In this document: positions 1 to 64,000 of the stretch, one piece after another
How positions within the stretch are numbered: the stretch's first letter is position 1
How the letters are laid out: each line of letters begins with the position of its first letter
Source: Bispira polyomma
Taxonomy: Eukaryota
NCBI GenBank assembly: GCA_965649765.1
Contig: OZ287757.1
Span: forward strand, 24,180,001 to 24,244,000
Length of the DNA: 64,000 nt
Direction: 5' to 3'
Notes under the pieces: generated by a model
What the model saw: the letters and a program-made list of their open reading frames with translations, nothing else
The model's database searches: none
Told to the model about the DNA's origin: nothing
Program-made: the position numbers and the translations under genes

Positions 1-346
1 ATACACACCTCAAGTAGACCTGTTTGCCACATCCAAAAATCACAAGCTACCTCTGTATGTGTGCCCAATACCAGATGCCCATGCCCTGGAGGTAGATGCA
101 TTGAACATCTCCTGGGAGGGTCTGGACGGCTATGCCTTTTGTCCAGTACCTCTTTTGCCCAAGCTGGTACAGAAAGTACTGACTTACCAGTGTCGGATAA
201 TGGTCCTAGCTCCGGGATGGCCGGGCATGACATGGTTTTGGGATCTGGTGGACCTATCGGTAAGACCACCACTCCAAGTACCTCAGTGGCCTCATCTTCT
301 AAAGCAACCATTCGGCCCCCAATATCACCAAACCTGCCATATCTAA
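1..346 (+). pseudogene. DIRS pol C-terminal DNA N6-adenine methyltransferase-like domain, frameshifted near 340
   Basis: DLFA..N, DA(L)..W, YAF(C)P and P.WP...WF motifs of the DIRS MT domain; the frame shifts before the expected LNLHVW tail. Confidence 0.75.
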
Positions 347-356
347 ATCTCCATGT

Positions 357-1525
357 TTGGATACTGGAATCTCCATGCCAACAGAATCCCAGTATTCCAG
401 ATCAGTGGAAGAACGAAGTAAGGCACCTCAGAGACCATCCTCTAGACGAGTGTATGAATCAAGGTGGGCCTTATTTGAACAATGGGCCTCGGAGAATAAG
501 GTTGTCAGCTCCTCAGCTTCTATAGCTCAGACAGCAGATTTCCTATTATTCCTGGTTCAAAAACGAAATCTCAAACCTGCTACAATAGCCGGATACCGAA
601 CTGCTATTGCAGACCATTTGGGCACCCAGGACTAGAAGTCTCAAAAAGTCTTGATCTTAACAGACTTCTAGCCAGTTTTTATAGGGACAAACCTACCAAA
701 GACAGAAGTATACCTAGTTGGGATCTATCATTGGTACTATTGGCTTTAACTAAGCTTCTTTTTGAACCAATTAAAGAGGCTTCCCTGAAACTTGTAACCT
801 TCAAAACGGTATTTTTGATGGCTTTAGCCTCTGGCAAGAGAAGAGGGGAAATACATGCCTGGACCTTTAACTCTTTGAAACATAAACCACACTGGAAAGA
901 GGTTACTGTATCTCCCTCACCAATATTTTTGGCTAAAAACCAACTGGCTTTCCAGGGTCCTGATTCCATTAAGCCTGTGGTTATCCCTGCTCTAAGTCCT
1001 TTTTTAGATGACAATTTAGTTGAGGACATCAGCCTATGCCCAGTGAGATCTCTGAAGCACTATCTCAAACGTACTCAAGATCTTAGAAAAGGAAAAAATC
1101 TACTTTTTATATCCTTCCGTGAGGGCTTTAGTAAAGATATCCAAAGATCCACCTTATCTTCCTGGCTCAAGCAGACTATTATTTTGGCTTACCAGCATGC
1201 TGACACAGAGATTGAAAACTTGTGTCAAATTAATGCCCACAATTTGAGATCCATGGCTGCCTCTTTGGCCTTTAAGGGGGGTGTCTCTTTAGACCAGATA
1301 CTTGGGGCTTGCTTCTGGCGTTCACATAGCACGTTTACTAGCTTCTACTTAAAGGATGTAGCTTGGCACTCTAGGGATGATGCAGACTTCTCCTTAGGTC
1401 CTGTAGTCTCAGCTCAACACATTGTCCACCTGACTTCAGTGAGTGCTGTCTGGACTTTATCTTTCTACATTGTTGTCATAATGGTTATGATATATCACAC
1501 ACTTATGTATTGTTCTCTCCAATAG
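357..1525 (+). pseudogene. DIRS tyrosine recombinase, one frameshift near 625
   Basis: N-terminal part in 357-635 (YESRWALF...TIAGYRTAI); catalytic part in 731-1525 (ASGKRRGEIH, CPVR, AHNLRSMAAS, CFW, FTSFY). The two ORFs are in different frames. Confidence 0.85.
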
Positions 1526-2559
1526 TTGCCGTTTCTTGTTGAATGTACCCAACTACTACATATACACTATTTGCAGATGACTAATCTGTCTTTCTTCTTT
1601 TCCAGGCCTCCTAGTATGTATTTAAGAAGACTAGCGTCAGCTTGGGGATTTGCTGCCACCAGTATGACAGTTTGCCTGACAGAGGTGACAGCAACTGCCT
1701 GACCCATTAGTTAACTGCACAAGATGCACAGTTGCACCTATGTAATGGATCATCATAAGAATAAATGAATAAGGTAAGCTATAGCTTCATCTTTTTCATT
1801 CTCATTCACATATGTTATTTGTAAGTAACATAATTCTAGTACAGTATAGTACTATGAGTAAGTCTAGTTGTGTTTACAGTATGCTTATGTAATGCCTACT
1901 TAATCATTTTCTCAGAGCTTACCTAAAAGTTTCTTAATTACTCTCAACAAAGTGCTTTCCAATAAATCCTTCAAGTGAGGCTCTGCCACACAAATACCCT
2001 CCACCTGGAAGGTTGGAATCAAGCACTTAGTGAAGATAAGGTAAGGATATTTATCGCAATAAAATGTAAAAATTTTATTGTAATTTATCTTTTTGGAAGA
2101 TAAATACTTACCTTATCCTCACAAGTCAGATGCCCACCCATCAAAACCCCACTAATTTGTGTGGCAAGCTTGCCAAAATGAATCTGAGGAGTGCAAGCAC
2201 CAACAGAAGTGAGAACACTTCCTGCGCATGCGCATACCTCTTTGTCGGTTGAGAGTAAAATTAAGAAACAAGAATAGTCTTTATAAAAAAGACTTGTTTG
2301 GTCGAGCAATTATTCAAAATGAATAAAAGCACTTAGTGAGGAAAAGGTAAGTATTTATCTTCCAAAAAGATAAATTACAATAAAATTTTTACAATTTATA
2401 TCTTTGTGTCCAAAGATATTGGAACTGTTTGATGAGATTAAGCAGTGTTCATTTAAGGAGTGCTAAGATACTAACAGTGAAGAAACAAATTTGAAAGAAC
2501 AATACTTTTGACTTAGATAATGCCACAGATAAAGTTTCAAAGTTTCTATCTTGAAATGA

Positions 2560-2945
2560 GGATTAAATTTAAAATCATGTTTAGTAACCTTCAAAGCATT
2601 GCATGGATTGATTGCTGATTACCTAACTGACTTCATATCAGTAAATAAACCATCTAGAATATTAAAGGAATAACAAAGGACTATTACTGGAGGAGGTGAA
2701 ATCAGAACTAAATCCGGAGATAGATCTTTCTCTGTTGTGGCTCAAAGATTGAGCAACCAGCTGCCACAAAACATTAGAACTCTAGAAACAATTTATTGCT
2801 GTAAAACATCCTTTGAAAACTTTTTTGTAATAAAAGAACCTTTGATAATATATAAATTATACCGAGGAAAATTTCTTTTGTAGTGCTTTTGAAGGTGTTG
2901 TGAGAAAGACGCTTTATATAACTTTATTATTATTAATATTAAGGT
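2560..2945 (+). mobile_element. Decayed L2/CR1-type LINE 3' fragment
   Basis: Remnants of FKI..TFKALHG, GDRSFSV.A..L.N.LP..IR and F...LKT motifs, ending in a (tta)n-like tail. Confidence 0.55.
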
Positions 2946-3920
2946 AAACACAGGTAAGAATAAAGCATCTTCTAACATTAAAAAAACACACTGACCAATT
3001 GATTTTTTACATTTTATTCAACAAAGATTATACATATATATATAAATTTAGTTAATTGTAAAGAGCACATTCTGTACAATAGAGAGTGTGACACTAAAAC
3101 CTAAGTAACAATAAATAGTTTGACACTAAAGTACTGATTCCATACAAGCGTTCGCGTCATCCATACTCGTCAAACTTTTCCGTCAATGAAACAAGATCAA
3201 TTGTTTTAGAACATGTACATATAAAACTTATTGTTTGATATCACCCACAATGAGGGCTCATCCAACTTCACAATTTACATTCCCCCCACGTTCGACTGGT
3301 AGGAGAGATACTTATCTTATTTAATCTGAAAGAAAGATTAGTATCTGTCACTGTTCGTCTAGTCAATATTCAAAAAAAGATAAGGACCAAAGTTATACAC
3401 ATATCTCGCTGGTTAACTTTCTAAAAAAAATCACGTGACTGCCTTGCAAATATAAGGCTTTGATAGGTTTCAGTAGAGAGCACTCTGAAGTATTAACTTT
3501 CATATAAGGATATTTAGTTGCCTTTTGACTCCTCCACCACATTGTGTGACGTTTTATATCATGATGAAAATTGAATGAAATAATAATATATATGTAGTTA
3601 TCTTTGCTTGAATGGATCTCTTATTTGGACGTATAATTTAACAAATAGGTTACCATTCCTGAAAGCATTGTTTTTTAATGTAAAATATGGATATATCGCC
3701 CATCATGCACTTGGTATACTTCTTCGTTAATTTCCGTTTGCCTTCGGTTGTAGATACTTATTTTTCCTGTGCGACTGGTAGCAAAATAATTAAGTATCTC
3801 TGTCACTGTGCAGATGGGCGGAGTTTACAGATAAGTATCTGAAACTCTACCCAGTAGAACAGCCAAATTTCTCCCATAGATTTTTAATGAACATGCAGAT
3901 GTATGGGGGGGGGGGGGGGG

Positions 3921-4145
3921 GGGGCATGGTGGTCTTGTGGTTAGAAGTGACTGCTTTACAATCACTGGTCTCTCACTAATGTGGGTTTGAAATCCTGTTC
4001 ACTCCTTTAAATGGGAAAGTTTGTCAGGTACTTGCAAAAGGCCAGTGGATTACAGTGGTTTGGGCACTGGGGTCTTACACCATTGAATCTGGCCATCGTG
4101 ATATGACCTAAGCTGTTAAAAGTGATGTAAAACCAAACTAAATAC
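3921..4145 (+). mobile_element. tRNA-derived SINE
   Basis: ggggcatggtggtcttgtggttaga head with box A and box B-like ggtttgaaatcc; body shared with copies at 9095-9300, 28648-28877, 40070-40255 and 42765-42975 (all minus). Confidence 0.75.
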
Positions 4146-4344
4146 ACCAATGTATGATAACACTCTAACAAACTATATCAGGAGCAAAAATGTGTGACAT
4201 GTGTGTGAAACGTGTATGGATGACACATGTATGAAAACAAGCCCTTGTCTATCACAGATAACCTTTTGACACTCAGCAAAAAACTACAATTATTCTCTTA
4301 TAAAAGTTACACCTGGGTTATGGGTGTGATAAGAGGGCATAAAC

Positions 4345-4860
4345 TCACACAAATACATTGATGCCTGCTGGGTGTATGGTGGGGAAGGCCCAGATTAAGT
4401 ATAGTTCCTGGCATCTGCGCCTTTTAGTGGAATCTAGGTGATTATCCTTACCCATCCATTGGAAAATTATGAACTCCATGTGTTTTACAGAATGGTGCTT
4501 CTGTGTAAAGTGTCTTGTTTTTGGTTTCTGGTTAGGTTCATTAAGTTTTTTTGGAACTTCTTCCAGTAGAGATATGGTCTCACTGTTCAGTTGGATGACT
4601 GGAATTGGGGTGCCAGTAGCTGGAGTATTGAAAGCTGTGTGACTGTCCACTTCTAGGTGGTTGATAGCAGTGCTAAGGGCAGTATCACTCTCACTAATTT
4701 TGACCCAGTACAATTAAGAAAGATATGATGTGTGTGTGAGAGAGAGAGAGGTGTATTTGTCTTCTCCAACAATTTGCCTTATATATACCTTTATATCTTT
4801 GTATATATTTCGAAAATCTTATTGGATTATCTCATCAGAGGCTGATAACTGATTTTTGAA
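4345..4860 (-). mobile_element. Internally deleted Penelope-like element: hammerhead, ORF start, GIY-YIG endonuclease C-terminus
   Basis: ORF 4345-4713 ends RHFTQKHHSVKHMEFIIFQW...RRRCQELYLIWAFPTIHPAGIN, resembling the HF...H / R..RE..WI....T..P.GLN tail of Penelope GIY-YIG domains; a hammerhead lies immediately 5'. Confidence 0.65.
4776..4842 (-). ncRNA. Type I hammerhead ribozyme
   Basis: Minus strand reads GCCU-CUGAUGA-GAUAAUC-CAAUAA-GAUUUUC-GAAA-UAUAUAC-(12 nt loop)-GUAUAUA-UA-AGGC: full catalytic core, stems I/II/III paired, AUA cleavage triplet with cut after position 4780. Confidence 0.85.
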
Positions 4861-5279
4861 TTTTCCCCAATTACAATTATTCTCTCTATATATTTAATAA
4901 GATTATGTCACAGAAACCAGATTTACTAATAGATGTTACAAGACAGCTAGGAAATTAAACTTTTTTTTTCTCATTTGTTTTTTCCCTTATAAACCAAATG
5001 GACCATAGCTTGAACGTCAACATACAGTAGACCCTCTATTATCTGAACTACAGTAAAACCTTAATTATTCAAACAACTATTATTATCTGGACATTTATTT
5101 TGATGAGCACACTTTTAAAATTAAAATTTTCCTAGTACTTTACACTGAAGAAATTTATCTATTTCATGAATATGTTGTTCTCCCAACATGTTTGGATGAC
5201 AGAGGTTTTGCTGCATCCTTTTTGGTTCACAAATCTCTGCAATTTTACATCACATTTTTTACTTCAGCATTGTTCTGCA

Positions 5280-5902
5280 TAATGGTGTCATCGCCAGTGT
5301 ATATTGTGGATCGATGCCGTGCAGTGGACCATGAGCGATATCGCGGTATTTATCGTCATTGAAGCACATAGATTTTGAAAGTAAAATATTTTGTTAGGTT
5401 TCTAAATAATTATATCCCCGACTACCGTTTTTATAAGTTACATTCACAAAAATTAAAATCACTTATACTTGTAATTAGTGTTTGCTGTGTATGTAGAAGA
5501 TCACCTAAAATATATTGTATATGTCACAGAAGTATATCTGTGTATGTATAACCACAGCATTGAAAAACAGATATAAGATAATATATGTGAGCGATTACTG
5601 CTGAGTCAAAGTTAGATATCCTTATATGGAAGTCGGTGCTTTGGGGTACTCCTAAGGATGATACAATTGATATATACATGCTAGAATAGATCAAAGCCAT
5701 TTTCGGTAAGTTTCGTTGATATATGATAGAATATTTATCGCAAAATATTTTACTTTTCAATCTATGGCCTTCAAAGGTATATATACATGTCTTTATTTTA
5801 TTTGTGTGAGATGCATCGCGGACATTTGTAATCTCCCGATTATCCCCCAGGCATATCATCACTGGTGAATGTGCCCAATCGTCACCCGTGATGACACCAC
5901 TA
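5280..5902. mobile_element. hAT-type non-autonomous element (MITE)
   Basis: TIR TA(A/G)TGGTGTCATC; 8-bp TSD gttctgca at 5272-5279 and 5903-5910. Confidence 0.85.
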
Positions 5903-6208
5903 GTTCTGCATTTAGGTAGCACAGTTTTACAGTAAAGATCCTAAAGTCTGACATATATCTCAAATTGGCTTTATGCTAAAACAATTACACAAAATCAACC
6001 AAAATGGGGCAAAATTAGTAAAATACCAGTTGAAATTGGCTTGTAGTGATTATACACTCAGACTAAATTTTTTTTAATAAATTAGCTAAGTATTTATAGG
6101 TAACAAATCTTATATGTATGGTGATATGTACCACACAGACAGAATTTTGATACCTTTATTATACATAAAGTCACAGCAGGACATGTTTTGAGATTATTCA
6201 GTAGAGTA

Positions 6209-6395
6209 CAGTAGAACCTTTATTATCTGAATATATTGGTTGGGCAAGATTTTATTTGGATAATAGAATGTTTGTAAAATAGAAGAGGCATGTTAATATA
6301 AAAACAGAAAGAAGATAAAATTAAGAAGAGTGAAACTAATGTTCACCAAATCAAATATTTGGATAATAGAAGCTCGGATAATTGAGGTTCTACTT
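6209..6395. mobile_element. Abundant ~190-bp Tc1/mariner(pogo)-like MITE family, representative copy
   Basis: TIR cagtagaacctctattatcc / ggataatagaggttctactg at TA sites. Related copies near 5023-5215, 8995-9402, 11370-11509, 18057-18240, 28362-28508, 29300-29731, 31195-31556, 34625-34800, 35476-35625, 38228-38420 and 38529-38712. Confidence 0.75.
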
Positions 6396-6477
6396 TAAGC
6401 ATGAGTTTAAGACAATATACAGGCCTAGGTTTTTATCATTTTACCACAATGTCTAATCAATGCACTCCATCTCCCTC

Positions 6478-6522
6478 TCACTTGCCCTCTGCCTTCTTCT
6501 TCAGACGAGTTTCTTGTAACTT
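6478..6522 (-). CDS. CEP295: CEP295-like last coding exon
   Basis: cag|KLQETRLKKKAEGK-TGA. Confidence 0.88.
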   Translation of the reverse strand, partial: KLQETRLKKKAEGK

Positions 6523-9500
6523 CTGCAAGTAAAATAACAAACAACCCATAGATTATCAAACAAAGTTAAAAAAACAAGAGTTGTCTTAAAAAAAAAAGAC
6601 ACGTGCGCACAATGTGAGAAATATTAATCTGACAGCCCACAGTTTGGCGGGGTCAATTGCTTCCAAGCAATCCATAACGGCCTTACATATTATTTCCAAC
6701 ATGGGCGCACCTTTTTTAGAGTGAAAACAAGATCAGGCACAGAGGTTCCACATCCCCACTGCTGTATAGTAACCACTTTCCCAAAGATAGTGAGAGTTGG
6801 ATCAAGTTAGTTACTGAAAATTACTGAAAGGCAATTTAGTGAATTGTTACACAGTTACACACATAGTTACCTTGTTATACTCCTTGACCCTCTCTCTGTT
6901 TACTGTTACCATAGTTACACACATAGTTACCTTGTTATACTCCTTGACCCTCTTTCTGTCAACTCGTACCATAGTTACACACAGTTACCTTGTTATACTC
7001 CTTGACCCTCTCTCTGTTTACTGTTACTATAGTTACACACAGTTACCTTGTTATACTCCTTGACCCTCTTTCTGTCAACTCTTACCATAGTTACACACAT
7101 AGCTACCTTGTTATATTCCTTGACCCTCTCTCTGTTTACTGTTACTATAGTTAAACACAGTTACCTTGTTATACTCCTTGACCCTCTCTCTGTTTACTGT
7201 TACCATAGTTACACACATAGTTACCTTGTTATACTCCTTGACCCTCTCTCTGTTTACTGTTACCATAGTTACACACATAAAATTACCTTGTTATACTCCT
7301 TTGCCCTCTCCCTATTGGCTGCGTACTTCTGTTTTTTGGCATCTTCTTGCTTTTTTTCTTTCACGTCATCTAATTGATTGTAAAGCCTGAAATATAGAAC
7401 ACACAAATATAGACAGAAAGAGCACGACACAACACAGTCAAAAGGTAGGTCCTGGGAAATACATATCTGGAGTCATATTCACAATATTCTTGGAATGAAC
7501 TTCTTAGAATGATCTTAGTCTGAGCCAAACAGATTCTTTGAAACTAAATTGTCAGCTAATCAAATTGGTTGAGACAAAATTTTAAGAATAAGAATCTTTG
7601 TGAATACCAGTGGAGTTATTGATGTCATATTGCATTCTAGACGGGTGGACAGACACAGGCCATTCCAATGTCCACGCAATGTGTTACAATGGTGATAATA
7701 ATACCCCCCCTCCCCACTCACCGACTGGTCCTCTGTTTCATTTCCTGTTCCTCACGTTTCCTGTCCGCCGAAGACTTACTGCTCACCTTAGTAGGACTTG
7801 GGATTTTAGTGGCTGTAACAGAAACACACTTTAATCAGTGCAGGTATTTACAGTGGTGGAACATTATGAAATAGAAATACTTGTATATATAGTAAAATGT
7901 TGTCATTCCCACTTCAACATTAAGGGCCCAAACCGGTTTGATCCTCACTGCAGGCCTGGAGATTGTACCCTTGGACAAGGTGCTTCACACAAAAGTTGTC
8001 CCCCTCTACCCAGGTGTATAAATGGGTAACTGGCCGCTAATAGGTGTTAGTTTTTGTGCGCCGTATGTGGTAGCATGGCTAGTATAAGCTTCCTGAAGGA
8101 GATGAGACTGAACAATTGCTTCACAAGTGGAAGAACCCAGGCTGGGGGTGTAAACTGTAAAGTCGGCTGAAACTTCAAAAGAGGTGATATCAGACTATAA
8201 ACCTGCAGATATTTACATTTAAAATACTTTAATTGAGTTAGTTAAATAATAGTAGTTTAGACAACAGATTCCACTGTATTTACTTTGACCTACTTATTGA
8301 CAGTAGGTCAAAATTATGAAAATAGAAATAGTTTTATATACAGTTTAAAAACATTGCCATTGCCAGGTCAACATTAAGGGTCTGAAGTAGGTTCCTCTGC
8401 TGAAGATTTTTGTGTAAAGAGGGTAAAGCTCACTGGAGCCACAAATTAATTTACACTTGTGATCTAATACACGTTAGTCCCCCCAGAAGTCCACCACATT
8501 ATGTAGAAGCTAAAAAGGCCAGGCCTCATTTAATGAAATATTATTGATCTTTCATTTAAGGTCTTCATTCATTGTTGGAAAAGCACAAATGCTTACATAT
8601 ATATATATATAGCTATTTTAGCCCAATGAGTTTGAACAATAAAAATTTATTTCAACTAAAAATCTGAACTTGTATTGCTACTGTAAATAAAAATTAGCCA
8701 TAAGTATTTAATTCATAAAAATATCGTAAATTATTGACATTTTCTTCCATCCTAAAATAAACAAATACATTACCTTTTCCGAGGCCGCGGTTTTTCTTCC
8801 AGTGGGCCATGGTTTTGGTCATGTGGTCTCCCCGTGACACGTCCCCTTGTTTGCCCTTGACCTTGGCTGCCTCTTTCCTCTGCTGTGACTTTTGTATGAG
8901 GTGTCCTTTCTTTCTGGCAAACACTTCCTGTAGACTGAGGCCTTGTACACTGTCTTCTTCTGAAAGGTCTGGTGAGGGGGGAATATACAGACAGCAGAAA
9001 CCTCTATTATACAAACTTATATTATCAGAATACTCGATTTTATGAATTTATTTCCACTATCGCAAAGGTAAGTATTCTTATAGTTTTATACTGAATTTGA
9101 ATTGATTTACGTCGCTTTCAACAGCTTTGGATGTATTATGACAGCTAGAATTAGTGGTATGGCAAACCAGTACTGAAACACTGTAAACCATGAGTGGCAT
9201 CAACCTATGGCAAGTACCTGACAACCTTTCTCACATGAAGAAGGAATCTGTGGGATTCGATCCCCAGAACTGAGCGGCCAGTGATTTTAAAGGAGACACT
9301 AATAAGGTTTATACTGAAGTGCCGTCTTCTATTTTATGAACCTTCTATTATCCAAACAAAATCTAGCTCTTCCAACATGTTCGGATAATAGAGGTTCTAC
9401 TGTAGCAGAAATCTTTATTATATGAACATTTTGGGATCGACGGTACACTATCTCCTTATGAAGGATCTGGGCAAGCAAATATACATTACAAAACTAGAAA

Positions 9501-12500
9501 AATTTGAGAAATAATATTTACCTTACCCCAACCATTGGTCTTGTTGGCTGCTACTGAGCCACGGTAATAAGTCCTTGAAAGAGCTTAAAAATTAGGGTCT
9601 GTAAGGCCAGTTGGTGACTAATACACGCCCTAAATATAGCCCACAGTGGTAGGTCAAATTTTACCAGCAATGTAGACTTTCTGACACTGGTTTCCTACTT
9701 AATATGCTGGCAATACATTAAAAGGCTATAAAAACAATTATAGTTAATGAGATATTTGACACGTTCTTTTAAATCCCAAAAGAGCTATAAAGAGACACCT
9801 TACAAGTAATCTTAAGTCCGAGTTTTATTGTTATTTTGGGACAGACCACTGATCTCTCTACTCACCGTGTACTTTTCCCACTGGTATGGAGATCACATGA
9901 CTGTCTGAATCAAATAATCCCCTATTATCACCCACTCCCTCCTCCTCTTGTGTGGCTTCCTCCATCCTCAGCGGCGTGAATTCGTCCCACTCCCAATCAA
10001 ACAACGAGCCCGTGTTCTGAGGTGTTGGGGTTAAGGTCGTGTCTGACCCCGCCGATGACAACGTCTCCATGGTAACGAGACCGGTACTTGGTGAGGCGGT
10101 GATGCCACTGTGGTCGGTGGTGGAGGGGTAGAAGTGTAGGTTATTAGAGGAAGCAGTGGACTGCTGAGGGTCAGTAGCGGTGAGGTTTGTGTGGTCAGAG
10201 GAGAGGGGTACAAAGAGGGTCGGGGAGGAACCTTCTAGAGGGGTGGGGGAAGTCCTCCTGAGACCTGGAAAACAGGGAGAAAATAATTACAACATTGGGG
10301 TCAATGTGTGTTACATTGGAGTTTAAGGTTGTTGCTACCATTTTTTTTTTTTAAAAAAAATTGAAAAGCTTGAATAATATGTTGAACAAAAATATAAAAA
10401 AAACTATGTCACACCAGGCTCGTTCAAAAACTACAGAGCTTTGAACATGGTATGTATTTACATATATTTGCCTATTGTTTTCAATGGAAAAGCCGGTTTT
10501 GGGAAGGAAAAATTCCAGAAAAAGGTACTTTAAAAATTTTTCACCCCACAGAATTTAATTTGTTTCTCCCCAGTTGTGGAAAATTACAAAATGTAACTAA
10601 ATATGAGAAAAAAACGGGGTCACCGTGCTAAATTTTTTAAAATCTCAGTTTGTTTAGAATTTTTAGGGCCCAAAACCTTATGTTTCTATTGAAATAATAG
10701 GAAACATGTTGAATTTTTCTGAAGATAAACATCATATTTATAGCAGAGTTGCTCAAAAAAGGCAAAATGACAAATCATTCCCAATAGACAATTAAACAAA
10801 GCACATTTTCTGCAATTTTAATGAAAAAGTATTGAAATTTATTTTTTGGGGAAAAAAATGGTAGTGAACAACCTTAAACGACACATGACAAAACAGGGAT
10901 ATACAGAATTTTACCACAATTACACGGGCGGCCATAATTCTGGTCGGGTCACACTACCATCTTGCATTTATAAAGAATTTAGCGAGGGAAATTAATATTG
11001 AAAACACATGGTACTTCATCCCATGAATTAAAGTACAGAACACTATATTTTATTTTAAAGAAATCTACGGTCTAGACATTGAAATGAACGGTATTGTGAC
11101 CCAACTAGTACTATGACTGCCCATGTAGAGCCGTAGTGTTTCTATGCTTCCAAGAGTGGTAAATGTTTCTCCACATCAAAGAGAAATTGATTCAACAGAG
11201 TTCTATTTAAAGAGGTTTGACTGTACTTGTGTATATTCAAATATACTCATAACTTTTATAAAATCTATTTTGATCTCTGAAAATGCGATACAAAAACAGA
11301 TCCTTAAAATAAAGAGGGACAACACTAGGGTCAATGCGTGTTTAATTCTGAAGGGCACCGTAAATACAGGACAACACTCCCCCTGTTATCTGAATAAGAT
11401 AGGACAGCAAGTATAAAACATTAGGAAAATATAGCTTTGGGAGAGTAAAAGTAACATCATAAAATTGAATATTTGGATAACAGAATTTTGGATAATAGAG
11501 GTTGTACTGTAAAGCCATCGTCAGATTAAGAAATCTGCTTCGAATTTTTGTAACTATTATGATACATATATACCCAGTATGACATCGACCAACAAAGTAA
11601 GGATTTCTGAAGTTAATGCGTTTACTTCTATAGGGCCTATTCGATGACCAAGCATCCTCTGTGGCGCACATCCCAATCAGTGTGCAAAATAATACTCCAA
11701 TAGGAGAAAAGGTTTCTACCTAATGTTGGCAATTCAAATAATCAGCCAAATATTCTTTTCTCGTTTTTGATGCTAAAACATACAAAACCAGAAATCTGTT
11801 TTTTCAAACTCTGATGGACTGCAGATTCACAATTGAAATTTTGTTACATCATAAAAACATAACTGTGTGTCCATATCAGCAGACAGCTTTTACCACAGTA
11901 AGGCAACTGAGCTTATTTTATACCAGGAAATGTATTTTTATAAATAAATAATAATAAAAACAAGAAATATTATTCAAAAACATAACTAAGTAAATTAAAA
12001 TGAACACACATTAAAGAAACTTTAGAATTAGCAAAAAAATTTCAAGGTACTGGTGTGTTACTGTTATAAAAATAATATATGATGCAAAATTTAACATTTA
12101 CTCAAATTAAACATTATGTTACAGTGTTGAACCCTCTTAAGTTGAACCTCTACTTAACCAGGTTAGATATTTCTCCACTTAGAATTTAACTTAACAGAGT
12201 TCTACTTAAATGGGTTTTCACTGTAATTTTGTTTGTTGTATATATGACCGAGTGTCTGTTAAGTGTTTATGAAGAGGGTTTATTTCTAAATGTTTTCTAG
12301 AAGCAAAAATAACTAAAAAAATAAGTAAATTCCAAAGAAGCCCATATGGTTTAGTTGTTTTATATATTTTCAGTATAAATCACACAAATTTATCAAAGGA
12401 GAATTGGAACCTAAAACTAAAATAAAAAGACCAAAAAAAAAATTGTTTTGTTGAAAAAAATGCAATGCTGATGTGAAAAAATTTTGAGTTTTGTAACAAA

Positions 12501-15500
12501 CAAAAAAAAAAACCATGTTAGAGTAAGGAATCTAATTAAATATTACTCAAATTTTTTATCATTTTTACAATTTTTTTCAAAATCATTGATTTTGAATTTT
12601 ACTGTGCAGCTTGAGAATAAACTCGTTTGATTTTAAAATTTGCTTTAATTTTTGTAAAAGTATTATGATCAAATTAATCGCAATACTAATTTATGAAAGT
12701 GTAGCTTTCACACTTTATTTTTAGAATACTAAGATGTGAGTAATATTCAAAGATTTTATGTTAAATGCTGTATCCAATATATATTGCTTTACCAATGTTG
12801 TATTGCAAAGCATGGTATTGCAAATAAATGTTGGGGATATGTAGAATTTTTAATATAATATTGTTACATACGCTTAGTTGTTAGTGTATGGTTGTTGCAT
12901 GGGATATCGAGGATGTAAGCAAGCGCATAGTACCTCACCAAAAGTAATAGTGCCTTAAAAAATTATATACTAATTTTTACCAATAAAAATCGCCGTTTTA
13001 CATATTTTAAACTAACGTGAAACGCCAATCCTCGGATTTGGATGCTCCTCAATATCCCATGCACTGACTATATATTTGCTAAGACTCATAAACTGTTAAA
13101 AATGATATAAAATCGAAGTAACACCTAAAAACTGAAGGCCTGGTTGACATGTCCATCCTTAAGCAGTTAGTGACAGGCTAAAAATGAATATTGTTAAAAA
13201 AATCATATCATTTAGCAATAATTAAAAAACAAAACTAAAAGGCTGGTTACTGGGTCCATACTTGATCAGTTAGCGACAGGCTAAAATATTTAACATTAAA
13301 AAATGTTCAAAATGAAAACAAAGACACAGCAAAATCACAAACAACAAAATAATAGAGAGACACATTCTAGTAACTAAGGAGAGACGTGTGTATAACAAGC
13401 ACCAAAGATCTTGTCGTAACCGTTAGATCCCTCCAATGAGCTGCCCTGACTTCTCTCATGTCTCTCAAAGGACAGCAGGGAGTTACTGGTGTCCCCTGTA
13501 TTTACATCACCTAGATATAGGATACACGTGATTTATATGTCACCTAGATAACCATACATAATTGTCAGCAGGGAGTTACTAGTGTCCCCTATGTTCATAT
13601 CACCTAGATATAGGATACACACAATTTATATGTCACCTAGACAACCACACATGATTGACAGCAGAGAGTTACTGGTGTTCCTTGTCTTTAGTAGTGATTC
13701 CACATTCAAGTTCGATCAGCAAAATGGGCCCAATTTTAAAGTCTGGAAGGTCGGGGCAAAAAAATCAATAACATCCGTTTTTGGGCGGGAAAATTAAAAT
13801 GTGGGGCGACCTTCCCAAGCGAACGGGACGCTGACCCCGATTTTACTTGAACCTATATAGGATCAAACTTACTGGTGATAGGATCTGACGTATCGCCCTA
13901 GGTTCGAACGTATCGCCAATAGGATCTGACGGATTCATATCCGCGATCATAAGGATCAAACTTATAAAAAGTCAAAGTCGGGAGTGTTATGGTATAATAT
14001 AGATGACAAAATGAGGTTATTGTAACTGAAATAAAAGAAATAATACCTGTTTAGACCTCATTTTTGATGAAAGTTTGTTGTAAATAACAGCAAAAAATTT
14101 CATCGTTCGTGTACATGAACTGTATCGGAAGTGGGTTTGATGTCGCAAAGGTAGACAACTTTTAAACTGATTTCTGTTATCGAGACTGACAAATGGGCTT
14201 ATATGTGTATCTTCATATATAAATTATTCCCTACCTGCCAGACCACCCCGTTTTTGCCCCCCGACCAATACGTTTCGATGGCCCAGTAATAGGATAGGCC
14301 TGGAGTGACATAAGACCTATCAGACAGAACGTATCGCCAATAGGATCAAACTTATTCGCCGAAGCCGACCGTCCATTTTTAGAGGTTGGGGACGCAAGTC
14401 GGAACCATTTTTAAAAAAGTTAAGCATGCTTAACTTTCTTCCCAACCTTTCCGACCACCCCGTACACGCCCCGGACCTCAATGTTGGGAAGGTGGGGGAC
14501 TAAATCACCTAGATATAGAATACACACAATTGATCTATCACCTAGATAACCACACATAATTGACAGCAGGGCGTTACTGGTGTCCCCTGTCTTTACATCG
14601 GGAACCCCTTTACATCACCTAGATATAGGATTTACACCATTGATATATCACCTAGACAACCATACATGTCCCCTGTCTTTACATCACCTAGATATAGGAT
14701 ACACACAATTGATATATCACCTAGACAACCACACATGATTGACAGCAGGGAGTTACTGGTGTCCCATCTTTACATCGGGAACCCCTTTTATATCACCTAG
14801 ATACAGGATTGAAAAATCTATGAATATTAAACGGGTGGCACTGGCTTCAGCTTACATGGACATTTATGAGGTTGTTGAAACTGAAGGATGGGTAAAAGCC
14901 AACTACAGCCACACAGTGCTTTATACAAAAGGCTGAGTATTTTAAAGTGTAGGTAATGGAATCAATTCAAATACTGTAGACAGGAGTCATACAAACGTAC
15001 CTGTGTGGTCACTAGGGGTCAGTACTAGACTCTTCTCATGTTGTTCAAATGATAACAATGAGACGTCGGTCACTTTGCCGCTGGAGTTGGCATCATTGAT
15101 TGTGTTACCATTGTAATGTTGACTGATGTTATCACTATTGATACTCAGTAAGGTGAGATCAGGTTCATCAGTAATTCCTGTCTCAGTATCTTCCTAGTAA
15201 GTACAGTAAAACATCATTAAAGATCAATTAAGAGTCGATGATCTGTTGAAAAATCTTTGCGATTAAACAACCTAGTAACAATTGGCTGAGTTCCAACTCT
15301 ACTTGTGACCATTTATTTTAATAGAGCTCTAGGTGCTGAATTCCGTAAAACATCATTAAATAGTCGATGATCAGTCAGAAAATCCTTGCAATTAATCAAC
15401 CTGGTTATGATTGGCTGAGTTCCAACTGTACTTGTAACCATTTATTTTAATAGAGCTCTCGTTGCTGAATTCAAATATACAGTCAGAATTCATCTATCTT

Positions 15501-18500
15501 TACTCTAGCCAAAGGTATATGTGTCCCTTAGGCTTGTCCTTACCCCAGTAAACTTGTGTGCACCCTGTCCTTCACCCCATGTGTTACTCATTATACATGG
15601 AATAACCATATACTTGTGACGATTCATTTTAATAGAGATTTTAGCACTGAATTTAAATGTGTAGTCAGAGTTCACCTATCTTTACTCTAGCCAGAGATAT
15701 GTGTGTGTATACCTTAGACTTGTCTTTACCCCAGTAAACACTCCAGTACCCAGTCCCTTTTAACTGACTTAAAGACCATGCTTTACTCACTATACATACA
15801 ATCACCTATACTTGTGACCACTTATTTTAATAAGAGGTTTTAGTGCTGAATTCAAATATACAGTCACATTTCACCTATAATTTTCCTTACCCCCATAAAC
15901 TCCAGCAGCCCCTTTGAAGTCACCCTCTGTCTCTCTTCTTCATGTCTGTCACTCATATGTTTAGACTCCTCCCATAACCAAAAACCACTATAAATGGAAT
16001 GACCCTAGACTTTGACCATTCAATTTAATAGAGCTTTCAGCACTGAATTTAAATCTGCAGTAAGACGCCACATATCTTTACTCCAGCTATTGATATAGGT
16101 GTCCCTTAGACGTGTCCTTACCCCAGTAAACAGACACCCTCTATAGTAACCCTCTGTATCTCTTCCTCGTCTCTGTCACTCATACATTTAGTCTTCTGCA
16201 ATAACTAAACACCATGTATTACTCACTATACATTGAATGACCCTATACTTGTGACTAGGGGTGGGATCGTCCGCCATTTTGCAGATCGAGTGTCGAGCCT
16301 ACAATAGCGAGTTGAACTCGAGTAGCCGAAATATCAGTCATTGCAAAGGTCTAACTGTCCCAAATCCGGAAAGCCGCGAATTTAGTATGAACCAATCTCA
16401 GATACCAGTCTATAATATGGCGGCTGATGTAAACATACCACCAAACGGAACCTAGAGAACCAAAATGGCAAATATGTGGTGGGATATTGAAAATTATAAG
16501 GAAAATGTATATTAACTGTAAGAATTAGACCTAAATTATTGTTTTTATCTGTTTTGGATGTACATGTGCGAACTCGAGTGATGGAATGCACGACTCGATG
16601 TATGCTTCCATTATCACCCACCGAGTCCCGACTCGAGTTACGGTCAACTCGTCCCAGCACTACTTGTGACCATTCATTTTAATAGAGCTTTCGGTGCTGA
16701 ATACAAATATGCAGTCACATGTTGCTTATGTTGATATTTGTGTAACTGAGACTTGTGCTGACCCCCAGTAAACTCTAGCACACCCTGTGTAGTCACCCTG
16801 TCTCTCCTCTTCATGTCTGTCACTCATACATTTAGACTCCTCCCATAACCCAACACAATGTGTATACATGAACCTTACCGCAGTAAACTCTAGCGCCCCC
16901 TCTGTAGTCACCCTCTGTCTCTCCTCTTCATGCCTGTCACTCATACGTTTAGACTCCTCCCATAATCAAAAACCATGTGTATACATGAACCTTACCACAG
17001 TAAACTCTAGCGCCCCCTCTGTAGTCACCCTCTGTCTCTCCTCTTCATGCCTGTCACTCATACGTTTAGACTCCTCCAACAACCTCTCGTGTTTTCTCAT
17101 CGTCTCCTCAATCCTACGAGTCAGGTCGTCTAGTGGTGTCTTGTCCACACTGGACATCTGACCACTCACACCAATACTAACACTCTCCTCCTCTCTGTTC
17201 TCACCTATAGTCGTAGGGCGGCTCCGATCTGTGAGATAGACAAAAGGATTTTGGGATAGTACACCCTTATGTATTCAATTTTGATGAGTTTCATGTTTTA
17301 GTTCTCTCAAATTACGATTTCCTATGCTTTTTACACTGAAAATACCTCTATTTCTATTTTTGATACCGACCCAGTCCAACATGCCGCCAACCGACATCCT
17401 ATCTTTAGTACTCCGATCTGTGACAGAGACAAAGGGAATTGTGGGATATACAATTACACACAAAACAACCGGATGTATTCAATTTTTATAAGTTTTATAT
17501 TTCAGTTCTTCCAAATTATGTTTTGATATGATATGATAGATTTTTAATGTGCCTAATTTAGGCTAGGCATCTTCTAAAGCGCAACATCATTGACAAAACT
17601 GTTAACATCGTAGTTTGTTTCGAATGCAAGTTCGTGAACGGGGGGTGATGTGGAGGAGAAAGATGTCTATGAAGGGTAAGCGAGGGTGAATAGAAATATC
17701 TCTATTTCTATTTTTGATAAAGACCTAGTCCAACATGCCATCAACTGACATCCTGTCTTCCAAGAGGCTTAGTGCCACCGAAATAAGCACTAGCCAGAGT
17801 GTCCAGCTACTTCATGAATTACATAATCATAAATATTTTTTTTTTAACCTTTTAGCAAGTTCTATATTTTTTTTAACTTTTAGCAAGTTCTATATTTTTT
17901 TTAACTTTTAGCATGTTCTATCCATGCATAAACTGTAATTATAAATACCCACATATTATCACATTTATCCTAAAAAATTATGAACTAAAACAATAGAAAC
18001 AATGCATTTTAAATGGAGTGGCAAGTCCTTAACTTAACAAACACACTTTATAACACAGCAGAAACTCTATTGTCCAAACTTCTATTTAACTAAATATTCA
18101 ATTTTTACAAACTCAATTTCACTCTGCCTAATTTATATCTTTGCTTTATACTTCAATACCCCTTCTATTTTATGAACGACATTCTATTATCCAAACAAAT
18201 TATCACTCTCCCAAGTGTTCAGTTAATAGAGGTTCTCCACTCTATCCTCTCTACAAACAGAGCTTACCTGTAAGACCAGTAGAAAATGTAGGGAACGCCA
18301 GTCCTTGGGTTGTGCTAGGCATGCGACCTTGAGAGGTCAGGGGCTGGCTGAAGCCAATGTCAGATGAACTGGCAGACATCATACGAACATCAGGATCACC
18401 CGATGCAAACCTACAAGTGGGAAAAGAAGCTTTAGGAAAATGAAGTGGCTCTTGAGTCAACAGTGAATACTACATCTATAATAGATCTAATCTAGTCATT

Positions 18501-21500
18501 TTTAGGCATGAAATATTCCCTATAAAAGAGCCATAACATTCTAAGCATAGGCAAAATTCAACCAAAAGGTTAGCACTCAGTCCGGGGAAAGGACGGCTAT
18601 GTTGGAAAGGCTTGGTTTTGAAAAGATGAGATTCAAGGTGTTTTCCAAAAGAGGAACTGCTTAAATAGACTGTCTGTAGTTTAAATTTGTCAATAGTACT
18701 TATTTAGCAAGAATGGATCCAAGTAGAAATAACCCTGTAGGAGGATGGGTTTGTTTTAAATATATCATTTTTATAATATACATATGTAAAAGAAACCATT
18801 ACACAGATAGATAACAGGGCTGAAACCAATGCTGAAGCACTACTGTAAATGACCAGCATACGGCAAGTACCTTACAAACAGTTAGTATATGGATGTTTTA
18901 CTGTCCTTATTTCCTAACACACTGACAGTTAACCACCCACCTCACAACAGAAGCCTTGGAATCCTGAGCCTGATGCCTCTCATCACTAAACACACTCTCT
19001 GAGCCAGTCTGGGAACCAGCCTGAGAATCTGTTTGGGAACCAGACGCTGAGGCCGGCGCCGAGCCTTCAGGCTGGGAACCAGACTTTGATGAGGAGGAGG
19101 AGTACTCTGCACTCGTTGGTCCGAACTGTGACGTCCTGGTGGTATGATTGGGGTCCATACTGTACTGCGTGAGAGAGAACTCAGTGGTCTTCGACATCCG
19201 AAATGGCTGGGATGGGTCTGTTTGGTTACCTAGGTTATAACCTGCAGTACTGACGGCAACTCCCCCTCCTGGTGTTACAGAATGTGGTGGTAGAGTGGTG
19301 TCATCTCTCGATTTGTACTACAACAGTAAAGAAAAGCATCATATTACATTGATATATTAAAATATTTACCATTTACAGGGGTCCACATTTTAATATTGAT
19401 CATCCATTCACTGCTTTGATATGGAAATGGACATAGTTAAAAACCCCATTTTAGTCGAATCTCTAAAGACCAGGAGAAATGCTTCTACTTAAGCATGATT
19501 TCCACTAAACAGGATAGCTTTTGAAAGAGGAGGCTTTTGTACGACTACAATTTATTCTCCACATAGACAAAAAGAACTTGACCCAGTTCTGCTTAAAAGG
19601 GTTTAACTGTATTAATACAATTAATTGTAAACATTTTACCATGCTATAAAACTGGATTGTATTAATAACTTACTGAAACATCTCTTATTTAAGTAGTTTT
19701 TACACATTTTCACGAGAATTTTATTTTTAGTGCTATCTTGTTTACCGTCTAGAAAGTACTAAACCACAACGAAAGTCTTAAAACACACTACACCATCTGT
19801 TTGCAGGTACATGCTGTACAAGTGCAAATTTTAGCTGAAAGAAATTTTTACTAATTTACAATTTTTTAGATGATCACTTTTGGCTATTTTCTAATTATCA
19901 ATACAGATTCAAATTTTTACTGGGAATTAAGTTTTACCATTTAGTTTCCCCAGCTAAAATTAATTGCTACTGAAAATTTCAACTTATATCGTATTGCAAT
20001 ATGAAATTGGAAAAAGCTAAATATTTTTCCACTGTCAGTCACTTCTTGGTATTAGAGAATTATAAATGAAATTATTACGCTAATTTTCATCATTTCATGA
20101 CATCAAAAAACCACAAATTTGGATAACATTAGTACAGATAAAATTCTACTATCATATACCGCACACATACTGACCCCAGATTTGTACTGCGTCAGGTCGT
20201 TATCAGTAGATCTCGCAGAGTCTCTAGATTTACTCTCTGACCCCGACGAGCTCCTCCCACTACTGAGGGCATACTGAGAAATCTCCTGTGTCTTCACGCC
20301 AGTACTGGGCGTCTGGCTCATTGTTGCCATGGTAACACTAGGATTGGTATTGTGAATGGAGAAGATTTCCGATGGCATAGCGTCGGAGTAACGCCCGTAA
20401 CCTGGGACAGTTGGATCGGAAGCTGGTTCTGCAGGAGCTTTACTCGACAACAGAGCGGCTTTTCTCAAGTCGCTCACATCGGTCACCACAGGAATGTCTT
20501 TCCTAGCTGGAGTCGAAGACAGTGGACGCATGTTATAGGGAGCGGGTTTGTTGAATTCCTTCTCTGAAGGACTGCATTCTTGTAATTCTAGAAAGGCATT
20601 ACGATCCCTAGGCAAGTCATCAGGAATGGTAGACGCAAATGTGTTATCCGTATCATTGCTTAAGAGTGGGGCAAAGCCACTGGCAGAAACCGGTGCAAAC
20701 TGGTTTACACCGGTAGAGTCCTCTTCTGCTCCAATAACAATATCCTGTCTATACTGGCTCAATCTGGATGAAACTGGTTCCGATTCTCCCACAGGAATAC
20801 CTCTGGTTTGTTCCAAATATGGTTGTTGGCCAACTAAATACAGTACACAATACATTGTTAAAAGTAGCATCGAAGATATAAACTGGTCATAAAATAATAT
20901 TAACATAACATAATACGTGTTAATAGAATTTGGACTTGCTAGACATTGGGACGGAAAGAATCGCTCACATAGGGAAACTTTGAGTAATCACATGGTTTAG
21001 TATTCACAACCGACTAGCATTGTGGTAAACAATAATATGGAGGCTTCCGGAAACAAATCTTTCATTACATATTGTAGAATATATAATTAACTATTCATTA
21101 TAAAATGAAAACAAAATGTATTGAAATTATTGGGTGGCAAAAATGCGGTTACAGGAGTTATTTGACTGACATTGAATAATAAGTGAGTGTTAACCTAATC
21201 TTTTTAAAGAATCAAGTTGAAAAGGATCCATTCGAGTCTTTGTAAAAATGGACTCATTGTATTGTATATTTTACTAGGCTTTATTGATGCAAGGCATCTT
21301 CTAAAGCGCACCAACCAAATCAATCAAAGAATCATGTGTTCTATAACATAGCGATCTTGCCCAGGGTTGTTATCCTACCAATAAATCTAGTGACATCAGC
21401 AGGAGTCAAAAGAGGACCTTCTGACTACCAGACCAACTCCCCCACTGGGAGTTGAACCGGGGACATTTTTATTACCAGACCAACTCCCCCACTGGGAGTT

Positions 21501-23020
21501 GAACCGGGGACATTTTTATTATCAAGAGTTGAACTGGGGACCTTCTGATCACCAGACCAACTCCATAACTGGGAGTTGGACCACTGACTTGATCACCAGA
21601 CCAACTCCATAACTGGGAGTTGGACCACTGACTTGATCACTAGACCTACTTCCTAACCACTAGGCCATGGGAGACCCCATACAGTAAGCACTGACTGCAA
21701 ATTTACAACACCGACACACACACACCTGTTGATGTCTGTGAATTCTCTGCCAGAATGTGGTGCCAGTTCCTGGTGTCCATGGGTTTAGAGCCCGCAGATA
21801 CAGTACTAGTGTCTGGAGTGTAGTAAGACTGTGTGTCTGCTAGTGTGGTACTGGTACCTCCAGTCTCCTCAAACCCCACCAAGCCAGGGTACAGAGAGGT
21901 ACCTTTAGTACCATCAGGGTACAGCAGAGGTGGGAAACGACTGTCTTCTTCCTCATCTGAAATTAAGGTACGATAATATAAAATACATGCACAGTGAACA
22001 CTTCATCGGAACAGTACAGTTGTATCAATACTGTAAAAGCTGGTGAACCAGTTGTTGTTTGGTTGGTTTCTTGATTAAAATCAACAAGTTAAATTCAGAT
22101 TGTATTTAGAAATTTTGCATCAATTTACTTACCAATTTTAATATTTAAGTTGATTTTTTATATTTTGGAGTCATGAACTGATTTGTGCTACACAATTTGT
22201 GCTTCATTCTACCAACTCTCAGTGTATAAACTCCACATACTAAAGGATTTATTTTTTTCTGACAACAAGAACTTGCAAAGCCAAACCGACCTCAAATCCA
22301 TCTAAAAGTAAGGTAAGGCCATATAGTATACAGAATACTGAACGCCTCAGTATCATGAACACTTTTTCTGGGTCCAGTCTGCCACAAGTGAATTGTAAAG
22401 TACGTTCAAACAGTAAACACCTCTTTATAGTGAACACTTTGGCTGTGTCCGGTGAGTGTTCACTATATGGAGGTTTTACTCCATTCTGACCTTTCATGCA
22501 GTGAAACCTCCAAATATCTATACAATGAACTCGTTTTCCTGCTCCTTTTTCGACACTGGTGAATTGTACAGTACCTGTGACTAGTGAATACATTTTTTTT
22601 AAATTTTTTTTTACATGTATATTGTATTTCACACAGATTATATTGATTAAAATACGACGTCAACAAATGTTTTCTATCACTTCATGATAACAACAGATAT
22701 CAGGAAAGATATACATAGCAGTTGAGCTGTAGACTGAAGTCTTTTAAAAAAAAAATTTGCTTCATAGATAAACTAGAGTACTGGTTTGCAAATGAAAGAA
22801 AATTGTTTTAGCACAGCAAAAACAAAGCGTCCCAATGAGACATTGTGTCACGTCAAATGTATTTTGCTGGCTGCCAAAAATCGCCGGAGAACGATTTTCT
22901 GCATATACCCTCCGGGCCCAAAATCACTCTATCTGACACCTCTTCCGAGAAAAACGCGTTTTTGTGTTTAACATAGAAATTCAAGTTGGCCGCCAAAAAT
23001 GGTGAGACAGCGATTTTTGG

Positions 23021-23054
<34 letters not shown>

Positions 23055-26000
23055 TTTTTTTAAATTTGTGGAATTTGTAGAATTTGTTGGAATTTGTGGA
23101 TTTTTTTTTCGAATTTTAGAAATTTGTGAAATGTGTGGAATTCTTGAAAATAGAATTTTTGAATTTTTTGAAAAGTTGCAGATGGTGGCATGGACCCTGC
23201 GGCCCAAAATTTAGTCCAAATCGCTCTATCTCGCACCGTTTGCGAGATATTAAGGATTTTTCATTTTCATCGTTTTGAAAAAACGTTTAATTAATCGTTA
23301 ATAAGTCTGGGATTTTGTATTGGATCACTTCCTAAAGTTATCTACTTCCAAACATCTATATAAGAAACCTTACACGTGAATTTTCTTCTGTATCCAAAAC
23401 AAGGGGAATTTTTTTTCACGCCTTTTCTATTGGCTATAGCTCAGCAACCACTGGCCGGATTCTCTTCATAGTTGGCACATGTATGCAGTAGCCCTGGGGC
23501 AAACTTTTTAATATGACGTCATCACATTTCAACCAATCAGAGAAGTCACATGACCAAACAAGAACAGAATGGAGGGGCCCTTGTAGGCCACAAAGATAGA
23601 TTGGTATTTGAGTGAATGTTGATCATATCGTCAATTATTTATACTGCAACAGCCTTACAAATCAGGCACGGTACAGCAGAAAGTTTTTCTTCAATCCAGT
23701 GTCCATCCAGAGCAAAAGTCTAAATTTCAAAGTTTCACTGGTGACCTAAGAGTCAAAATTTTATGACGACTTTAAGGTTACAGCGTGTTTTAGTCATTCC
23801 AGATTTTAACTCCGAAACTGCTTGATGGATTTTAGTTTGTATTTGGTACACGGATGTATATGGACCTGAGGATGAACCCTATTGTATGGATCACTCAAAA
23901 TGCCAATCTAGCTTTGTGGCCTACAAGGGCCATTCCATTCTGTTCTTGTTTGGTCATGTGACTTCTCTGATCGGTCGAAATGTGATAACACCATATTACA
24001 GTGAAACTTTCATGAATAACAGTTTTTCAAATCTACAGTATTTTTATCCTCAAACAAGTACTAGGGTCAGCCCCTTTATTTGCTACCAAGTGTATAAAAT
24101 TATATTACTGTGGTTAATAATACTAAAATACTAATATGTCATGTGATGTAATGTTTGTATGTCATAAGGTAGTAAATAAAATGGCCTAAATTATATCCAT
24201 CTTTTATTACTCTTGTTTCAAACCTTTGTACTGCTATGCAGAGGGAATACCAGACTGTGGCTTGAGTGGTTCTAATTAAGTTCAGTTGTATGACAGATTA
24301 TGGCTCACTCCAACAAGTGACAACTGCTGTGGGCCTAAAAACCCTAAATTTTGACTTTTCACTTTAATTATACAGATTACGGTAATTAAGCTGTGAGGTC
24401 AAGCTTAATAAAATACTCCTGCCCTTGCCATAAATTGTAGTATTATGGTAGTGGCTTCATCTTCAGGACATAAATAGTATATGTGTGAGTTAGTCTTGTG
24501 TGTAAATTATGTATCAAGAAAAAGTGACTCTTATAATATAATTGTGTGTGGTCTGGTTATATGGGCAGCAGATTAGTATTTCAGCGTGTGCTACAGGTTT
24601 ACAGTAGCGGCTTCAAAATGGGTTTAAAAAGGTTGAGGGTGAACTGTCTGAATTGGACAGCTATTCAATTCAAGCTATGGTCCAATTAAAAAATATAACT
24701 TACAGATCTTTGGCCCAGACAGGGCTTGTGTATATATACTGGGAATCTTGTGTCAAACTTCAGTTTTAAAATTGATACCAATGCTGATGCTTTTATTTAA
24801 GTGAGGGCTGACATAACCTCACATTGGTATCTTTTCCCCTCCCACCTTTATAATTGTTTTAGTGTTATAGTTAGTATATATATGTGGGGGTCAGCCCCTT
24901 TTATTCCTACTTTTTATTCCTACCAAGTGTATAAAATTATATTGATGTGGTTAATAATACTAAAATACTGTGATGTCATGTTTCTATGTCATAAGGTAGT
25001 GAATAAAATGGCCAAAATTATATCTATCTTTTACTACTCTTGTTTCACACCTCGGTATTGCCATGCAGAGGGAATATCTAAACTGACAAAAGATGATTCA
25101 ATAAATATAAAGCTCCCCCCCCCCCCCCCTCGAGCTTCCTCTGTGTGTGTGTATAAATTAGTGCACCCCCACCATACACACAAATAGTGAGAGTATCCTG
25201 TGTGTGTTTGTAGTTGTGGGCTTCCAGGCTGTAGTTTGTACAGTTCCCCTCCCCCCCCCCCCCCCCCCAATCCCCCTTGAAACTAGAAAACAGTTTTTGA
25301 TAACAAAAACGAAGCGTCCCTAAAGTTAAAATAATAATGAAATTGTTTAGTGTACAAGGTTTGATATTGTTTAAAAGTTGATATATAAGCAGAATCGGCA
25401 CTTTTGGTCAAATATAAGCTCGAAATCGCTCTATATAGCACCATTTCCGAGATAACAGACATTTTCGAAAAAGAAGCAGAAATTGAAGATGGTTGCCCAA
25501 ATCAAAAATTACTTCAAAAGTTTACATATAGGGCAAATCAGCCCTGTGGGTCGAAAATGAGCTTGAAATCGCTCTATCTAGCACCGTTTCTGAGATAAAG
25601 AACATTTTCGAAAAAGAGCAGAAATTCAAGATGGCCACCAAAATCGAACTTTTTTTAAAAGTATAAATATAAGCAAAAACAACCCTGAGGTTCGAAAATG
25701 AGCTCGAAATCGCTCTATCTAGCACCGTTTTCGAGATAATGGACATTTTCGAAAAAAGCACAGAAATTCAAGATGGCTGCCAAAATTAAAAATGTTTTTG
25801 AAAGCTTACATATAAGCAAAATCAACCCTGTGGGTCAAAAATGAGCTTGAAATCGCTCTATCTAGCACCGTTTCAGAGATAAAGGACATTTTCGAAAAAG
25901 ACGCAGAAATTCAAGATGGCTGCCCCAATTGAACATTCTTTTAAAGTTTACATATAAGCAAAATCAACCCTGTGGGTCGAAAATAAGCTCGAAATCGCTC

Positions 26001-27600
26001 TATCTAGCACCGTTCCCGAGATAACGGACATTTTCCGAAAAAGACGCAGAAATTCAAGATGGCCGCCAAAATTGGACATTTTTTCAAAAGTTTACATATA
26101 AGCAAAATCAACCTGTGGGTCGAAAATGAGCTCAAAATCGCTCTATCTAGCACCGTTTCCGAGATATTTGACATTTTCGAATGAGACGCAGAAATTCAAG
26201 ATGGCCGCCCAAATTGAAAATTTTTTTGAAAGTTTGCATATAAGCAAAATCAACCTTGTGGGTCGAAAACAAGCCCGAAATCGCTCTATCTAGCACCGTT
26301 TTATCTCAGTAACGATCGCATATTTTTGAATGGGGTAAAAAATAAATAAAAATTCAGGCTATTCTTTAAAAGTTACGCGCTGCATGTACTGGTCTAAAAT
26401 TAAAAATAAAAAAAATCATCACACGCTCAAAAAAGCACCCATCAACACATTTTTATCCCATTTTGTATGATTGATCGACCCTGTCAATCAGTCAATTATC
26501 ACCAGATTGATCTAAAAATTTACGGACATCTATGCTTTGGTATTTGCAACGTGCATGCTAAATTTCATTGAACTATGACAAGTACTTCAAAAGAAAAGTT
26601 GATAAAAGTGCAAGACAGAGCAAAATAGAGCAAACTACTCATTTGAAGTACTCAGTACTCATTGAGTACTGGACTTAGAACTGTGAGATTTTTACATCAT
26701 ACATAAAATCAAAAAGTAGATGAATAACTTATACCAAGAAAAAGCCGAAATCGCAATACTTTCTGAGATAGCAAAAAAGTACCGATTTTTCGCATTTCAA
26801 TAAAAATCAATCGGTTGGCAATCGGTCAATTATCATCCGATTAATCTCATCAGCGTCTCCCGTCCTGAAAATTGCCTTACCAAAGTACAAACCAAATTTC
26901 ATTGCGCTATGATGAATACTTTCTGAGAAAACCTAGTGACAAGCACTTTTACACCCCCAGGGTCACCTGACATTTAAGTAGGCCAAAGTTCAAGGCCAAG
27001 AATATCAAAAAAATTTCCCACTCCTGGTTAAGAGAACTGCCAAAAATCATTTTGATGCAGATAATATTGAAGGAGATATTCAAGGAAGACCATGCGGCGG
27101 CGGCGGCAGCGAGGAAACCAGGGGTGAAACAAAATAAGCGCCCTTTTCAAGGGACGCTTTATTAGTACATTTTGGCTTATAAATTTAAAAGTAGCACCCA
27201 CAGGATTCTAAAATTCACTTTAAAACATCTACAGACCATGCCAAACATATTCTGTAAATATGAAGTGACAACTCTTCATAGTTTCAGACATTACGTTGTG
27301 GACACATATTTCATCAACTTCTTCCATATATACACCCACCTTTCTTATAAGCTAGATGGTCATCATTGGCCAAAAACATGTGAATTTTCTCCTGTATACA
27401 AACAAGAGCCCTTACGGGATGCTTAATTACCTTAATAGACAAAAAAAGTGCATTAAAGAGACATTGAAACACAGAGCAGACATATACCAAAACCATGTAA
27501 ATAATAAAGAGCTCTTCAAATCAATAATCCATAATGTCTTACAAAAGAACACTGTATATATAAGTGTGCCATATGATCACAGAGTGTACATCTGGTCTCT

Positions 27601-27651
<51 letters not shown>

Positions 27652-30600
27652 GAATCCACCCAGGGACGACAGATTTTTTTTTTTAATTTAATCTAATAGA
27701 CAAGTTATGAAATATTTCTGTAACTGAATCTACTTCATGTGCCAACTAGTTGTAACTATATGATGTATACGTAGAAAAATGAATACATCTTTATAAGGAT
27801 GCAACCGAGAGCTCGACACTCGCTATACAAGCACATTTTTGCAAGGAATTGAGTCCATTTTTCCCACTAGACTACTCGCTAATATAGCAGATTATCGCTC
27901 ATACAATATAAAAGATGCATAAAATATAAACGTTAGCACATTTCGGCCTGGTTACAGTAAATAATATTTAAGATTTTGTCAAATAACCTACATTTTATTC
28001 AATATTCCTAATATGTTTTAAAATATCAGACAAAACTACAGGAAAACGCCCAAATTTGTTTCTGGTGTTTCCAAATGGTAAATACTAAACCACGCGAGTA
28101 CCCCAATTTGAGTCAGGTTTCCAAGAACGAGCACTCGAAGCAATTTTTTGCACCCGTCCCACCCCTACATCTTTATAGTGGACAGTTATAGTGAACATTT
28201 TGGCTGGGTCTGGTGAGTGTTCACTATACAGAACTTTTACAGTACACTACAGTAACTATCATTATGATGATTCTACCACCACCTTCCAGTGTATTAAGAA
28301 AATCAAGTAAATATTTTATGCCAAAGCAGTTAAAACATTGGAGAGTATTTATCATTCACACTAGAACCTCTATTATCGAAACTTCTATTATCCGAATATT
28401 TTTGATTTTATGAACAAATTTCCACTCATCCAATTTAAGGTTTTCCTATTGTTTGATAATGAATTACCTTTTGTACTTTATGAACTTTAGATAATAGAGG
28501 TTCTACTGTACACTGAGTATAAAGTGTGGAAGGTACGAAACTAAACCAAGCACAAAAATAACAAACTTGTACAAGAAACATCCTCTACCGATTTTCAAGA
28601 AATAGTCATTGATAACATTATGAATATACTGAACATTTTACTACATTTGGTTGGTTGGTTGGTTGGATTTTACGTCGCTTTAACAACTTTGCTCATATCG
28701 CAATGGCTAGATTTAGTGGTGGAAGAAACCAGTGCTAAACCAATGTAAACCGCCGACCGAAGGCAAATACCCGACAAACTTTCTCACATGAAGGAATAAA
28801 TGGGATTAGAACCCACATTGGTGAGAGGTCAGTGATTGTGAAGTAGGTATTCTAACCAGTAGACCATCGCAGCCCCTTTTATCACGTTTTGAAGCAAGGG
28901 GAAAGAAAGGTGAAGCCCAAGTGATTCTGCACCTTCAAATGTGGTATGCTTTCTGATTTTTCGAGATGAACCATTTTTGAATTTAATGTTATATTAAGAA
29001 AGCCAAATTCAATGGTGCAGGAAAGTAGTGCTGAAGCACTAAATCACCAATCTATGGTAAATCAGTTTTACAGTACACTAACATACCCACTCCTGTCATT
29101 TCCACCTTTTACAATGGAGTCTTGAGGTAATAACCTCGCCTTCTAATTTACTACAATTAATATATAATTTAATATTATCCTTCATTGGATGGGAGAAAGG
29201 TGGACGTCATAAACAGGCAAATTATTTCCTTGATGTGGCTTATCACAGTAGCAGAAGTCAAAGATGGCGATTTTTGTCAAAAAAAAAAAAATCCTTGTAC
29301 AGTAGAACCTCTATTATCCAAACTTCTATAATCTGAATATTTGATTTCATGGCCACCTTCCCACTCCACTAAATTTATATTTTTCTACTATTTTACAGAA
29401 TTTGAATATTTAACGTCCACTCTAGTTTAGGTTATATTGGGACGGGTAGTTAGAAACGCTGGAGGAAACACTGCATACAGTTGATCAAGATTCTGCACTG
29501 AAACCAGCGGCCCACAGTAAGGAACTACCACCTTTCCCACATTGGCATCGACGGTAGTCGAAGTCACGCAGCCCAGAGGTGAGAGACCAGTGATTGTGAA
29601 GCGCAATGCTTGCTAACCACTAGGCCACTGCGGCCCCATGTTTTACAGAGAAAGCCTCTTTTGTTCATGAACCTTCAATTATCCAAACAAAATCGTCCTC
29701 TCGACATGTTTGGATAATAGAGGTTTTACTGTACTTGTAATTATGAAGCCTAACTTACAAAAATAACATCAGATTAATCGTTTCTAGAGCCCAAGCTTTC
29801 CATAACCCCCTTTATCACACTGACGTATTAATTAGTACTGCCACTTGCTAGGCAGAAAATTTTTCGATTATCACTCACGCTTTCCGACCGAGTATCGACA
29901 AATATCGACATACATTTCCCCACACTTTATCAAATTGTTAATAACAAAAGAAACCCTTCTTACCTCTATATGGTAGATTATTATTTCCACATATTGATAA
30001 TATTTTGCACCAAAATATAAATTGATATAAAATATGAATCAATATATGATCCCAGATGCATTCACTAGGTGGCGCTATTGTATAGGTTCCTGTTTCCTGT
30101 GTAAACAATGGAAATGAGGCAAGTGCTTTTATTTAGTTATTAATATCATCCAGAAGTAGTAGTAAATGACACAAAAACGCACGGAAATTGCTGTAAAAAG
30201 GTAAATATAGTATATTATGTGTTACAAATGTGCTATCGGTTCACATTTTGACTTTCGACCATTGTCGGTTTTAGGTCCAGCGAGCGATAATATTGGAAGT
30301 AGCGAGTTTCACGGCAGCACCAGTATTAATAATTATAGATTCTTACCCAATGGAGTGAATGTTCCCGATTCCTGAGTAGTTAAATGTTTTGAATTCTCAT
30401 CCTCTCTACCCGTGGCTTCTGAAATTAAAACAATAAGTTGGGTCAATATACCCAAGGTCAAACTTAAATAACATTTTAATAAACCCTATTTATATACAAA
30501 TTCTTGTTTGGGTAAGAACTTACTTTTTTTACCTTTGCTTTTAACAAAGCTGTGGTGAATTCAAATATACAGTCAGATTTTACATATTTTTTTGTCCTCA

Positions 30601-33600
30601 AAGATAGGCTCACATTAAATTTGAGAAGTTTTGGCGGATACAGCCACAGAATATTTTATTAGAACTTTCAATGCTGAATTCAAATATACAGTCACATTTC
30701 ATGGGTTTTCTCTCTTGCTAGTTAGATTTGAACTTGACCTTGAGGTGAATTTCAACCTGAGTTGAGCTTGATATTAGTTTGGGGTTTTTTCTCATGATGT
30801 TTTGCAAATTAAATTTATATCTCAATATTTTAATGAAGATAACTTCTATCTATATACAACAAATGAAGTAAAATTATTATATAGTAAGACATCATTTAAT
30901 AACCTAGGTTTTATGTTTAAATGAATTTAAAACTGAATATGTCTTGTTATTTAATGACAAAGATTACTTAACTTACCTAAATATAAACTATTTAAAGATA
31001 TAATATTACTAATCAAGAGAAACAATCCCTATTTTTTTACATTTATGACTGATTAACAAAGACCAACATAACTGAAATTCTCATATTATGCACAAAAAAA
31101 ATAAAAATTAAACTATTACCATCTAATTAACCAGTGATATCGCGCAAGCAGCTTTCTCTTTTTAACTGTAAATTTTCTAAATACAATAACAACAGTAAAA
31201 CCTCTACTGTCTGAAAATGTTCAGAGGGAAAAATATTATTCAAACAATGGAATGTTTATAACCTAAAAGAGGCATGAAGGAAAACAGAAATTTGGAATCG
31301 TGGTAATGAGTTTGTCAAAATGTTAATGTGCTGTGTAATTGTTGGGTATTTGTTCATCAAATCGAATACGGCAGAACTCCTATTATCCAAACTTGAGTTA
31401 TCCGAATATTTATTCTCCCCAAATTTACGTTTTCCTGTTGTTTAATACAGTAATACCTCTTCTACTTGTAGAATATTTTTACTCATATGAACCTTCCATT
31501 ATCCAAACAAAATCTTGCTCCTTCATTCATGTTCAGATAATAAATGTTTTTACTGTATTTCGATAAGAGAAGTTTTAGACATTAGATAGTTTACTGTACA
31601 CTACTATAGTAAAGGGCAAAATTATTATATAAAAGCCATTCAGTCGTACCTAGTGGCATGTACTGTGTGCCAAATCTCTCTGAAGTTGTCGCCTTCCACA
31701 CAGGACCACTTTCTGGTATTCCTACACCACTCAGTTCTCTTTCATCTATGCCTGACAGTCTACTCAATGCAGCAGTTTTCTCAGGCGAGTCCACTTCTAG
31801 GATGGTACTTAAGTCTCTCCTCTCAAAGTCCCGATATGGTTGCAGTGGGGGTGGTTGTGTCGGTTGTTCAAACTGGTTACTTGCCACAGATGGGGTCTCG
31901 TGTTCATAGGGTTGTGAGGCGATATCTACCCGCATCTAAATATTACAATACTTCATTAAATTGATGCGAGGTATCTTCTAAAGCACAACAACTAAATCAA
32001 TCAACCAATCATGTGTCCTACAAAATATATCATGGGTCGTCATTAGAAAGCAATGGTCTGTTCACACATCTTGCCCAAGGATGTTATCCCACCAATGAAC
32101 CTAGTGGTATTAGCAGAAGTCGAACCAGGGACCTTCTGATCACCAGACCAACTCTCCCCTACTGGGAGATGAACCAGGGACCTTCTGATCACCAGACCAA
32201 CTCTCCCCTACTGGGAGATGAACCAGGGACCTTCTAATCACCACGACAAACTCTCCCCTACTGGGAGATGAACCAGGGACCTTCTGATCACCACGACAAA
32301 CTCTCCCCTACTGGGAGATGAACCAGGGACCTGTTGATCACCACGACAAACTCTCCTTTACTGGAAGTTGAACCAGGGACCTTCAGATCACCAGACCAAG
32401 TCCATGGACGACCATAAGAATGAAAGTTAACTATAACTAACCCCCTGTTTCGCACAGCCCTATTAAATACTACATAGTCATGTCCTACTATTTACATGTA
32501 GTATATTTAGTGTTAGACTGGGTAACGCAATATGGTTTGCTACAGAATATAGGGGCATTTCACAGTAAATGGTCACCATGTCAAGGAAATTGAAAGAATA
32601 TAGCCAAACTTTTGTTATTTAACTGAATTTTATTTACATATGATAAAATTGCATTGTTTACTATTTACCGCCATATTTGGTGAACACCAACAACCAGACT
32701 GACCAAATTTACAGGAATTGCCGGAAACTACTAAATTGCAGTGTTGTGAATGGAAAAAATTCTCAAAGTTAAAAATCTATTCTGCATCGATGATTGGTTG
32801 AAAATCTTTGTAATTAATCGACCCAGTAAAAATTGATAGTTAAGACACTAGTTGCGACACAGTTAAAAGTTTCCTACCTCAGCTTCACTGGTCAGGGTTC
32901 CTGCTGTTTGTACTGACTCCCGATACCTTGACATCTCACTATGGTCACTCACTGGCTCCGTCACCTGGTCAGTGTGTCGTCCACTGACTGGATCAACAGT
33001 TGGATACTGGATATGTGGTCTACTCAATGGGTCGATGATTTGATCGGTGAATCGGTCACTATACCGGTCACTCATTGGTTTAACAGTTGGGTCACTATAC
33101 CCACTCACAGGATGGTGAATATTGGTGTTAGTGTGGGCACTTGGCCCTGTGATGTTACTAGCATAGACTGGTGGTGGAGGAATCAGATCATGCTGGGTCA
33201 GTCCTAGACCACTTGTACTGGCCACCCCATCTGATGTAGTAGTGCTACTACCACTCACCCCAGAACTGTTAGTGTACATGGGCCTGGTGTTATAAACAAA
33301 CTCTGGAGTTGTCACAGAGGCTTGCTGAGAAGCCACCTGTTGTTCTAGAACCCTCCGGTGCAGGAGTGCATGATCGTCTGCGAGTGACCTTGAGACGCCC
33401 TCTCTAAGGTCAAGGTCAGCAGTACTAGGATCCATGGGTCTAGTGTCATACACAGACTGGGGAGTTGTCACAGAGGCCTTCTGAAATGCGTCTTGTTGTT
33501 CTAGAGCCTTCCGGTGATCATCCATGAGTGACCTTGGGATGCCCTGCCTAAGGTCAAGGTCAGCAGTAGTAGCAGTAGTACTGTTGTTCCTTCTATCTTC

Positions 33601-36600
33601 TGCCATACTCCCAACGCTGGGTCTTAACGGAAACATGGTGGTCTCTTCGCCATTCATCATTTGGCCAGCCGGCCTCCTCCCAGAGATGTCCTCTCCCTCA
33701 TGCATTGCGCTGAGTCTTGGCGAGATGTCCTTGAAGTAGCCCAGGGGGCTGGTGGTGTCAGGTAGCGGACTTACCCTGGGGAATGTGGGTAGATGATGAT
33801 GTTGGTGGTTGACCTTTGTCCCCTCTGCCACCTGAGGGGGTGGTACTGAGTTATAGTCACTCTTGGCCTTATCTAGCATCTCCTCCACTCTCTTCTGCAG
33901 ATCTTCCCGAGCCTGACGCATCTGATCCTGCTGGTTGCCATGGCGACGTAGCAGCTTCTCCTGATATTCTCTGACCCGCCCTATGTCTACAGATGAGGAA
34001 GCTCCTCCCGATGTTAGTGTGCTGGAGTGTGTCAGATCCAGTTGACCCCCTCCTGCTTCACTCGGTAAGGCTGAAAGTGTCTAATAATTTTTACTACTAC
34101 GAATAAATTTTCAACAAAATTATTGTCTTAGTGCAGCATCAAGGAAATTTCGACAAAAATTGGAATAATTTGAGACTTAAATCATGTTTAAAAACAAATA
34201 TCTTCATATGGAAATTACTAAGGCTTATTTGGATCAATTTTATTGTTTGAACATGTTATTCACGATAAGGAAAGAATCGTAAAATACAAATCTACAAAGG
34301 CTTCTTGCGGTAATACATTTACAAAACAAAGATGATCGACAAAGGAATGGAGGAAAAGGATGACAATGGTAAAATGCATCAGTTCAGGCAAATACCCAAT
34401 ATCTGAAAAATTCCCTATCTTAGCCTTACCTGATGTCCTGGTACCCACGCCTTGTAATATCCCTACGCCAGCTGCCTGTGGGACTATGTAAGACTGTGGA
34501 GGGTGACTAGTACTCCGTGTAAAGCGACCTGAAGCTTCCTGACTGCGAGAGTGTAACTCAAGTCTCTTCATCTCCAATTCACGCAGTCTGTCCTCAAGTT
34601 CTTGTTTTTGAGCTCTGAATAAATACAGTAGAACCTCTATTAACAGAACTTTCTATCATCTAAACATTAAATTTTATAAAATCATTTCTACTTTCGCAAA
34701 TTTTATATTTTCCTATTGCTATATAACATATACTGAATATTAATCTTATTTTTATTTTATAATCTTATTATATAAACTCTTCTATTATCCAAACGAAATC
34801 TTGTGACCAACCTTGATTTCTAATATTATTTGGTGGCCAACCTTGTTTTTCAATACTATTTGGTGGGCAACCTTGTTTTCCAATACTATTTAGTGGCCAA
34901 CCTTGTTTTGCAATACTATTTGGTGGCCAACCTTGTTTTTAAATGTAATTTCAACTCTTAGAACCTCGGTGAAAGCGGTTGTAGTTCTATTACTCTGTTA
35001 CATCAATGCTACTTACTCTAGATGTTGCCGTCTCTGTTCCGCTTCCTGTTTAATTACTCTGTTCTCCCTGGAGATCTCCTCCTGTTGTCTCCTCTCTTTA
35101 GTCAGATACTGGCTGATCCCATTGAGGCGGGGCTAAAACCACAGACATTAGACGGTAAATTGTGTATCAATATTGACAATATTAATTTTTAGGGCCGTTG
35201 GGTGCCGATATCAATGTCGCAAAGGATACTTATTTCACCTTCAACAACACTTGTAAAAACAATTTTATACCATTTGAAGTGTGTTGTTACTTGTAAACAA
35301 TTTAATGGTTCACACTTCCTGTTTTTATCCAGGCAGATTGTGTTGTTTTAAAAAAATTGTATGTCCTGATATCGCCCAATGTTGAACTAATTTTGCCTTT
35401 GATATCAATCTTGTGGTACAGTGCATAATATGGTGGAATGTCCATATAATTTATATTTAATGGTTGTTAAAAATACAGTAGAGTTATTACTTTCCAAATT
35501 TACTTTTCCACTTTCCCAAATTGATATTTTCCTATTATTTTACACTAACATGCCTCTATCTATTTCATGGACCTCCATTATCCAATCAAAACCTTTCTCT
35601 CCGAACATGTTTGGATAACGAGGCACCTTTGTGTCTTATAAATTCAATAGTTTTAACCTATTCTCTGCGTGCTTTTTTTGTCTTTAATCAGACCTTTCGC
35701 AGCCGACAATATAGTTTTGTTTTAAGCACGACATGGTAAAATATTTTTGGGGCATGTAACTGATACAAAAAACATTTGATTAAGGAAGAAAAAGAAGCAA
35801 ATTTCAAATTTAAAAGCCTATCGAATCAACAAGAACCAACTACTATACTACTACTAGATATACTAATCTGTGTCAATCAAACTCTTTCTGTCCTAACACG
35901 TTTAGATAACAGCATTACTACTACTAGATCCTTACCTGTGTCTGTCTCAGCTGAGCTGCCTTCTCTAAGGGATGACTTAGTGTCTGCAACTCTGGGAAAA
36001 CAAAAAAACACACCAATATAATCCCACCAAAATCATATAACTCTGTGTGTCCATATCAATACACAGCTTTTACCACAGTGATGCAACAGAGCTTACTTTA
36101 TCTTAGATAAGGTATTTCTGTAAATTAAATAAATAATAATTAAAGCTTTTTTTTTTAATTAACATAAAATTTAAAATTCACATAACAAATTCTAGGATTG
36201 TACAAAAATTTCTAAAGGCACCGGTCTGTTAGTGCGACAATAATAGTATATGACGCAAATTTACCATTTGCTCAAATTAAACATTGTCTTACAGTTGAAA
36301 TCCTCTGAGTCAAATCTCAAGGGACCAGGAAAAATACGTCTACTTAAGCAGAATTTGCTTTTAACAGAGTAGATTTTAAAAGATAAAGCTTTTTGTGAGA
36401 CTACACCCTTACCTCCCACATCAGACTGGGTAGGCCTACTCTCTGTTATAGTACCACTAGATGTAATAGACCCTTCCTCTACAGAAGAATGCTCTGTCTC
36501 TCCAAGACTTTGTGATTGTGTTGACATTGTAGATTTGGTCTCCACTTCCCCTGTAACAAAAGAAACACAGCACAGTGTTTGACTAGTTAAAAACAAACAT

Positions 36601-39600
36601 CCACACTTATTAGTAACCCACACAGAGGGCTCTGTCCTAACCTAAATTAGGGGTGAGGTAAGGTAGAGCTTGGGAAAGTCCAGGTTAGGAGAAATCTGTT
36701 GATATAAACACTCATTCATATTTCTGTTCTTTATTTGTCACAACAGTTAAACACACATTATGTGGTTTTTCCCCTGAGCTTCTGGCACAGCCTACTCCAG
36801 CTGTTAGGAGTGAGAGGCCACGCTGTTCTCACTCCAGTTGCAGTGGGTTATATACAGATGTAGTCAACATTATTATAGTTAGGAAAAGCTTAGTAGCTGC
36901 TCTCAAGCCAATAGGAATTTGCTTATGTAAATTAGCGCTTATTTTCGTTGTAACAAATTCTAAGGCGCAAAAAATCACTGCCAGAGCCAAAAATCATTGG
37001 TGATAGACAGAAAGAAGTCATCATCAATACGTATATCGAGAACAGGAAAGAGACTATGAAGGGAATGCATCATTAAACAGATAGGTCTTTACACTGCGCT
37101 GAAAGAAATACAGGGACGGGGCTGTCCTAATGTGTTGAGGCAAACTATTCCATAGGGTAGGAGCATCATTTGTAAAACTTTTATCAAACTGAACCTTTGA
37201 CCTGTGCACTTTGGACTTATATTTTGGAAGAAGAAGGAATCTATTTTTGGCAGCAGCATGCATGGTATTACCATTACACTTGTTGTAACACAAGTATGGT
37301 TCAAAATATTTAGGCAAACCCGAATCAATATATATCAACTTATATACCATTATAGCAGTTTAAAAACACACCGATACCTAACAGGGAGCCAGTGGAGTGA
37401 CCTTAGAATCGCTGAGGCATGTAAAAGCCGAGCAGAACAACTGACCAGACGTGCCAATGAATCCTTGATGCATTGCAATTTGCTTAGGTTCTTTTTGATC
37501 AAACTACAACAGTGAATTGCAGTAGTCCAGTCTGCTGCCTACCAGAGTATTTGCTGCAGTTATTGCAACCGATTTTGGGAGGTACCTCCTGATTCTCCTA
37601 AGGTCTCTAAGACCCATAAAGCATGACTTACACACTGATTAGATATAACTGGAAAAAAAAAATCACTATCAAACAAAACTCCCAGGTTCTTCACTTTATC
37701 AGTTAGGGATAACAGTGTCCCAAGAATGTTTACTGGAAAAGAATTTGACAGTTCAGCACGTTCCAAACAAATACAACACAACACCGTATACAAATAAAAT
37801 ACACAAGTACAGTACAAGTACAATATAAGTACAAAACAAAATACATGACAAGATACCACAATTCAACATACAATAGAAAAACAACACTTACAACAAATAC
37901 AATACAAATACAATACCTATTATACAAACACCCCATACCTGTGGAGAGAGTGTCGACTTCTGACCTCTCCGTGACCTGTTGTGAACCAGTTTTCGTGTCA
38001 GTTGACCTTACAGTGTACTGAGTCAAGCTCTGGTCAGCTGACTCTGCCCTCCTCTGACCGCCGGGCTGACCATTACTGGCTCTGACCCAGGTCTCTCGCT
38101 GACATTTGATCTTTCCTAGGAGTTGCTTGAGACCTGTGTCTGGGGGCTTACTGGTGTCCAGGATCTGCCTGACTGTAGACTCTCCCAGACTGGATTGGGC
38201 TAAGTCTGGATATAGAGGGGCGAAATACAGTTGAACCTCTATTATCCGAACATGTTGGGAAAAATTTTGTTTAGATAATAGAAGGTTCATAGAATAGAAG
38301 AGACATTGTTGTATAAAACAAGAGGAAAACTTTAAAGGAGAGTGAATTTAGGGAGAGTGGAAATGTGTTCAAAAATGGAATTCCCAGACAATGGATGTTT
38401 GGATAATAGAGGTTCTACTGTTTTGGGATGGTCCAAATATACAGTAAAACCTTGACTTACTGGAGTCCAAGATCTGTCTTACAGTGGACTTTTCCAGACT
38501 GAATAGGGCTAAGTATAGAATTATAGTACAGTAGAACCTCTATTTTACAAACTGCTTGGGAGAGTTAGAATTTGTTTGGATAATAGAAGGTCTGTAAAAT
38601 AGAAGTGACATTTTAGTATAAAAGAATAACAAAAATAAGTTTGGGGGAGTGAAATAGAGTCTGTAAATTGAATATACGGATAATACAGGGTCGGATAATA
38701 GAGGTTCTACTTTAAATAGAAGAGATGGACAAAGTATTGTAATGGTCCAAGGCCCGTATTCTTGAAAGAAACTCAAGCTCAGACTCCCAAACAATATGGA
38801 AATTGTTACATGGAAGGAACCTATACTCTTTCCCCTCCTATTGTTGCAGGAGAAAAGGAGAGCAGCAAGGTAGGAGGGGCTGTTAAGGCTGTGAGAGTGA
38901 ATATTTAACAGAGAGCATGACTAGTAGTCACAAAGATTCTTTTTAAACTCAGCAAATTCTGGTTCTCAGTTAACACTGAACATATGTGGTTAGTGAGATA
39001 TATTACTGATAAACACTAAGTACCTACCTTTACTGTGTTGTGTAAATGGAGCTCTAGGTACCGATTCATCCAGTGTAGTCACTGAAGACTCATCTGTAAG
39101 AGCAGCAGGGACAGGTTCAGAGTCCAGGATTAAGTCTTTCACTTCCGACGACTGGCCTAATAGTGTGGAAGTATATACAGGATATAACATGTAAGGTAAG
39201 ATGATGAGTAATTTTTATAGCGCCAAAATTGATGGCCAAGTAAACCATCTATACAGATAACCATTGGACCAGTCCAGGTACATCACAAGGTTCATAAGAA
39301 AGGTGTGGAGTGTGCACTGAGTGAAGCTTAAGGAGAATAAGCCTGCCTATAAAGGCTTTAGGGTTTTTTCCTGATGAGATAAAGTGATGTCTAGGAATCC
39401 TCTAGGGTGCACCATCTGTAGAGTTAACCATTACAATAGTCCAGGCAAATTACAGGTTTCATTAGGAAGATATGGAGTAGAAGGAATATGCCTGCCTGAA
39501 AAGGTAAGACATTAGGCTAATTCTGAAAGCGCTCAGACTTGTCTGTGTATGGATAACAGTAGGAAGCTTGTTTAATTCATTTGGAGCTGGATAAGTAAAG

Positions 39601-42600
39601 CAATCACTAGTAGCCTTTATTTTTTGGAACAACACTTTGAGACAGAGGGTTTGATGAACAATGGCCTTAAAACAAGATCATTTTGACAATAAGACTATAC
39701 CTAGCTTAGTGTTGGATGGATAATTAAGAATAAATTAGTTTGGACTTGACATCGTTTTTCACACATTTTGAGTCATATCATGATGGGCAGTTCACACTGG
39801 TGAATGAAATCAAAAGAAGGGGTAGTTGGTCATGAGTTTCTGCTCTGCAACCACCGGCCTTCAGTAAGTCTACTGCCAACTTTCCAACATGATGAATATG
39901 CAAGATTAAATTATACCTTAAGAGGAAATTCATTGAATGATTTAGTTATTTTAGCTCATGATATTTAATTAGGATTAGTTTTTCGGTGTAATAATCATGA
40001 TATTAACACAATTTTCAGATGACAATTTATGTCTTTTACTTCTGTAAACGGGCATAGTGGTGGAGAGATAGGTAACAGCTCAACAGCTCAGGTCATATAA
40101 TGGCCAGTTGTTTTTTTTGTAAGAGAAACCAGTGCTCAAGCACTGCAAGTCATGGACCTACACCAAGTAACTTTCCCACATTAAGGAATAAATAGGATTC
40201 GACACACATTGGTGATTGTGAAGCAGGGGCTTCTAACCACTAGGCTACTGCAGCTTTTTAGTATTTAATTTTGTTTTTAACAACCACAGGTTATTTATAA
40301 AATCCCAACATCCATGTCAAATAATAAGATTATTCAGTACAATGTGGGGCTATGTATATCGTACCTGCTATAAACATGTCCTCAAATGCCCTCTCCATGC
40401 CTTTCTGCTGTTCATCTAGTTCCTGTAGTCTGTTAGAAGGAGGTATAAAGATCTGCTTCTGTAAACACAAACATGCCACTTGGAAGTACTAAATATCTAT
40501 TATATATATGTTACAGTCAACTTGTAAAACCAGTCATTTCGTGTAATGACTGAAATTATGGTCCAGTCATTATGCATCATTTTCGAATGCAATTTTTTTG
40601 TTTAATTTAGCATTTTTTATCCTTATTTTTCATACTTCATCTTCTTTATGTGTAATAAAAAATGGCACAAAATGTTAACTGTTTACTGTTAAATGTAACA
40701 TAAAACATATTTATTTGATAAAATATGCATAAACACCCATTTAGTACTGCCTATTAGGACTAGATATTCATAATATAAATTTCCTATGACTAAAGATAAC
40801 TGTGGTTAATTCCATTAATACACATATACAGTATTCAGTAGACCATAAGTGTACATAAAATATCTAAAACATGTCTTGCAGAACATTTAGGATCATCAAC
40901 ACTTAGTATACTGATATTATCAATCATGTTTAATAGTCATAATCCTGTATGTGTGCTAACTTTATTACTGATCTGACTCCTGCTTATTTTCTGACTATTT
41001 TCTATACATATTTCCATAGACACTGGCTCATCGTAGGTTAAATCTCCAACACAAGAAGGTCTATACACATAAGCTGATACCTACAGACAAGTAGATCACC
41101 TTTATACTTAACATCTATATAGTATACACAGTTGACCATTCTGACATCTATAAACAACTTCACAGTCAGACATGAGAAAAATTTAGACAAGTTGACCACT
41201 TTTATGGTCATACATAAGACACATTTAGACAAGTTGACTACTGTTATGGTCATACATAAGACACATTTAGACAAGTTGACCACTGTTATGGTCATACATA
41301 AGACACATTTAGACAAGTTGACCACTGTTATGGTCATACATAACACACATTTAGACAAGTTGACCACTGTTATGGTCATACATAAGACACATTTAGACAA
41401 GTTGACCACTGTTATGGTCATACATAAAATACATTCAGACAAGTTGACCACTGTTATGGTCATACACAAAACACATTTAGACAAGTTGACCACTGTTATG
41501 GTCATACATAAGATACTTACTGGTAAGTTAGCCACAACCTTCTGTCTGCGTACTCTGTCTGACTTTTGGAGGTCACTCAGTTCATGTAAGATGTGGCCAT
41601 AGTCCTGAAAATAAGTAAATACAGTTACAAAGTGTAACATTATTTTAAAAATTAAAATTTCAACAAATTCACTTTTTATTTACATTGTTTTTCTTAGAAC
41701 CAGTTAATATTCAGTTGTCAGTTAGTTTGATAAACCAACAACTGGTTAATAAAAGGTCAGCTCTTGATCACCAGCAGATCAAGACATCCATTATGACTGA
41801 CTGCCCTGACAAGTCTACTTTAGCTAACTAACTATACACACTCAACAGATTACGATGTTCCTGATCTAACCGCCATGACATCCCTATTCCCCCTAACCCA
41901 CTGTACACACTCACCAGATTGAAACGTCCCTTATCTACCCGCCATGACATTCCTATTCCCCCTAACCAACTGTACACACACTCAACAGATTAAGATGTTC
42001 CTGATCTAACCGCCATGACATCCCTATTCCCCCTAACCCACTGTACACACTCACCAGATTGAAACGTCCCTTATCTACCCGCCATGACATCCCTATTCCC
42101 CCTAACCAACTGTGTACACTTACTAGATTGAAACGTCCCTTATCTACCCGCCATGACATTCCTACTCTCCCTAACCCACTGTACACACACTCACCAGATT
42201 GAGACGCCTCATATCTACCCGCTATGACATCCCTACTCTCCCTAACCCACTGTACACACACTCACCAAATTGAGACGTTCCATATCTACCCGCTATGACA
42301 TCCCACTCTCCCTAACCCACTGTACACACTCACCAGATTAAGATGTTCTTTCTCTATCTGACCCCCCCCTTCACCCACACCACCCACAAACCCACTGTGT
42401 AGACTCACGAGATCAAGACGCTCCTTCTCTAGTGCCACCTTATGTCGGACTCTGGCTTTCTCCCGCCTTTCAATCTCCACACGTTTCTTCTCGGCCTCCA
42501 CATCATCGTAACGCTCACTCTCAAGCTCTGCTGTCGCCTTGGCACTGTCCTAGTAACCAATAGCAATGTAAGACATGTTTATTTCATCATAAAAACTAAG

Positions 42601-45600
42601 TTGATCTTCATAGATGGGAAAATGACATGATTACATTTCTTGCATACAAAAAGTACCAGTAAATAATTTTGGTTGTGATCAGCGAGCTTGGTATAATCAT
42701 GGTACAGAACATGAAATGTGTTTTTCCACTTTTGCCTTGTCAGAAACACAGTTTGGAAATTGGAATTTACATTTTACGGTGGTGTCAACAGCTGGCCTGG
42801 GGTCATAATACAACAGCAAAATATAATGGTGGAAGAAACCAGTACCAAAGCACTGTAAACCATCAAAATATGGCAAGTACATGACAAACCTTCCCACATG
42901 AAGTATTCAAACCCACATATTGGTGACAGCCCAGTGATAGTGAAGCAGGCATTTCTTACCACTAGACCCCTGGGAACGCCAAGGATCTGGGTTTGATCCA
43001 AGCCAGATTTTTAGTAACTCAGATAATTACAAAAAAGTACCAGGCTGGTGAATCTTAGAGATGTCATTCTGGAGCTCTATCTAGTGCACATTGAGTTGTC
43101 TGTGACGTACCTGGTCAAGTTGCTGTTCTTTGACCACACCATACTCAGCAGGTATATGGTAGTGTGTGGTTTAGTTATATGATATACCTGGTATATGGTA
43201 GTGTGTGGTTAAGTTATATGGTGTACCTGGTATATGGTAGTGTGTGGTTTAGTTATATGACGTACCTGGTATATGGTAATGTGTGGTTTAGTTATATGGT
43301 GTACCTGGTATATGGTAGTGTGTGGTTTAGTTATATGATGTACATGGTATATGGTAGTGTGTGGTTTAGTTATATGACATACCTGGTATATGGTAGTGTG
43401 TGGCTTAGTTACATGATGTACCTGGTATATGGTAGTGTGTGGTTTAGTTATATGATGTACATGGTATATGGTAGTTTAGTTATATGACGTACATGGTATA
43501 TGGTAGTGTGTGGTTTGGTTATATGACGTACCTGGTATATGGTAGTGTGTGGTTAAGTTTTTTGACGTACCTGGTATATGGTAGTGTGTGGTTTAGTTAT
43601 ATGACATACATGGTATATAGTAGTTTAGTTATATGACGTACATGGTATATGGTAGTGTGTGGTTTAGTTATTTGACGTACATGGTATATGGTAGTGTGTG
43701 GTTAAGTTATATGACGTACATGGTATATAGTAGTTTAGTTATATGACGTCCATGGTATATGGTAGTGTGTGGTTTAGTTATTTGACGTACATGGTATATG
43801 GTAGTGTGTGGTTAAGTTATATGACGTACATGGTATATAGTAGTTTAGTTATATGACATACATGGTATATGGTAGTGTGTGGTTTAGTTATATGACGTAC
43901 ATGGTATATGGTAGTGTGTGGTTTAGTTATTTGACGTACATGGTATATGGTAGTGTGTGGTTTAGTTATATGACGTACCTGGTATATGGTAGTGGGTGGT
44001 TTAGTTATAGGACGTACCTGGTTGAGTTGTTGTTCTTTCACCACCCCATACTCAGCAGGTATATGGTAGTGTGTGGTGGAGAAGGCGTCGTGATCTGTGA
44101 ACTTGACTGGCTTCACTAAACACAAAATACAATGAAACACTAGTAACCATGGGGCGTATTGAGTTAACACATATTAATTAAGAGTGAACCATTTTAAGTC
44201 CATTCTTGCTTGTAAACAATTAAGCGCTTTGCACCTCCTGTTTCGTTGGGGCAGAGTTTTGTTTTGTTTTGAAGAAATGTTTTAGTTCCTTGGCATGTCC
44301 GATATTGGCTAATATGGAACTAATTTTGCCTTTGATATCAATCTGTTGACACGCACAACCTACTTACTTAAAACGACAAAGAGCCGTCATTAGCGGACTA
44401 ATTAGCAATAAAAGCGACTTACTTTGAGCAATCTGTAGTTCATCCACTGGATCTTTTTCAGGAGGAGGTTTTGAGGCAATATAAGAAGCCCTGTCTTTCT
44501 CTTTCTCAAGGGCATCTTGTCTGAAAAATATTGTTTCATCAACTTGACATAAAATACTAGCATAGCACTCAGTATAGATCATACATCCACCAACGACCCA
44601 AAAAATCCTGCTCTTTCTACCCAAATCTGCTTTAATACTCAATAGATTCTTTCTTGGCCCATTCCCTACCCCCACCTCAGCAATAACCCAATAAATTAAC
44701 TTAGTTACGCTTTGGTAAATCAGCCTTACCCACCCTAGCTACTTAGTTTCACTTTGGTAAATCGGCCTTACCCAGCCTAGTTGACTTAGGTAAAACACTT
44801 TCGTAAATAAGTATTATTTTTTTCCTTATCCACACTTATTTAACATTAACAAATTATTATTTCATTGACTTCCTTCCTCGCCCCAATGTGCTTGGTTTCA
44901 CTCGCTGTAACAATTCATTCTTCCTCCCCTATCAAGACTTAACTCACTGTAACAAATCATTTTTCAGTTCCTTCACTAATCCACATTCCTCACTGTGACA
45001 AATCATTTTTCCATAATCTTCTGAAACATAACCTGGCTCTGATGTGCATAGTTTATGCCACCTCTTTCTGTAACAAACCATTCTTCAATTCCCTCAGTTA
45101 TCCACATTTGCCTAATTGGGCACTTTAGTGGAAAACTATACACTAAAGTAATTTTCCACAGAATTCCTATTTTAGGGCTACCCTCACTGTAACAAATCAT
45201 TTTTCCTTCCCAAACATACTTTCCTTGCTGTGCCTGGTTTCTTCCATCGGTCCCTGTAACAAATCATTCGCCAGTTTACCTATATCCTTGGCTCCCTGTA
45301 ACAAATCATTTTCCATAACTACCCAACACATACCTAGCCCTAATTTGCCTGGTTTCTGCCATCTCTCTCTGTAACAAATCATTTTTCAGTTTCTCCAGTG
45401 CTTTCTGTCCTCTCTCTAACATCACTCTAGCATCCTCCTGTTTTACTAACAGCCTATCCTCTAGCCGACCATCCACGTCCTGTAACAAAATGTACAAACA
45501 AATCATTTTTACACTTGTTGTGATCCATATTCACGAAAGGACTTAGCCAGGTCTTAGGCTTAAATCAGTATAATTTTGTGCTTGATTTAAGCCTAAGGCA

Positions 45601-48600
45601 TGGCTAAGTCCTTTCGTGAATATGGGGCCAGTAAAATATAACACAAGATATATATATATCTTTTCTTGTTGCCACTGGGAACAAGACACAAATCTTAAGC
45701 TTAAGATTAAGTTAAAACTGTGACCTTTTGTGAATAAAATAAAATAACCACAAATGGGGTTAAAAATAAAAATAACCCCTGATATGTTATAACACCCTGA
45801 AACAGCAGTATAAAGTAGTCTGATTATTTGCATACTTTAGAATTACTTCCTGTGACATATTTTACTGCATTACCTCATGGTTGCGGTCAAATGAGTTCAA
45901 TACGATCATAATCTAAATCCTTTCTCTAAAAGGAATTGAAGTCCCTTTGAATGATCAAATGCAGTAAACCGTTATACTTTACCTTTTATGTATGTTTATC
46001 ATGTTCTTAAAGTCTTTGAAACTAATCCAGCGTAAAAGTTTATGAAATATAATGGATTAATCATTTGCTTAGTGTTAAAATTACATTGTACACTAAGACT
46101 AGCATAAGGTAGTCTGGTGTATTTTAAACATAAGGACCACGTAAAGACTAAGACATTTTGCAAATATAGCCCCTAAAAACCTGACATTTGCAATATTGCA
46201 ACCCAACTTACCTGCTGTTTGTTATACTATGATTTTTACACTTCTAAGTAAGTCAAGTTTAAATGGAGTTGGACACACAGATCTGTGGATTGGTCATAAA
46301 ATTACACAGGCTCCAAACATTATTTCGGTTGAGAAACGGCTTTTTAAGTTTTACAAAAATATGGACATGCCAAAAAATGATGGACTGCTTTAGAAACGTA
46401 CATTACTCGACATTCTGTGACATATTTAATATTTTTCTTTAACACTGTTTTTTTTTATGGAGGTCACTGTTTCGTAAAGCTCAATCTACAAACCAGTACA
46501 CTACAATTTGACTATAATTTGAATTTAGTTGGGTTTTGCAGTTTTATGTTACTTTTAACAATTTAGGTCAGATCACAACAGCCAGATTTAATGGTGGAGG
46601 AGACTACTGGACTACAGCAAGAACCCTGACAAGCTTTTCCATATGAAGGAATAGAGACTACAAAGTAAATCAGTTGACCAGGGGCTGTAGTCACAAACAT
46701 TCTTAGAATGCAATTCTTGGAATGTGCTTAGTCTCAACCAATCAGATTCATTAAAAAAAATTTTTAGCCAATCAAATTGCTTGAGGCAAAAATTTAAGAG
46801 TAAGAATCTTTGTGAATATCCGTCATGGTCTGAAAATCCATCAACATGTCAATACAAATTAAAAGGTAAAACTAGTGGGGGTCAACATCAATGGTCAATA
46901 CAACTTAACAGGTAAAATTAGTGGGGGAGTCAACATGCAATGGTCAATACAACTTAACAGGTAAAATTAGTTGGGGGGTCAACATGCAATGGTCAATACA
47001 AATTAAGGGGTTAAACTAGTGGGGGGGTCAACATGCAATGGTCAATACAACTTAACAGGTTAAACTAGTGGGGGGTCAACATGCAATGGTCAATACAACT
47101 TAACAGGTAAAATTAGTTGGGGGGTCAACATGCAATGGTCAATACAACTTAAGGGATAAAACTAGTGGGGGGGGGGGGGGGGGGTCAACATGCAATGGTC
47201 AATACAACTTAAAAGGTAAAACTAGTGGGGGAGTCAACATGCAATGGTCAATACAACTTAACAGGTAAAACTAGTGGGGGGTCAACATGCAATTGGTCAA
47301 TACAACTTAAGGGGTAAAACTAGTGGGAGGGTCAACATGCAATGGTCAATACAGTGGATTTGGTCAAACTCGAATGGCCAAAACTCGAAAGTAGCCGAAA
47401 TTCGAACGAATTTCCGATCCCCAACAATTTATAGTTTAATCTTAAGGAAATCCTCGAACATTCGAGCTACCCTTAAAGTCATTATTCGAAGCAAATTTCT
47501 GACTTTAAGGTTAAGTTTAGTATGGGGAAAAAAGGGATTACTCGAATCAAATAACGGACCGATCAAATAAACAACTTACCAAATAAATCAAAGCATATAA
47601 TCCGCCATTGAAGCTACACAAATGAAAAGCCATCTATCCTTTTAAAAACCATATCAAAGCAATGTTAGGGGATTATGTAAGCCGCCATTGTCACTGAAGT
47701 TAAACAACTGAAATGCTAACTTTCCTTACAAAATGTGATCAAATGGGTACCGCCATTGTTACCAGTGCTTTGTTGTTAGTGGTTGGCGCTAAACCTCCAA
47801 CATCAATTAAGGTTGATTGCAATTTCTAATTTCCCCCCTAAAAATTTGAATTTTTCAATTGGGATTAACTCTTGGTCTGATGAGTATAAATAGGGGTAAC
47901 AACTTACAGTTATTATTCAGTCCTGAGATATTATTCAATATGGCAACTAAGCGAAAAATGATTTGTATAATTATAGTAGTTTGAGTTCGTCTGAGTGTAT
48001 AGGTTGTTTGATTTTCGTTTTAGTATGGACCTTTTGTCGCAAAATATTAGTTTTGTAACAAGGATATAAAAAAGACATTAATACAGAGTTTTAGCATTTT
48101 TATTGTAAGTAAACATATATTCAACATGTATAAATAAAATAATTTGTTGTTTATGTTTAATTATATGTGTTAAAACGTGTTCAATTTTGGTGGAAATGAT
48201 AAATATGGTATTATCGCCCACTATTACTGATAGACTTCCATCACTCGACGATTCACAAAAGAGTTTATCACAACTCGAACCGGTCATTATTCGAACAAAT
48301 TTCACTGCTTTTACAATATTCGAGTTTGACCAAATCCACTGTACAACTTAAAAGGTAAAACTAGTGGGGGGGGGGGGGGGGGTCAACATGCAATGGTCAA
48401 TACAACTTAACAGGTAAAACTAGTGGGGGGGAAGTGTTTATTAACGAGGGGGTATTTACAGTAAATCTGTTTTCAGTAGCCCACCCTACCTCCTCCACTG
48501 CTGCTACATGAGCCTCCCCTACATGTTTGAGGTTTTTCTCATACAATTCCTCCAACTGTTGTAGCTTGGCTTCCTTGTCCACTTCCCAGTTCTCCTGTTG

Positions 48601-51600
48601 GGGAAAATAAGAGAGGAGATTGTACAATGTATACATATACTTACTACATGTATACTGTAATTAGTACATGTACTGGTGAAATACAGGGAAATATACAACT
48701 CTATGACAGGGAACATATTGTTACTTACATATAATAAACACAAGTCAGTGTTCTCTTAGAGCAGATACAAAGATATTATTTACTACAGGCAATCCCAACA
48801 TACACACTGTATATGTCACCGTAAGAGTGTTGTTTTGATGTAGGTGATATTTGGGGGATTTTCAGTGATGTTTGACAGCAGTATTTTGAATCAAGTGTTT
48901 CCATGAAGGCAATACTAATAGGTGACTGGCCACATTAGGCAATTTTTCCTCTTGTTTGGTACTGCATACATTTCCTGTTATTATTCAATTTAACTTGATA
49001 ATGCAAAACTCGAATAAAAATCTGGCAACTTTTTTGATAAAGGCATGGGAATGTAGAAAAAGTCTTCTGTCTAAATAATAAAATTGTATTTTGTGCAGAA
49101 TTATGTTTTCAAACATATTGAATTATTGTGCTAAAACTGTAATAATAGTAAAATAGCATAAAATTAATGTAATATATTTGAAATATTAGTAATAGTATTT
49201 GTGCCAAATTATGTATTTACACACATTGAATTATTGTGCTTGAACTGCTAAAACTGTATTCATGGTAAAATAGTATTGAATCAATGTCATGTTCGTCTTT
49301 ATAATATCTTGAAATAATTTACATGCTAAACCTGTTTTTTGTGTATTCATTAAATTGTCACTAATGAGCCCATAGGGGCTGGGAACTACTATTCTGTTTA
49401 TGTTATTGTTATTAAACATTGATATGTTCTAGTGACAGAAATAAACGAATAAACTAAAAACTATTACTCGAAACCGCGAAAACGTTGCACTTTTTGCTTG
49501 TTTATAATAATCTGGCATGAAAATGGCACCACATTGTCTATATGGAACGTTAAATTCAGCTGATTGCCTATCACGTGTTAGCCATTTTCTAACAATAGCA
49601 TTTTAGATAGAACTCTTAGTCTGATTTAAAGGGTGTAACTAAATATTAAAGCTATTACTAAACTGCTACAAATGCGTCACTAATGTACAAAGCTATCAAT
49701 TTTAGTCACCTCCCATATCTTGCTTCATTGTGGTCTTTCAGGGTGCTTACTAAAGGAAACAGAATCTCAGTCTCTAATAAATGTACTAGAACAAGTAAAC
49801 AGATTGAAACTTATGCTTTCTCTGTTGCAGAACCTATACTATAGAATAATTTACAAGCCAATATCAAATCCAAGTGTACCCTCTCTGGTTTAAAAAGCAA
49901 CCTTAAAACTCACCCCTTTAATCTTCCCTAGTAATTTTTCTTATCCATGTCACCTCCACAATCATGAACATGCTCTGTGAAAGGACTTTGATTTTCACCA
50001 CTTTGTAAATGATATTGAACTTCAGAAGATGCCTGGTATACTTGAGGCACGTTAAAAATCCATAATAGCATATCATCATATCATAAAGTGTATATATTCA
50101 CACTATTTATGTATATTGTGTGTAGAATCACTCACCTTAATTTCCTCTGCCAAAATCTGAATTTGTTTTTGTTTTTCTGCCTTCACATCCTTTAAAATAT
50201 TCTTGGAGATTTCCTTGGATTGTTGTCTGACCTATAAAATATGAATACAAATTGTGACTGAAGTAAAAGTCTACAATTTGTAGAAATTTCCAATGAGAAA
50301 AACCAACGTATTCTTGTAAAATACAGTCACACCTGAATATTTGACCATTCTCAAAAGATAACTTACAAATTGTAACAAATGTCAGACATGCCCACAAGTT
50401 TTATATTAAAATACATGTGTAGACCTTTTAGAACAACCACTCTCAAGTTCCGACCATGTATGTCTTCCCATGAAGTTCATTTACCTTGTAAACTAAAGAA
50501 AGTAATATTCTATGTGGATACTGCACAGTACATGTGTCATACACTAGAACCCATTTATGTTGAACCTGAAGTAGGGCTGCATCGGGTACAGTCGGTATCG
50601 TCAGTACGGGACCATTTTATGTGCCAACCGAGTACAAAAGTCAATGTCGGTATTTCGAAACTGCAGACTTTTTACTGTAAACGAACAGGTAACCATGTGT
50701 ACTGAATCATAATCATAAAAATAGGTTTGATGTTTACAAATTATTGAAATTTGAGGTTTTTTAATGTTTAGTCATTTTTAGGTAAACCGGTTTCGTGTAC
50801 TTCCGATTCTGGAGGGTATATTCGATTGAAAGTAAATGGGTTTATTTTGTTTGGGGTATCCTGGAATTGGAACGGTTTTTGATAAGCAACATCACGGACG
50901 CTTATTTTTGCTACCGACACACCCCTTACCTTAAGAGACCAGGAGGAATAGTTCTGCTTAACCAGGATTTCCACTTAACAGAGTAGATTTTAAAAGAGAA
51001 GACTGGCATGGGACTACAAATTTCTTATCCACATGAAAAAGAATTTGACTTAACAGAGTTCTAGTTAAAGGGGTTTAACTGTAGATAATTGATTTCCTAA
51101 TCCAGTGGCTATTAGCAGATATTTACTCTGACAATTGGAGGGGCCGTGGTGGCCTAGTAGTTAGCAAGCATTGCGCTTCACAATCACTGGTCTCTCACCT
51201 CTGGGCGGCGTAAGTTTGACTCCCATCGATGCCGATGTGGGAAAGGTGGTAGTTCCTTACTGTGGGCCGCTGGTTTCAGTGCAGAACCTTGATCAACTGT
51301 ATGCAGTGTTTTCTCCAGCGTTGCCAATTATCCGTCCCAATATAATCTAAACAGGTACTAGAGTGGACGTTAAATATCCCAATTCAATTCAACTCTGACA
51401 GTTAGAGCAGTGAGTGTATTGGGCATGAGTGACGGTTGGTCATGAAAAAAAATTGCTGTTATTTGTAGCGCATATACTGTTATTTTGCTTCTCAGAGAGA
51501 CGAAAAATTGTTGTGATCCCCAGGTTTCTATACATATATTACATGGAACCTGTAGTTGTTCAAATTAGGGGCGTGTCGGGCCAAAAAAATGCAGCCTGAG

Positions 51601-59300: not shown

Positions 59301-61499
59301 GTAAATAATATGTAAAAAGTTGTTCTCTTTCTCTTTTATATTTAATACACGCTCAGAATAATGTTGCTCATTCTCATTTTGTTTTTCATTACAATTAGCA
59401 CTTAACCTTAGGGGTTTACTTTTATATCTTCCAGTTTTGACTTCTATCGGTAAAGTTCCTGATCTTAGTTTATGGCCAAAATAGATCTTTAAGTTATTTT
59501 AAGTTTAACATAACTTTCACTGTTTATGTGATGCTTAAAATTAGTATTATAAATTTTTAACTTTGGTTTTGAACAACATTGAATCTTGCCAGTCAATATC
59601 ATATATCAGCCAATATCAGATATCAGTATAGAACTGAGAAAACAAGAATGACTGGGTCATCGTTCTGGGGGGTAGATAGTCATTCTGCAGAAGCTTTGAT
59701 TGGAAATAGTCTGTCACTAAACAACTGACAATTGAGGGTGTCACTTGAAAGTTAATAAAATCACAATTAAGACCTCGAAATTGAGAAATAGCAATTACAT
59801 AGGAAAAGCAATTCATCATTGTGTCACATAAGTTAAGTAATTCCTAATTAAATCATCAATTTAGAAATCACATCAATTGACTTTGTTTAGCTTTCAAATA
59901 ATACCAATGGCAATTTAAAATCAACGTATTTATGACTTGGATTGACACCACCATTAATTTTCTTATAGCTATGGTAGCAGTCTGAAATTGTCTATATGCC
60001 TATTGTGAAAATCCTTTCTGAATTGTGATAAATGTATATAAAAAGTTATCTTATTATTGTTGATAATGTTGATAATTTGAGTTTTATCAGCATATTTACT
60101 AAAATGTTCGGTTTTACTGTAAGAGATCAATAGAGGTGATTTCTGACTATAAACCTATACACATTTACATTTACAAAATAGTAAAACGAAGAATGCTTCG
60201 ATAAAAACCTAAACATTTGATTTACAATGTATTTATTTTTTTTGTGGCAGTGTAAGGCCTTTTAAGTAGACAAGTACACAGGTAATCTGTTTGAAGTACA
60301 AAAATATATTATACTTTCATAAAATCTTGACTGAGAATGTTAACTGGAAAGCAACTCTTCAAACTTCACAGAAAATGTGGTGTTCAATTATGGGTTTACC
60401 AGTTTTACTATTTTATCATTATTTGTGACATTTTTCAATGTTTAATTTGTCAGTGTTTCATTTTTATGTCAACTGATGAAGTTGATGCCATAATGCCATG
60501 GGTCTGTGTATCACAGACTATATTGATAAAAAAAATGCTTGGATGTTCAAATTTTTGAAATTTCAAAATTTTTACTTGTATTCTCTTAATGTTAAATATA
60601 TCATTAACAATTGGGTTTTTAAAAAGCATTTGCAAGTAGTTCCTACTTCTCAACAGTTGAAGTGTGGTATTAATGTCGAATTTCAGTTTCATCAATTATA
60701 TTTGGGAACCTTTTGGGACTAAAAGGCAACTGTTGTTTTAAGTCATCTCAAATTTTTCTTTATATGTTAGTCAAAATAATTTTACATGTAGAAAAATGCA
60801 TGTGGCCTTGTTTGGATTGGCTAACCTCACTTTGAGATTCAGGAATAAATATTGAGAAAGGCCTGTCATCTCCTAATTGAGCTTAGATCACTTAAAACAC
60901 TTTCTGGGCTTAGAAAACTTGAAAAGAAGGTTAACATATAACTAAAGTTTTCTGCAAAAATTGTTACTGATACACAGCATATTTCCGATAAAAAAAAATA
61001 TATTTGCATCTGATTAACATTATTAAAGCACTAACAAACACCCTTTGTCTTTTATTTTAAACTCATAACAAAAATCCATAATAAATCAAATCTATTGAAC
61101 ATACTTATTCAAAATGAATTAATGCATACCTCATGCCATGACATCATAGTTGTGTGACCTATATTATTTTCCATTAACGTTTTGGGTTTGTTGCGCCTTA
61201 GAATTTGTTGTACAAAGATTAAGCGCTATAAAAGTACGACTAGATTAGATTAAACTCAATATGGGCTTTCCCCATTTCAGAAAGTTGCAAAAACAAAAAA
61301 ACAACATTTTTTTTTCTTTATTTGTGATTGAATATAGACTGGAAAGCATCAAATAGCGTGTGTAAAATAGAAATCTATCTTATAATTGTTGGTAATGTTG
61401 AATTTTTGAGGTTTATCAGTGTATTTACAAAGTGTCCGCTAATCGCTGTCCCGTCCGCTAAGCTGTCCACCCGTGTACGGGGCGAAATGTCTTGACACC
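56347..61499. mobile_element. Foldback/Mutator-like non-autonomous element hosting a nested transposon
   Basis: TIR g...tcaagacat(a/t)tcgcccc; subterminal aactcgcc repeats; 8-bp TSD gttttaaa at 56339-56346 and 61500-61507. Confidence 0.75.
57667..61475. mobile_element. Nested 3.8-kb DNA transposon with CAC...GTG-type ends, no intact ORF
   Basis: TIR (c/t)acgggtggacagc(t/g)tagcggac; TA TSD at 57665-57666 and 61476-61477. Confidence 0.75.
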
Positions 61500-61799
61500 G
61501 TTTTAAACTTGGTTACCAGAAAGTGTTTTATAGAAAGACAACGGAACATAAAAAAAATTCGTTTTATAAGGGAAGTTACATTAAAGCCCTCAATTTACAC
61601 TTTAATAAATTGTACAAGTTACTTACGCTTATAGAAATAAAATATCAACTGTAAAATATCATACTTGTCCAAACTTGTTTATTTAAAATTTGCGGGATAG
61701 AACCCACTTGCGGCTGGTACTATCTAAATTTAGAAAAATACTAAAGTACAGCAAGAACCTCAAAATCGTCGGTGACACCCGGAGGATCAAGATATTTTG

Positions 61800-62960
61800 G
61801 ATGCATTATGTTCACCGAAAACAAGAAAGAGACTATATCGATGAAAAACATCATTAAATAGATAAGTCTTTAAACTATACCATAAGAAATGTAGGGATGG
61901 AGCTGTTGAGGTAAAATATTCCATAGAGTAGGAGCATCATTTGCAAAACTTTTATCAGCGTAAACCTTTGACTTCTGTACTTTGAACTTATGTTTCGAAG
62001 CAAGAAGGAATGTATTTTCGGGAGGAGCTTGCGTGGTATTAGCTTTATACTTGTAGTAGCACAAGAGTAGTTTTAAGTATATGTGCAAAAACTAAATTAA
62101 GAAACTTATACACTATTGTATGGAGCAGTCTGAAAAGCACGCCAATACCTAACAGGGAGCCAATGGGGTAACTTTAGAATGGGTAAAGCATGTGAAAGCC
62201 AAACAAAAGAACTGACCAGACGTGCCAATGAATTATAGATGCATTACAGTTTATTTAGGTCCTTTTTACTTAAACTGAATGAGGAACAGTGAATTCCTGT
62301 AACTAGTTTTCTATTTACCAGAGCATTTGCTACACTTATTGCAACCAATTTTGGTAGGTCTCTATATAAGACCTACGAACCATGACTTACACACTGATTG
62401 GATATAACTAGAGAAGGAATAATCAAACAAACATCTGAAGTTCCTCACTTTGTCAGTGGGCAGAGAACAGTGTCCCAAAAGTATTTACTGGAAAACAGGC
62501 TGATAGTTCAGCACGTTTAGTGCCATCATCAAACAATATGAATTCAGCTTTATCTGTATTTAGCTTGACCTTATTTAGTACCATCGAATTCTGAATATCT
62601 GCCAGGCACTTCTGTAGGACATCTGAGGCACCAACTGATGTGTTTCGAGTAAGGTGCACATCTGTGCATCATTAGCATAAAAGTGATACTTTAAGGAAGG
62701 ATATGGGAAAATGATTTTGTAAGGGTGTAGTGTATAAAGCAAATAAAATAGGTCCAAGCAAAGACCCTTGGGTCATATAAAATATCACCAATGTTAATAG
62801 ACTGGTACCTATCAAAAAATGGGAGATAAACCAATGCAAGACAGCGTCGTCTAGACAAAACTAGATTTTAAATCTTTCAATTAGGATATTGTGATCAATA
62901 GTGTCAAAAATAGCTGATAAGTCCAACTAAATGATAAATTAGGTATCACTGCTATGTTTT
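61800..62960 (-). mobile_element. L2/CR1-type LINE RT and 3' fragment, decayed
   Basis: DLSA.FDTIDH (~62900), YHFYANDAQ (YADD-derived), LKLN.DKAEF-like and FANDAPTLWNILP motifs. Confidence 0.82.
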
Positions 62961-64000
62961 AGTCTCCAGTTAAAGGAACTCAGGTTTGCCATTTTCCCCC
63001 TTTCTTATCTCAGTATCTTAACTAATTGTGGAGCGTGACACATGATCAGACCCCACATTCCAGATAACAGGACAGATTATTTATATTTCCTTCAGGTACC
63101 AGTGCATCTGAGTGTGCAGTTGGATTCTAATACATATATTTACACAATTTTGTCCCATATTATTTAGTGAAGGCAAATGTGATTGAATATAGTTTTGTAA
63201 ACTCTACATTATTTATTGATAAAGATGCTATTTGCATTAAAAGTTATATAGATTTTTTACCAAATTTCATCACTTATGTGAAGAGTTATGTAGGTTGTCT
63301 GAACCTCTTTAGGTCAAACCTTAAGTGACCAGGAATAATATCTCTACTTAAGCAGGATTTCCACTTAACAGGGCAGATTTTAATGTTACAGTTAGTGAGT
63401 ATTTATTTATTATGCTATTTTATTCTGTAAAATAAACTTGCCAATTTCGAGCAGTAGGATTACAATAATAGGTGTTACAATTCTTCACTTATGCATTGAA
63501 ATAAATCCTAATTAGGAAAATAAACTTAACTGATGCTATGAATATTACACATAAAATTTATACATTTTTTTTTTTTTTGCTGCCTTTCTCATTCATCTAA
63601 ATTATGCCCAGGCCAAACATAGAAGAGAGTGCTATGAGTATGATGGGGAATCATGGCGAATTTTTATTCTTTCTTTTTTAAATTTGTTTGTTTTTTATGT
63701 CGGTGACTATAATGAATAAATTATGATGCTAAGGCCAAATACACCACAAAGGTCGAATAATATGCCTCTATGGATGGAAAACTTGTTACGGAGATAAGCA
63801 AAGGGTGAAGTGGTGGAGAATAGAGAAGAATTGGGAAGAATTGACTTCTAACCATGATGAATTTCAGGTATGCCGGATTCGCGATAAAAAAATCGCCACT
63901 GTGTGACCTAGGTTTATCTATCAAGAATGTATGACTAGGAAATAAAATAAGTTTGACAGTACAGCATCTTACCAAGAATGCACTGGTGTTCTCAGTTTAC

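Follow-up and report, generated by a model that had tools for sequence, protein, structure and literature searches.

Organization of the locus

The minus strand of the window, meaning the whole 64,000-nucleotide stretch of DNA analysed here, carries the 3′ end of an ALMS-motif (CEP295-like) gene, a repeat-rich region and, further downstream, a hammerhead motif that lies within a short copy of a Penelope-like element (PLE). The last base of the stop codon is position 6478 and the motif follows 1627 nucleotides further on the same strand, in agreement with the 1.6 kb given in a preliminary description of this DNA; from stop codon to predicted cut site the distance is 1.7 kb. Upstream exons match positions 90-122 (E 0.0011) and 2-28 (E 0.04) of the Pfam ALMS_motif, both matches falling below the curated whole-protein cut-off, and the exon at 52016-51861 has what we take to be a resemblance to the CEP295 N-terminus. 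When the first exon was used to look for homologues, 0 of 12 candidates scored. The main features are:

6478..6522, minus strand: last coding exon of the ALMS-motif (CEP295-like) gene, with splice sites and stop codon read from the sequence
4893..6256, minus strand: repeat-rich downstream region, with AATAAA at 6256, 6224, 6160, 5802 and 5099 and ATTAAA at 6078 and 4898
4872..4885, minus strand: 5′ copy of the target-site duplication (14 bp), followed by four extra bases at 4871-4868
4298..4867, minus strand: single-armed, 5′-truncated, non-autonomous PLE copy comprising the hammerhead, the start of ORF1 and the end of the endonuclease, with 3.0 kb deleted
4770..4851, minus strand: type I hammerhead ribozyme with a 7-bp stem III (sequence, conservation and covariation, copies starting at the site)
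4711..4725, minus strand: end B, a fixed 3′ end ~55-65 nucleotides beyond the cut site and just past an AC-rich run, unused by the window copy
4345..4713, minus strand: fused frame, ORF1 N-terminus joined at 4518/4517 to the GIY-YIG C-terminus
4285..4298, minus strand: 3′ copy of the target-site duplication, one base of which is common to the element's end A

Thus five AATAAA and two ATTAAA hexamers stand between stop codon and hammerhead, amid a patchwork of other repeats. Copies of a MITE-like small inverted-repeat element occur at 5023-5209, 6207-6391, 9325-9404, 11370-11511 and 18054-18236; one of them starts 87 nucleotides past the stop codon and contains two AATAAA hexamers.

Structure and conservation of the hammerhead

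The motif at 4851-4770 reads on the minus strand as a type I hammerhead, with cleavage predicted between 4780 and 4779. The complete core noted in the preliminary description was borne out, as were the lengths and pairing of its stems. Its parts, each assigned from the sequence, are:

4842-4839, minus strand: stem I 5′ strand, GCCU
4838-4832, minus strand: core CUGAUGA
4831-4825/4818-4812, minus strand: stem II, 7 bp with one U-U mismatch, G10.1-C11.1 present
4811-4808, minus strand: GAAA
4807-4801/4788-4782, minus strand: stem III, 7 bp
4781-4780, minus strand: UH, here UA, within the triplet AUA
4779-4776, minus strand: stem I 3′ strand, AGGC
4851-4847/4774-4770, minus strand: possible stem I extension, CAGUU/AAUUG

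The bare core pattern matches the window once versus 5.05 matches expected by chance, and was rejected as evidence because this count lies below expectation. The folding of the motif is unexceptional (z -1.67). A comparison with the Rfam hammerhead models, which the preliminary description had proposed as a check, gave no match to the window motif for any hammerhead family at the gathering score or at E<=10, and so Rfam cannot serve that purpose here.

The motif was therefore compared with its relatives. From 150 reverse transcriptase (RT) matches, 20 were taken from the 79-92% identity bands, and the hammerheads of seven, whose RT identity reaches down to ~79%, were aligned with that of the window. 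The type I arrangement, CUGANGA...GAAA...UH around three stems with stem I open, is held in all eight copies. Stem I is invariant, as is the core except at the free position N7. Pair 3 of stem II is U-A, C-G or A-U in six of the eight and U-U in two, pair 4 is A-U, U-A or C-G in seven of the eight, and pair 6 of stem III is A-U in six and U-A in two; stem I and the first five pairs of stem III do not vary and are uninformative on covariation. The cleavage triplet is AUA in five representatives and AUC in three. Invariance of stem I and core, compensatory pairs in stem II and genomic copies that start at the cut (see below) together place the motif beyond chance.

The distal extension of stem I fared less well. 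The pairing proposed in the preliminary description, in a layout of the kind used for tertiary contact between loops I and II, can form in the window, but it is present only there and in the closest relative, L179; in the other families the distal bases pair differently or not at all. Of the 70 sampled copies with the full motif, 19 have a change in one of its pairs. It was accordingly rejected as a conserved feature.

Thermodynamic prediction with ViennaRNA gives -9.4 kcal/mol for the active fold and -17.6 for the minimum, a gap of 8 kcal/mol, with a probability of at most 7% for stem I and above 0.97 for stem III. The favoured structure is a hairpin in which UUAUCAG would pair with the core, and since this would sequester the core, slow cleavage is predicted. 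The window sequence is nevertheless probably catalytically competent, to judge from the footprint that identical copies of the family leave at the cut site.

A YAG trinucleotide directly at the start of stem I (4844-4842 in the window, minus strand) is conserved in all eight aligned hammerheads, where it could be a splice acceptor or a part of the core-sequestering hairpin. A splice acceptor at such a position has been reported for Drosophila Penelope. No spliced copies were seen among the breaks mapped here.

Many features of the motif are those described for hammerheads of PLE pLTRs (PMC4209133), including the type I architecture, a long stem II, a short stem I, G10.1-C11.1, a palindromic base of stem III, a location in the pLTR of an RT/GIY-YIG element and the presence of many dispersed truncated copies. 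The hammerheads of animal PLEs, however, are described there as minimal or as having a small stem III, and as working poorly, as dimers. Stem III is 6-8 bp in all eight aligned copies, neither absent nor very short, and resembles instead that of fungal and protist PLE hammerheads, which cleave as monomers (PMC4209133).

A young family of Penelope-like elements

The hammerhead in the window belongs to a young PLE copy that is non-autonomous, and the attribution to a PLE made in the preliminary description holds, given a 570-bp PLE copy with an autonomous RT/GIY-YIG partner. The genome searched comprises 1.04 Gb in 75 contigs. Of 420 candidates from a DNA search, 40 were scored, giving at least 41 matches including the window at 92-100% identity. 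Many loci dispersed through the genome match positions 4867-4298 at 96-98% identity over 570 bp, a 24-mer immediately 3′ of the cut recurs exactly at 183 places, and the family has more than 100 near-identical copies in the genome. Three DNA runs were compared with the window. In two of them, from one sample that may be the source, a contig spans 4838-5312, shows no differences and crosses the 5′ junction of the insertion; in the second sample at least 4960-5312 is covered.

The window insertion corresponds to two pieces (4060-4403 and 7409-7630) of the full-length element L039. The loss of 3.0 kb between them is inherited family-wide, the same 570 bp being spanned by at least 19 distinct other matches, and the deleted form also occurs as tandem units of ~1.7 kb each. 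The family's ATG reads ATT in the window copy (4698-4696, minus strand). This copy has three private substitutions in its 570 nucleotides, none of them inside the 82-nucleotide motif, and the chance that the motif would receive none is 0.60. The motif is present at full length in 70 of the sampled copies, of which 23 carry the identical 82-mer and 57 keep the core and stem I; one further copy differs only in the length of loop II.

The autonomous partner L039 encodes RVT_1 (E 9.8e-08) and GIY-YIG (E 2.6e-05) domains, and its translation contains the DKG motif, CxxC between motifs and downstream histidines (CCHH). A C-X4-C-X2-C linker separates RT and endonuclease (EN) in L038 and L039, and the form CX2-5CxxC is common to Neptune and Nematis (PMC8557442). 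Judged from its sequence by the motif criteria of that study, the element is a PLE of the Neptune/Nematis type. It has the RT followed by a C-terminal GIY-YIG domain with CCHH, the linker and the DKG motif of such EN+ PLEs, as well as their partial tandems, inverted 5′ copies, 5′ truncation and variable target duplications. The autonomous layout is hammerhead, end B, ORF1, RT/GIY-YIG, end A, C2H2 ORF/spacer and again hammerhead; the separate upstream ORF1 and the third, C2H2 ORF were not found among the Neptune and Nematis features in the part of PMC8557442 consulted.

This third ORF, of ~260-360 amino acids in intact-looking copies and with two N-terminal C2H2 zinc fingers, lies between RT-EN and hammerhead. 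It is seen at L163:5318-6169 (plus strand) and in L161, L176, L178, L180, L173 and L126, which represent several sister PLE families, and shows ~38-63% identity between families with an excess of third-position changes. A literature search returned no description that matches a third PLE ORF with C2H2 fingers. The spacer of the deleted subfamily starts with a cluster of TGACGTCA-like palindromes (L035:7040-7115), which could be the element's promoter. Arrays of 3-4 units of deleted forms are present at C3:83.38 Mb and C3:55.77 Mb.

The deleted form also invites comparison with animal non-LTR retrozymes (parts of PMC7229834 and bioRxiv 10.64898/2026.07.22.740005), which likewise are non-autonomous, bear hammerheads, are partly tandem and are derived from or moved by PLEs. 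Those have a non-coding unit of 170-400 nucleotides and a circular RNA, whereas the unit here is ~1.7 kb long and carries ORF remnants; it thus falls outside the retrozyme unit size.

Two fixed 3′ ends and their pairing

Two positions account for most 3′ ends. Among 100 sampled copies, 68 terminate at end B, 45-70 nucleotides past the cut, and 15 at end A, ~47 nucleotides past the RT-EN stop, with 14 reading on and 3 terminating elsewhere. The two ends are ~420 nucleotides apart in the deleted form and 3.4 kb apart in the autonomous form. End B would represent an internal start of reverse transcription. The window copy is a single arm that appears to be primed at A and that extends 88 nucleotides past the cut site.

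Where two arms meet head to head, they are almost always of different kinds: in a pattern search of the loci examined, an A end meets a B end in 33 of 34 such insertions (p 4e-9 vs 50:50), and the sole B-B pair is nested inside an A-B locus. The arms of one insertion overlap in sequence, and one arm passes two hammerheads. A sister family provides a head-to-head insertion at C2:59174127-59195340 (L163, L205-L208), in which an inverted arm is joined to four tandem full-length units of 5.43 kb.

Similar behaviour is on record for the Anolis Poseidon element PAc (PMC11167929), with an AC-rich internal RT start past the hammerhead that is akin to end B, AT-rich targets and extension of both target strands. 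PAc, however, has two starts 30-40 nucleotides apart with no difference between strands, in contrast to a separation here of ~420 nucleotides or 3.4 kb and a combination of A with B in nearly every pair.

Genomic copies that begin at the predicted cleavage site

Copies were sampled for their 5′ ends by taking the first 100 of the 183 matches (contigs 1-6), picked solely by the 24-mer at +10..+33 from the cut, an anchor that hides any 5′ ends within that stretch. Ten of the 100 start exactly at the predicted cut: a non-A base precedes AGGC in six, a single chance A does so in four, and UA is kept in none. In the next 299 nucleotides upstream there are 36 breaks, so that 0.2-0.4 (0.24-0.37) starts would be expected at the cut site. 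The excess has p about 1e-11, or 2e-5 at a five-fold background. This strict count omits five rows placed by eye, namely L061, L084 and L091 at 0, L117 at +1 and L073 at -4; with the by-eye rows the count at the cut site is 13, one of which is a duplicate. Genome-wide, the A is absent in 18 of 157 pattern matches, comprising 17 true breaks and 1 point mutant; a single insertion, a palindrome centred on the cut, accounts for two of these breaks with its two arms.

Several cut-site copies are complete insertions of ~60 nucleotides, bounded by the cut on one side and end B on the other; two of them (L099 and L218) have a clear target duplication. Others extend 476 nucleotides to end A, or onward into ORF1, and the site is therefore not at a fixed distance from one priming point.

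Starts at the cut also occur, with a weaker excess, in sister families, in 3 of 99 copies of family 2, in 4 of 82 of family 3, which has the AUC triplet, and in 3 of 124 of family 4. The corresponding p values are 9e-4, 2e-5 and 2e-3, the backgrounds of families 3 and 4 being borrowed from families 1-2; two of the three site-0 copies of family 2 (L186 and L285), as well as L280, were placed by eye. At a five-fold background families 2 and 4 become non-significant (p 0.06 and 0.11) and only the AUC family survives. In families 3 and 4, 0 breaks fall within 7 nucleotides upstream among the base-matching matches inspected (30 of 77 and 30 of 121, respectively).

A control set of 100 copies, anchored at end A instead, yielded 71 breaks, with a maximum of two independent-flank breaks per position (three within ±1 nucleotide). 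Three other accumulations were rejected as truncations or break hot spots. A pile at -888 (16 copies) marks the boundary between two spacer types and one at -616 to -652 is a TA microsatellite, both outside the background window, and a control pile at 214 is a shared internal deletion.

These starts likely record ribozyme cutting in living cells, as far as can be judged from genomic sequence. The 5′ ends might instead pile up because RT stalls at the base of stem III, because an endonuclease nicks at the TA run or because transcription starts near a TATA-like sequence. We regard such an origin as improbable, even though stem III is predicted to form almost invariably and a TATATATA run precedes the site, the same TATATATA having been proposed as a TATA box in a rotifer pLTR (PMC3846280). 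Stalling at stem III predicts that UA would be retained, and it is kept in 0 of the 10 sampled copies. Ends do not accumulate at the corresponding TATATAC run of the 5′ arm, the footprint recurs in the AUC family despite the different end of its run, and none of the 71 control breaks contributes to a comparable hot spot. A transcription start driven by a TATA box falls 20-30 nucleotides downstream of it, and the base before the junction has no G bias. Stalling, nicking and a TATA-driven start fit the exact position less well than ribozyme cleavage does.

Our search of the main texts of part of the literature found no report of genomic PLE copies that start at the hammerhead cut. For PLE hammerheads the part of PMC4209133 consulted gives no in-vivo evidence, and for PAc the corresponding part of PMC11167929 reports no reads beginning or ending at the cut; here, genomic 5′ ends lie at the predicted cut in ~10% of arms.

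A possible route of integration

The footprint and the pairing of unlike ends point to cleavage of sense RNA templates in vivo and to asymmetric twin priming. The element's enzyme would nick AT-rich DNA, and the two target strands would prime reverse transcription of the sense RNA at A and B. For the ~10% of family-1 arms that begin at the cut, the hammerhead would already have cut the RNA, and the cDNA would stop there. The remaining arms would have passed the site on RNA that was uncut, perhaps with the core sequestered by the alternative hairpin, or that ligation had closed again into a circle. For the window copy, reverse transcription would have been primed at A, passed the cut site by 88 nucleotides and then ended in truncation. 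At somewhat less than even confidence, we tentatively propose further that the genome preserves a nucleotide-exact record of PLE hammerhead cutting in the germline, that the template is a sense RNA processed by a hammerhead of the monomer type and circularised in part, and that every insertion is made by such twin priming, with one target strand starting right after the ribozyme and its partner right after the gene for RT and endonuclease.

Both cutting in vivo and copying of a sense RNA are argued for by the copies that start at the sense-strand cut in four families; an antisense, self-primed template has been proposed previously (PMC3846280). If correct, the proposal would explain why PLE insertions are arranged head to head and exceed one unit, and the strict combination of A with B offers a testable integration model. 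Hammerhead function in PLEs was called unclear by Craig et al. (PMC8557442), and in vitro an anole PLE is able to transpose with no cleavage by its hammerhead, which was found dispensable in that system (PMC11167929). Hammerheads in PLEs were already known, but in the main texts of the part of the literature searched we found neither a cut-site footprint nor the A+B rule, nor a hammerhead with so long a stem III in an animal family of the Neptune type.

How far circles contribute is a separate matter. A template of circular RNA has been modelled for PLEs by Cervera and de la Pena (PMC4209133). Cutting could be efficient, with monomers ligated to circles from which most copies are read, and the 10% footprint would then reflect monomers that escaped ligation. 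This is a realistic alternative that falls somewhat short of an even chance. A stem III of 7 bp should permit monomeric cleavage, and two observations are consistent with reading from a circle: arms that exceed one unit, such as the arm that passes two hammerheads and the A arm with four tandem 5.43-kb units at C2:59174127-59195340, and the sequence overlap between arms of one insertion. Uncut multimeric RNA or later tandem duplication would yield the same DNA, however, and the slow cleavage predicted from the alternative hairpin runs counter to efficient cutting.

Relation to the CEP295-like gene

We consider it quite likely that the young PLE copy came to lie 1.6 kb behind the gene by chance, that its ribozyme cuts the element's own RNA in the germline and that it has no selected role for the gene. 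The preliminary description had drawn from an intact ribozyme in a deleted element the suggestion that it could serve the gene. This argument fails, because the deletion is inherited, the copy is very young, and core and stem I are kept in 57 of 70 copies, so that intactness is no proof of co-option; with three private substitutions in the whole copy, an unchanged motif is the more frequent outcome (P 0.60).

It is very improbable, in our estimation, that the hammerhead was co-opted to cut 3′-extended CEP295-like transcripts and so shapes their 3′ ends or termination, in the manner proposed for the mammalian Clec2 hammerhead. The ribozyme is on the same strand as the gene, with the stop codon 1.7 kb from the cut site, its sequence is likely active, and polymerase II commonly transcribes past poly(A) sites. 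By chance alone, though, one insertion in two will lie in the sense direction of a neighbour, and this very recent insertion is indistinguishable from more than 100 others. The Clec2 hammerhead, which lies in a 3′ UTR and is also sense to and downstream of the host stop codon, cuts between the stop codon and the poly(A) signal (PMC6765202), whereas here the cut falls past five AATAAA hexamers, each a candidate signal, in a recent repeat copy. Read-through RNA of the gene could still be cut at 4780, most likely after upstream polyadenylation, and RNA cut there would probably have been severed at the poly(A) site already. A role in termination is further weakened by the 5′-OH that hammerhead cleavage leaves, an end that Rat1, the exonuclease of termination, is expected to attack poorly (PMC3241649). 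The hammerhead is thus probably incidental to the CEP295-like gene, and the interest of the finding lies in the family-level signal.

Several other features of the surrounding DNA were noted. Within introns of the gene, tandem repeats of 58-60 bp at 6859-7328 copy the end of the preceding exon including its donor site, and a second intronic tandem array lies at 41123-41602. At 27595-27668 on the plus strand, Rfam identifies a tRNA gene (72 bits; anticodon GUU), which lies within the span of the CEP295-like gene and opposite to it. At 500-1525 (plus strand) the window contains a tyrosine-recombinase frame (Phage_integrase, E 0.0027) that continues a DIRS-like element, and in L040, the 10 kb before the window, this DIRS-like element adjoins a Gypsy-type LTR retrotransposon.

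Follow-up and report, generated by a model that had tools for sequence, protein, structure and literature searches.

Coding exon 6 of a likely CEP295-like gene, within the 64,000-nt stretch of Bispira polyomma DNA analyzed here (the window), is followed by a minisatellite of the 'mirage' type, a kind already known from amphioxus (lancelets), at the far edge of which lies a second and most likely silent copy of the exon 6 3' end. We consider it quite probable that this arrangement arose through tandem duplication of the exon end and the start of its intron, with subsequent expansion of the duplication junction into an array that moved the two long copies apart.

The 3' end of exon 6, on the minus strand at 44077-44018, reads TTHYHIPAEYGVVKEQQLNQ followed by gtacgt, and its distal copy, on the minus strand at 43170-43111, reads TTHYHIPAEYGVVKEQQLDQ followed by gtacgt. 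The two pieces were identical at 55 of 60 nt (blastn E 7e-20 inside the window), with 907 bp between their donors and with identical donor 9-mers. No mismatch occurred in the opening 32 nt, and the five that followed comprised four synonymous differences (GGG/GGT, GTG/GTC, CAA/CAG and CTC/CTT) and one changing an amino acid (AAC/GAC, N/D). An earlier note on this DNA had reported a second exon end with an intact donor 907 bp away, differing chiefly at synonymous sites plus N/D, and both observations were reproduced. When the exon was used as a query against the whole genome, three matches were returned (itself, the distal copy and one array unit), the distal copy being its sole long second match. 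The features of the locus are collected in Table 1.

Table 1. Features of the exon 6 locus and its host gene, in window coordinates
Feature	Position	Strand	Basis or remark
Coding exon 6 of the likely CEP295-like gene, 98 nt, phase 1 to 0	44018..44115	minus	Exon joins E1-E11; TTHYHIP/TTHFHVP likeness to P0001
Duplicated piece, last 60 nt of exon 6	44018-44077	minus	Sequence comparison
Minisatellite, 22 short units (39 bp in 18, 32 bp in 4)	43188..44017	minus	Unit analysis
Final 17-nt copy of the intron start, ending in TAA in the exon 6 frame	43171..43187	minus	Sequence
Distal exon-end copy with identical donor 9-mer	43111..43170	minus	Sequence comparison
Unique rest of intron 6	42550..43110	minus	Gapped likeness of its start to the 17-nt intron piece
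Coding exon 7, 141 nt	42409..42549	minus	Own 3' end copied in 69-bp array 41824-42356
Host gene, likely CEP295-like, at least 22 predicted exons	7287..52023	minus	ALMS motif in last mapped exon; roughly placed after E11

The assignment of the host gene as likely CEP295-like was based on a match of the last mapped exon to the ALMS motif (PF15309; E 5.5e-5, 24 bits, below the cut-off of 27) and on an apparent resemblance of the N-terminus to that of CEP295/KIAA1731. The 11 hand-placed exons (E1-E11, 52016 to 36413) joined without a stop, and the label 'exon 6' used earlier agreed with our own count of coding exons. The ALMS motif is given for CEP295, ALMS1 and C10orf90 in PMC4958302. Homologue searches scored no named or close homologue; exon 7 drew six short unnamed homologous proteins, and one of these, P0001, carried TTHFHVP opposite TTHYHIP of exon 6, being unalignable or too diverged near the N/D site. 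A metagenome scan for outgroup sequence gave no relative, and a protein atlas search with P0001 gave no usable match. Elsewhere in the gene, the large exon 14 contained an internal 144-nt duplication (33277-33572, 76% identical), intron 3 held a 49-bp array (46848-47353 and near 48360-48440) interrupted by about 1 kb of inserted sequence, and a tRNA-Asn(GTT) gene (27595-27668, plus strand) lay in an intron on the opposite strand. Upstream of the gene, a 24/48-bp repeat at 54366-54871 was open on the minus strand for 148 codons, which would read as an acidic repeat. A 341-codon open frame at 500-1522 (plus strand) looks like a retrotransposon tyrosine recombinase.

Between the two donors we found 18 units of 39 bp, four of 32 bp and one, the final unit that contains the distal copy, of 77 bp (77 + 18 x 39 + 4 x 32 = 907), the 22 short units having a 39-bp period with 86% matches. 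A short unit consisted of the 17-nt intron start, up to 20 exon-derived nt and AG or AT, so that, taken from the last AG of the exon through the 17 nt of intron to the 20 exon-derived nt, it spans the exon-intron boundary; the exon-derived nature and the sequence of the 39-bp units were as described earlier. GT began 22 of the 23 units, the remaining one beginning with GG, and the full CAG-GTACGT was present at five of the 23 unit starts with the real donor counted. At the ends of the 22 short units, CAT instead of CAG was seen in 13, and CAG followed by GT in nine.

With the short units taken out, the locus reduces to two exon ends separated by 17 nt, as a simple tandem duplication of 77 bp would leave them. 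The 39-mer is contiguous in the junction of these two copies (from the final AG of copy one, across the 17-nt intron piece, to nt 20 of copy two), and therefore neither a deletion nor a third full copy is needed to explain it. It occurred exactly twice, and in 19 registers at up to three mismatches, and it was bordered on both sides by ACC, a 3-nt microhomology with a local chance expectation of about 6%; to judge from these letters, slippage at ACC was likely behind the expansion of the 39-bp unit. The earlier note had described a fusion of two non-adjacent exon pieces by a microhomology-type deletion that was then amplified. The pieces look adjacent or not according to the point chosen as the start of the unit, the junction piece itself being contiguous, and while the microhomology is there, the deletion of the exon end is superfluous. 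A model of deletion followed by amplification is possible, but it requires a third full copy and was dropped as less simple.

The order of events would, according to this arrangement of units, have begun with a 77-bp tandem duplication that took in 60 nt of exon end and some 17 nt of intron, followed by expansion of the 39-bp junction piece by slippage between the two ACC triplets, and finally the rise of the 7-bp-shorter, 32-bp units. Such expansion would have carried the second copy, most likely silent, to a distance of 907 bp, with its first 20 nt kept identical as part of the array, and both long copies would have ended up as brackets because the array grew from inside the duplication junction. 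None of 19 other arrays (at least four copies, within 1.3 kb) showed this layout, with short units flanked at the far edge by an outermost copy of full length.

Two exon ends could also be alleles that the assembler had set in tandem, the circumstance that the earlier note had named as able to overturn its reading. The DNA evidence came from contigs of three runs (X1-X3) of a single study, with no more than two samples among them; these runs may be the assembly's own source. Such an artefact would find room in the fact that the 32 nt common to both ends are longer than the 31-letter words from which the contigs were made, and no contig linked the exon start to either end. However, the depth in X2 was 15.7 at the proximal end, 18.6 at the distal end and 18.4 at the array-to-distal junction, with flanks at 15.4 and 18.6, and in X3 the corresponding values were 15.0, 17.0, 16.5, 14.7 and 16.1; X1 was noisier (116, 89, 81, 75 and 83) and likewise without half depth. 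Both copies and the unique flanks thus stood at about 1:1, which argues against alleles, expected near half depth, as support and not as proof. The distal copy, moreover, lacks the first 38 nt of the exon and is joined cleanly to the array. With single-copy depth at both ends and no half-depth pieces, we regard a mis-assembly as extremely improbable, and a genuine tandem duplication is preferred.

Could the distal copy be spliced, as a 33-nt in-frame microexon (YGVVKEQQLDQ), as an alternative exon 6 or as a recursive splice point? Its donor scored 11.3, equal to that of the real donor with which it shares the 9-mer, all five differences fall within its final 33 nt, an open stretch of phase 0-0, and CAG precedes GT in the nine units mentioned. 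The scores were derived from matrices trained on the host gene and 195 exon calls, the called set being partly circular. For the acceptor side, all 13 AGs upstream of the distal copy scored 1.9 or less, as compared to 3.0 at the 5th percentile of called acceptors. The two in-frame acceptors scored -8.6 (a GAG, giving the 33-nt piece) and -0.9 (giving a 12-nt piece), and GAG was used by none of the 22 hand-placed acceptors of the host gene. Every CAG acceptor of the array yields a frameshift or a stop, a TAA in the exon 6 reading frame lies directly upstream of the copy, and direct use of the distal donor leads to a stop after 66 codons. By these predicted signals, the distal copy lacks the combination of a usable acceptor of its own and an open frame that a functional duplicated or alternative exon would have. 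A recursive splice site is a strong acceptor that abuts a donor in a very long intron; here, the CAG-GT units scored 1.1-1.9 as acceptors and intron 6 is 1468 nt long. The acceptor or recursive site that the earlier note had proposed to look for was not found among these candidates, and the mirage papers cited here (PMC3087553, PMC3902484) report no aberrant mRNA. Splicing of the distal copy is in our judgment very improbable, and by its predicted signals the copy is most likely silent.

The prevalence of synonymous differences had been called unexpected for a copy that alone had been changing neutrally. That statement holds, since at least four synonymous changes in five have a P of 0.008-0.016 (about 0.01) if only the copy changed, but it uses the wrong null: silent sites of the working exon continue to drift, and a synonymous bias is therefore expected. 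When the exon was allowed to drift silently as well, codon-based nulls for exon 6 alone gave P of 0.03-0.09. An empirical null was built from 195 of 200 exon matches to the myosin head and kinesin (five omitted as near-identical paralogues or stop-ridden), of which 177 exons were kept after dropping weak splice calls and duplicates; copies were sought on the same strand within 1.3 kb, with exon ends that were predicted and not RNA-mapped. Copies were carried by 43 of these 177 exons, in 47 events of which 43 spanned the boundary, and the longest copies of the 47 events showed 91 synonymous to 100 non-synonymous differences (48%). Against this genome sample, four of five synonymous gave P=0.16 (Fisher 0.20, with five differences only). 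Sibling copies in the host gene, one per exon, gave 20:27 and P=0.11 for at least four of five, the ratio being 25:32 with a doubtful E10 copy included.

In the 32 events with multiple copies, the differences fixed between the exon and all copies were 25:10 synonymous to non-synonymous, as compared to 119:209 within the copies, which is the pattern predicted by silent drift on the exon side. From these comparisons we infer that drift in the working exon, added to neutral change on the side of the copy, accounts for the silent differences. When an exon is compared with a copy in its intron, silent-site bias is, by itself, no sign of a working copy.

A further possibility is that the two ends have at times swapped roles, through unequal crossing-over or gene conversion in the common 32 nt or by capture of the copy from another allele, in which case both sequences would have spent time under protein selection. 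The absence of any difference from the first 32 nt (post hoc P 0.018 under a uniform distribution) would fit with this, as would a pooled 4-fold/0-fold ratio of 2.8 (bootstrap 2.1-3.7) exceeding the value of 2 predicted from exon drift and a neutral copy (P 0.011-0.046), a 4-fold divergence of 0.24 as compared to 0.12-0.14 in the intron part, and a likelihood ratio of about 1.9 in favor of 'both constrained' when set against the empirical rate. However, 20 of the 32 identical nt are common to the array itself, the five sites showed only the letters of the two copies and no half-depth pieces were seen (three runs, at most two samples), and the 0-fold sites of copies mutate like intron sites. 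Private copy changes in 24 arrays numbered 87/3842 (0.0226) at 0-fold sites and 84/3824 (0.0220) in the intron part, a ratio of 1.04 (0.76-1.41), with 0.031 at 4-fold sites and a ratio to intron of 1.41 (0.96-1.95). Copy singletons gave 1.69 (1.15-2.35) in a looser test and 1.36 (0.94-1.87) under a stricter definition; the looser tests had suggested constraint on the copies, a signal that weakened once the stricter test took the intron part as its reference. Among 25 events with at least four differences, none reached 80% synonymous and three reached 75%. Exchange is unlikely, yet it retains a small share of probability because of the ratio of 2.8, the looser singleton value of 1.69 and the absence of events at 80%. 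It is likewise doubtful, though conceivable, that mirage copies form a spare stock of exon ends, with recombination sometimes swapping a distal version into the working exon and becoming visible as a genome-wide silent excess; if true, exon-end turnover via copies would be a testable route of splice-site and exon-end renewal. Drift in the live exon beside a neutral copy remains the preferred reading.

Boundary copies were also found for other exons of the host gene, namely E1 (acceptor side, 52064-52145), E4 (44877-45315), E17 (15896-16960, including far copies 0.8-1.0 kb out), E22 (6845-7254, units differing from the exon by 4:2 synonymous) and E7, for which a 69-bp array at 41824-42356 combines the exon 3' end with the start of the next intron, and perhaps for E10. 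For predicted exon 10, a copy of the 5' part (38456-38514, 38205) was seen upstream, and the sequence before this exon also precedes exon 13; the 5' part may be an exonised dispersed repeat, the E10 copy then being no boundary duplication, and the copy statistics for the host gene were computed with and without E10. A 42-bp array directly after exon 8 (41165-41513) resembled the exon 8 end by eye, without a blastn match. In the genome sample, three near-identical myosin exons on three contigs (L008, L009 and L010) had the same boundary array with 10 to 22 detected copies, and array length therefore differs between recent duplicates. A kinesin donor-side array (L081) had units with internal deletions of the exon part.

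No preference of duplication for splice boundaries was found in this sample, with local copies spanning 47 of 358 true boundaries and, at a distance of 500 nt in the intron, 62 of 358 control positions, which may themselves fall inside arrays. Since boundaries were not duplicated more often than nearby intron positions, boundary copies may simply follow from a high local rate of duplication. The exon 6 locus by itself is of little importance and ordinary for its genome; boundary copies in about a quarter of the sampled conserved exons (43/177) are a genome-wide trait and a trap for gene prediction.

Mirages were reportedly first described by Canestro in 2002. The genome studied here, of 1.04 Gb, is larger than those of lancelets. 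A narrow literature search found no prior report of silent-site bias in boundary copies and no genome-wide invertebrate survey of such copies. In the earthworm metallothionein gene, duplicated copies of exon 4 are untranscribed according to PMC12783039, a case that resembles ours in that an invertebrate gene with minisatellites in its introns carries intragenic exon copies, which there do not enter the final transcript, but that concerns exon duplications in one clone and not boundary-spanning arrays. For the 37-bp VNTR in intron 7 of human F7, the first donor wins (PMC1557585), as determined with minigenes, whereas donor choice at exon 6 is here a matter of analogy: as reported for mirages and F7, the spliceosome would use the first donor and ignore the later ones. 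In amphioxus, mirages are described as tandem duplications of exon-intron boundaries in Adh3 and the globins BflGb6 and BflGb9, with splicing undisturbed and with edge copies that escape homogenization (PMC3087553), and further mirages are given for troponin C and PGBD5 (PMC3902484). By its sequence, the array at exon 6 belongs with these: it is a tandem array of minisatellite-sized units (22 short units, 39-bp period, within the 10-160 bp reported for mirages), the units lie across an exon-intron boundary, and they repeat its splice signal in many but not all cases (GT in 22/23, CAG-GTACGT in 5/23). Unlike the amphioxus mirages, it appears to comprise two nested steps, a 77-bp duplication and then a 39-bp unit, and it has a longer copy at its far edge.
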